In this document: in pieces, positions 1 through 64,000 of the stretch
Position numbering within the stretch: the first letter of the stretch is position 1
How the letters are laid out: every line of letters starts with the position of its first letter
Assembly: GCF_028641065.1 (NCBI RefSeq)
Contig: NC_073380.1
Coordinates: 92,504,001 to 92,568,000, forward strand
Source: Leucoraja erinacea
Lineage: Eukaryota
Reading direction: 5' to 3'
DNA: 64,000 bases
Notes under the pieces: model-generated
The model's input: the letters and a program-made list of their open reading frames with translations, nothing else
What the model was told of the DNA's origin: nothing
Databases searched by the model: none
Position numbers and translations under genes: made by a program

Positions 1-660
1 TGAAGTGAATCAGATAATTATCTCGTGCCTTTATTTTGCACTGAATTTCACCCCTAAATCTCTCTGTTTTGCTATCTTCCTTTCATCCTCTAACACACCT
101 CTTAAAACCCCACAGTCAAAAAATGTGAGCAATGGCTGCAAGTTTTTCATATGCAAAACATGCATCAACTTAAAATTAACATGTTTTTTTCCATGTTCAC
201 AGTTCTGGAAAAGGCTCTTGACATAAAACATTAAATTTGTTCCTTTCAACATTGACGCTACCCGACCTGCTGAGTGTTTCCAGTATTTTCTGGTTTTGCT
301 GCATAATAATGATATCCCCCAAAACTGGACCATGCCAATGATCATCAGGATGCAGTTCATCCAACTGGAAGATTGGTTGGGCAATTCCTGTATGATAATC
401 TGTAGTATGGCTAATCTTTCCAAGCGTTAAAGATGTGTTGCAGGTCCTCCACCGATTTCCTGGCAACTGATGGTCTGGCACCTGGTTTAATCCAGACAAA
501 GTTACGAGAGTTCACTTGAAATCCCACACGGAGGCCCCACCAAAAATGTGGAGCCTAGTCTCGGGAAATGCAGCCGATTTCAACATCATTGCGACTTCCA
601 CAGCAAGTAAGAATTTCACTGTTCTATCTGGGATATACGACAATAAAACACTCTTGACTC

Positions 661-823
661 CAGTGGCAGACTGGGTCTAAAAATATTGGTTGCCAGGAGA
701 CAAAGGGGGCCCACTTCATCAGGGGCCCACTTGATATAGGGGGCCCACTTCATCAGGGGCCCACTTGATATAGGGGGCCCACTTCATCAGGGGCCCACTG
801 ACACCCTGGCAAGTCCGCCACTG
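661..823. mobile_element. hAT-type MITE (163 bp) with internal 34-bp tandem repeat
   Basis: 12-bp TIRs cagtggcagact / agtccgccactg (1 mismatch); 8-bp TSD cttgactc (653-660) / ctcgactc (824-831); six GGGCCCACT motifs at 17-bp spacing in 705-799. Confidence 0.85.
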
Positions 824-869
824 CTCGACTCTATGACAATAAAACACTCTTGACTTCCGATCTGCAGGT

Positions 870-1116
870 CGAGTGTGCCCCCTACTGCCGGGGCTCTGGA
901 ACTCCAGCCTGGCCAGAGCCCATGCAAGCATACCCATGGCCGACTTCCCAGGCTAACTTTGTGGACTAGCATTTCGACCTCCCCGGCAGCCTAGTTGGAC
1001 CGTTCCAGTGCCGTTCGCCTCTGAGGCCGAGGCCGTGACCTCCATTAGTCCGGAAAAACAGATAATCCAGTAGGCTCTGGAACCAAGGGTGCCGGAACGT
1101 CGATGTTGGGCCTGTA
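870..1116. mobile_element. probable Tc1/mariner-pogo (Tigger-like) fragment, one end only
   Basis: GC-rich body with tccggaaaa..ataatcc..gccggaa subterminal motifs, ending ...cctg followed by TA; the other end was not found. Confidence 0.4.
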
Positions 1117-1144
1117 CATATTTATTTTCCATTTACAGCTTTGC

Positions 1145-1202
1145 AGACAATAGACAATAGGTGCAGGAGCAGGCCATTCGGCCCTTCGAGCCAGCACCGC
1201 CA
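1145..1202 (-). mobile_element. CR1 (HER-type) extreme 3' tail fragment
   Basis: ataggtgcaggagcaggccattcggcccttcgagcc matches the CR1 3' UTRs at 27.9k, 31.9k and 53.3k. Confidence 0.8.
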
Positions 1203-3466
1203 CTGGAGCTTTTGAGTGCAACCAATGGCCTCCATTGAACAGGACATCTATGAGCGTGTCATGCAAATCTTGGCAATGAAGATGATTATTGGATCAGCAC
1301 TGTAGTAGCAATGCCTTGCACACAGCATTTGCCAGGGTTCAGTGCTGAGGATGGTGGAAACTTCTCGTTTTATCAATTCTCATCAGGGCTGCATGCTGTA
1401 ATCTCCATCTTTCTGATCCTTCCACGCCTCACACAGGTGTAGAGCCACAAACAACAGGACTTGTCCATTGCAAACCATCTGATAGTGCGGGCAGGGTGGG
1501 GGTTGGGGTGGGGCTCACACACAGCAGAATCAGTGTACTCCCCACTCCTTTATTTTTCCTCGCCACCAAACATGCTTTTACACAGCAGCCAAGGGGAAAA
1601 TTCCATAAAGCTGTGACTCACTTCCCCGTGATCAATGCAGCAGTGTCCCAACAGGACACACACGATTCCTTGCGCAAAACACCACAACAATGCTTTTAAT
1701 GTTCTTTTGCGTGATTTCATAAACCTTTTCAGGGCAACTGAATTGGCATGAAATCCAATTTCTAGGTACATCTCCTCGATCAAGCTATTCCATCCTGGCA
1801 TATTTTATTCAGGCAAAGGACAATATAAAAATCTAGCCTGTTCAACTGCTGGCATTTTATGACACAGTTGATGATGCTGGTCTTTATACCATTAAACCTG
1901 ATTGAACTAAAATACGTTCTGAGCCATCTCTGCAGTGTCGACCTGCTTTCATTCATCAGCGCACTGTGTCCAAGGTTTGTCTGGAGGAATGAAATTTCAC
2001 GACGACGTGTGTTATTCACTTGGAGCATCTGTTTTCTTTCACGAGATCAAATCTCTTCTGACTGTGCTGCAGTTCCTGGATCAGAAAGCCCGTGACCTCT
2101 GGTTCCTTAGCAACCACGATGCACGGCAGCCAGGGTGGATGAGGAAGATGAGCTTGCAAAGGTCAATTGATTGTGGCTGTCTCGTCATCCTCTGATATGT
2201 TACTTCTGACACCTTCTTCCGATTTTACACTAATGCACCATGATTAGTTTTTATTTGTGTTTGGGTTCCATGGTTTACTTGGCTAAAAAAAAAAACTACA
2301 AGCAGGACTTGAGGGGAAATCTGAGTGAAAAGCATCCATGGGAAAAAGAGCTGAAATCATTGAAATCATCTGCCGGCTGCCTATCTTGCTGTGCTGCCTC
2401 AGGCACTAACACATTTCCATTGAGTTATTTTATGATCAGGCCAGTATGTTATTGAAATATTATCCCTTTAGACGAGCTCATTCTGGTAGAAGATGACAGA
2501 TTCTCAGCACGGTGATTTAGTCCATGGACTCAATGCAGGACCAGCCCAGCACATCACATAGGGGGCCCCTAAGTTATAAAAGTTTGCCGTTTCTATTAGT
2601 CTGCAGTAAACGACAAAGCAAATGTTAAAGAAATGCATTTTAATAATTTACATACGGTCATGTCATTTAATGTTTTCCTGCGTGATGAAATATTATCAGC
2701 ATTTGATGGGATCATCAAGCTTTAGTGGTTTTGTTCAGAGCTGGTCGGATGTCAGCTTATCAAAGTTTGACCTGCTAGACTAAAATATTCAAGGATTTTG
2801 CAGCTATCACTCAGAGAAGACATTATTTGCTCAGTGTGACAGCGATGTGCACAAACTGGCTTCTGTATTTTCTCCATTGTGCCAGTGACCGTGCTTGCAA
2901 CGTGCTTTAAGTGTGAAGTCAGGCGGGACACTCTAAAGTTGGGATGATGCCACAGAACCGATAAAGTTCCAAACAACTGCCTGGACGCTTCTGGTAATTC
3001 TGGTCATTCCTATGCCAAAGATCACAAGAAAGAAAGGCATTATTTGGATTTCATTCACAAGACATAGCTTTACGACATAAGGCACAGCTTTTTTAAAGCA
3101 CATCCGCAGGGCAGATTGTTTTACACGGAGTGGTAGACATTGCCAAGGATGATGGTAGAACAGATACAACAGTGACATTTAGACAGGCACATGAAAATAA
3201 AAGGAATGGGGGGCCTGTTCCTATGCTGTACCATTCTGTGTTCTATGAATAGGTGTGAGTTCATTGCAACTTCTGGCATCATAGAAACCAAAGCCCCACT
3301 CTAGTACCTTTGACAGAAACAACTGATCACCAAAAGAAACACATCCGGATTCCAATGACTTTTACAAGAAAGATCATTTTACGAGAAATTTTAAAAATCT
3401 GTAAAACCAAGTGTGGAAATGAATTAGTGTGTAGATTCTAGACATAAGAATAAAAGGGATGCTATA

Positions 3467-3954
3467 AGGGCCTGTCCCACGAGCATGTGACTCCATATGG
3501 CAAGCACGACCTAACGTGGTCGCTTGAGCCGTGCGGCCTCGCGGGGCCGGTCCCACTTCGATCGCCGGAGCCGTATGTTGTGCGGAGCCAACATCGCGCG
3601 GGGCTCCGAAAAAATTACCATCTTCAAATATTCCGTGCGGCAACGGCCTGGCGGCCCGCAGCCACCTCAACGCCGTACGCACCGCCTCGACGGGCGTGCG
3701 CAGCGTCTGGACGCCGTACGCAGCGTCTTGACACCGTACATTACGCGCAAACTTCCCACGGACTTCGCTCGAACTTCACGTCACTCACTCGACCTCCGCG
3801 CGGCCCTCGGTTACAGTTTGGTCGTGCTCGCCGCATGCAAGCGCATGCTGGTGGGACCGGCCCTGTACGGGGATCACTCGACCTCCGCACGGCCCCCGCT
3901 TCCGGTTTGGTCGCACTTGCCGCATGCAGATCGCATGCTCGTGGGACAGGCACT
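3467..3954. mobile_element. PIF/Harbinger-type MITE, copy 1
   Basis: TIR agggcctgtcccacgagcatg / catgctcgtgggacaggcact with TAA-like flanks; CpG-rich; homologous in opposite orientation to 30983-31321. Confidence 0.8.
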
Positions 3955-4112
3955 TAACATTCACAGAAATATTCTTAATATATTCTTACCTGGAACTTTG
4001 ACTTTAATGACCATGACCATCTGAACTTCTTTCTCTCTTTATCTCTCTTTCTCACCATCTATCTTTCCATGTATCTACAGTATCTATGTATATCATAGCA
4101 AATATCAATCCA

Positions 4113-4230
4113 TACTGAAGGATCCCAACCCAAAGCATGTCCTGTCTATTCAGTCCCCAGATGCTGACCCATTGAGTTCCTCCAGCATTTTCAATTACAA
4201 GATTCCAGCATCTGTAGTTCATTGTGTTTC
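4113..4230 (+). mobile_element. degenerate Penelope-type short repeat
   Basis: ctgaagg..ccc..aaa..cagatgctg..tgagttcctccagcattt..ccagcatctgtagtt, same layout as the intact copies. Confidence 0.6.
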
Positions 4231-4388
4231 CTGCCTACACACCTATCTATTAATTTACTCATCAATCTATTCATAAATATCCTTTTATATACTTTTCAAT
4301 ATCCATCTTTAATATATAGGAATTGGTCATTTTCAAACACAGGAACCCCCACTTTCATCTTTCATGTAGATTATAACTAAATGGATAT

Positions 4389-4800
4389 CATAAGATCGTG
4401 TGATAGGAGTAGAAATAGGCCATTCCACCCATCAAGTCTACTCCGCCATTCAATCATCGATGATCTCTAGCCCATCCTCCTGCCTTCCCCCCATAACTTC
4501 TGACACCAGTACTAATGAAGAATCTACCTAACTCTTTCTTAAATATATCCACTGACTTTGCCTCCACTGCTTTCTGTGGCAAAGAATTCCACAGATTCAC
4601 CACCCTCTAACTAAAGAAATTCCTCCTCATCTTCCTATGAGAACGTCCTTTAATTCTGATTATATGACCTCTAGTCCTAGACTCTCCCTCTAGTGGAAAC
4701 ATCCTCTCCACATCAAGTCAAGTCGTCAAGTCAAGTCCAAGCCTTTCACTATTCTGTAGGTTTCAATGAGGCCCCCACTGCATCAAATGCTCATCATATG
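4389..4800 (-). mobile_element. CR1 3' fragment
   Basis: ttctgtggcaaagaattccacagattcaccac, the reverse of the RVVNLWNSLP-encoding region, plus 3' UTR. Confidence 0.8.
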
Positions 4801-5059
4801 CTACTCCTGTTACAAACCCCTCAATTACTTTACCTGAAAAGGTTACAATGGGTTGAATGGCTTTCCCTGTATTGTAAATGTTCTATGATTCCATACATTA
4901 ATACCAGGTTTAACACATTTTATCGGTATTGTCAGAATTTCCAGATTTCGATAGATTTCTTTTGCATGACAAAGTAACTGTCTCTGCCATAAGAAGTAAA
5001 GTTTGACCAAAAAGGCATGAATATGTTACATTAAAAGTACTTCATAGGCGATTGAAACA

Positions 5060-5470
5060 TGCATCGAACAATACAACACAGGAACAGGTGCTTTGGCTTC
5101 CAATTTCTGCACCAAACATGATGCCAAGTCAACCTTTATCTACCTGCACACAATCTATGTTCCTCCATTCCTTGCATTTCTATGTGCTTATCCAAAAATC
5201 TCTTAAATGCCACTTTGGAATCTGCCTCCACCACCATCCCAGGCATTCCATTCCAGGCACTCACCACCCTCTGTGTAAACAATTGCCCTACACATCACCT
5301 TTAAACTTTGACCCTCTCACCTTAAAGCTCTGCCCTGTAGTATTTGATATTTCCCATTCTGGAACAAAAGGTACTGACTGTCTACCTTATCTATCCCTCT
5401 CATAATTTTATATGCATCTATCGGATCTCCCCACAACATCCGGCATTCCAGAGGAAACAATCCAAGCCTC
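5060..5470 (-). mobile_element. older CR1 3' fragment
   Basis: ORF 5317-5511 contains LGLFPLECRMLWGDPIDAYKIMRGIDKVD (CR1 ORF2 C-terminus). Confidence 0.75.
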
Positions 5471-5618
5471 CAGGATAAACCTGAGATCGCTAGTGCCTCC
5501 TCTTGAAGCAAGGATGAATTGCAAGGAGCGGCCTGAGATCACAATGTCTCCTCCTTCGAAGACCAGGACTTAGCTTCTGGGACAAGCCACTGCACATGTA
5601 CCTAGGCAGTGAGGGACA

Positions 5619-5632
5619 GCGCCCCCTTGTGG
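5619..5632 (-). promoter_or_regulatory. candidate CTCF site
   Basis: minus strand CCACAAGGGGGCGC, one mismatch to the CCASYAGRKGGCRS core; motif only. Confidence 0.4.
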
Positions 5633-5729
5633 TCCTGCAATTTCTTCCCACTGTAAATAAAATATATACATGAGTTCACACAACTGCAAGTATCAGTGTA
5701 GTCACTGCAAAACCCAGCGCCATCCCCAA

Positions 5730-5890
5730 CGCTCCACCATCTATCACTTGCAGGCTTTGTCCTGCCCCCACATCTTTCCTCCCCCCTTGTACAATCAGTC
5801 TGAAGAAGAGTCCTGACCCGAACAATCACCTATCCATTCCCTCCACAGATTTTGCCTGGTCTGCTGAGTTACCTCAGCACTCTGTGTTTC
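5730..5890 (+). mobile_element. Penelope-type repeat with degenerate hammerhead and extra 5' sequence
   Basis: caatcagtctgaagaagagtcctgacccgaac...tgctgagttac. Confidence 0.65.
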
Positions 5891-5954
5891 ACAGTCAACT
5901 CAATGAGTAAATTTATGAGGTTTATGAGGAAAACATTTATGAGGAAAAAAAAGG

Positions 5955-6317
5955 TGGTTGGACAGGCTAGATGCAGGAAGATTGTTCCCGATGTTGGGGA
6001 AGTCCAGAACAAGGGGTCTCAGTTTAAGGATAAGGTGGAAGTCTTTTAGGAATGAGATGAGAAAAACATTTTTTACACAGAGAGTGGTGAATCTCTGGAA
6101 TTCTCTGCCACAGAATGTAGTTGAGGCCAGTTCATTGGCTATATTTAAGAGGGAGTTAGATGTGGCCCTTGTGAGTAAAGAGTTCAGGGGGTATGGAGAG
6201 AAGGCAGGTACAGGATACTGAGTTGGATGATCAACCATGATTATATTGAATGGCGGTGCAGGCTCGAAAGGCCGAATGGCCTGCTCCTGCACCTATTGTT
6301 TATTGTCTATTGTCTAT
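5955..6317 (+). mobile_element. CR1 (HER-type) 3' end
   Basis: ORF DRLDAGRLFPMLGKSRTRG...FFTQRVVNLWNSLP, 3' UTR and (tattgtc)n tail. Confidence 0.92.
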
Positions 6318-6750
6318 AATGTACCCCGAAAACTGATGTGCATCTATCGGTTGAATGTCTGAAAATATGTGCTCAGGTATAAAATTAAAACATAACCTGA
6401 CTAACTCAACCACACCCACTCTGAACATGACTCAACCTTGTGGACTTCATATTTTTCATGCCCGACCCTAGCCAGGCTGAGGACATTGGCAGAAAAACAA
6501 ACAAAGATACTTACACCGACATTCATTTTGATTAAGAACAGTGTGTTACAGTAATATGGAGCAAATCATCCAGGCCTGACCTGGATAAAATACAGAGCTG
6601 AGCCAATATGACTCAACCCCAAATTGGCTGCTTCGTCAGAATATACACTCAACCTGCCACGTACAGTTAAAACATGCCAGTCAGGCTCACCAGGCTTGGG
6701 CGAGTCTCTTAACACAGTTAGCAATATTTTCAGTTAACAGTAAATAAGAA

Positions 6751-6843
6751 GGTAGACAAAAATGCTGGAGAAACTCAGCGGGTGCAGCAGCATCTATGGA
6801 TCGAAGGAAATAGGCAACGTTTCGGGCCGAAACCCTTCTTCAG
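6751..6843 (-). mobile_element. Penelope-type hammerhead repeat with TSD
   Basis: minus strand ctgaagaagggtttcggcccgaaacgttgcc; 14-bp duplication acagtaaataagaa at 6737-6750 and 6844-6857. Confidence 0.85.
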
Positions 6844-7222
6844 ACAGTAAATAAGAACATGGTGCAGATTATTTAGTAGCTGGTATGAACATGATCCGGA
6901 ATCACTACCTCTCAATCCAAGGTGCTTCATTTCAGTTTCAGAAGTGAATTCCTCTGCCCTTGGAAGGGGAGATAAGGACTGGAGCGAAAAGCAAAACATC
7001 CTCACTCTGTTCTGGGTACTTGTGCACCCGTAATTGAGTTGTTCTCCAACCAGCCATGTAGGAGCAAGCAGCAATGAGTACAGAAATATAGTGCTTGTCA
7101 AATGTATTGTTTAGAGTTAACCAGTTTATTAACCCAACCTACATGCTGCACATTAATTACCAGAGAGATTCTTAAACTCTCTAATGCAAATAATCAGGTA
7201 TCTCCCCTTGGTAGACTTCTTC

Positions 7223-7351
7223 AGTCTGAAGAAGGGTCTTGAACCGAAACATTGCCTATATCTTTCCTTCCATAGATGCTGCCTCACCCGCTGAGTTTCT
7301 CCAGCATTTTTGTCTACCTTCGATTTTCCAGCAACTGCAGTTCCTTCTTAA
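7223..7351 (+). mobile_element. Penelope-type hammerhead repeat
   Basis: gtctgaagaagggtcttgaaccgaaacattgcc...ctgcagttccttcttaa; imperfect flanking duplication aggtatctccccttggta / aggtttctcccctttgta. Confidence 0.8.
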
Positions 7352-8480
7352 AGGTTTCTCCCCTTTGTATCTTGAGCAGTTTTTAGCCATTTCTTCAGCG
7401 ATTAACACCTCTGCCTTAAATCGTAATGAACAATATTGTTACAGTGATGTGTAGATAAACCCGATAGATTCAAATTCTGACACGCAGCTGTAAACAGAAT
7501 TGTGTTTTTGTTCATTTCCACTATCATTCTCAAAAACAATTTACAGAAAACACATTTAAGGATGTTTCTGTTTCTATCAGAGTTCTTGCTGCCAGACAGA
7601 TTGACTTGAAGCTATGCTTGTTGTAAATGTAGCTTTTTTTAATTCTTCATGTATGGCAATGTCCTCTTTAATTACACAGTCCTCATTATAACACACATAC
7701 CTTAATTCATTAAATATACTGAAATCACCCCGGTCAGTCAAGGAGGCACATTTACAAGCAGACTGCAGACTAAATCACAAGCATTGTTTGGACAAGGTTG
7801 TGAACACTGAGCATTAGGCCGTGGAATGTGAACAAATAATCAATTGTGCAGCCTAGAAATAAAGTGAGAAAGAACTGGCATTTATATGTCAGCTTTTACC
7901 ACATTCCAATGTATTTCCAAAGAATCATGCTGTGGTGGAAGGAAGTCACTGTTGTGATCTATAAGCTCATCCAAATGGATGGAAAATATATTTGTGACAA
8001 TTAAGGGGGTTGTTCCTGGTAATTTGGCCATGTTTTCTCTCTTAAGCAACACAGTGATAAAACAGATTACCAATGGTGAAATAAATGCAAGCATGAGGTC
8101 ATATGTTAGTAACTGCATTGGTGTGAATAGCTGAAAAGATCAGGATCAAGCACAAATGTGATGCAACCTCTGGATCAATGACCCAAAGAGGTTCAGTACC
8201 TACATTTGTGTATGAAGAATGGGTAACGTAAGAAGAATGTGTTCAAAGGGAACACAGTCCATAGGTAATCTCTGGAAGTGCATTCTGGAAAACTGCTTTC
8301 CGAATGGTTATCAGTGAAGAATAATAGCCAATAATCTGTTCCATTGCTTTCCATTGTTAGATTCCACTACAAAACAGCTGAAACATCTGGATTTAAATGC
8401 TTGCGAAAAAAATCTTCCAGAAAATGCCTGATTAAATGGAAATAATTGGTCTATTTGGGGAATAAATCCAGTAAACTGAC

Positions 8481-9127
8481 TAGAAACATAGAAAAATATT
8501 TAATAGAAAAATAGGTGCAGGAGTAGGCCATTCTCCAGCACTGGCATTCAATATGATCATGTCTGATCATCCAAAATCAGTTCCCTGTTCCTACTATTTT
8601 TCCCCATATCCTTTGATTCCGTTAGTCCTAAGAGCGAAATCTAACTCTTTTCTAAAACCATCCAGTGAATTGCCCTCCACTGCCTTCTGTGGCAGAGAAT
8701 TCCACAGATTCACAACTCTCTGGGTGAAAAAGTTTTTCCTCACCTAAGTCCTAAATGGCCTACCTCTTATTCTTAAACTGTGACCCCCTCGTTCTAGACT
8801 CCCCCAACATCGGGAATATTTTTCCTGCATCTAGCCTGTCCAATCCTATAAGAATTTTATATGTTTCTATAAGATCCTTCCAAATTCCAGTGAATATAAG
8901 CCCAGTCGACCCATTCTTTCATCATATGTCAGTCCCGCCATCCCGGGAACTAACCTGGTGAACCTAAGCTGCACTCTCTCAATAGCAAGAATGTCCTTCC
9001 TCAAATTAGGAAACCAAAACTGCACACAATACTACAGGTGGAGTCTCATGAGGGCCCTGTACAACTGCAGTAGGACCTGCTTGCTCCTATACTAAAATCC
9101 TCGCGCTATGGCCAACATGCCATTTGC
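8481..9127 (-). mobile_element. CR1 (HER-type) 3' fragment
   Basis: tagaaacatagaaaa tail and about 600 bp similar to 31912-32560. Confidence 0.88.
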
Positions 9128-9549
9128 TTGACTACTTGAAAGAGTCTCCAATGAGTGAAATGCATTTGCTTGGAAGGATGGGATTAGTACAGCACCATAT
9201 CGAGAGAATATTGGCATTGCTTGGGAAACAATGCTTAATATTGGATTGGCAGAATTCTTTCATATTATTTTTAATCTTGTTTCTATTTGTGGATGGTTGC
9301 ATTGACTGGAACTGATGGACTCGTGCAAAATGCCCACTACCATCTCATAAAATCAACTATTTCAGGAAATGCATCAGCTATGCCTGACGTATGAATGCAC
9401 ATAGCCATTAGGGGAAATAAAAAAAATACATAAAGAAAATAACCTGTAAAAACTAATTATCTGAACAATATTATTTTCTTGCATTTAATCTGCTACCCAT
9501 ACAAGCAATGACTTAACAAAGATTGATCTGATTGTTACTTGATTAGAAT

Positions 9550-9860
9550 TACAGAGAGTTACAGCAAAGAAATAGGTCTCTTAGCTTATTCACTCCAACC
9601 ATCCATTACACTGATCCTACGATTAATCCAGTTTATTTATATTCTTCCTAAATTCTCATTTATCTCCCCGCTCCCCCCTAGAATCTACCACTTACCTACC
9701 TTCTAGGAGTAATGTATTCCAACTATTTGGGCTGTGGGAGGAAATCGAAGAACCTGGAATAAACACAGGCAGTCATATGGAGAACATGCAAACTCCTCTT
9801 AGATGTCAAGAATTGAAATTATCTCTCTGGAACTGTGAGGCATCGGATCCACACCACGCT
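9550..9860 (-). mobile_element. degenerate HE1-like SINE
   Basis: tgtgggaggaaatcgaagaacctgga...ggagaacatgcaaactcc, the reverse of the HE1 central domain. Confidence 0.6.
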
Positions 9861-10639
9861 GTCAAGATTCTTCTCGACAACAGAATTGTTTGGACAAAAC
9901 AATATTCATTATCAGTGTCAAATGTTACAATTAGCATCAGAGTAAAGAGTTTGCAATTAATTTTAAATTACTTTATATTCATTCTGCAGAGGATTTACAA
10001 AATATAATTAGGTACTATGTCTAGAGTTTACATCCTTATCACCTAATTTAGCCCTAAATGATGTACTTCATGTTTTTACACCAGGAACCATTTGCTTTCA
10101 GAGATTACATTAATAAATGGTTAGATTAGTTTACATTACACATCATTCTGCAAACAGTTTAGAATTTATTTATTTAGTTTTGAAAACATTTCTGTAATTT
10201 CAGTCTTTAGATATGTTTCTTATTTTCCCACATGGGCGGAACTCGTCTAATTTCCATGTTTGGATGACAGCCTTATCTACCAGTTCTGTAGGCATGTCTG
10301 GTACTAACCGCTGTTGCCATTCACTGTAAAATGGTGAGAAAGTGCGAGGCCTGGAAAGACATCACCTACAAATTCATCGTGTTCATCCACTTCAGAAGTG
10401 AGGATTGTTGGTCAGTTGGGAGGCAAGGTCTAATACATATTTTTTCTTCATTTTTTTCTAATTTCTCAATATTTGTGGGTGCTTCTTTGAGCTAGAATTG
10501 ATGCAATGTTGTAACATCCATTGGTTGACCTAGGAAATACATCTGCCATGTGTCGATGCACAATTTCAGCAGAAAGATCCTATGAAACATAAGAAGTCAC
10601 CCAATAGCATGCAAATAGCACCCAAAGAGATATGTCTTA

Positions 10640-10875
10640 CTATATAGCATTAAACCTATCCAACATATTTCACAGACAATGAAGTACTTCTGGCTGTTAT
10701 AGAAGTACAACTATGTTGTGATACTATTACAACACAGAAAGTCCATGTTGTATCTGGCAAACTCTCACCCACGGCAGTGTACGATCAGAAGATCCGTTTC
10801 AATGATGTTCGTTAGAGGGAATTGTATTTTTCACCTGAATCGTGCAGTACACAAAGACCATCTCATAAAGCAGTG
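10640..10875 (-). mobile_element. ancient Deu-domain-like SINE relic
   Basis: cacagacaatgaagtactt...gatcagaagatccgtttcaatgatgtt resembles the reverse of the SacSINE1/AmnSINE1 3' region, recognised from memory. Confidence 0.45.
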
Positions 10876-11244
10876 GTGAGTGTCTTGAACGTTGGTTTAT
10901 TCAAAGCCGTAAAAGTATATATTTGGAAATGCTGAGATTTTTAAATGCTCAGTATTTAGAAATTTGAAAACAACAGTTTCAAAGGGTTCACAGCCCCCAC
11001 ACCCTCTTATGTTCTGTATTTCAATGGTTACAGGTGGATTATCATTTCTGAAATAATGCATCAACGTTTCTTTGTAATCATTCAATCTTGTTTTTTTCTC
11101 TCTTATAGTAACCTTTAACTTTCTGTTTCCTTGTAATTAATTAGGAAAACATCCTCCTATTTGCCCGACATGTGGGTGTAATAAAGAACCCTTCTTATCT
11201 CATGATTAGCTTTATTGCCCTCAGCCTGGTTTACAACATTCTAC

Positions 11245-11358
11245 ATAGAAACAAGGAACTGCAGAAGGAGACAACGTGGTGGTGTAACTCAGCAGGTTAG
11301 GCAGCGTCTCTGTAGAACGCGGAGAGGTGGCCTTTCAGGTCAAAAATCCTCTTCAGAC
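11245..11358 (-). mobile_element. degenerate Penelope-type repeat
   Basis: aaggaactgcaga...taactcagcagg..ggcagc..tctctg...ctcttcagac. Confidence 0.7.
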
Positions 11359-11426
11359 ATGCTTCTTCATCTTAATACTGCATTTTAGCAAGATATTATG
11401 TTAATTGCTCTTAAGAGATAACCAGC

Positions 11427-11458
11427 CTGAAGAAGGGTCTTGACCCGAAACGTCACCC
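11427..11458 (+). ncRNA. minimal type I hammerhead ribozyme motif
   Basis: CUGAAGA (11427-33), extra A, stem II GGGU-CUUG-ACCC, GAAA (11447-50), CG, UC; predicted cleavage after 11454; stem I is weak in this genomic context. Confidence 0.65.
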
Positions 11459-11520
11459 ATTCCTTCTCTCCAGAGATGCTGCCTGGCCTGCTGAGTTACT
11501 CCAGCATCTTGTGTCTACCT
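11427..11520 (+). mobile_element. Penelope-type repeat with intact minimal hammerhead core
   Basis: ctgaagaagggtcttgacccgaaacgtcacccattccttctctccagagatgctgcc. Confidence 0.85.
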
Positions 11521-11834
11521 ACTAGTTAATACAAGATAAATTGAAAAACATTTCAAACTCATATTGCCACTCCAACCACCCCAAAGCACTAATTTGTTAT
11601 ATATGACATAGCATATAAAATGGTAATGCTAAGGACAATGATGTCATAGTCTTGAACTTCAGCCCAACAAAGTTATAATGAATATTGATATTGTAAATAT
11701 ACCAATATTGTTTAACTGAACTGATTGCTCAAAAGGCTAAACATTTACATGTCTTGCATTCTCTGATAATATATTAACTTCTGTGTTCAGTAAGAAGTCA
11801 AACCCCCAAATACTACTACACATTAGCACTGCAC

Positions 11835-11926
11835 AGAACACAGTGCTGGACTAACGCAACAAGTCAGGCAGTATCTCTGGAAGGTATGAATAGGCGATGT
11901 TTCGAATTGGGACACTTCTTCAGACT
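11835..11926 (-). mobile_element. degenerate Penelope-type repeat
   Basis: tcaggcagtatctctggaaggtatgaataggcgatgtttcg..gggacacttcttcagact. Confidence 0.7.
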
Positions 11927-11974
11927 GGAGTAGAATTCTGACCAGCTGCATCTCTGTCTGGTTTGGGGACAGTA

Positions 11975-12390
11975 AAGCCTCCGACTGGAAGTCGTGCAGA
12001 GAGTGGTGAGGACAGCTGAAAAAATCATCGGGACTTCTCTCCCCTCAATCGGGGACATTGCGAGCAAACGTTGCTTGTCTAAGGCCAACAGTATTATAAA
12101 GGACCCCACACATCTCCATCATAGACTGTTCATTCTGCTGCCCTCGGGCAAAAGATATCGTAGCATAAGGAGCAGAATGGCCACATTTTACAACAGCTTC
12201 TTCCCACGAGCCATCAGACTCTTGAATGCAGTGTAATGGGCCGCCACCATTATCTATTTTTATCTTTTTATCCATTTTATCCTTCTCTTATTTTTGTGTT
12301 GCACGGGGAGCCAGATGCAACAAAATTTTGTTTAGAATTGCATTTATTGATGTATTTCTCAATGACAATAAAGTTTTGATTGATTGAATG
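11975..12390 (+). mobile_element. Rex1/Babar LINE 3' end
   Basis: ORF QRVVRTAEKIIGTSLPSI..IIKDPTH..LLPSGKRYRSI..NSFFPRAIRLLN; tail tgacaataaa + (ttga)n. Confidence 0.88.
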
Positions 12391-12469
12391 AGTAGTTTTA
12401 AAATGCCTTTACTTTAGCTCAATGCTAGCTGCAATCTTTAAGATGTCATACATTAATGCATCTACAGCG

Positions 12470-13120
12470 AGGTGTGGGGAAGGGGGGGTGGCAAAGGGGA
12501 AGTGTGGAGAAGGGAGGATGTGGAGGAAGGGATGGGGGAAGGGGGGGGGGGAAGGGTGTGTAGGGGAAGGAGGGGTGTGGGGAAAAAGGGGTGAGGGGGA
12601 AGGGGGGGGGTGTGGGAGGGAGGGGGAAAGGGGGGTGTGAAGGAGGGGGGTGGTCGCAGCAGACACAATTCGCACTCTGCTCACCCCGCACCTTCAGCTT
12701 TCGGCCTCATGCAGTAGCTCCCGGTCCCACTCCAACTTCACTCAGAGGCTTCCGGTTCAACAGCTCCCGGCTTGTCATACTGGTCGCTACAGAAGCTGCC
12801 CGCATGCTGCTCATGGACTCAGCCCCGCCTCTGCGGTTTTTTTCTCCTCGCCCCAGTGATTGACGTCCAGTACCAGAAGGGGCGTTGCCTTCATGGTGAA
12901 TGACAGGCGAGAAAACCAATCTGCTGATCTCACAATTTTTTAAACCTTCATAACTTTTGTAATATTCCACCGATCTGAACAAAACTTGGTGCACATGGAG
13001 CAGAGGAGAATGGTGAGTAAGGTGGCAAAAGTCCAAACGATATAGGGTACTGTTTTTGTGCAAATTTTTAAAAAACAGAAACCGGAAGAGGACAAGATGA
13101 GAGTTTTAGTAATAGTATAG
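12470..13120 (-). mobile_element. probable non-autonomous Helitron-like element, 5' part
   Basis: minus strand begins TCTATACTATTACTAAAA next to a (TC/TA)-rich microsatellite; internal C-rich low-complexity tract; 3' hairpin/CTAG end not found. Confidence 0.5.
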
Positions 13121-13781
13121 AGAAGAGATATAGAGAAGAGATAGGGATAGAGAAGATAGATAGAAGATTGTACTAATAGTAAAAGGTACAGCCTGTAATA
13201 CTTTACCAAATGTCATATGATCTTTTGGAATATAGATGGTCTTGCTAATTTTTATGCAAGGAAGTTTTGCATCTTCTATGACTCAAGTCCACAAAGAATT
13301 TAATGTGACTTTGGCCATGGAGTTCCATGCAAATTGACATCCACACACATGTGAAAGAGGGTTCCTAGCAAAGCAGAACTCTGGAATTTCCCACCCAACA
13401 TCACCACGGGAACACATTCATCATTCAGAAAGACAACTCGCCACCAGCCTCTCAAGCACAATTTAGGGACAACTATAAAAAAATGGTTTGACATTAATAT
13501 TTCCATCCAGCTAAAAAAAATAATCTAATTTATACTTGGCTCCCTGACTTCTCAGCTGATATCTAGAAGGTACCTGTTGTTAGATTCCAGCATAAGGGAG
13601 CTTTAGGATATGTAAAATCTCTAAGAGTTTCACTGGTGAAACATATATAATAAAATGGTGCCTGCTTTACAAATAACGGTGCTCAGGAGTCTGATTGCTT
13701 CTGAACCTAAGGCCCTTCACTGAGAGCTCATGTTTTATATAGAGAGGCTATGGGTTGAGGGGAGGATGTGAGCCCAGTTCT

Positions 13782-13795
13782 CCACCAGATGGCAG
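13782..13795 (+). promoter_or_regulatory. candidate CTCF site
   Basis: CCACCAGATGGCAG matches the CCASYAGRKGGCRS core exactly, in apparently unique sequence; motif only. Confidence 0.5.
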
Positions 13796-13901
13796 AGGTT
13801 CAAACTAATCTTGAATAATGACACTTTTAATCTCCTAAATACTGTGGGAAATATAGAGGCAGAGATCACAAGATCCGTGTGTGTCATCAGCACCCCCCCC
13901 C

Positions 13902-13932
<31 letters not shown>

Positions 13933-14349
13933 ACCACACACACCTTTCTGCCGCCACCAACCTGTCCTTTTTAAAGACCAGTGGCTGGCTAATAATGGCT
14001 GGGGTTTGTCAGGGAAATGTTGAAGTAAATGCAGACGCGGGGCAGTTGCTCTTGCCTCTACGTCAAGTGCCTCCTCGGGAGATATTGACGAGTTCTGAAA
14101 CTTGACCAGTTCCGCAGATTCCGGGAAGTTACTTGTGCACCAAACTGGAGACTGACACTCCAGCACGATGCAAACAAACGCTGCACTTTGCAGGACACAT
14201 TTGTCTGCAGTATCATTGCATGTACTTGCTTTCAAGAAGAGTAAGTGACCTATTCCTGGTGAGCTCTGTTTCTGTATTGTAGGGCTCTACAACTCTATGG
14301 ATTTAAGAATTGGAGGGGATTATTATGATTTCAGTGATTGGGCCAATTA

Positions 14350-14475
14350 CTGAAGGGTTTCAGCCCGAAACCTTGCCTATTTCCTTTGCTCCATAGATGC
14401 TGCCTCGCCCGCTGAGTTTCTCCAGCATTTTATTCTACCTTCGATTTTCCAGCATCTGCAGTTCCTTCTGAAACA
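14350..14475 (+). mobile_element. Penelope-type repeat
   Basis: ctgaagggtttcagcccgaaaccttgcctatttcc...gcatctgcagttccttc. Confidence 0.8.
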
Positions 14476-14679
14476 ACCTGTCGACAGGAGATTGTTTGAG
14501 TGTTGCCCTCTCTACGATACTATACAATACAATAGAACTTTATTTATCCCAGGAGGGAAATTGGTGCCACCCATGGTGCCACTGATTTAAACACTCAAAA
14601 TGCTGATATCATTAAACATCGAGTGCACATATTTCAAGGGCATAAAAACACAAAAAAGGTTGTATCTCAAATTAGATTA

Positions 14680-15050
14680 GGATCTGGAAAGGGTACGGAG
14701 AAGATTTATAAGGGTGATGCCAGGATTCAAGGGCCTGAGCTCTAGGTTCAATAGTTCAATACTTCTTTATTTGTCACATATGCAACCGCACAGTGAAATT
14801 TCTTTTGCAAATATTACAGATGCAAGCGCCGCCATTTTTGGTGCCCTTGTTCAAAATCCAATATCTGGTCAGCCCACGTGCTCAATGTACTGGAGCAGTG
14901 CCCGTAAACTGGTGTCCCTCTCCTCTCCTGGCCTGGCCACATTTGTGTCCCGGAGGCACAAGGATGGAGGTAGGGAGCGGTAGGGAGAGGGAGAGGTTGA
15001 GCAAGCTGGAAATTTATTCTTTGGAGCGCAGGAGGATGAGGGGTGATCTT
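14680..15050 (+). mobile_element. CR1 fragment interrupted by a minus-strand short element with a Rex1-type tail (about 14745-14985)
   Basis: CR1 text cctgagct|...|tagggagaggttgagc; LEIYSLERRRMRGDL; the insert has tttatttgtcacat and a (gttcaata)n tail. Confidence 0.6.
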
Positions 15051-15133
15051 GTTCTTGGTTTCTTGGTCCTCCAAAATATTTCAAATGGAATTTAAACTGG
15101 AGGTGGTGAAGGGAGGGATTAAGCCAGAAAGGG

Positions 15134-15875
15134 TTATTGGGAAGAAAGAGCTACTTTAAATTTAGTTACATCTGGTTGGGTAACTATAGTTGGGTGGAGA
15201 TTATTCCATGCTTTAATTGTGCGGGGGAAGAACAAATTGCTGTACACATCTGTCTTTGTAGCTGGGATCACAAATTGGATCGAATGCCCTCGTCTGCTCT
15301 TAATTGGTTTGGGTTTGGTGTCTGGTGTAGATCTTGTAATTTTATGCACCACATATCTGGAACAAGCTCCCAGAAAACTGCAGGTCTGCTGCAACTCTCA
15401 GCTCTTTTAAATCTAGACTGAAGACTTTTCTGTTTGTCGCTGCCTTTCAGTAAACAATACAATTTATTAATTACCTATACTGCACTGTAACTTCTATTCC
15501 TGGTTTTATTCTATTTTAAATATTTTTTTTGATTGCTTTTAATTTTGTAATTATTTTATCTGTATAATCTAATAATTGTTTTACATCTAAATGTCATTTT
15601 ATATGTGTTTCTTTCCAATGCTTTTAATGTTTTATGTAAAGCACTTTGAATTACCTTGTTGATGAAAGGTGCTATACAAATAAACTTGTCTTGCCTTGCC
15701 TTGCCTATGTCGAGCTGACCATTTAACATTTTGTAAAAACAGGTCAAACGGTGAGCTTCACGTCTGTCTTGGAGAGGGTTCCACCCCAGAGATTTCAGAA
15801 GTTTGGTGACACTCACTTCTCTCTCATAGGTGTTAGTAACAAATCGAGCTGCCTGTCTTTGGACACATTCGATGG
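15134..15875 (-). mobile_element. invertebrate-like CR1-group LINE 3' fragments, split by an L2-like tail (about 15480-15705, +)
   Basis: IECVQRQAARFVTNTY..SVTKLLKSLGWNPLQDRR..RL..FYK and FFPRTIKAWNNL; the insert ends gtgctatacaaataaa + (cttgc)n. Confidence 0.75.
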
Positions 15876-15879
15876 AAGA

Positions 15880-16207
15880 AATCTTATAGTGGTGCACAAA
15901 ATCACGAGAGGGATAGATTGGGTCAATGCACAGTAATTTGCCCAGAGTAGGCAAATCAAGAAGCAGAAGACATAGATTTAAGGTGAAGGAGGAAAGAGTT
16001 AATAGGAACCTGATGGGTAACTTTTTTAGACAAAGGGTGGTGGGTGTATGGAATGAGCTGCCAGGGGAGGTATTTGAATCATGTACCGTCACAATGTTTT
16101 GAGAAAAATGTAGACAGGCACACGGATAGAACAGATTTAGAGGAGATGAGGCATGTTGGTCGGCATGGGCAAATTGGGCTGACTTTAGATAGTTTTTATG
16201 ACTCTAT
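15880..16207 (+). mobile_element. older CR1 3' end
   Basis: agaagacatagatttaaggtgaagg...caaagggtggtgggtgtatggaatgagctgcca; tail tatgactctat. Confidence 0.75.
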
Positions 16208-16504
16208 CTGTCAGTGACAACAGCTGTACATTGCTGTTAACTTTCTCATTATTTTAGAGGTAGCTCAGTTAATGAAATATATCTGAAAGGGATTGGAATT
16301 TTTACAAGACGCTAAGATAATTAGGACATATTCCAAGATCCACTTGGAGGATGATTGAGCTTTTTAAATGAATGGTGTTCTAATATGTGAATTGGAAATC
16401 CAATGGGGTTTTTTTAAATGTTGGGCTAAAAATCAGTTCTGAATGCAGGTTACAATTTACCAGGCTAATTATCTTCTGCCAGCGTGCCCAAATCCAAAAC
16501 ATTC

Positions 16505-16680
16505 ACAGATGCTAAAAATCTAAAACATAAACAGAAAATGCTGGAAATAATCAGCAGATTAGACTGACCCGAAATGTTGACTCCGTTTCCCTTCCCACCG
16601 ATGCGGCCTGCCCTGTTGGGAATTTCCCTCCATAGATGCTGCCTGACCCACTGAGTATTTCAACACTTTGTGTTTTATTC
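16505..16680. mobile_element. degenerate inverted/tandem Penelope-type repeat cluster
   Basis: minus piece cagatgct..aaatgctggaa followed by plus pieces gacccgaaatgttgac and catagatgctgcctgacccactgagt. Confidence 0.6.
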
Positions 16681-17604
16681 TGTTTTTGTCGTGCCACATA
16701 TGGTGCATAGTTTTTAATTCTTAGAGGCAATTAGGTTAAATGCCGGCAAATGGGATCATGAGAAAACTAACCACCAATTTTAGTACAGATGTTGTCACTG
16801 AGAGACTTAGATGGCCATCTTGATTGCCATGGACAAATTGGTTCAAAGGGCTTGTGTCCATTCCGTATGACTCTTTGACTCAATTTGGTTGTATGTGCAG
16901 GGGGAGGATGGGTGTATTGGCCCAAGACAAACCAGAGGGGGATACACTAAGAATTCACTGGGTAGAGAGCAATCATGTAATTACAACATAATGAAAATTA
17001 TATTTCAAAGTTGCAACACTGGTTGCCATCACAAGAGAGTGAGAAGGTTACAGCTTTTGCAATCCCACCCCAACCCAACTCCTGATTCATTCAATTGCCT
17101 GCCAGTCACAGGGTAAGGCCAATTTCCTACCCATCCACACACCAACAGCCCACCAGTTCCGCTCACTCACGGAGCGAACCTGAAATTGCGTCCTGCCTCC
17201 GTCCTGGCACTGGGTTCAGGTGGGCAGCTGGAAATCCATTTGGCATTATCCCTTGATTAATGAGCCACCAAAATAATCATCAGTTGACATTCAATTCTAT
17301 GCTCTCATTAGAAATCATTTTGATTGATTGTTTAAGATGAAAACATTTGGATCAGCACTGCCTACTGTACTGATGGCAGCAGATTATGTGCTAACATTTA
17401 AAGGGGAATTAAACAAAATCAAAATAGAAATCCTTTATTTACAGAGCTAATGGAAAGTGCAGTGGAACGAACTATAATGAAGAGCTCCTTCCAAAACAAA
17501 ATAGGTATAATGGGCGGAATTCCTTCTTCTTTGCTAAACCAGTCCATAATTAGACTCCATTTCATACACAATCATTTTTGTGCATTAAGTCCACAAGAAG
17601 GGTC

Positions 17605-18010
17605 TCGATTGAGGGGGGATCTTGTAGAAACTTACAAAATTCTTAACGGGTTGGGCAGGCTAGATGCAGGAAGATTGGTCCCGATGTTGGGGAAGTCCAG
17701 AACAAGGGGTCACAGTTTAAGGATAAGGGGGTAGTCTTTTAGGACCGAGATGAGAAAATCATTTTTTACACAGAGTGGTGAATCTGTGGAATTCTCTGCC
17801 ACAAAAGGTAGTTGAGGCCAGTTCATTGGCTGGATTTAAGAGGGAGTTAGATGTGGCCTTTGTGGCTAAAGGGATCAGGGGGTATGGAGAGAAGGCAGGT
17901 ATGGGATATTGATTTGGATGATCAGCCATGATCATATTGAATGGCGGTGCAAGCTCAAAGGGCCGAATGGCCTACTCCTGCATCTATTTTCTATGTTTCT
18001 ATGTTTCTAT
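17605..18010 (+). mobile_element. CR1 (HER-type) 3' end, followed by a Penelope-type repeat (18011-18113)
   Basis: RLRGDLVETYKILNGLGRLDAGR..GKSRTRGHSLRIRG; (tatgtttc)n tail. Confidence 0.92.
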
Positions 18011-19564
18011 GACCTGAAACGTCACCTATTCCTTTTCTCCAGAGATGCTGCCCGACCCACTGAGTTAACACAATTTTGTGTCTATCTTTGGTGTAAACCA
18101 GCATCTGCAGTTCATAGAAACATAGAAAATAGGTGCAGGAATAGGCCATTATGCCCTTCCTACACACGTTTGGAATAAAATATCTGAGGGTGAAGCAAAA
18201 ATATTATCACAGCACCTGTCAGGGTGTCCTGCATACAATTGGCACCAGGTCTCATCTGATACTTGATGAGATGTTGATCGCCCTTTAACTGGGAACCTCG
18301 GTGTAACATTTCCTCCTCAGAAGGGTATTTTCATTAAAGCCCCTGCGATGTGCATTGAAGAAGAAAAAAAAATCTATTACATTTAACATAACCTTTTAAA
18401 ATCCATCCAGGAGTGAACATTATTGCAGCTGGATACATGGTTAACTTGGCTGCTTTACAGTCTGTATTAACTGCCAAGTAATATGAAATTCAAGTCAATG
18501 TTTTAGCTGCATTTTCCAGGTAATTAATCCTCTGGATAATAGATGTTTCTGGGTTTCTCCAGTTCATGGGCAGGCAACGCCTGAAACAACTAAACACTGA
18601 CGGAGTGCCAAAAAAACCCCAACGTGGATCAGGAGCCCAGCCACTATTCTGCACCTGAGAAACAAAAGTGTTCAGGCATGCGTGGTAAAGAAAGAGAGAG
18701 AAAAGGCAGGGCTCGTTATCTGGATTACCTCAATCGCCAACAAAAAGGGCACAAGGAACTGGCAGAATAATAATGGAAAAATGTAAAATCAGATTGCGCT
18801 CTGTGAGTTGCTCCCTTGTGCATTGATGTATGGCCAGTAAAACGTGCTGGGGTTAGTGTGCACACGGAGGTCACAAAGTTGCTGATTGCCAGGTAGGTTT
18901 TCATGTCCCCATGTTGTCAAGCAATCTGTGCCTTCATAAAATTACCCATAAAACATTCATGGAGGTGGATTAGGTTTTAAAATCTACCTAATGTAGCATG
19001 AAATTCTGACTTCATGCTCCAGTGATCAGAGCTGCAAGAGCTGACCTATTTTCTCACTCTGCAATCACAATATTCCATCTTTACCCTTTTCAACTGTTTC
19101 CTTCTAAAGATTAAGACCATAAGAGATCATAATTTCCTCCGCCTTTCATTATGCAGCTTGGTCAGACTAGACTGTTACATTACTCATGCAATTTAGTTTG
19201 CTCACTAGTGCCTTGACATTTGATGAAATTGAAATTTCAATACATATTCAACTACAGGGACATATATAGATTGAAAATAGCTGCCGTTTCATTTACGAAC
19301 AATATAATTAAAATAAATACTGGCTGTAACCCTTACAGATATTATTTTCACAATGTTTCTCTATGTTTATACATATTTATACACACACACACACCCACAC
19401 ACACACATATGCACAAAAACAGAGAATTGATAGATGTAGAAATAGACCCATGTACCACCAAAAATGTTGATTTAAATTTCACTGCACATTTTTATTTATC
19501 CACTTTTTGTCCATGGCTAGTTATTACACTATCTGAACTGGGAAGTAAGAAGTCTTCTTGAACA

Positions 19565-19659
19565 GGAAGGTACACAAAAATGCTGGAGAATCTCAGCGGG
19601 CGCAGCAGCATCTATGGAGCGAAGGAGATAGGCAACGTTTCGGGCCAAAACCCTTCTTC
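19565..19659 (-). mobile_element. Penelope-type hammerhead repeat with TSD
   Basis: 14-bp duplication agtcttcttgaaca at 19551-19564 and 19660-19673; minus strand ctgaagaagggttttggcccgaaacgttg. Confidence 0.85.
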
Positions 19660-19859
19660 AGTCTTCTTGAACATATCTGTGAGGTGAAGGTACGTTCATG
19701 TTGCTGTTGGGGACGGAGTTCCAGGACTTGGCTCCTAGATAATGAGGAAATTATGGATATTTTTCCAAATCGGAATAACGGGTCATTTGAAGATATGTTT
19801 ATAAATTCACACTTATGTCTTGTGATTACAATTTTATGTGCCTGGATGTGGTAACGGAG

Positions 19860-19968
19860 GGGTGTGTGCATATATGTGTGAGCACACATGATTGTGAGTA
19901 TGTGTGCATGTGATGTACGTGGGGTTATGGTCATGTGTGTGTGTGTGTGTGCGTGTGCATGTTTGTAT
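19860..19968. repeat. (TG)n-rich microsatellite
   Basis: direct inspection. Confidence 0.85.
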
Positions 19969-20759
19969 GCTATATTTAGGATGCTAGTGTGGCAAGTGTA
20001 TTGTATTAATCACTATCATGTACATGTCCACAAGCAGAGGTGAAGGATCTTCAATGTTATTTCAGAACTCAATTCAATAGCCTCGACTTATATGATTGTC
20101 CAGCCAAGGCTTTAGAATTGCAATAGAAGTTAAATAAAATAGTGACATGATGTTACTGCTCATGCATCTTCACAATTTTTTCCTAAAAGATTGCTTTTGA
20201 TTTCTGGTACCAACACTCACTGACCCATTCCTCACTTTATGTCAAGAGGATTATAAAAATAGATGCTAAACCCGCAACATTTGTTCAAAGGCAAAAATGG
20301 GAGATACAATCTGGATAAAATTCACAGCTTGAACTAAATTCGGCATTGCTAGAAATTCAAGTCTCCTACAATGCTTCTGTTTCTTTAATTCACTGAAAAT
20401 GCTTCCATTGTAAATGGTTGCATTCAAAAAAGAATGTTTTAAATTGGAGTTCATCCTCTTTTGGCTCAATAAACAGATTTAAGACTAACACCCACGTATT
20501 TGCACAACAGTTCAGAAATTGGACAATGAGATCTCCAAAGTTTCTTCCATTACATTTCCATGTAACATTAAAAATCTTAAAACATCACTGCAGCCCTTTG
20601 AACATGAAGTGCATAATTTGCTAGTTCTGGGAAGACTTTGTACTTTAACCCCAAAACCTCAAATTTCAAAGGTACATTGTAATCCTCTGATACCACTACA
20701 GTAAATCCCCAATAATCTAATATCCAATTATTTGGAAATCTACACTTCTGCCTGACACC

Positions 20760-20942
20760 AAACTCACCAGACGCAGCTTGCGTTCTCTTTAAGATCACCA
20801 GCTTCTGTTTCTTGCAATCCCTATAAACTCACCAGGTTCTGATTTCCACTCACTTTAATCTCACCAGGTTCTGTTTCCTGCTCTTTTGGAACACACTATA
20901 TTTTATATCCTGTTCCCATTAAACTCACCAGATTCTGTTTCC
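20760..20942. repeat. degenerate tandem repeat, about 32-bp period
   Basis: five recurrences of (aaac)tcaccag..ttctg.ttc. Confidence 0.65.
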
Positions 20943-21553
20943 GAGATTATATCCAATCCATGTGAGGAAACATGATGGAAGGAAATGGGATTCACCTAAT
21001 TTGGTGGCAATTGTAGCTCAGATGGTCACAGGCTTGACTCCGATTCTGGCTGTGGCTCCAAGTCCCATCCCAATGATAGGAACACAGAAAATTAGACTCA
21101 CACCACAGGACAATGCTGATGTAGTGCTTCACCATTGGAAGTGTCTTCCCCCAAATGATAAATGATAGGCCATTCAGACTTTCAAACCTGTCTGGCATTC
21201 AATAAGATCGCAATTGATATTCTACATCCATCCATCTGTAGACACTAATCCCATATTTTCCCATTCATTTAATATACAGAAATTCATAAATGTAAGTTCT
21301 AAATACCGCTATTAACTGTGCCTTCACAGTCCTCTGAAGTAAAAATTTAAAAGATTCATCACCTCTGAATGAAGAAACTTCTAAAAGGCTTACCCCTTAT
21401 TTTGAGAGCGTGATCATATGCCAAAGCTCCTCAGCTGCGGGAAACTCCCTTCCTGTATCATCCCTGTTCAATCCTGAGAGAATCCTGTATGTTTCACTGT
21501 TTAATTTTCTTCCTCCAAAGTCTAAAGGAGAGACCCCTCATCTATTTTGTCAC

Positions 21554-21703
21554 NNNNNNNNNNNNNNNNNNNNNNNNNNNNNNNNNNNNNNNNNNNNNNN
21601 NNNNNNNNNNNNNNNNNNNNNNNNNNNNNNNNNNNNNNNNNNNNNNNNNNNNNNNNNNNNNNNNNNNNNNNNNNNNNNNNNNNNNNNNNNNNNNNNNNNN
21701 NNN
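21554..21703. other. assembly gap (150 N)
   Basis: run of N. Confidence 1.
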
Positions 21704-21852
21704 TTCAGGATACTCAAGGCCACCTTACAGTTAAAACAAGCAAATTACAAATCTATAAATAAAATGAAATAAAAGCAATAATACATAATTCGGAGAGAGA
21801 GCAGCGGCAGCTAATCACGCCAGCGTTCACTCTCACTTCCGGCAGCCATCTT
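21704..21852 (-). mobile_element. short bipartite element (AAGATGGC head + L2-like tail), copy 1, cut by the gap
   Basis: gagagagcagcggcagctaa..cgccagcgt.cactctc.cttccg.cagccatctt is shared with 48117-48366. Confidence 0.7.
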
Positions 21853-21859
21853 TTAGTCA

Positions 21860-21898
21860 CAGCATTAAAGACGAATTTAACATAAAACATAAAAAACA

Positions 21899-21942
<44 letters not shown>

Positions 21943-22065
21943 TCCCACTGTGAGGGAAGGCAACAAAGTCCAGTCCTCTTCCTCTTGTTCACCCCGTGGT
22001 CGGGGCCTATTTGAGGCCTCCACAGTCGCCGCAACGGCAGCCCAATGTTACAGGCCCATTGTGGT
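21860..22065 (-). mobile_element. fragment of the GC-rich Rex1-tailed non-autonomous family
   Basis: cccactgtgagggaaggcaacaaagtc..ccgtggtcggggcc is shared with 41071-41330 and 44390-45255. Confidence 0.7.
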
Positions 22066-22145
22066 TGGTTGGTGCTTATTGTGTACAAAATGACTGCTGT
22101 ATTTTCAACATTACAACAGCAACTACACTTTGGGGAGTACTTTGA

Positions 22146-22278
22146 GTCTGAAGAAGGGTATCGACCCAAAATGTCATCTATTCCTTTTCTCCAGAGATGT
22201 TGTCTGACCCGCTGAGTTACTCCAACTTTTTGTGTCTATCTTCGGTTTAAACCAGCATCTGCAGTTCCTTCCTACACA
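22146..22278 (+). mobile_element. Penelope-type repeat
   Basis: gtctgaagaagggtatcgacccaaaatgtc...gcatctgcagttccttcctacaca. Confidence 0.8.
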
Positions 22279-22289
22279 CAACATATTTA

Positions 22290-22910
22290 CTTTCTTTGGC
22301 ATCTGAGAAGGTTCGGACCAAGGCTTTTTTCAAACCTGCATTATAGAAAGTATTCTGACGGGATGCATCTCAGCCTGTGGCAGCTGCTTTGTTCTTGACC
22401 ACTTGTACCTGCAGGGAGTGGTGAACACAGCCCTGTTCATCACAGGCTTATCACTTCTTTCCATTCAGACCATCATAACAGTGCATTGGATCAGGAAGGC
22501 TGTAAGTATTGTCAAGGATGTCTGCCACTCTGGCCATTCCTTTCTCTCTCTTCTATCTTCTAGGAGCAGATACAGGAGCTTGAAAGCTCGGACATCCGGA
22601 TTTAAGAATAGCTTTTTTCCCCCACTGCTATCAGATTCCTGAACCAATCATTTCTTTCATACCCACTTCCCAGAGGTTCTGTCACTTCTTATTCTTACTC
22701 TTTACCTCACTCGGTTATTCCATAATTGCACTTTAATATTTGCTTGCATTATTCAGATTTTGAACAACTATATTGCACCATTCAGCTATTTTACCATTTT
22801 CATTGTGTTTATTGTTGAGTTTATCATCACTGTATATGTACAGTTCACTCTGTGGGTTTCATGTACACCCTGGTGTATACGACAATAAACTAATCTGAAA
22901 CTGAATGTTT
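22290..22910 (+). mobile_element. degenerate Rex1/Babar 3' end
   Basis: IVKDVCHSGHSFLSLLSSRSRYRSLKARTSGFKNSFFP; gacaataaac tail. Confidence 0.75.
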
Positions 22911-22984
22911 TGAAACATTAATATGAAAGCAATTGGCATTGATGTCCCATTCTACATTGCTATGTAGCAGCACGGTGCCTCTTT

Positions 22985-23400
22985 GGGGTGGCACGATGGC
23001 GCAGTGGTAGAGTTGCTGCCATACAGTTCCAGACACCCGGGTTTGATCCCGACGACTGGTGCTGCCTATACGGAGTTTGTACATTCTCCCCGTGACCTGC
23101 ATGGGTTTTCTCTGGGAGCTCCGGTTTTCTCCCACACTCCAAAGGCATACAGGTTTGTAGTCTGAAGAAGGGTTTCGGCCCGAAACGTTGCCTATCTCCT
23201 TCACTCCATAGATGCTGCTGCACCCGCTGAGTTTCTCCAGCATTTTTGTGTACCTCAGGTTTGTAGGCTAATAGGTTTGGTAAAATTGTAAATTGACCCT
23301 AGTGTGTGTAGGTTAATGTTAGTGCGTGGGGGTCACAGGTTGACGTGGACTCGGTGGGCCGAAGGGCCTGTTTCCGCACAGTAACACTAAACTAAACTAT
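22985..23400 (+). mobile_element. HE1-like tRNA-derived SINE with nested Penelope-type insert
   Basis: A box tggcgcagtgg, B-box-like ggtttgatccc, central ggagtttgtacattctccccgtgacc, CR1-derived tail ggccgaagggcctgtttcc + (taaac)n. Confidence 0.88.
23161..23255 (+). mobile_element. Penelope-type hammerhead repeat inserted in HE1
   Basis: CUGAAGA (23162-68), A, GGGU-UUCG-GCCC, GAAAC, GUU; 11-bp TSD caggtttgtag at 23150-23160 and 23256-23266. Confidence 0.88.
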
Positions 23401-23509
23401 GAGATTTTCTACTAATATTCAAAGTTTTATTAGTCATAACAGTTTTCCTTTGATTCAACCTTATCAATGACCAGTATTGTTAGTTCTGATAGATGTAGAG
23501 GCATAGAGG

Positions 23510-24455
23510 TAAAGAGCCATAGTTACACAGCACCGAAACAGGCCCTTTAGCCCAACTTCTCCATGGTGAACTAGGTGTCTATCTGAGCTAGATATATTTC
23601 CCAGCATTTGTCCATATAACCATATAACCATATAACAATTACAGCACGGAAACAGGCCATCTCGGCCCTACAAGTCCGTGCCGAACAACTTTTTTTCCCC
23701 TTAGTCCCACCTGCCTGCACTCATACCATAACTCTCCATTCCCTTCTCATCCATATGCCTATCCAATTTATTTTTAAATGATACCAATGAACCTGCCTCC
23801 ACCACTTCCACTGGGAGCTCATTCCACACCGCTACCACTCTCTACGTAAAGAAGTTCCCCCTCATATTACCCCTAAACTTCTGTCCCTTAATTCTGAAGT
23901 CATGTCCTCTTGTTTGAATCTTCCCTATTCTCAAAGGGAAAAGCTTGTCCACATCAACTCTGTCTATCCCTCTCATCATTTTAAAAACCTCTATCAGGTC
24001 CCCCCTTAACCTTCTGCGCTCCAGAGAATAAAGACCTAACTTATTCAACCTATCTCTGTAACTTAGTTGTTGAAACCCAGGCCAATATCCCACTGATTCT
24101 TTTCTATCCATTTATCTGCCCATTTTTTTAAACATTACAATTGTATCAGCTTTTGCACCCTCCTCTGGCAGCTCATTCCATATACCCACCACCCTCTGTG
24201 TGAAAAACCTGCCCCCCTCAGATCCCTTTTACATCATTCCCCTCTCACCTTAAATCTCTGCCCTCTAGTTCCAGAGCTTGGAAAAAAAGATTGTGACCAT
24301 CTAACGTATCTACACCCTTCATGATTTTCTATAAGGTCACCCCTCAACCTCTTAACCAGCAAAAACAAGCTCAACCTATTCAGCCTCTCCATCTAACTCA
24401 AGCCCTCCAGTTCCAGTAACATATTTGTGAATATTTTCTGCACTCTTTCCAGCTT
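23510..24455 (-). mobile_element. old CR1 3' end with a younger CR1 nested at about 23617-24082
   Basis: ORF LSYRDRLNKLGLYSLERRRLRGDLIEVFKMMRGIDRVD; (aaccatat)n tail; the older copy resumes after about 24083. Confidence 0.85.
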
Positions 24456-25374
24456 GTAATCATTTTGCTATTCATCAAATTGAAATCAATAATGTATCAT
24501 TGGCTCTTTCATCCAAAACCCAGTCCCAAAGGATTTTTTATTTTTTGCTGCATACCAGGCATAGACTGATTGACTTTAGACTGGGACACTGCTCCCCTCT
24601 GGATCTCTGCGTGCACATATAACCTTGCAATTCTTTAACAAACATGCACATTCATGGGCCATAGGTTTTACACTAATCCTATTGAGGTATCAAATGAAGC
24701 TATTACAAAGGAAGAAACACCAATTAAATACAGGTTGGACTTAAAGAAATCAGGCTAACGTTCAGTTTAGGATATAAGATTTATCTTGGGGAGATCTGCA
24801 TTTTTGCTTGTGATATCAATATACAAGGACTTGACAGAAATATACTTTTCTTTCAAAGGAAAAAGCATATCAGAGCTTCTCACGTAATACATAAACTATA
24901 CAATTATAAAATAAAATGTATACTTTAACATGGAAAATTGAAGGTCAATGCTGTTGTCCTTTAATGATCTAAGTGGAAGACAGACTTAGTTATCTTCTGC
25001 TGGTATCATCAATTTGTTAAGCCTGCGTCTTGCATGTTGCAACATTGACTCAGCATGATGCTGAAAATATTCCACATTATGTGGAAGTGAGAATTTAAAA
25101 AAAGACTTTTGTATTTGTAGTGAAGCAGTAATGTAGGAACAGTTTCTCCACACCTCATGTATGAAAGAATTGTGCTAGATCTGTATATTTCAATCGGGAT
25201 GTCCTTTAGCGTGTGGTCACCTTTGCAAGATAAGAAACATAACAGCCAGTTTGCATGCAGCGAAGTCCCAGATAAAATTGAGTGATAATGCACTATAGTG
25301 GTGTTGGTTGAGGCAAAAGTATTGACAAGGATGCTGGGGCGATCTCACCTACTCTTTGCAAAACAGTGACTTGG

Positions 25375-26478
25375 GATCTTATCCTGCGTACTAGATCAGA
25401 TGACAGGCTCTTCAACCTCACCCACCTTGGAGCAAAGGCAAAAGTACGTGAAGCTCTCATCAGAGACATGTTGTTTGCCGATGATGCTGCAGGTGTGTCC
25501 CACACCCAGCAGGAACTACAGTCATTGATGGACCACTTCTATCGGGCATGCAAGGACTTCGGGCTGACCACCAGCCTGAAGAAGACAAACTTCTTGGGGC
25601 AGTATACAGAGGCACCGCCTGTCATCACCATCGACGACTACGGACTCGATGCCGTCCATCAGTTCACGTACCTCGGCTCCACCATCACCAACAACCTCTC
25701 CTTGGACACAGAGATTGATCAGAGGATCGGGAAGGCAGCTACAACTCCCGCTCGCCTCACAACTCGAGTGTGGACCAACCCAAAGCTGACAGTGAAGACA
25801 AAGATAGCAGTCTACAACGCCTGTGTCAACAGCACGCTGCTGTACGGCAGTGAGACATGGACTACATATGCTGGCAAGGAGAGAAGACTCAACACCTTCC
25901 ACCTGAGAAGCATCCGCCGTATCCTGGGCATATCCTGGCAAGACAGAGTGTCCAACGCCGAGATCCTGTCTCACGCTGGCCTTCCCAGTATGTACACTCT
26001 ACTCAGGCAGCGCAGACTGCGGTGGCTGGGCCATGTCCACCGCATGGAGGATGGCCGTATTCCACAAGACATCCTCTATGGAGAGCTGACATCTGGGAGG
26101 AGAACCATCGGCCACCTCCAGCTACGTTACAAGGATGTCTGCAAGAGAGATATGGCGGCGCTCGACATCGATGTGGAGTCCAGGGAGAGCCTTGCAGCTG
26201 ACCGCGCGAGGTGGAGAGGCACCCTGGACCAATATTGTGAAACGGGGGAAGAGAAACTGTTGAACGCAGCGGCAGACAAGCATGCACGCAGAAAGGAGCG
26301 CAGCAACTTCAACAAACCAGAGACCACACACACATGTGACCTTTGCCACAGAGACTGTCACTCCCGCATTGGTCTCTTCAGCCACAAGCGACGCTGCTCT
26401 AGCGAGGTTTGGAGCAAGCAGCCAACAACTAGGATGCATCACCCATGGTCAGTCATGACTGAGGGGGGCCTATATTAG
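25375..26478 (+). mobile_element. 5'-truncated RTE-clade LINE (RT C-terminal half + C2H2-like tail)
   Basis: open ORF of about 365 aa with MLFADD, FTYLGS, LLYGSETW, RLRWLGHVHRM and CDLC..IGLFSHKRRC. Confidence 0.95.
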
Positions 26479-26629
26479 ACATGTGCATTTATATATGTGT
26501 AAATATGCTCAAAATGGAAGTCATTATATTTGTCATATATTTGTACATATCACCAATATTGAACAAATATACGTTTGCCAAAGATGTTTTAGATGTTGTT
26601 AAATAATAATAATGGTCAATGCCACATAG

Positions 26630-26885
26630 TCATAAAGAGTTGCAGCAGGGAAACAGGCCCATTTACGTTATTCCTACAAGAATCCTTCATCCACATTCTC
26701 AACAACTCTCTCAGATTCCACCTTTACACGCGCACACTAGGTGCAACTAACCAAGAAACCTTCACGTTTTGGGATGCAGAAGGAAATCGGAGCATCCAGA
26801 GGAAACCCTTGCAGTCACAAGGAGAATGTGCAAACTCCACACAGGCAGAGGCTGGGATTGAACCTGAGCCTCTGGAAATGTGAGT
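26630..26885 (-). mobile_element. degenerate HE1-like SINE
   Basis: ggaaatcggagcatccagaggaaaccc..ggagaatgtgcaaactccacaca..gggattgaacc. Confidence 0.7.
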
Positions 26886-27061
26886 TTATGGCCACCGGAC
26901 CTTCCTTGCTTTATTCATGGGTGATTAATATGTTGGTCAGTTTCCAGTGGAAGCAGGATCACTGGATCATATGTTCATCCAATGGTGCATTTTTCCTTGT
27001 TTCCCACAATCATGTAATCATGTTACAATAACAATCATGTTATTTGTCAAAAGGTCCATTT

Positions 27062-27255
27062 GAATAATAATAATAATAGTAATAATTTTATTTATAGAGC
27101 ACTTTAAAAACAATCATAGTTGCAACAAAGTGCTGTACATCACTAATCATTGACAAAAAAGTTAATACACACCAATAATAACAATCAAAAGAAATAGTAG
27201 GAAAAGACATGTAAAATAAAGAAACATTAAAAACAATTAAAACAAATAAATACAT
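27062..27255 (-). mobile_element. L2-like 3' tail
   Basis: (aat)n + tttatttatagagcacttt..caaagtgctgtaca. Confidence 0.6.
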
Positions 27256-27884
27256 TTGAATTCCTCTCCCTCTTTTTAATTTGCGTTGTATCAATCCAAT
27301 CATTGTTTTTTCTTTGCTAATCAGGACAAAACCTACCTGAAGAAGGCAAAATCCCCCAATGACTAAATTCCCAACCTTCTACATTAGACCTATGCAAACA
27401 CAAAAGGTTGGGTTTGACACAACCAGCAATGACAGTGGGTCAAAGTCTGCTTCTGTTGCTTAGGGACCACATTCTACCATTCTTTTAGTCTTTCAATGAA
27501 AGTGGAAAGCCAATAGTTTTGTAAATAGAGATCTTGCTGACATTTCAGCAATAAAGATGATTAATAAATATCAGCTTTAACAACAATCCCCACACCTTGT
27601 GAATTAAAAGAGATTTACTTCCAGCAAAGGGAGCCAGTCGGTGATATGAGAGCACCCAGCCACTTGGTCATGGGTGGGTGCAGCCTCAACAACATTTAAG
27701 AAGCTCACCACCATACAGTACATGGCAGCCCACTTGACTGGCATGCCATTCCCTGTTCACTACTGACACAAAATAGCAGCAGTTTGTACCATCTACAAGT
27801 TGCACTGCAGCTACTCACCAAGACTCCTTAGACAGCATCATCCTCACCCACAACGTCTACCAGCCATAAAGACAAGTGCTGTAA

Positions 27885-28140
27885 AACATAGAAACATAAA
27901 AACATAGAAAATAGGTGCAGGAGTAGGCCATTCGGCCCTTCGAGCCTGCACCGCCATTCAATATGATCATGGCTGATCATCAAACTCAGTATCCTGTATC
28001 TACCTTCTCTCCATACCCCCTGATCCCTTCAGCCACAAGGGCCACATCTAACTCCCTCTTAAATATAGCCAATGAACTGGCCTCAACTACCTTCTGTGGC
28101 AGAGAATTCCACAGATTCACCACTCTCTGTGTGAAAAATG
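27885..28140 (-). mobile_element. CR1 (HER-type) 3' end inserted in an older LINE relic (about 27650-27880 and 29050-29265)
   Basis: aacatagaaa tail; near-identical to 53288-53540. Confidence 0.9.
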
Positions 28141-30664
28141 AAATTATGGGAAAGCCCACATTACAGGAGGTTTAGTGGAGGGTGCAGAAGAGACTCATCA
28201 GGGTGTTGCCAAGATTTTAAAAAGTATTAGTAATACAGAGACAAAATGATAAAAGGATATACAATTAGGAGAGGCGTAGATAGGGTCTTTCTTCTAGATA
28301 GAAATGTCAAATACTAAAGGTATGTGTGGGGCAAGGTCTTTACACAGAGAGTGGAAAGTGCATGGAAGGTACTTCCAGGGTTGGTAGTGGACGCAGACAC
28401 ATAGTGGCATTTAAGAGGTATTTGACCAGACACATGAACATGTAAGGAGTGGAGTCACGTGCCGGTAAATTGGGTTTGTCTAATTTGGAATCAGAATCAG
28501 AATCAGAATCAGCACAAGCATCGTGGGCCGAATGGCCTGTTCACGTGCTGTACCATTCATAGAAACATGTTTAGGTGAAAATCAGGCCTGGAAGTATGAT
28601 CATGGCTGATCAGCCACACAGTATGTCCTGACCTGCCTTCTAGTTCCATAACCCCTGAACCGCTGCCGAAGGGCCAATCTAACTAAAATATAGCCAATGA
28701 ACATAGAAACTGCCCTAGGTGCAGGAGTAGGCCCAGAGATTCCCACTCTCTGTTCGAGCCTGCACCGCCATTCAATATGATCATGGCTGATCATCCAACT
28801 CAGTATCCCCTACCTGCCTTCTCTCCACCCCCCCTGGACCCCCCTAGCTTCACAACAATCCCTGCATCTAGCCTCCCTCTTAAGAATTTTGTAAATGAAC
28901 TGGCCTCAACTACCTTCTAAATTGGCAGAGAGTTCCCAGAGATTCACCACTCTCTGTCGTGACATCCCAGGAATCAGTCTGGTGAACCGTCTCTGCACTC
29001 CCTCTAATGGCAATAATTTCCCTTCCTCAGATTCAATGTTCTATGAACATAACCGCCTGGAAGTTGCCCTGTAAGCCACACATTGTCCTGACTTGGAAAT
29101 CTATTTCCATTCCTTCAACCGTTGCTGAGTGAACTATGGGTAAACCACCACCTCAAGGACTGCGGTTGCTCAAGCAGGCGGCTCACTGCCACCTTCTCAA
29201 GGACAATTAGGGATAGGCAATTAGATACAGTCTCAGCCTCTGAAGCCCACATCAAGTTGAATGATTTAAAAAAAAATCTTTTTTCAGTGATGCTGGGGAT
29301 GAAAGGATAAGTATTGGGGCCTGGAAATTAGGGAATTTTCTACGCATGGGATCTTCTCCGTACACTTGAGGGCGTAGGGGACACCCCAGCCTGGAGAACC
29401 TTTGACAGCGCGCACTCCCTCAGGATTGCATTGGAAGGGGGAGGGTGTCAAAGTTGACTCGGGTCTGTGAGCATGGTGCATTGCGAATCCTCCCTACACA
29501 CAAGTGGCTGACTCAACATTACTATTTTTAAGTTTTAGTTCCTTCAGGATGTTTTCTATCACGGCAACACTATTAATTTACTCAGTAACAGCAGGCTAAG
29601 CAAAATAGTGAAATGCTCTACCACATAACCTTGCGTCAGGCAAAGCGGATTCAGCGGTGAAGATGTAACCTCTTCCTCACTGCACCACTTGAAGGACTGA
29701 GGCTACCTCTTTTAATCAGAGCTCCTTTTTGAGAGCCCTTTTTCAAACTTAAAGTATCAACAAAGGGCAAATCAGATGAAGGAAAGTGAAGTAACAAAAA
29801 AAACTGCTGGAATCAGTCAGCACCTTGCCTTGTCTTATTTCCTGCTGACTACCTGAAGGGTAAATGATGCGTTATGGAGTGAGCAGTGCACACAGTGCCC
29901 GCCTTGTCACAGAGTTGGTTCGGTGCAGTCAGCATCACTGAGCAACCCATTGTTACATTAAACATCATTACAGCTTTCAAGGAAGCGTGACCATTTCCCT
30001 CTCTTCTAGAACACAGGGCTTACTGCTGTAGGCAGGGTTGGCTAATGATTATTCCTGCTTTGGCTGCTACCAGTGGCTCTTATCTTATGATTTATGGAAA
30101 AGGAAACATTAGACCAGAATAATGACTGTAAAGTTGAGCAAAGACTAATGTGTCTCTGTAACCGGACAAATCAAATAGCTGGGCAGGTGCTTGACATGTT
30201 TAAATGTGTGTCAAAGCTGCCAAATGAGTTCATTTTTGTAATGATGATAAACTTTATGTTTTAGCAATGTCAATTGACATTGTGATCCTTCTGAAGCACA
30301 AGTGAGTGTGGCAGGCTCGGGAATAAATTAGATGTGTGCATCTTGATTGTGGATCTCTCCAGCTCAGAGAAATCATCTAAATTTTAAATCTATCTATTTC
30401 TGTTGCAACTTGCCACACATTAAACTTTGTGAATGCAACTGGAATGATAAACATTCAAGTTTACAGGGAACTATCTGTGGTGGAATGGAGTCTATGTTAT
30501 GTTGATCTTAGAGCTGGCTGTAAAATTGCACCATTTACCTACAGGCAATAACATAGGCAAAGCCACATGAATGAAGAATCAGGGTAAGTGCAAGTCCACA
30601 TGCTGTCAGCTAATGCAGTGACTATTTAAATAGAATTTGAATGTGTATGCTGTCCCAGAACTGT

Positions 30665-31375
30665 TTAGTTTAGTTTATTGTCACGTGTACTGGGGAGCAG
30701 TGAAAAGCTTTTGTTGCATGCTAACCAGTCAGCGGCAAGACTATGCATGATTACAATTAAGCCGTCCATAGTGTACTAATACAGAATAAAGAAAATAATG
30801 TTTTGTGCAAGGTAAAGTCCAGTAAAGTCCAATTAAAGATAGTCTGAGGGTCTCCAATGAGGTAGATGGTAGGTCAAGACTGCTCTCTTAGTTGGTGATA
30901 GGATGGTGCAGTTGCCTGATAACAGCGGGGAAGAAACTGTCCCTGAATCTGGACGTGTGCATTTTCACACTTCTGTTGCTCAAGGGCCTGTCCCACGAGC
31001 ATGCAACTCCATGCGGCAAGTACGACCTAAAGGGCTGGTCCCGCCAGCATGCGCCTGCATGCGGCAAGCGCGACCAAAACAGAAGCGGTCGAGTGAGTGA
31101 CACCGTGTCGAGGCGGCTGCGGGCCGGCAGGCCGTTGCCGCGATGAGATTTTTAAACACGGTCAGTTTTTCGAAGCCCTGCTCGATGTCAGGACCAGCTA
31201 CGCACAACTCCATACGGCTCCGGCGATCGAAATGGGACCGGCCCCACGAGGCCGTACGCCTCAAGCAACTACTTTAGGTCACGCTTGCCGCATGGAGTCG
31301 CATGCTCATGGGACAGGCCCTTCATGCCTGATGGGAGAGGGGAGAAGTGGGAAACCTAACTGGCGGGGGACTCAT
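30665..31375 (-). mobile_element. Rex1/Babar-type 3' fragment, host of MITE copy 2
   Basis: (tttag)n + tttattgtcac tail; HTSRFRDSFFPAVIRQL; resumes as tgcctgatgggagagg after the MITE. Confidence 0.75.
30983..31321. mobile_element. PIF/Harbinger-type MITE, copy 2
   Basis: TIR agggcctgtccca.gagcatgc / gcatgctc.tgggacaggccct; 3-bp TSD TCA (30980-82 and 31322-24). Confidence 0.88.
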
Positions 31376-31394
31376 CGATGATCTAGCCAGGTCA

Positions 31395-31910
31395 CTCGAT
31401 AACAAGGGTCAGTGACCTGATTATATTAGACTTCAGGAAGGCTTTAGATAAGCAGCTCCTGTACAAGCTCAACCATGTAGGGATAGACGGCAACCGCTTA
31501 AAATGCAATGAGATCTTTTTGACAAGGAGACACCAGCGAGTTCTCTTGGAGGGAGAGACGTCTATTGAAACTTCTGTGGCATCAGGTGTACCACAGGGGA
31601 CTGTCATGGGTCCATTGCTCTTCCTACTGTATATCAATGGCATTCCAAATGCAGTTTTGTCCAGAGTCCGACTCTTCGCAGATGATGCCATCATTTATAG
31701 AGAGATTAAAACACCAGAAGACAGCTTGTCCTTACAGAAGGATCTGGATCCTCTCTGTGAGTGGGGACAAACCCTGGCAGATGTCATTCAATACCACCAG
31801 ATGTCATACCATGCATGTCTCACACAAGATTAAACCACTTTTATCGGAATACAACATGGGTAGCCATACATTGCTTGCTGTCGATCATCACCCATATCTA
31901 GGAGTTTAAT
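31395..31910 (+). mobile_element. invertebrate-like CR1-group LINE RT, part 1 (frameshifted)
   Basis: SGVPQGTVMGPLLFLLYIN, RLFADD, LQKDLD, WQMSFN, YLGV. Confidence 0.88.
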
Positions 31911-31911
31911 T

Positions 31912-34900
31912 AACATAGAAACATAGAAAATAGGTGCAGGTGTAGGCCATTCGGCCCTTCGAGCCTGCACCGCCACTCAATATGATCATGGCTGATCATC
32001 CAACTCAGTATCCTATACCTGCCTTCTCTCCATACCCCCTGATCCCTTTAGCCACAAGGGCCACATCTCCCTCTTAAATATAGCCAATGAACTGGCCTCA
32101 ACTACCTTCTGTGGCAGAGAATTCCAGAGATTCACCACTCTCTGTGTGAAAAATGTTTTCCTCATCTCGGTCCAAAAAGATTTCCCCCTTATCCTTAAAC
32201 TGTGACCCCTTGTTCTGGACTTCCCCAACATCGGGAACAATCTTCCTGCATCAAGCCTGTCCAACCCTTTAAGAATTTTGTAAGTTTCTATAAGATCCCC
32301 CCTCAATCTTCTAAATTCTAGCGAGTATAAACCGAGTCTATCCAGTCTTTCTTCATATGAAAGTCCTGACATCCCATGAATCAGTCTGGTGAACCTTCTC
32401 TGTACTCCCTCTATGGCAAGAATGTCCTTCCTCAGATTAGGAGACCAAATCTGTACGCAATACTCCAGGTGTGGTCTCACCAAGACCCTGTACAACTGCA
32501 GTAGAACCTCCCTGCTCCTATACTCAAATCCTTTTGCTATGAATGCTAACATACCATTCGTCTTCTTCACTGCCTGCTGCACCTGCATGCCTACTTTTAA
32601 TGACTGGTGTACCATGACACCCAGGTCTCGCTGCATCTCCACTTTTCCTAATCAGCCACCATTCAGATAATAGTCTACTTTCCCGTTTTTGCCACCAAAA
32701 TGGATAACCTCACATTTATCCACATTATACTGCATCTGCCAAGAATGGAACCTAATACTGAAATGATTATATTTGGTGTAATGGAAGATGGGAATAAATT
32801 GAACACATCTCAAAATTTATTCCTTAACTATGGTTTAATAATAGCAAAAAAATTAATACTTAAATTTTGGAAGGGTACATCAATACCAACGCTTAAAATG
32901 TGGATTGCAAGTATGTTGGACACCGCTCATCTCGAGGAAATGCGATTCCTCCTAATGGATAAACCAGACCAATTCATAACGAGTTGGTCTCCATTCATCG
33001 TTTTTTTGGAATCATATGGTACAACACAATTGTAAAAAATAACTGTTTCAGGACTGGACGAGGGTTGGTCAAGATTATAAATAATGATCTCCTTTTTTTT
33101 CACTATTTTCTCTCTCAACTTTCTTCATTTACTTGTTTTCTTTCTTCACACACTATATATTTCACATCTTTCTATCCTTTACTATCTAACTTCTTTTTCT
33201 TATGCTCATCTTTTTTCAATATAACAAAAAAAAAAAAGAAGTTGTACATAAAATGTATTATGAAAATATATATTAGGCACTTTGGTGCCATATGACTGTG
33301 CTTACTTCTAATAAAATTAAAATAAATAAATAAATAAATAAATAAAATATATATATACTGCATCTGCCATACATTTGCCCACTCACCCAGCCTATCCAAG
33401 TCACCTTGCAGTCTCCTAGCATCCTCCTCACAGCTAACACTGCCCCCCAGGTTTGTGTCGTCCGCAAATTTGGAGATGTTGTGTTCAATTTCCTCGTCCA
33501 AATCATTAATATATATCGTAAATAGCTGGGGTCCCAGCATTGAGCCTTGCGGTACCCCACTAGTCACTGCCCGCCATTGTGAAAAGGACCCGTTTACTCC
33601 TACTCTTTGCTTCCTGTTTGCCAGCCAGTTCTCTATCCACATCAATACTGAACCCCCAATGCCGTGTGTTTTAAGTTTGTATACTAATCTTTTATGTGGG
33701 ACCTTGTCGAAAGCCTTCTGAAAGTCCAGATACACCACATCCACTGGTTCTCCTTTATCCACTCTACTAGTTTCATCCTCGAAAAATTCTATAAGATTCG
33801 TCACACATAATTTACCTTTCGTAAATCCATGCTGACTTTGTCCAATGATTTCACCACTTTCCAAATGTGCTGCAATCCCATCTTTAATAACTGATTCTAG
33901 CAGTTTCCCCACTACCGACGTTAGACTAACTGGTCTGTAATTCCCCGTTTTCTCTCTCCCTCCCTTTTTAAAAAGTGGGGTTACATTAGCTACCCTCCAA
34001 TCCTCAGGAACTACTCCAGAATCTAAAGAGTTTTGAAAAATTATCACTAATGCATCCACTATTTCTGGGGCTACTTCCTTAAATACTCTGGGATGCAGGC
34101 TATCTGGCCCTGGGGATTTATCGGCCTTTAATCCATTCAATTTACCTAACACCACTTCCCAGCTAATCTGGATTTCACTCAGTTCCTCCATCTCATTTGA
34201 CCCCCGGTCCCCTGCTATTTCCGGCAGATTATTTATGTCTTCCTTAGTGAAGACAGAACCAAAGTAGTTATTCAATTGGTCTGCCATGTCCTTGTTCCCT
34301 ATGATCAATTTACCTGTTTCTGACTGCAAGGACCTACATTTGTTTTAACTAATCTTTTTCTCTTCACATATCTATAAAAGCTTTTGCAGTCAGTTTTTAT
34401 GTTCCGTGACAGTTTTCTTTCATAATCTATTTTCCCTTTCCTAATTTAACCCTTTGTCCTCCTATGCTGGACTGAATTTCTCCCAGTTCTCTGGTTGGCT
34501 GCTTTTTCTGGCTTATTTGTACGCTTCATCTTTTGTTTGATACTATCCCTGATTTCCCACGGATGCACTACCTTCCCTGATTTTTTTTTGTCAAATTGGG
34601 ATGAACAATTTTTGTAGTTCATCCATGCAGTCTTTAAATGCCTTCCATTGCATATCCACCGTCAACCCATTAAGAATCAATTGCCAGTCTAGCTTGGCCA
34701 ATTCACATCTCATACCCTCAAAGTTACCTTTCTTTAAGTTCAGAACCCTTGTTTCTGAATTAACAATGTCACTCTCCATCCTAATGAAGAACTCAACCAT
34801 ATTATGGTCACTTTTGCCCAAGGGGCCACGCACAACAAGACTGCTAACTAACCCTTCCTCATTACTCAATACCCAATCTAGAATAGCCTGCTCTCTCGTT

Positions 34901-35480
34901 GGTTCCTCTACATGTTGGTTTAGAAAACTATCCCGCATACATTCCAAGAAATCCTCTTCCTCAGCACCCTTGCCAATTTGATTCACCCAATCTATATGTA
35001 GATTGAAGTCACCCATTATAACTGTTTTACCTTTGTTGCACACATTTCTAATTTCCTGTTTGATGCCATCCCCAACTCCGCTACTACTGTTAGGTGGCCT
35101 GTACACAACTCCCACTAGCGTTTTCTGCCCCTTAGTGTTTCGCAGCTCTACCCATATCGATTCCACATCCTCCAAGCTAATGTCCTTCCTTTCCATTGCG
35201 TTAATCCCCTCTCTAATCAGTAACGCTACCCCATCTCCTTTTCCTTTCTCTCTATCCCTCCTGAATATTGAATATCCCTGGATGTCAGCTCCCAGCCTTG
35301 GTCACCCTGGAGCCATGTCTCCGTGATCCCAACTATATCATAGTCATTAATAGCTATCTGCACATTCAACTCATCCACCTTATCACGACTCATCCACCTT
35401 ATCAATGCTCCTTGCATTGAGACACAAAGCCTTCAGGCTTGTATTTACAACACTTTAATCCTTACACAATTATGTTGAAA
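31912..35480 (-). mobile_element. near-complete CR1 (HER-type) ORF2 (APE endonuclease + RT), frameshifted
   Basis: APE: VGVVYRPP, IMGDFN, LGKSDH (34591-35196); RT: [32 protein letters not shown] (33370-34329); C-terminus and tail at 31912-32725. Confidence 0.96.
32742..33353 (+). mobile_element. 5'-truncated L1-clade element nested in CR1
   Basis: AKKLILKFWK..P....W....LEEMRF....F...WSPF C-terminus; AATAAA + (AAAT)n tail; 16-bp TSD tatactgcatctgcca (32726-41 and 33354-69). Confidence 0.9.
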
Positions 35481-35494
35481 AGTGGCCCTATCAT

Positions 35495-36105
35495 TATTAA
35501 GCAAAGATTTAAGTTGGGCAACGCATATTAGTCAAGTGTCTAACAAAGCAAATAGAACTCTCGGCCTACTCAAAAGAAATTTTCACTCATGTAGTACATC
35601 CGTCAAAGAGAATGCTGACAATTCCTTGGTCAGGCCCAAATTGGAGTATTGTGGAGCCGTATGTGATCCTTTCAACAACAACAACAAGATCACCCTGGAG
35701 AAAGTACAACGGCGAGCAGCCCGCTTTGTATGTCATTACTACAAGCGCAAATCAAGCGTGAATAATATGCTGACTTCTCTCGGATGGGATACCCTAGAGC
35801 TCCGCAGAATCAGGCTACGATTTATTGCAATTTACAAGGAGATTCACAAAATCACACCATCCACTCTCCCGTCACCCCAGAGCACCAAGTGCCATGAGAC
35901 AAGACAAAATAACGGTCCCTACATCATCAACTGGCTAAATGTCAATAATCTTTGCTACCAATATTCCCTTTCCCCAAGGACGATAAGGGAATGGAATAAG
36001 TTACCACCCAACACACGTGCTGCTCCCAATGTTAAGTCATTTAAAAAGGGGATTGAGCAACTAGATCTCCTCAACTTGGTCAAACAGGCCCACTTCAAAA
36101 TGTAA
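35495..36105 (+). mobile_element. invertebrate-like CR1-group LINE, part 2
   Basis: LSKDLSWATHI..KANRTLGLLKRN..LVRPKLEY..LEKVQRRAARFV..PRTIREWNKLP, continuing part 1 after YLGV. Confidence 0.88.
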
Positions 36106-36169
36106 TCACTGCTCTACTCACTCTGACCTGTGCGAGATAATCACTGATGAGGCGTTTGCGCAGTAATTA

Positions 36170-36360
36170 ACCAGAAGGTAGTGACCAGGGTGCACCTTGT
36201 CCTTGATTATGCTGAGGTGATGTGTAAATTGAGTCAATGGAAGGCTGGTTTGTGTGATGGTCTGGGCTGCATACATAATTCTCTGAAATTTCTTGCAGTC
36301 TTGGATGGAGCTGTTCCCAAACCATACTGGTACGTACACCCATAAAATGCTTTCTGCTAC
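36170..36360 (-). mobile_element. degenerate Rex1/Babar fragment
   Basis: VWFGNSSIQDCKKFQRIMYAAQTITQTSLP..IIKDKVHPGH. Confidence 0.7.
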
Positions 36361-36647
36361 TATTATCCACTACAATCATTCCTCATTTACTTGTGTATGA
36401 TTGTGCGCATGTATGGTATGGTCTCTCTGGATAACACACAAAATCGTTGCACACTATATCGTTACTTTAATTTCGTGTTTCATGTATTTTGGGTTTTGCG
36501 TACTCCATGTTTTTATGACTGTCGGCAGATCAATTTCCCTCCTGGAATAAATAAAGTTCTATCATATCATATTGTATCATGTCGTATCGTATAAATTGTT
36601 AAATGTGGGAATGTGGAGACATTAATGAAATTGCTTTTAAAGCGGTT

Positions 36648-37068
36648 AATGATCTGGATGAGGGAATTGAATGCAACATCTCACAGTTTAAGGATAAAGG
36701 GGAAATCTTTTAGAACCGAGATGAGAAAATCATTCCCGATTTTGGGGAAGTCCAGAACTAGGGGTCACAGTTTAAGGATAAGATGGAAGTCTTTTAGGAC
36801 CGAGATGAGAAAAACATTTTTCACACAGAGAGTGGTGAACCTGTGGAATTCTCTGCCACAGAAGGTAGTTGAGGCCAGTTCATTGGCTATATTTAAGAGG
36901 GAGTTAGATGTGGCCCTTGTGGCTAAAGGGATCAGGGGGTATGGAGAGAAGGCAGGTACAGGATACTGAGTTGGATGATCAGCCATGATTATATTGAATG
37001 GCGGTGCAGGTTCGAAGGGCTGAATAGCCTACTCCTGCACCTATTTTCTATGTTTTTATGTTTCTATG
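36648..37068 (+). mobile_element. rearranged CR1 3' end
   Basis: short RT piece (gatctggatgagggaattgaatgcaacatctc), duplicated cacagtttaaggata..gaccgagatgagaaaa, then 3' UTR. Confidence 0.88.
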
Positions 37069-37481
37069 TTAATGCGTTACCAGGTCAAGGTGTACTCAAC
37101 CATGGTCTATTCAGCATTGCCACTTCATTGTGCGTCTAACCAGGTTCTGTTTGTGATTACAACGTCAAGTTGTGCTTAAATAGGATGCTTTCAAGGTTAC
37201 CAGGTCAAGGTGTGCTTAACAGGATTTGGTTTACGATTAAATAGGCATCTGTCTGATAGGTACAGTAGTTGAACTGTGATGCGCTTTTGTTATAATAACT
37301 TTTAGTTGTTTCAAGTGCTTGATTCAGTGTTTTTACTGAAACTAGACTGGGGGGAAGCTTAAAAACAAGCAATTTACACCTGCACACCTTTCAAATGTGA
37401 GAGGAAACTGGAGCATCCAGAGAAAACCCACACAAAACATACAAACCCCGTATGGCCAGCACCCCTAGTCAAGATTGAAAT

Positions 37482-37616
37482 CCCTTCCTCATTACTCAAT
37501 ACCCAGTCTAGAATAGCCTGCTCTCTCGTTGATTCCTTGACATGTTGGTTTAGAAAACTATCCCGCATACATTCCTAGAAATCCTCTTCCTCAGCACCCC
37601 TGCCAATTTGATTCAC
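37482..37616 (-). mobile_element. isolated CR1 endonuclease-region fragment
   Basis: closely similar to 34852-34987 (RDSFLNQHV.E.TREQAILDWVLSNEEG). Confidence 0.85.
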
Positions 37617-38222
37617 CATCACAGCGAATGGGGGCTCGGGAAGGCACATCAGAATTCTCCCTATCAAAGCGTGCGTAAAACACATTGAGCTCATCAGGGA
37701 GTGATGTTTCACCGACATTCAAGCTGCCTCCTGGTTTCGCCTTGCAGGAGGTGATTGCATTCAGGTCCCGCCACAGCTGCCGAACATCTGTCTCATCCTC
37801 CAGCTTGGAGCAGAAGTCCCTTTTGGCCTTTTTGATGGCCTTACCAAGGTCGTATCTGGACTTCTTGTAGGCCACTGTATCATCAGACATGAATGCCCGG
37901 TGTCTGGTCTTCAGAAGAGTGCGGATCTCAAAGTTCATCCAAGGCTTCTGATTGCGAAACACTCGGAAGGTTTTTGTGGGGATGCAGTCCTCCACACATT
38001 TCATAATGAAGTCTGTAACGACTGTGGCGTATTCGTTCAAGTCCGTTGCCGAGTCCTTGAACATTGCCCAGTCTACAGACTCCAACCAGTCCTGTAGTTG
38101 ATCCCTCCCCCCCTGACCAGCTCTGTCCTCACCTCTGGGGGTGCGCTCTTTAATTGCTGCCTGTAGGCAGGGAGAAGCAGCACCGCGGTATGGTCGGATT
38201 TACCGAAGTGAGGGCAAGGGCC
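37617..38222 (-). mobile_element. Rex1/Babar internal fragment (endonuclease end and linker)
   Basis: PHFGKSDHTAVLLLPAYRQQLK; VDWAMFKDSATDLNEY..NQKPWMN..LPDELNVFYARF. Confidence 0.85.
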
Positions 38223-39251
38223 ATTATATATACGTGCGATAATCTGATTGAGATCAGTTGTGTTAAACAAAGATAATACAAAGTAAAAGGAGAGTGGAAT
38301 TCAGTTTCACAAATCAAAATGGTTAAGGTCAAAAGCATGGCCTAATTTTGTCATTAGTGTCCTGACCTCCTGACCCTGAGCCTTCCTCATAATAGGCAGG
38401 TTGGCTTGGTGGCCTTCTATGTTTTGGATAGTTAAAAACACAGCTACTCACACACATCTGCTTGGAGTAAATTGGATGTGCCCTGCTGACTGCATTGTTT
38501 CGGAAATGAGCCGAGAGGTATTTGAAGCCAACCTGTGGCTTGGGAGTCACTTCATTGGCATTCCTTGATTGATAAAGTAGACGTTAAAGGAACCAGCTAA
38601 TGAAGTGATGACAAGGACGAATATTTGCGAAGAAATACCTCCCGTGCAGTTGGCCACACAGTTGCCAACTTGGAGAGCCGCACGCACCTAGAAATATTAG
38701 TTCGGTTTCTGATTTTTTTTAAATCTGAGGGTGATTTTGACGGCTGGCATTCAAAGCTGAGTGAATTGCGAATTATGCAATGCATCCCTCTATTGAAAGG
38801 TTCCCTTGAAATTGAAATTTTCATTTTTTAACAAATGGAGGAAATCAGCCAATTTTTTGCCAGAACCAGGGCAAAATTTAAAAGCTGCTCTTGAAAGTAC
38901 TCAAAGTGTCAACTACAATAACTCCTGAGAGATCAACTCCCCCGTATAAGACATTGCGTTATAAGATATTGCGTAATTTCCTTGGGTGTCTACGCCTATT
39001 TAAAAAGCCTGCTAATGAAAACCAGCAAGGAATCATTCTGAAAATTCACAGTAATAGCCTAATGTCAATTACCTGACAATTTCCTTCACAAACTGTGGCC
39101 CAGCAACAAGTAAAAGTGAAACAAGATGCAGAAGTTTTTTGAAGCCCTGGTATTTTTGTTCCCTCTCTCCTCTCTCTCTCTCACTCTCATTGAAATTTAA
39201 AGAGGCTGTAGCTTAGAATTCAGGCTCAGACCACAGTGCAGTGTTGAAGGA

Positions 39252-39616
39252 CCAGTCCCTATGTATATGTCTATGTATATATCGGTCCCAATGTATATAT
39301 CAGTCCCTATGTATATATCAGTCCCTATGTATATATCAGTCCCAGTGTAGATATCAGTCCCTATGTATATATCAGTCCCTATGTATATATCAGTCCCTAT
39401 GTATATATCAGTCCCTATGTATATATCAGTCCCTATGTATATATCAGTCCCTATGTATATATCAGTCCCTATGTATATATATCAGTCCCTATGTATATAT
39501 CAGTCCCTATGTATATATCAGTCCAGTCCCTATGTATGTATATATATCAGTCCCAATGTATACTGTATATTAGTCCCTATGTATATATCAGTCCCTATGT
39601 ATATATCAGTCCCTAT
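39252..39616. repeat. 18-bp minisatellite (cagtccctatgtatatat)n, about 20 units
   Basis: direct inspection; explains the QSLCIY and YISVPM pseudo-ORFs. Confidence 0.95.
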
Positions 39617-39701
39617 GGTCTCTAAACATAGGCCACTAGGGGCGCCGCATGATGGCAGCCTCTGCCTAAAGACCTATGTCAATGTCAAAAATATTATACA
39701 C

Positions 39702-41070
39702 CAGGCCCGTACAAAGCTTTTCAAAAAGAGGGGTGGCATGGCAGGATTACAAAAATTTTATGTGAAATAAGTGCACACAGCGCATATCACAAGCGCGAAG
39801 CTGAAAGACCCTTGCAGCCGGGGTCCAGGGCCTGCTTAAGGCCCCTGGAAGCTCTGGGGTTTTAGATGCTCTGTGGTGCATTCGGAGCCTTATTTTGGAG
39901 GATTTTTGCACCAAATTTATGACCAATATTTCAGAAATAATTTTGGTTCAATCAAGAGTAATGAGTGGTTGTAATGGGATGATTGTGGTCTTTGTTGTAT
40001 ACATTTTTTTAAATCAAGAATTGAAGCTGTCCTTGTTTTAATAATCAAGTTGTACTGTAAAATGTTGTAAAATGCTAAAAGGAGCATGCAAACACTGCAA
40101 ATAAAAACTGTAATTTTTTGCAGTAAATAAAACCTTTTTTTAGAAAATGTTTTGTGTGTTGATTTGATTGCCTGTTACTGTTTGACTGTGTTAGTGTGTG
40201 CACATTAAAAATATGATGCAAAATGAAAGTCGGAAACTATGGTATTCATATTTTTCAGTATTGTTATCAATGAAAATAAAGCAATTCCAATTGTTTGATG
40301 TTATTCATATGGAGGAGAAAATATAATTGCTCTAAAACCTACCTTAATTTTGCAATCTCACTAAAGATATTCCCATTTCCCTCTCCCCTTCTCCTTCCCC
40401 CTCCCTCTACCTCTCTCTCCCTCCCCATCTCTCTCTCTCTCTCTCTCTCCTTCTCCTCTCTCTCTCCCCCTCCCTCTCTCTCTTCCCTCTGTCTCAACCC
40501 CCCCCCTTACCCCCCTCACATCCCTGCTCTCTCTACTACCTCCCTCACCCTCTTTCTCCCTCCCATGCAGCGAGGCTCCGACTCCCCACCGCAAACATTG
40601 CAGCCCCCCCCCCCCCCCCCCAGCCCGGAGAAACGGGCTCTCCTGCAACGCAATATTCCACTACTTACCTGGAGCAGACACGAGGCATCGAGGTGATTGT
40701 GTGGAGTGCAAATGGAGATCTGAACCCGCCCAGGCCCACGCGTGGAGAGACAATGTCATTTTGCGTCGCTACTGTGTCACCGGCTACCTCCAACTGCGCA
40801 GGCGCGGGTGGTTGCAATTTTTTTTCCCCAAAACTTTCCCCAGAACCAGAATTTCAGGTAATTTCCACCAAAGTGGAAACGCTGATAGGGCTCCAATTTT
40901 CTTTTTCTCCGGATTTTTTTTACTCTGGGAAAACAACACCTTGGCCGGAGGCCCCCTAGATTTTGCGGCCCTAGGCTTCAACCTATGAGGCCTCTAGGTA
41001 AATCCAGCCCTGCCTAGATCTTGTGGCCCTAAGCTTAAGATTGTGAAGCTTATATGTAAATCCGGCCCTG
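39702..41070. mobile_element. probable non-autonomous hAT-like DNA element
   Basis: left end caggcccgta; right end gtaaatcc(a/g)gccctg present twice; internal ggggtccaggg..ccctggaagctctggggttttagatgc motif and CT-rich tract 40375-40565; no TSD found. Confidence 0.55.
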
Positions 41071-41330
41071 GTTGCGGCGACTGTGGGGGGGCTCGGGAGG
41101 CCCCGACCACGGGTGAACAACAAAGAACATCAAAGAGCAGGATGACTGAACTTTGGTGCCTTCCCTCACAGTGGGAAACTTTGATTCCACTGTGTGGGGA
41201 TGTTTATGTGGAAAGACTATCGTGTTCTGTGCTCTTTTTTTCATTCGTTGGTTGTATGGTGACCCCAAATTTCACTGTACCAATTGGTGTATGTGACAAT
41301 AAATGTCTCTTGAATCTCTTGAATCTTGAA
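41071..41330 (+). mobile_element. 3' part of the GC-rich Rex1-tailed family (head at 39633-39680)
   Basis: homologous to the reverse complement of 44390-44620; tail tgacaataaa + (tcttgaa)n. Confidence 0.75.
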
Positions 41331-41829
41331 CCTCTTGCTGAAGAGGGTCAGGCGTGGAGAGAGATATCAGCTTGCGGGATGATCAGAATGGAGGACACGG
41401 CTGCAATGGGCCTTTGTGGTCAGCTGCAGCTGGGAGTGTAAAATGGCTCCACAATTGCATCTCTTGCACACAGACTCAGTGGGCTGTATCCACTGGGGGA
41501 TTGTACTTAAGTACGGGGATAGTCTTGCGGGTTTGTATGCAAAAAATTTATTTCACTGAACCTGGTACACATGACAATAAAGAAATCATTGAACCATTGA
41601 ACTCCGCTCCCAAAATTGCAATTAACCGAAGCCACGCAACCAGTGAGTGCTGACAGAAATGAGTTACTATTCTTGCCCACTATGTTTGAGCCAAACATGA
41701 TGCCTAGCTAAACTTGAATTTGAATTATTTTGAATAAAAAGAATAAATTTAAACAAGGACAATGCAAGATTATAGCCAATAGCTAATTTCCATCTTTAGT
41801 TCCTTTGGCAGCAAAAAGAAACAATTATA

Positions 41830-42245
41830 CAAGACACACAAGCAACTCAATTCACACAGACATGCATCACAGTGAGTCTCCTCGTCACTGTGATGGAAGG
41901 CAAAGTCTTGTCTCTCCCCTGCTCTTCATCCTCTCCCGATGTTAAAGCCCCCGGCAGGTGATGGTAAGTCCCACGGCCACTAAGGCCGCGCCGGCGATCT
42001 AAGGCCCTGCTCCGGGTCTTAATGTTGAAGCCCCCGGCGGGCTCTGGCAAGTCCCGCTGCCGTTAAAGCCGCGCCGGGCGATGTCAGGCTCCGCTCCGGG
42101 TCGCCTTCAATCCCAAAACTCGGGCGGGAGAAGCTGCCGCTGCGGGAGCTCCGAAAACGGTCTCCACACCAGGGACCCACAAGCCCCCGATGTCACCGTC
42201 CACCGGGCCTGCAGCTGGAGTCTCCGAAGCCCCGAAGTCTGGTCG
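41830..42245 (-). mobile_element. divergent member of the GC-rich family
   Basis: gactttgccttc followed by hairpin catcacagtga/tcactgtgatg; CpG-rich body with internal repeats. Confidence 0.6.
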
Positions 42246-43221
42246 CACTTATCTCATCTGCCTGCACATGAACCAAATCGCTCTATTCACCGCACTTCCA
42301 TGTGCCTGTGTAATAGCCTCTTAAATGCTACAATCATATCTGACTCCACCACTACCCCAGGCAATGTATTCCAGGCCCCCACCACCCCCTGTGTTAAAAA
42401 AACCTTCCCCACATATCTCCATTAAACTTTCACCCTCTCACCTAATAGCTTTGATTGTTAATCAGATGCAATGTCTTTCCTCCGTTTTCGGTTTCCCTGG
42501 TGTTGCCTGTTACACTTTCTTACAGTTTGGCTTTCTTCCCAACCAATTGTTCAAGCTTTTGATTGCAACATGCGCCTTAATTTAGTTCAACAAAGAAACT
42601 GACAAGTTACTAAAGAACCTTTAGTAACTTTAACCCATTCGTCCATGCCGACCAAGATGCCTCATCCAAGCTAGTCCCATTTCCCTACATTTACCCCATA
42701 TCCCTCTAAATATTTCCTACCCATGCCCGTTCAAGTGTCTTTTAAATGGTGTTATTGTATCTGTCGCAACCACGTCCTCTGGCAGGTTTTTTCCACGCAC
42801 GTATCACCCTCCACGTGAAAGTTTGCCAGCATTGGCTCATTTTATCAAGAGTGGTAACAGCTCATGCTGATAGTTGAGGCATTGTCGGTGGAGTTCTGGA
42901 AACAAAGCAGAGAGTGCAGAAAATCAATGAAGAAAGAGATCACTGCAGCACAAAGGCAAGGCTAGGGCAGCCATTATGATATTATCACGACTAATTTCCA
43001 GTTATTTGTCTATGGAGCCACCTGGTGCTTAAGACTTTGTTTGGTCCTGTATGAAGATGCTTCTCCACATAATTGTATGCTAGAACCCAGAGGATCCCTG
43101 CTGTTATACTGTTAAGAAATGTGTTGTAATGATAGTTGCAATAGTGGACATGATACAGTGTTATTCCTGTTGGTAATAATGTTAATCAACAGCTTAGTCA
43201 TGGTGGTATTAATAAAAGTAT

Positions 43222-43675
43222 TAGAAACATAGAAACATAGAAAATAGGTGCAGGAGTAGGCCATTCGTCCCTTCGAGCCTGCACCACCATTCAATATGAT
43301 CATGGCTGATCATCCAACTCAGTATCCTGTACCTGCCTTCTCCCCATACCCCCTGATACCTTTAGTCACAAGGGCCACATCTAACTCCCTCTTAAATATA
43401 GCCAATGAACTGGCCTCAACTACCTTCTGTGGCAGAGAATTCCACAGATTCACCACTCTCTGTGTGAAAAATGTTTTTCTCATCTCGGTCGTAAAAGACT
43501 TCCCCCTTTTCCTTAAACTGTCCAACCCTTTAAGAATTTTGTAACTTTCTATAAGATCCCGCTCTCAATCTTCTAAATTCTAGCGAGTACAAACCGAGTC
43601 TATCCAGTCTAGATGCAGGAAGATTGTTCCCGATGTTGGGGAAGTCCAGAACAAGGGGGTCACAGTTTAAGGATA
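43222..43675 (-). mobile_element. CR1 3' end with an inverted terminal segment
   Basis: minus-strand CR1 to about 43607, then a plus-strand CR1 piece at 43608-43675. Confidence 0.88.
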
Positions 43676-43747
43676 ATCAGGTTGTAGTCAGGTTAGTAAT
43701 AAGGATAGTCAGGTTGTAGTAATACCAGTTTTGTTAATTGTTTATGT

Positions 43748-44035
43748 GTGGCACAGTGACGCAGTGGTAGAGTTGCTGCCTTACAGCACCAGGGGACAGG
43801 ATTCGATCCTGACTACGGGTACTATCTGTGTGCAGTTTGGACGTTGTCCCTGTGACCACGTGGGTTTTCTACGTGTGCTCCAGTTTCCACCCGCATCCCA
43901 AAGATGTGCTGGTTTGTAGATTAATTGGCTGCTGGGAATTGTCTCTAGTGTATAGGATACAACTAGTGTACAGTTGATCATGGTCAGCAGGGACTCGGTA
44001 GGCCGAAGAGCCTGTTTCCACACTGTACTTCCACA
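43748..44035 (+). mobile_element. HE1-like SINE
   Basis: ggcacagtgacgcagtggtagagttgctgcc..gattcgatcc..ggccgaagagcctgtttcc. Confidence 0.85.
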
Positions 44036-44389
44036 AAACATTTTTTTTAAGCTACCAGTATTACTATCTAGTCTCCTGAGTAATATCAGGGTGCAATAAT
44101 TTAAATTGTAATAATTGCTATATAACCAGGAATTCTAATCAAGGTCTGGGTAAAACCAGAAATTATAATCACTGCAATGGTAGTAATGTTAAATGATAGC
44201 AATATTGGCAATATTAGTAATAATACTGGTTAGTAATATTAGTTCAGATGCAAGTAATACCAGGGAATAATAATAGGTGATGATCTGGTGTTGTGTTATT
44301 AGTTGTGATATTAATTGCAGAATCAGAGATAGTAGTTAGGATACTACTACTCCTGGTAATAATGATAGTTACTGAACTGGTATTGCTAC

Positions 44390-45255
44390 TACAAGATACA
44401 AGATACAAGATAGATTTAATTGTCACGTGTGCCAGATGGCACAGTGAAATGAATTCCCATACAGCCATACAATAAAAATAAACAGGACTCAACACACTAT
44501 AGAATTCAACACAAAACATCCCCACACAGCAGAACCAAAGTTTCCCACTGTGTGGGAAGGCACCAAAGTCAGTCTTCTTCCTCCACTGTTCCCCGTGGTC
44601 AGGGTCTCCCCAAGCCCTCCGCAGTTGCAGCTACGGGCGGCACGATGACCAGGACCGCTCGCCGGGGTGATACAAGTCCGACGTCGGGGCTGCGGGACGT
44701 CCTCAGCGGCGTGGACACCAGAGTCGGCCCCCTCCTACCGGAGTCGGCGGCTTCCAATGTCCGTAGGCCGCGCCGGGTGGAGACTGCTGCTGTAGACCCT
44801 CTGCAATGCGCCTCAGGACTACTCGGTGTTGTTCAGCGCCGCCCGCGTTGGAAGCTCTCCGCACCAGAGCTCCACGATGTTGGAGCAACGGCTCAACGCT
44901 CCGGAGCTCCAAACGGCGACCCAGGTAGGCATCGCCCGCTCCGCGGTGACTCCAGCGCTGCGCCGCCGCTGTACCAGCCCTGGTCCAGTTCCCGGTCCCC
45001 GGCAGGAAAGGCCGCTCCGATCCAGCTGCTAGGCCGTGAGGTAGGGGGCGAGGACGCGACTCGGAGAAATAGTCGCGTCCCCGCCAGGAATAGACTTGAA
45101 GACGGTTTCCCCCCTTACCCTGCCCCCCTCCCCCACATAGAAAAGTAAAAGTTTCCCCCTAAAACAGACTTTAGACTAACTAAAAATAATAAAAAAGATT
45201 GAAATGACATATAGGCTGTAGGTAGAGGCTGCTGCCAGTGCAGCGCCCCTAGTGG
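44390..45255 (-). mobile_element. apparently full-length GC-rich non-autonomous element with a Rex1-type tail
   Basis: head ccactaggggcgc shared with 39633; CpG-rich body; tail gtgacaattaaa + (tatcttg)n. Confidence 0.75.
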
Positions 45256-45469
45256 TAACCCAGTGGTAACTATTCATTTGGATCCTGTCAGGCAGGTTAT
45301 CCACAACCAAGGGTCCCTACCCGAAACTTCACCCATCCATATTTTCCAGAGATGCTGCCTGACCCGCTGAGATACACTAGCACTTTGTGTTATTTTGAGT
45401 AAACAAGCTTCTATAGTTCCTTGTTTCTACTTATCCACAAGCAATGATGTCCCAATTGCACACTGACTC

Positions 45470-45990
45470 CATCATCAGCGTTTTGGAGGAAGCCAACATG
45501 ACCAGCATCACCACCACAATAATGCAGCACCAACTTCGATAGACTGGCCATGTCATCCGCATGTCCAACACACATCTCCCTAAACAAATCCTGTACTCTC
45601 AACTGAAGGAAGGTTGGCGAGCCCCAGGCGGGCCAAAGAAACGCTTCAAGGGGCAACATCAAGAACAGTCTGAAGAAATTCCACATCAGATCGAGCAACT
45701 GGGAGCACATTGCACTGGACCCGCGTTCCTGGAGGAAATCCATGCAGGAAGGAGCTGCACGTCACGAAATGGAACTACGCCATGTCGCAGAGACAAAGCG
45801 ACAGGACCATAATGAGCGAGGGAAGGGGGCTCGATGACTACCAACCCCCACCAGTCTCCACTGCCCACGTTGCACCAAGGTGTGTGGATCATGCATTGCT
45901 CTACAGACATCTGCAGACCCACAAGTAGACGACCCTATGGAGAGGAGAGGACAGTCATACTCGTTTCGAGTGACTGCCGTTGATGAATAA
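45470..45990 (+). mobile_element. degenerate RTE 3' fragment
   Basis: GHVIRMSNTHLPKQILYSQLKEGWRAPGGPKKRFK..HLQTHK. Confidence 0.8.
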
Positions 45991-46479
45991 TCAGCAGTTG
46001 GTTACAGGAAGATAATCAAGGCTGATGATGATCCCGGCTCTGATTAAATGGTCCACAATTGGCTACATCAAAGGGTGTAAATCACATTGCACCCTAATTG
46101 TTATAGAAACACAGAAATAGGCCACTCGGACCCTTTAAAGTTGTCCCATCATTCAATGTGGCCATGGCTGATCTGCCACAAGTCTCACTCCTCTTCTGTG
46201 CTAGTTCTCTAGAGGTCGCCATTCTGTGATTTCAAAACAGATATCTACTCCCCTTTTAAATGCCCCAATGATCTAAAGTCTACAAGCCTCCGGGGTAGAG
46301 AATTCCAGAGATTTACCACCCTTTGTGAGAGGTTGTTTTTACACAAACTGATGCACTACAATGCTGTCTATGGAACTGATGCGCTACATGTTGAGAACTA
46401 TGTTGTGTACCTTTGCGCTCCTTATTGTACTTGAGTTAGACTTGATGGTGTTTCTTGATGGTGTTTATACGTAGTCCAG

Positions 46480-46792
46480 AAGTCCAGAACAAGGGTTCAC
46501 AGTTTAAGGATAAGGGGGAAATCTTTTAGGACCGAGATGAGAAAAACATTTTTCACACACAGAATGGTGAATCTCTGGAATTCTCTGCCACAGAAGGTAG
46601 TTGAGGCCAGTTCATTGGCTATATTTCAGAGGGAGTTAGATGTGGCCCTTGTGGCTAAAGGGATCAGGGGGTATGGAGAGAAGGCAGGTACAGGATACTG
46701 AGTTGGATGATCAGCCATGATCATATTGAATGGCGGTGCAGGCTCGAAGGGCCGAATGGCCTACTCCTGCACCTATTTTCTATATTTCTATG
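46480..46792 (+). mobile_element. CR1 (HER-type) 3' end
   Basis: near-identical to 36750-37068. Confidence 0.92.
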
Positions 46793-48116
46793 TAGTATTA
46801 TCTGAGCTGAGCATGCAAAACAAAGCTTTTAATAGTACTTCAGCACACATGACAATAATAAAACTAAACCTTAACCCTAATTCTCAGATGTAAATGACCG
46901 CCCCTAATCTAAATCTTGCAGCATTTCTCCTCATAAGGTTTCCAATGTAACCCAATGTCATCTTTATCTTCCCTTTATCTGATTCCAGTAATCCACATCT
47001 CTCATCCCACTAACTCACCCTGATTATCTGATGTTACATTTATGAAATGGATCAGATGCCATCGGGTAAACCAATGGGAAAGGAACAGTGGCTTTAAATA
47101 ACAGACTGCCAAATATTCTGTTTGTTTCCTTACCTGCTTGAACTCTGAAACATAAAACCAACAAAAACAATTGAATCTATCAGCAAGATTATGCTGGCGA
47201 GCAAAGAATCAAACCCCTTAAAGATCTGCCATTGGAATATTTATTTTAAGTGTACAAATCAGGAGCCTGCCATTCGCCCACCAGAACTGCGTCCAATTTC
47301 ACTTGAAGCAAACAGCTATCATGCCTGCAGTCCGAAGGAAGACAAAGGCTTTCTCAGGCATGCAATGGAACCCTATCACACGGGGCTCCAAGGAGCGAGC
47401 TCACCTCTCGAGGGAGTTCTTTGGTGGCTTTCCAGCTTCCTAGTGTCCTGTAACCTGAAACTTTGGCATAATGTCTAACTTTCTATGAAAGTGAGGAGTG
47501 AAGGGAGGTTGGGAGGGGGTGGGAGTGATGTGGACAGGCAGTTCTGGGGAGAGCGTTGAAAAACGGAGCCGAATGCTGACAGAGAAGCCAAACAATAAAG
47601 GTCGGAGAGGTTGCCGATAGTTGGATTTCCTGGCTGTATCAGGCCAGAGTGATCTTTCAGCTGAGCAGATGTTATATATCAACCCTAGAATATTGAGGGA
47701 GGAGATGCAATTAACCAAAAGTGCTCAGAAGGGGCATGTTATGCTATGTTCGTGGGACTGGAAAAGGCATTTCTTGATGTGAGTTGTTTTAAAGGAACAA
47801 ATTTGAGGCCTGTACAGCAATCCCTTTGTAGCACAAGCACTTGCTCATTTGAAGAAAACAAATTGTCCATCGTCATTGCTTAAAGATCAGTCTTGTGGCT
47901 GCTAATTTGAAAAGATGCATTGTAGGATCCAAAATAGGTCGAGTCCCTATAACTGCAAACAATGAAGGCCACTGTGAATGGTATACACCTGGTGTTGATG
48001 TCCAACTGGTTGGGCAGCATAGTATTATAAGTAAATTGTTCATCATTCAGTTGACTGGGGCAGTGTTTACATTCAGGGTGCTGAAATTACATTTAACCAC
48101 AGTGGACAACTTAACT

Positions 48117-48366
48117 ATAATAATAATAATAATAATAATAAATTTTATTTGCGGGCGCCTTTCAAAGTCTCAAGGACACCTTACAGAGATTAACAAGAGA
48201 GAAAAAACATATAGTTGGAGTAAAATAAATAATAAGGACATCACCAATACACAAATTAAAGACAGAAATTGCTCCAAAGACAAAAAATCAAAAACACAAT
48301 GTGAAGAGAGAGCAGCGGCAGCTAAAGCGCGCCAGCGTCCACTCTCCCTTCCGACAGCCATCTTGG
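48117..48366 (-). mobile_element. short bipartite element (AAGATGGC head + L2-like tail), copy 2
   Basis: minus strand caagatggctgtcggaagg...gtgtccttgagactttgaaaggcgcc..aaataaaatt(tat)n. Confidence 0.75.
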
Positions 48367-48720
48367 ACACAATCTTGGACACATGGATATTGTCTTCCCA
48401 CTATGAGCACCCAGGGAGAATTGAGGAGCATGTCAAATGGCTGGGCTGTCATTGGATGTGTTCTACCCTGCTACAGTGGTGGAGTGGGAGCAGTTATGAG
48501 TCAGTGTGTGGAAAAAACAAAGTGGCGGAGAACTAAGCAGATCAAGCAGTATATGTGGTGCGAAATGGACAGAGGATGTCATGTCACTGATTGTATGTCA
48601 TGTTGTCACTTGCGGGCGGAGCACCAAGACAAATTCCTTGTGTGTGAATACTTAGCCAATAAACTTATTCATTCATTCATGCATTCATTCATTCATTGAA
48701 TCAGGAAGCTTTCGGTCAGG

Positions 48721-48901
48721 ACGTGTAGGAAGGAACTGCAGATGCTGGTTTAAACCAAAGACAGACACAAAAAGCTGGAGTAACTTAGCAGGACGGGCAG
48801 CATCTCTGGAGACTGAAGGGTCTCGACCCAAAACATCATCCATTCCTTCTCTCCAGAGATGCTGCCTGTCCCGCTGAGTTAGTTCAGCTTTTTGTGTCTA
48901 T
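48721..48901. mobile_element. head-to-head Penelope-type repeat pair
   Basis: minus arm then plus arm ctgaagggtctcgaccc; flanks ctttcggtcagg (48709-20) and ctttaggtcagg (48902-13). Confidence 0.82.
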
Positions 48902-49714
48902 CTTTAGGTCAGGGCCCTGTTTCAGATTGGCCATCTGCAGTGTCCTGGGAATCTATTTTCCTGCTCCACTGCAAAGAGTACTTAATTTCTTAAAGTTCTC
49001 CTCTCTTCAATGGAAGTTCATTGAGGCCTTCTCTCACTGATCCACCTCTGTGATTCCTACTACTCTCCTGCTATCCATTTCCCTCCGCAGATGCTGCCTG
49101 ACCTGTTAAATTCGGCCAGCTCTTTGCTTTTGGTCAACTGTACCAGCATTCACTGTATATTCTGTCCCCGATGAATTGTACAGTTATTACAATTGTGATA
49201 TCATACAAATACGATCGTTTATATATTCTTGCATTTCTTATCTTAAATATTGTTCATGAAATGAGAACCATTTTTTATAATGAAAATGACAACCAGCCAT
49301 CATTTACACAGACCTTTCGCTATGCTTATGAAAAGTTGTTAAATCCAATACAACGTTCTTGGAGCAAGATAAGTCGAGACGGGATTTGAACAAGGTGTTT
49401 TATGGAGATATCTGTTCTCATTAGCAAATGTTCAAAGGCAAGAAGGCACAGATTTAAAATGTTTGATGAAGATCAAAGGAGGATGTGAGGAAAATCTTAT
49501 TTGTACAGCAATGAAATGGTATTTGTTGTTTACTAAGAGTCCCTTTAAATGCCAAACTAATACAAGGTGCACAGAGCTCTTGCCCAGAGTAGGTGAATTA
49601 AAGACCAGAGGGCATAGATTTAAGGTGAAGGGGAAAAGATTTATTAAGAATCTTAGGGGTAACTTCTTCACACAAAGGGTGGTAGGTGTATGGAACAAGC
49701 TGCCATAGGAGGTA

Positions 49715-49910
49715 TTTAAGAAGGAACTGCAGATGCTGGAAAATCGAAGGTACACAAAAAAGCTGGAGAAACTCAGCGGGTGCAGCAGCATCTATGGAGC
49801 GAAGGAAATAGGCAACGTTTCGGGCCGGGTTTTGGCCCGAAACGTTACCTATTTCCTTCGCTCCATGGATGCTGCTGCACCCGCTGAGTTTCCCCAGCTT
49901 TTTTGTGTAC
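49715..49910. mobile_element. head-to-head Penelope-type palindrome inserted in an old CR1 (about 49570-50105, +)
   Basis: 77-bp arms 49750-49826 and 49834-49910; perfect 15-bp TSD ctgccataggaggta (49700-14 and 49911-25). Confidence 0.9.
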
Positions 49911-50403
49911 CTGCCATAGGAGGTAGTTGAGGCAGAGACTATCCTAACGTTTAAGAAACAACTAGACATGCACATGGATAGGACAGATTTGGAGGGATAT
50001 AAGCCAAACGTGGGCAGGTGGGACTGGTATAACTGGGACGTGTTGGCCGGTGTAGGCAAATTGGGTCGAAGGACCTGTTTCCACACTGTATCACTCTATT
50101 ACTCTAAGTCTCTATAACTCCTGGGTTTATCCCATGATGGTTATAGTGCGGTTATAGTGTTTCAGCTCCGTTTTATGCTAGGATGGGTGGAAATGGTGTT
50201 CTGTGAAGAGTGACATTGGTGCGCAGTTGAGCCAGGGAAGAAGCCAGATGTGCTAGCGTGAATCATGGCCGGGAATGCTTGGTTCAACTTTGCATTTATC
50301 GCGATTTCATCTGGAAATGATCCAAAGCCCGATCAAGTCCAGCTAAAGTCAAAACTGAATCGCATGCTGCATAAAAAAAGGGGTGCTATGCAATCCATTT
50401 TCT

Positions 50404-50851
50404 TTTTTTTCTTTTTTTCTTTATTTATTAGAAGTAAGTACAATATAGTGGTACCTTTTATCAGGTGCCAAATATATGTGGGCATGTTACATTCTATGTA
50501 CACTTCATTTTTTATTTTATTTTTAAATGAGAGGGAGGAAAAAGAGAACAGGCTATAGAGAGTAGAAAAAAACATGTGATGTGCAGCGTGTGAGAAAATA
50601 AACGAAGAGAGAGAGAGAGTGAGGGAGAGAAGTAAAAAAGAAGAAAGAGAGAGAGAGAAAGAGTAGAAAATAGATAGGAGATAAGTATTTATATTCTTGA
50701 CCAGACCTGAAACATTGGGTTTTTACGATTTTGTTGCACCATATGCTTCCAAGATGTCAATAAATGGAGACCAACACGTTAAGAATTGGTCTGGTTTATC
50801 TGTTAGGAGAAATCGCATTTCTTCAGGATGTGCTGTGTCCAACATATTTAG
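50404..50851 (-). mobile_element. 5'-truncated L1-clade element
   Basis: homologous to 32900-33320; poly(T) on the plus strand; 12-bp TSD aatccattttct (50392-403 and 50852-63). Confidence 0.85.
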
Positions 50852-51649
50852 AATCCATTTTCTAAGCAAATAACGATTTCCCTCAGGAAACAGTAAAATT
50901 CACAGTAAAATGACTGTAAAGTAAAATTCATTTTTGGTTAAAAGTCAGCTCATGATTAAAGCCTGCTAATCAAGTAGCAGAGTTGCAAAGTGCCATAGCA
51001 AATGTAATTTCAGGAATGGTTGTCCAACCCTGCAAGTGGAAATCATTACCCTGAATTACGCTGCTCGGACAATTTGATCACTTCATACTTCTGACACTGC
51101 CTTGAAATAGAGATTTGGGCACATTCATCAAAATAGTGCATCAGCCAGGGAAGAGCAATCCTAAACAAGCAGGAACCTCCAGAGTAAGGTACAATCTGAC
51201 ATCAGCGATAAACCGGGTCACTTTGATTTTCACAGAAGAGTGACTAGATCTACTGAGGAATTTATTGCACAGGAACACTTCATTATTTTCTTTCTTTATC
51301 TTCATGAGACATGCCACTGGAAGAAAAAGCAAGTGACACCCCAAATCTTTAATCTAAAAACTGGTACAATTTGACAATGTGAATGCTAAAACTCTTCTTT
51401 TTTTTAACAAGAGGTAAACTGTTAAGACACAGTGCATTTATACTGTATTGCAGGAAGTAACAAAACACCATTCAGCCAATTAAATACCTTTAGAAGTCCA
51501 AGAACTGTGGTAATTTAAACATTTAATAAATTCCAATGCCCTTCTTCTAAACAGCAGAAGTCCCTTCAAATCATGGAAGCATAGATTTGTTACAGCAAAG
51601 AGGGAGATCACTTAACCCATGCCTGTCTATTCTTTAGATTCGACCAGGT

Positions 51650-51915
51650 TAGGTATACAGCACGGAAACGGGCCCTTCAGCCCACCGAGTCCCGCCAACC
51701 ATTGATCACCCATTCACACACTAGTTCTACGCACTCCATACACACGAGGGCCCATTTACAGATGCCAATTAACCTACAAACTTTCACATCTTTGGGATGA
51801 GGGAGAATAATCGGAGCAGCCGGAGGAACCCATTAATCACAGGAAGTAAGTACAGACAGCACCCAAGATCAGGACAAACCCAGGTCCCTGATTCTGTGAG
51901 GCATCAGCTCTATAC
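51650..51915 (-). mobile_element. HE1-like SINE
   Basis: acagcacggaaacgggcccttcagcccaccgagtcc..ccaattaacctacaaa..tacagacagcaccc. Confidence 0.8.
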
Positions 51916-52304
51916 CCCAGTCCTTTCTCACCAGCGCTGCAAATTATCCCCTCTCATCCCCATCCAGGGTGGGAGATTGCAACCTTCACATGGTCCGCCC
52001 TGTTTCGACGAATCCAATCAACCTGGCGTGCACAATCAGATAAGATTAAATAGAACAAGTTGTCCTACAACTTTAGGCTGTGCACGTCATACGCAAGAAG
52101 ATGATCCCCATCCAGTTCCCTACTGATGGCAGTGGTTGATTCTGTTTCATAAAGAGTCATAGAGTTATACAGCATGGAAACAGGCCCTCCACTCAACTTG
52201 CCCACATTAGCCAAAATGTCCCATCTATACTAGTCCCACCTGCCTGCGTTTGGCCCATATCCCTCTGTCCTTTCATCTTTCCACCATGCAAATTTCGCAC
52301 ATCA

Positions 52305-52715
52305 CTGCCCCCCACCCCCCCCCCCCCCCCCCCCCTACACCCTACTGCTACACCCCCCCCCCCACACCCCCAACCCACACCTCACCCCCACCCCCCCCCC
52401 CCCCACCCCACCCCCCCCCCCCACCCCACCCCCCCCACCCCCACCCCCACACCCACCCCCACCCACCCCCCCCCCCCCCCCCCCCACCCCACCCCCCCCC
52501 CCACCCCCACCCCCACCCCCACCAAACCCACCCCCACCCCCAAACTCCACCCCCATCCCCAAACCCACCCCCCCCCCCCCAAATCCAACCCCCCCCCCAC
52601 CCCCCCCCCCCCACCCCCACCCTCCCCCCCCTTCACCCCCCCCCCCCCCCCCCCCCCCCCACCACCCCAACCCCCCCCCCCATCCCCCCCCCCAACCCCA
52701 CCCCCCCCCCCCCCA
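52305..52715. repeat. C-rich low-complexity tract (G-runs on the minus strand)
   Basis: almost pure C/A; source of the poly-Pro and poly-Gly pseudo-ORFs. Confidence 0.9.
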
Positions 52716-53287
52716 AACCCAGGTTTCTCTTGCTTTACTCTTACATCTTTTGCCCACAATTTAATTCTCTGTCCTTGAACCATCCACTCATGGAAATACT
52801 ATATTTCCCCATTCTAAACCCAATCCTAACTCTATCCTAAACCATTCCACTTCTCTCAACCTTTATTGCTCCCTGTAGTGCTGCACCATCTTCTCCATCC
52901 TAAACTTATACTGAAGGCCCTTATTCCTCGAACCATTCTGGTGAACCTTCTCTGCACCTGAACAGAGACCTTCACATCCTTCCTGAAGTTTTGGAAGAGC
53001 AGTTTTTGTTTGCATTAGTCCAGTTATGGCCTAACCAATATTTTGTATTGATTCAATGTAACCTCCCTCCTTTCATTCTATTTATGAGTGATAAGATTCT
53101 GTGCGATGTATGAGCCATTTTCTCAACATAAGGTTGTCAGCTTAAAGAATTTCTGCACAGCCTTAGAAATATGGACTATGTATTAGCAGATACACTGTTG
53201 AGTTTCCAAGCACAGTAGTATATTTTTTGACACTGTTACATTGGGGTGCAGATATAAACACAATGTGAAAAATATACATCTTCTAGA

Positions 53288-53708
53288 TAGAAACATAGAA
53301 ACATAGAAAATAGGTGCAGGAGTAGGCCATTCGGCCCTTCGAGCCTGCACCGCCATTCAATATGATCATGGCTGATCATCCAACTCAGTATCCTGTACCT
53401 GCCTTCTCTCCATACCCCCTGATCCCTTTAGCCACAAGGGCCACATCTAACTCCCTCTTAAATATAGCCAATGAACTGGCCTCAACTACCTTCTGTGGCA
53501 GAGAATTCCACAGATTCACCACTATCTGTGTGAAAAATGTTTTTTCTCATCTCAGTCCTAAAATACTTCCCTCTTATCCTTAAACTGTGACCACTAGTTC
53601 TGGACTTCCCCAACATCGGGAATAATCTTCCTGCAACTAGCCTGTCCAACCCCTTAAGAATTTTGTAAGTTTCTATAAGATCCCCCCTCAATCTTCTAAA
53701 TTCTAGCG
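53288..53708 (-). mobile_element. CR1 (HER-type) 3' end
   Basis: RGDLIETYKILKGLDRL; (tagaaaca)n tail. Confidence 0.92.
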
Positions 53709-54814
53709 TGAATGTAAGGTTACATTCAACTGGATGCCATTAAGATCAATAGCTATACATCTTAAAGTGTCAGGGAACCTAACCCCCTCCTTTTCAATGT
53801 ACTCTATCATAGGTTGGATTATAATTGTTCCTACACATGGTTAGTTTGGCTTCAGGGTTTACTATCCTTCCCTAAAGACAAGGTCTTTTTTTTCTTCAAT
53901 ATTTACATTCTAAGTCAACCTTCAGCGGGTTTTGCCGGAACAGAACAGGAACATGGAGAAGAATTGTCTGATCCCACCTCACTTACTCCACTATTGAATG
54001 AGATAGCCACTATTGAACGACCATCTCAACTCCATCTAACCATCTGTGTTTCTATGTTTCTATGTTTCCATTAGAACATAGGAAATATGAGCAGGAGAAG
54101 GAGTTGGCCTTGCGGTCCTGCATGCCCGCTCTGTCATTCAGCAAGATCATGGCATATCTTCCACCATTATCCTATCCTGTCTTCAGATCTTTTGATGCCC
54201 TTGATATAGAAACACCTCATAATCTCTACTTTGAATGCAATCTACGACAGGACTTCCACAACCCTTTAGAGAATTCCAACTATTCACAACTTCTATGTGG
54301 GAAAATCTCCTCATTCTACATGGCCAATCCAATATTTTTTAGAGTGTGGCTCCTCATCCTATGTAGCTTACCAAGGAAACAAACTCCACCATTTTGCAAA
54401 GAATTGTTCTATGTTTCTGAACTCAAGGTGACAGAGGCTTACCCACGCCAATTTCTAACCAGGTGATGCACCCACCATCCCAGGAACCAGTCTGGTAAAT
54501 ATTTGCTGAAGACTGAGAAGGGTTCCAACCCGAAACATTATCTGTCTATTTCCTTCCACAGTTGCTGCCTGACCCACTGTGTTCCTACACACTTTTCTTT
54601 TTGCTCAAGATTCCAATATCTGCAGTATCTTGTGTCCCCGTGTATTCTTAGTGTGTTCACAAATTTCCTTATCAAACATCTCCTGAAATGTCAAATACAC
54701 CATATCCATTAGTTCTCCATCTCTGCCAGGACTGCAATAGTGTAATCAAACGGGGTTTTCCAAATTGACTCAATCACATGACCATTTATTAAGTGTCTTA
54801 GTGGAGCAGCTGAT

Positions 54815-55190
54815 TGAACTGTTGTCTCACAATGCCAGAGACCTCATGTGCTCTCTGTGTGGAGTTTGCATGTTCTCCTTGAGACTGCGTGGGTGTCCTC
54901 CGGGTGCTCCGGTTTTCTCCCACATCCCATAAAGACATGAGCATTTGTAGGTTGACAGCATCCTTCGCTCCATAGATACTGCTGCACCCGCTGAGTTTCT
55001 CCATCAATTTTGTGTACCTTCTATCTTCCAGCATCTGCAGTTCCTTCTTGAGCATTCGTAGGTTAATTGGCCTCTATAAAATGTCTGAGTGAATGCGTAA
55101 ATAGGAAAACATAGAACTAGTGAAGGGGTAATCGATAGTTGGCGTGGACTCGGCGAGCTGAAGATGCTGTTTCCATGTTGTATCTAAATT
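54815..55190 (+). mobile_element. HE1-like SINE with nested Penelope-type insert (about 54961-55050)
   Basis: gtggagtttgcatgttctcc..ccggttttctcccacatccc; flanks agcatttgtaggttga and agcattcgtaggttaa. Confidence 0.8.
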
Positions 55191-55286
55191 AAATATTATC
55201 TTGCTCTTAATAGTACATTTCAGTCATTTCAATGTCAAACTAACAGATCGATAGTGCCCTGATTTTTTTTCTCCTTTCACTCATTA

Positions 55287-55720
55287 CCATATAACCATAT
55301 AACCATATAACAATTACAGCACGGAAACAGGCCATCTCGACCCTTCTAGTCCGTGCCGAACACATAATCTCCCCTAGTCCCATATACCTGCGCTCAGACC
55401 ATAACCCTCCATTCCCTTCCCATCCATGTAACTATCCAATTTATTTTTAAATGATAAAAACGAACCTGCCTCCACCACCTTCACTGGAAGCTCATTCCAC
55501 ACAGCTACCACTCTCTGAGTAAAGAAGTTCCCCCTCATGTTACCCCTAAACTTCAGTCCCTTAATTCTCATGTCATGTCCCCTTGTTTGAATCTTCCCTA
55601 CTCTCAGTGGGAAAAGCTTTTCCACGTCAACTCTGTCTATCCCTCTCATCATTTTAAAAACCTCTATCAAGTCCCCCCTTAACCTTCTGCGCTCCAAAGA
55701 ATAAAGCCCTAACTTGTTCT
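55287..55720 (-). mobile_element. CR1 3' end, (aaccatat)n-tail subfamily
   Basis: ERRRLRGDLIEVFKMMRGIDRVD..FFTQRVVAVWNELP. Confidence 0.92.
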
Positions 55721-56681
55721 AAGTTACTAGTGGGATCACTCTCCAATCTGCAGGAACCATTCCAGGAACTGGATTGAGGCAGCACAGTGGCACAGCGGTA
55801 GAGTTGCTGCCTTACAGCGCCAGATATCCGTGTCAATCCTGACTACGGGTGCTGTCTGTATGGAGTTTGCAGGTTCTGCCCGTGACCGCTTGGGTATAAT
55901 CACTTGCACTGGACCCTTGGTTCATCCATATTTCTGGTAGTATTATTATTTTCTGTAAAGACAGGCACAAAGTAATTATTTAACTCTCCTGTCATTCCTT
56001 CAACTGCTATTGTAATTTCTTCTCTTTCTGTATCTAAAAGATTGCTCCCACTATTCTTTTCCATTTTACACACCCAAAAATCTCATTTTAATTTTCTTCA
56101 CTCATTTATTCTCATATTGTAGATTCCCTTTATCAAATTCTTGGACATCCATTGTAGAATACTAAAATGCTCTCTACCCCCAGGCTCGCTGCTTTTACTG
56201 CCATCTTTATAATCCTTTCCTGAATGATAATACTCTCTTTAATTTCTTCCCTAATCTATGGTTGGACCATTTTTCCTGTTGTGCCTTCGTTCCTTGGACA
56301 TTTATATTTTCTGCAAATGATGAAGTTTTTTAACTGCCAGCATTTCTCTGTCCATAATTATATTTTCTGATGAATCTTCTCACAAGTGCCCACAACCAAC
56401 TCACAACGCATACCTTTATAAATTCTGCTGTTTAGATTGAGTCCGGCTTTCAAATTGAACCACATCACATTCAAACATACAAAGATAAATGGGAAGTGGC
56501 AGGAAATTGCTTCAAAGATACCAATGTCTGGTATATTTGCAGAAACAAATGTCAAAAAAATTAACCATCCAAATCTGCATCCAATTAAAAAGGATTTTGC
56601 ATGATGGAGAGGTGTAAGTTGATGCATTATTTTTTATTATTCATTCAAGGAATGTTAGTTTCACAGGCAGATCCCGCATTT

Positions 56682-56986
56682 AATAGTAAGATTAAACGAG
56701 TACTTACCAGTACGAAGTTTGATCTGTATTTTATGAGGAGTTACGGTGAGGGATTAAGTGAAGACCCCAGCTCCAGTGCGCATGCGGCATACTTCGAAGC
56801 AGCGGTGTGAAATCACAGAATAGACACAATATTTGAAGTAAGATAGTAAAGATCACGAGACATCAGTTTATTAGCTTGATCTGTATAATGAGGGTGGGAG
56901 CGGCGGGCACTTAATCCCTCACCGTAACTCCTCATAAAATACAGATCAAACTTCGTACTGGTAAGTACTCGTTTAATCTTACTATT
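56682..56986. repeat. perfect 79-bp inverted repeat (DIRS terminal extension / ICR)
   Basis: 56682-56760 is the exact reverse complement of 56908-56986. Confidence 0.95.
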
Positions 56987-59685
56987 TTACTTCGGAGTCA
57001 CGTGAGTGATTCCGTGAAGACTTCAAAGGTCTGTGATTTCAAACCGTGTAACAGTTTTTATTTCACTCACTGCCGAAGTTTATGAGGGAGGAAGTGTTAT
57101 CGTAATCAACCAGTGGATCTGCTTTCAAAAGAAACAGAAAGGTATTTGTTAACAATAACAACATAACAGAGCTCCTCTGAGCTTAAATTAATATTGCAGT
57201 TTGTAATATTCTCCTGCAATTAAATCAGGTTTATCAACGGTTTATAATAAAAAATGTTCTGAACGCGGTTCCCTTGACCATTCTGCTGTATTGAAAATGT
57301 GGTCAACCGGGATGTCCATTCGTTCAGCCGCTGATATCAATGCTGCCCTAGTGGAATGGGATTAAATGTATTATTATCTATTCCGGCAGCTTTCAGTACC
57401 TGTTTGAGCCACCTTGGAGTGGTTTGGCTCGTACCCCGTTTTGGGTTACTGTGGTTGACCCATAGGCTTTCCTCTCCCTCTAAGATAGTGGGTTGTGTCT
57501 ATATATAGTAGTAGATGGGTCACCACACTCAACCTGGACTCTGGTGGGTAGGCCCGGAATCCCACCAGTGAATCGGGCGTTCCTGGTCCATATAGCCATA
57601 TAACGACTACAGCACGGAAAACACAGGCGATCTCGACCCTGCTAGTTCGTGCCGAATCCATATACCTGCGAGTTAGATTTTACCAGACCTAGAATATGAA
57701 CGTGATGCGTCTGGGGTAATCACCATGTATCCAGTCTAGTTTATGGAGTGACCGGACTCTTTGAGCGTGTACGAGAGCCATAAGCATGAGCCTTTTTTAA
57801 AAACATAGATTAAGCAAGCTGAGGGATCTGGCTGGTGCCATTCTCTGAGGTATGTCAATATCACACCAATATCCCATACATGGGTATATACCTGGGTGTT
57901 TGGGGCTTATATTATAGTTGCCCTTCATAAGTTTACCTTCAGTGGATGGGATCCCATGCTCTGCTGACATGCGGTTTTAGATAAGCAGATAAGGCGCTCC
58001 ATGCTGTATTTACGGCACTGTAACTCACCTTTTAGTCATGGTGTAGATGTTCCAGGAACTCCAATACGTCAGTGGTTGAATAGTTCGTTGTCCCTGCGTC
58101 GTGGCAGTATTTTACCCATGTTAGCTTTTAGTGACTGTTCGCAGGGATGCTGACATGGTGGTAATGGTTCCTTTGGATAATCCCAGTCCCTGGTAAGGTC
58201 TATTCAAAACCTGCACCCAGGAGTTTGATGTTTCCCTGGCATGGGTGGCTTATGCCTGATACTGGGTTGAGTCAGCAACCATGGTCCACTAGGGAAATCC
58301 ATAGGTGACTCGCCCACCGTGTCGTGATGAACTGGGAACCATGGCTGTAGGCCGGTCGGGCACGTTCAATATCTCGGAGACAGATCCCATCTGTATTGCG
58401 AAGTGCCCGACGGATGAGGCAGAAGGGAGGAAGGCAAAGCAGAAATTCCCCCTTCCAGCGTATAGGCATCTATCGCTGCTGCCTCTAATCTGGTTCCTAA
58501 GTCACATACATGGGTTACTGGTGATTCCGTCTTGTTGCAACCAAATTGATATCTGGCTTTCAAACTGCTTAATAAATTTAGCAGATATTTTGGGTTATGA
58601 CATCTATTCAATGTAATCATAAATTGTACCCCGTGACATGGTGTCTCCTACTGTGTTCTAGCTTCCTAGGACATAGGCAGCTGATAGTTAAAATGTCTTT
58701 TGACACACCATTGACAGATTTGTTTGACCAATTTGTTGCACAATAATGATTATTATGCTCCCCATATGGTTGATATAAGCCACCACCATAGTATTATCAA
58801 TCCGTAACCACATATGTACGTGCTGCATTTGAAATGCATATGCTTTTTAGCCCAATAGGCGATCACCAATCCCAAGAAGTTGATGCCCGGTATGTGTAGT
58901 AACGATGTTTGTGACTTGGTCCATCTGTTACCTGTGCTGGATATGGAGTTTAGTTGCTCCCCAGCCTAAAGTACTGGCATTGGTTTTTAAAAATAACCAA
59001 GTTGGGATTGGTGATGATAATAGGGCTGAAAACTATGCCAAATATATGTCTGCCCACCACCTTAATTGTGATATAGCTTCAGTGGGTACATTAATGATTT
59101 GATTATAGTGACCCAAGTGTCTTGGCAAAGTAACAGTCATATGGACGGAATTGTTATTGAAGCCCAGATAATCCTTGGTAGTAACGCTTCAATTCTGGTT
59201 TATCTGGGCGTGGGATGAACCTCAGCTTTAGGGAGCTGTTTCGTAGCTAGAACTGCTCCACAGCTAATTCCTTTGTTTCCCCTAATATGAGGATATCATC
59301 CAATATGTGCCATGATTATGCTTGTTTTCTTAATATTTTCATGGCCATTTTTAATAGTTTAGGGCGGAGGTTTAGACCATATGAAATGCTATATGCTCCC
59401 ATGGTTGCCCTAACCGGGATATCCATGATCCAGGTAAATATATTTAGGTATCTATAATGATCCTAGTGTATGGTATAAGATAGTTAGCATCTCCCATATC
59501 AATGCTCCCCATAGGTATCCTAGGGAGATCAGATGTCTGGCAGTGACAAAACTCCACCTCCATCTTAAAGTGGATATACTCAACAGATTTATTTAGTGAT
59601 ATTAGATCAATGATGATGCTACATTCATCATCTTTTATAGTTTTGGTGAATATATTCGATACAAATTCCAATCCGTTTAGTAATT
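56682..59685 (-). mobile_element. 5'-truncated, decayed DIRS1-type tyrosine-recombinase retrotransposon
   Basis: RT: FVSNIFTK..IIIDL..LNK.VEY.HFKME and LDDILIL (about 59290); RNase H: IDNTMVVAYINHMG (about 58780); methyltransferase: PDINLVATR.NHQ, AAAIDAY, PPFCLI; YR: RWLKQVLKAAGID and HSTRAA..TAEWS (57270-57420); ICR and right ITR. Confidence 0.92.
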
Positions 59686-60235
59686 CGAGCCTGCACCGCC
59701 ATTCAATATGATCATAGCTGATCATCCAACTCAGTATTCTGTACCTGCCTACTCTCCATACCCCCTGATCCCTTTAGCCACAAGGGCCACATCTAACTCC
59801 CTCTTAAATATAGCCAATGAACTGGCCTCAACTACCCTCTGTGGCAGAGAGTTCCAGAGATTCACCACTCTCTGTGTGAAAAAAGTTCTTCTCATCTCGG
59901 TTTTAAAGGATTTCCCCCCTTATCCTTAAGCTGTGACCCCTTGTTCTGGACTTCCCCAACATCGGGAACAATCTTCCTGCATCTAGCCTGTCCAACCCCT
60001 TAAGAATTTTGTAAGTTTCTATAAGATCCCCCCTCAATCTCCTAAATTCTAGCGAGTACAAGCCGAGTCTATCCTGTCTTTCTTCATATGAAAGTCCTGT
60101 CATCCCAGGAATCAGTCTGGTGAACCCTCTCTGTACTCCCTCTATGGCAAGAATGTCTTTCCTCAGATTAGGAGACCAAAACTGTACGCAATACTCCAGG
60201 TGTGGTCTCACCAAGACCCTGTACAACTGCAGTAG
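59686..60235 (-). mobile_element. CR1 (HER-type) 3' fragment abutting the DIRS RT
   Basis: LLQLYRVLVRPHLEYCVQFWSPNLRKDI..RGDLIETYK. Confidence 0.92.
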
Positions 60236-60354
60236 AGTGAGCGGAAAGTATATAGATGGAAGGAGATGGGGGAAGGAAGAATGATGGGATAGTAGGAGTA
60301 ATATGTTCACTCCAGGTATGAGGCAGGGGCACATGAAAGAGAGCGGAGGGAGGT

Positions 60355-60522
60355 ATTAAATAAAATTGGAGAAGTTATTATTCATAGCATTGGGTTGTAA
60401 GCCATCCAAGCGGAACATGTGGTGCTGCTCCTCAAATTTGTATGTGGCCTCACTCTGGCAATGGAGGAGTGGGATGAGGAATGGACAGGAAGGTCGGTAT
60501 GGGAATGGGAAGGGGAGTTAAT
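60355..60522 (-). mobile_element. Penelope-like element GIY-YIG endonuclease C-terminal remnant
   Basis: manual translation across a frame break: NSPSHSHTDL..LLHCQSEATYKFEEQHHMFRLDGLQPNAMNNNFSNF. Confidence 0.75.
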
Positions 60523-61099
60523 AGATTGTCTGGACATTATGACGTTCCTGAGTTTGGGAGCCTGCTATACGTTAAATTAGTTTCCATCTTTCCTACAATG
60601 GAAGTGTACTCATTTTTTGCCAGAAGAACACTAGAAAACCTTGTGGTCATGAAATATATTTAATGTTTCGACTAGCATGTATTTTTTGCTTGAGTTACTC
60701 ATGCTAACTTCACAATGTTTCAAGCCAATTAGTCTTTCACATCAATGTATTTTTAAGTAAAAACAGTTTATGGCACAGAAATAAGCTAGTGGGTGCAATC
60801 GAGTAACATAATGTAATATTATAATATGTGATACAATATATGTAAGGTAAGTATGTAATGTAAGCCAGCAATATTGAATGTTCCAGTTCAAACTTGACTA
60901 GTTGTTCCCTTCCATTTACTTATTTTTGTTCCTGTCCAAACACCACAGGATCGGTCTGCTCCAAGCACACCTGCATCCATTAGTGAAGCTCACAGTCCCG
61001 TCTGGGCACAGTGTCCTCCCTGTCTAAGATTCCAGATTAATCGTGTTCCGTTTGCCAAGGCCTCTCCATTCTCCCCCATTCTCTCTGGCAACATCCCCC

Positions 61100-62582
61100 C
61101 TCTGGCATCCCCGGGCGCGTGCTCAGGGCCTGTGCTGCGCAGCTGACAGACATCTGGACTGACATCTTCAACCTGTCACTTGCCCAAGCAGTTGTCCCCA
61201 CTTGCCTTAAAACCACCTCCATCGTGCCAGTGCCAAAACACTCCACTGCGGCAAGCCTCAACGACTTCCGCCCAGTTGCACTTACCCCCATCATCACCAA
61301 GTGCTTCGAGAGGCTGGTCCTGGCACACCTCAAAAGCTGCCTACCCCCCACACTGGATCCATATCAGTTTGCCTACCGCAAGAACAGGAGTACGGAGGAT
61401 GCCATCTCAACAGCACTTCACTCCGCCCTCTCCCACCTTGACAACAGAGACACTTATGTAAGAATGCTGTTCATCGATTACAGCTCAGCATTCAACACCA
61501 TTATACCATCAAAACTGATCACCAAACTCGGTAACCTGGGCATCGACCCCTCCCTCTGCAACTGGATACTGGACTTTCTAACCAACAGACCCCAGTCTGT
61601 GAGGTTAGACAAGCACACCTCTTCAACCCTCACCCTGAATCGGCGTTCCACAGGGCTGTGTGCTGAGCCCCCTCCTCTACTCCCTCTTCACCTATGACTG
61701 CACACCTGTACATGGTACTAATACCATCATCAAGTATGCAGATGATACAACGGTGATTGGCCTCATCAGCAACAACGATGAGCTGGCCTACAGGGAGGAG
61801 GACCAGCACTTAGCAGCATGGTGCGCTGACAACAACCTGGCCCTTAACTCCAAGAAGACCAAGGAGCTCATTGTAGACTTCAGGAAGTCCAGAGGCGGCA
61901 CACACACCCCCATCCACATTAACGGGACGGAGGTGGAACGTGTTTCTAGCTTCAGGTTCCTGGGAGTCAACATCTCTGATGACATCTCTTGGACCCACAA
62001 TACCTCTACTCTGATCAAGAAGGCTCATCAGCGTCTCTTCTTCCCGAGGAGACTGAAGAAGGTCCATCTGTCTCCTCAGATCCTGGTGAACTTCTACCGC
62101 TGCACCATCGAGAGCATCCTTACCAACTGCATCACAGTATGGTATGGCAACTGCTCTGTCTCCGACCGGAAGGCATTGCAGAGGGTGGTGAAAATTGCCC
62201 AACGCATCACCGGTTCCTCGCTCCCCTCCATTGAGTCTGTCCAAAGCAAGCGCTGTCTGTGGAGGGCGCTCAGCATCGCCAAGGACTGCTCTCACCCCAA
62301 CCATGGACTGTTTACCCTCCTACCATCCGGGAGGCGCTACAGGTCTCTCCGTTGCCGAACCAGCAGGTCAAGGAACAGCTTCTTTCCGGCGGCTGTCACT
62401 CTACTCAACAACGTACCTCGGTGACTGCCAATCACCACCCCCCCCCCCCCGGACACTTATTATTATTTATTCAAATCGTTTGCTATGTCGCTCTTCCAGG
62501 GAGATGTTAAATGCATTTCGTTGTCTCTGTACTGTACACTGACAATGACAATTAAAATTGAATCTGAATCTGAATCTGAATC
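61100..62582 (+). mobile_element. 5'-truncated Rex1/Babar LINE (RT), frameshift near 61640
   Basis: [55 protein letters not shown]; tail gacaattaaa + (tgaatc)n. Confidence 0.95.
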
Positions 62583-62669
62583 TCTGCCAGTCCCAGCATT
62601 ACAGCAGCTAGATTCTTCATTATTATTGCTTGCTTCAATGCCCCTGGCTTTCATTTTAATTGTTCTCAC

Positions 62670-62940
62670 CTTGTGTATGTGTGTCCATCTGTGTCGGTGC
62701 GTACATGGCCCTGTGTACATACGTGTATCGACGTGTGCATGTTTGTGCGTAAATGTGTCACCATGAGTACATGGTGCGTGTGCGTGTGTGTGTATTTGTT
62801 TGCTTACAGGGTTAGACCAAATCATTTGCTTCTATGTCATATTTTGTGTACACGAATGCTGTTTCTGTATGTGCATGTGCATTTGTGTGCATGCACATTG
62901 TGTGTGTGTGTATGTGCGCGTGTGTGTAGGTGCATGTGTT
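62670..62940. repeat. degenerate (TG)n-rich tract
   Basis: direct inspection. Confidence 0.8.
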
Positions 62941-64000
62941 GTCCCTTCTAATCCAAACTCAGAGTTATTCGAGCATTCCCACTAGACCAGTACAGCCAAC
63001 TAAATGGAATGTCATTATCTTACTAAATAATATGCTTACTGTACTAATGGGAAATCTGAGAACTGCCCTGTCAGAAAGTTTAGATAGAAACCTGACCATT
63101 TTTATACTTTGAAATCTAAATACAATGGATCCTGAACAATATATACATCATGTAGCCAGTTTTCTATTGTCACCAGAGGATGCTTCGGCATGAAATCAGC
63201 TTTTCCTGCATCTATAAATCTTTTCAAGTTTACCCATGCTGCGACAGGCCACTATGTTCTAGCAGAGACACATCTTGTGTTTGGTACAAAGCAGATCCAA
63301 TCTTGGTCAAATGCCAACCAGGCAAGGTGACCTTATATCCCTATGGCACTGACTAATGGGATCTGAATGAGGTTCAGTATTGGATGATGGCAGGAAAACA
63401 TATTTCCCCAGACACCTGAAGCCTGTCCCTTCACTCCAGATGCTCAGCGGGAGTAGCCAGGGGTGGGAAGTTGTAGGGAGGGAGGGTCAGCAGTTGGCAC
63501 CTTCATCTCCCACATTACAACATGGAATACACTTCAAATCATCACTACATTCATTATAAAACACTGAGGTTGGTTGATATGTAAATACACTTTTTTTTTC
63601 TTGAAAAGCAAATTTGTTTATCCCCTGTGCTAACACGGGGAACCATATTTTCTTTCTTACAACAGGGTTCTAAAGCTACATTTGCACAAATGGACTCCTG
63701 ACTGTTTTGTAAGATTCAGATGTGACATTTCATTATCATGATGATCATTTTGCTGTACACCCACAAATGTACTTTTAATTTAGCTTATAGCAGATATATT
63801 TCACACTTGAGGTAGAACAAAATCATACAGGCACACAGCAGATGCATACTTAATAGAAAGAAACATTACTAATTTTACTAAAGATTTATATGCAAGCTTT
63901 TTTTTCATTATTACCATCAGGGCTGTTAAGCCAAGCAGTAAGTTGTGTTTTTCTCTTCAGTACATTTATCTGAAGAATTCTTATATCAAAATGGTTCTAT

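Follow-up and report, generated by a model that had tools for sequence, protein, structure and literature searches.

Penelope-like elements (PLEs) carry minimal hammerhead ribozymes (min-HHRs) which, in the account of Cervera and de la Pena (2014), have an unpaired base between positions 9 and 10.1, a G10.1-C11.1 pair and a palindromic 15.2-16.2 (PMC4209133, available sections). Dispersed single min-HHRs derived from truncated PLEs have been in print since 2014, including examples from fish, coelacanth and frog, and no cartilaginous fish is named among the hosts in those sections of PMC4209133. The PLE arrangement given by Craig et al. (2021) typically includes an adjacent inverted 5'-truncated copy and an optional 30-40-bp tail at one end, and the role of the hammerhead in PLEs is described there as still open (PMC8557442, in the portions accessible). 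For PAc, a Poseidon element of Anolis carolinensis, Frangieh et al. (2024) report two start sites for reverse transcription with an optional 30-40-nt tail between them, one site lying 111-118 nt after the start of stem II; the main template is the uncleaved RNA, the ribozyme cuts only with protein present, and no RNA-seq reads end at the cut (PMC11167929, available portions). Tandem non-LTR retrozymes, proposed to derive from PLE pseudo-LTRs, have been described in one chondrichthyan by Li, Clavereau and Pollet (bioRxiv 10.64898/2026.07.22.740005, accessible part of the preprint), and Penelope is listed as present in the whale shark in the available part of PMC8455134.

The stretch of skate DNA analysed here (hereafter the window, 64,000 nucleotides in all) is animal DNA, rich in repeats and with broken LINEs, and it contains a repeat family that is real, abundant and recently mobile, with young subfamilies. 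We made an nhmmer profile from 11 window copies (these match it by construction) and obtained 25 matches across the 64 kb to one repeat of ~95-125 bp at E values up to 1, and 23 of these fell at E<0.001; the reversed window gave a single match, with E=1. A preliminary description, made from the letters alone, had proposed about 20 related repeats, and every one of its 20 listed positions is covered by these matches. Matches to the repeat body account for 1,964 of the 64,000 bases. At ~0.35 copies per kb, the family would amount to hundreds of thousands of copies per gigabase if the window is typical, and this density, extrapolated from one window, apparently far exceeds the 4,000-9,000 motifs given per genome for coelacanth and Xenopus (PMC4209133, available sections).

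The copy first noticed (11424-11520, plus strand) belongs to the GUC subfamily and has no 3' tail. Its minimal type I hammerhead motif runs from C3 to C17 at 11427-11454 on the same strand and comprises, in order, the core CUGAAGA, one additional A, a stem II of 4 bp capped by a 4-nt loop, then GAAA, CG and UC, so that the proposed reading CUGAAGA-A-stem II-GAAA-CG-UH is borne out by the letters. The predicted cut positions, after 11454 in this copy and after 23189 in the second copy named in the preliminary description, also agree with our own. A strict pattern, comprising a 4-bp stem II, pairing of 15.2 with 16.2 and the UH, is found four times in the window, whereas 200 shuffles gave it 0.005 times on average and at most once. 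Across the copies, 87.5% of stem II cells are paired, and the 10.1-11.1 pair is G-C in 14 of 16 cases and G-U in 2. The 15.2-16.2 positions form a decaying CpG and are paired in 9 of 19. All three PLE min-HHR features listed in the available sections of PMC4209133 are present in the skate repeat, which also shares with the ribozymes described there the core, the missing loop 3 and the occurrence mostly as lone, scattered motifs that fall into families. An additional A does follow A9, for which the preliminary description cited the CChMVd viroid as precedent; since an unpaired base after A9 is itself a listed feature of PLE min-HHRs (PMC4209133, in part), the viroid precedent is not needed. The helices differ in length, with a stem II of 4 bp and a stem I of ~2 bp here, compared with 7-8 and 4-5 bp in Schistosoma and a 2-bp helix I in D. 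virilis (same source, available sections). No hammerhead match came from Rfam, whether the window was searched at the gathering score or 4000-24000 at E values up to 5, which is unsurprising because the motif has no stem III.

Stem I had been described as mostly lost. In the two young copies folded it amounts to 2 bp adjoining the core, and in the copy at 11424 it is broken at 2.1. In each of the three copies folded, a competing hairpin that buries the core has a stability advantage of 5.6-6.6 kcal/mol over the hammerhead fold. With stem I reduced to 2 bp or broken, and with the competing hairpin predicted to be more stable, a lone copy is unlikely to cut. Global folding stability was unremarkable in seven folds (z from -1.16 to 0.74).

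To compare the copies we aligned 22 of the 25 matches, leaving out those at 16624, 48519 and 49072 as short or weak. Six of the 22 retain the 11 invariant core letters together with a permitted letter at position 17, and the majority of copies in the window are without the letters required by the ribozyme. Three young, tailless copies with intact cores belong to the GUU subfamily. One of these, at 23161-23255 on the plus strand, has its core at 23162-23189, lies within another SINE-like repeat and is bounded by an 11-bp duplication (23150-23160 and 23256-23266); the other two are on the minus strand, at 6751-6843 and 19565-19661, each with a 14-bp duplication (6737-6750 and 6844-6857; 19551-19564 and 19660-19673). 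A tailed GUU copy at 14350-14470 (plus) has a core incomplete at its 5' end, a fully tailed GUC copy at 22145-22277 (plus) has a mutated G12, and a GUC copy at 18010-18113 (plus) is truncated in loop 2 and keeps a partial tail. Among older copies, that at 11837-11926 (minus) retains the core letters with a damaged stem II, and that at 11250-11358 (minus, 3' limit approximate) has a partial tail and has lost U16.1. Old, decayed copies lie on the plus strand at 205-291, an nhmmer match, and, tailed and with approximate 3' limits, at 4116-4225 and 54511-54630. Three decayed pieces that match the profile, one of them inverted, form a cluster at 16490-16673; an old fragment at 49072-49125 (plus), likewise an nhmmer match, has no hammerhead; and a weak old fragment at 48519-48571 (minus, E=0.012) was missing from the preliminary list.

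Direct repeats of 11-18 bp scoring at least 11 flank 6 of the 25 matches, compared with 2 of 600 mismatched flank pairs; most copies, including the one at 11424, lack a clear target-site duplication. The right ends fall largely into two classes. In 6 of the 22 aligned copies the repeat stops sharply 86 nt after stem II begins and has no tail, and in 12 it continues into a tail of 32-36 nt, partial in some copies, that ends 118-122 nt after the start of stem II; the remaining 4 fit neither class. The same alternative was seen genome-wide in a bulk RNA run (X24), where the tail is common to 2,942 loose ends (agreement 0.75) but not to the 3,619 that lie at the next three positions (0.36-0.45). 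Tailed copies with duplications include a GUU copy at 7214-7351 (plus), which has the full tail, a 5' micro-inversion of ~10 bases and an 18-bp duplication with two mismatches (7196-7213 and 7352-7369), an older copy at 45311-45430 (plus) that starts just before stem II and has a 14-bp duplication with one mismatch, and a GUU copy at 54954-55048 (plus) that is truncated downstream of the cleavage site and has a 16-bp duplication with one mismatch. We also considered whether the tail might be a direct repeat of the last 30 bases of the body and rejected this, as 139 to 1,251 of 2,000 shuffles scored equally well.

Two insertions are head-to-head inverted pairs in which just one arm has the tail, and each pair as a unit is enclosed by a duplication. 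That at 49715-49910 is broken in stem II and has a perfect 15-bp duplication (49700-49714 and 49911-49925); that at 48721-48901, of the GUC subfamily, has a probable 12-bp duplication with one mismatch and a weaker score. Both match the PLE arrangement drawn by Craig et al. (2021; PMC8557442, accessible portions). Opposite-strand joints at 6835-6844 occur in all four sequencing runs with which the copy at 6751-6843 was compared (contigs of X1 and X12, bulk RNA of X24 and single-cell RNA of X22). The inversions lie at the hammerhead end of the repeat and the optional tail at the opposite end, which identifies the hammerhead strand as the sense strand.

The 5' ends show a regularity of their own. 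The duplication-bounded copies at 6751, 19565 and 23161 start within ~3 bases of C3, each sharing 2-3 letters with its target, and the micro-inversion of the copy at 7214 also breaks at the 5' edge of the ribozyme. Loose ends that run past this edge agree with one another over ~4 letters and then show an overall agreement of 0.34-0.37 in three runs; the single-cell run has mostly a C-rich tract there (0.56), resembling the stretch upstream of the copy at 5797. That copy (5735-5887, plus, 5' limit approximate), an older one, is the only one that apparently keeps a pyrimidine-rich stretch upstream of its hammerhead part. Because the loose-end agreement past the 5' edge is short, with the C-rich tract in the single-cell run, a longer form of the repeat probably exists as a minority. 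We weighed a splice acceptor, with a pyrimidine tract and CAG preceding stem I as D. virilis has, as the cause of the 5' boundary and set it aside: in the commonest loose ends the letters immediately upstream of that AG are retained, and this speaks against a spliced template.

Random 5' truncation fails to account for 5' ends that cluster at the ribozyme edge. The clustering could arise if reverse transcriptase (RT) stops at the fold, if it stops at the C-rich tract, or if the master element is short. It is conceivable, if on balance doubtful, that the family is a self-standing, PLE-borne SINE of ~95-125 nt, present in hundreds of thousands of copies in one vertebrate genome and bounded on its 5' side by the hammerhead, either since the fold or the competing hairpin stops RT or since a short master RNA starts there; the hammerhead would then serve as a structural copying boundary and not as a cutter. 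The clustering is in any event a testable lead on the role of the hammerhead in PLEs.

The preliminary description had divided the family into two subfamilies that keep stem II with different sequences. The subfamilies are real; the difference in stem II is one-sided (U-A in 11 copies, U-G in 5) and not compensatory. No compensatory covariation above shuffles was found in the window alignment, with 73 of 500 shuffles reaching the observed score. Within the ribozyme the subfamilies differ solely at tolerant places, namely loop 2, 11.4 (U-A or U-G), 17 (C or U) and 1.1 (A or G opposite U2.1). Consistent with this, those variants inside the hammerhead that are listed as present in at least 20% of the X24 reads fall only at these four places, 28 weaker entries standing outside that list and core positions near read ends being poorly covered.

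Comparison of the majority sequences of the two young subfamilies gave 0 differences at 13 core positions and 15 at 79 positions elsewhere (p=0.12). When each copy was compared with the majority of its subfamily, with damaged 5' ends trimmed by hand, core positions differed in 19 of 202 cases (9.4%) and other positions in 212 of 1,556 (13.6%, p=0.10); outside CpG the corresponding figures were 5 of 145 (3.4%) and 175 of 1,415 (12.4%, p=0.0005). Without trimming there was no difference between core and rest (pooled p=0.69), a count that includes flank bases of truncated copies, and hand-trimming biases the comparison in the opposite direction. Of the X24 reads, 14% have a change at the essential G12, a CpG site, and since it decays in this way the core bias likely reflects constraint on source elements, not on the dispersed copies.

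The four sequencing runs allowed us to view the family outside the window. Contigs matching the repeat numbered 85,299 in X1, the DNA run that best covers the locus, and 62,280 in X12, from another organism; summed contig depth was not taken as a copy number. One X12 contig crosses the site of the 6751 copy without the insertion, skipping 107 bases of which 14 fit either side, the 93-nt element plus its duplication. This empty site in a related organism indicates that the repeat is mobile and that it moved after the two organisms split. Matches to the repeat made up 14,836 of 12.9 million bulk reads (~0.12%) and 15,797 of 17.6 million single-cell reads (~0.09%). A strand excess in the single-cell run was disregarded, as oligo-dT priming on A-rich stretches could produce it. 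No RNA reads fell on the flanks of the 6751 copy in the portions of the two runs examined (5% and 1%), which is uninformative on whether the family is expressed from its own promoter. Two degenerate patterns of the repeat had no match in viral, metagenome or prokaryote genome contigs.

Endonuclease-bearing (EN+) PLEs have, between their pseudo-LTRs, an open reading frame for a telomerase-like RT and a GIY-YIG endonuclease, and we also looked in the window for such a PLE protein. Among 296 open frames of at least 62 aa, none matched the GIY-YIG family in Pfam; six had Pfam matches, all to RT or AP-endonuclease pieces, and none of these adjoins a repeat copy. A scan of all six frames for PLE protein motifs gave nothing convincing, and a protein search with the frame through body and tail produced four candidates, none of which scored. 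As the window holds no PLE protein, we infer the link to an autonomous partner, and class membership rests on the motif and the insertion anatomy.

Taken together, the motif, the duplications, the 5' inversions and the optional tail support the PLE-type minimal hammerhead reading of the preliminary description. Judged from these sequence features, the repeat is very probably a high-copy mobile element that bears a minimal hammerhead. It likely represents a PLE's 3' end (the pseudo-LTR with or without tail), and the RT and endonuclease of that PLE likely inserted it by target-primed reverse transcription, with uncleaved RNA as the template. In this scheme RT would begin at either of two sites, ~86 or 118-122 nt downstream of stem II, read through the hammerhead and in most cases halt at the hammerhead's 5' edge. 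Any action of the ribozyme would take place in the transcript of the source element, as a dimer or assisted by protein, and the dispersed copies would be passengers that decay. The source may be either a non-autonomous master of its own or a full-length PLE giving 5'-truncated products. PAc offers a close likeness in having two 3' ends that are separated by an optional tail and lie comparably far from stem II, in keeping an uncleaved hammerhead and in showing no RNA ends at the cut (PMC11167929, available portions). The PAc open reading frame starts at stem II (same portions), whereas the skate repeat has no start codon there and no such frame was found in the window.

Another way to account for the repeat is as a non-LTR retrozyme, in which transcripts of tandem arrays self-cleave as dimers, the monomers circularise and the circles are reverse-transcribed; the preliminary description had allowed for a retrozyme-like family. 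Non-LTR retrozymes with a proposed origin in PLE pseudo-LTRs are reported from one chondrichthyan, and the skate repeat resembles those of animals in being non-coding, in its type I hammerhead, in its kinship with PLE pseudo-LTRs and in its many monomers (bioRxiv 10.64898/2026.07.22.740005, accessible part). Head-to-tail joins of the 95-bp unit do exist, in 4 contigs of X1, 8 contigs of X12 and 2 reads of X24. However, the animal retrozymes are tandem units each with a complete hammerhead (same preprint, in part), whereas the skate copies occur as dispersed monomers or inverted pairs. No head-to-tail array is present among the 25 window matches, and the joins are a handful among the tens of thousands of matching contigs in X1 and X12. 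The cleavage site lies inside the copies, whose ends are fixed at places other than the cut and are not circularly permuted. Neither of the two raw-read RNA runs lists a place where many RNA molecules begin or end, although fragmented cDNA libraries are a weak test for such a pile-up. Given a cleavage site internal to the copies, few tandem dimers and no pile-up of RNA ends, we regard a rolling-circle retrozyme as improbable, and that part of the preliminary description is not supported. The repeat might instead be an ordinary SINE, for instance one derived from a tRNA and read from the opposite strand, that was moved by a LINE and in which the hammerhead-like letters are incidental. Its short length, very high copy number, 11-18 bp duplications and fairly fixed ends would all fit such a SINE, as would the LINE RT fragments common in the window and the absence of covariation. 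SINEs of tRNA origin have a tRNA-like head with Pol III boxes and a 3' end that comes from a LINE or is a simple repeat. Against this reading, ARAGORN finds no tRNA (a search insensitive to decayed heads), the ends carry no poly-A, microsatellite or simple repeat, and the inversions at the hammerhead end with the optional tail opposite fix the hammerhead strand as sense; moreover, all the min-HHR features occur together, and the four strict matches far exceed the number expected. An ordinary SINE is, on this evidence, very unlikely.

Finally, some copies could be working ribozymes used by the host to cut or destabilise the transcripts that contain them. The presence of the repeat in both RNA runs is compatible with such use, and so is the lower divergence of the core outside CpG after hand-trimming. 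However, the core bias is equally expected from constraint on source elements, and the essential G12 decays at a CpG-like rate. The short or broken stem I and the more stable competing hairpin in the three copies folded point the same way, and elsewhere monomeric min-HHRs did not cleave (PMC4209133, available sections), nor did 8 of 9 Xenopus dimers (bioRxiv 10.64898/2026.07.22.740005, accessible part). We therefore give host use the slightest chance of the explanations considered, and return to PLE-mediated insertion of uncleaved RNA as the preferred reading. The class is a known one, and the family is a further Penelope-type hammerhead repeat that may well be catalogued in Repbase or Dfam. 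Literature searches for Penelope in sharks, skates and Chondrichthyes found no published description of it, though Repbase, Dfam or preprint supplements may list the family; a 14-base motif of the repeat had no match in the literature, and neither the motif nor shark names occur in two of the three supplement files of PMC4209133 or in one supplement file of PMC8557442. The value of the family lies in its scale and anatomy, which provide many natural insertion junctions and presence/absence differences across species for studying PLE integration. In its two 3' ends, moreover, another vertebrate lineage shows the geometry that in vitro work revealed for the anole element.

Several smaller observations concern the window and its copies. 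Broken LINE pieces with RT or AP-endonuclease domains lie at 25312-26478, 31387-36105 and 61041-62424, and we take them to resemble RTE, CR1 and L2-type families. The window, which has an assembly gap of 150 N at 21554-21703, yielded no host-gene domain. The copy at 18010 is flanked by two inverted LINE-type 3' ends with short-period tails, which make a long hairpin at 17961-18155; a match of this hairpin to a plant microRNA model had a weak score and was taken as chance. Joints that go back 33-34 bases recur in all four sequencing runs at 6803-6839, where they link the two arms of the competing hairpin, and may be template switches or misplaced 5' micro-inversions. The copies at 4116, 14350 and 48813 apparently lack one core purine triplet at the 5' end, which destroys the core and could reflect slippage or 5' joining by microhomology. 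Lastly, the plus-strand copies at 23161 and 54954 were inserted independently at nearly the same position in the same kind of host SINE (23040-23400 and 54848-55175), and this shared position hints at a target preference.
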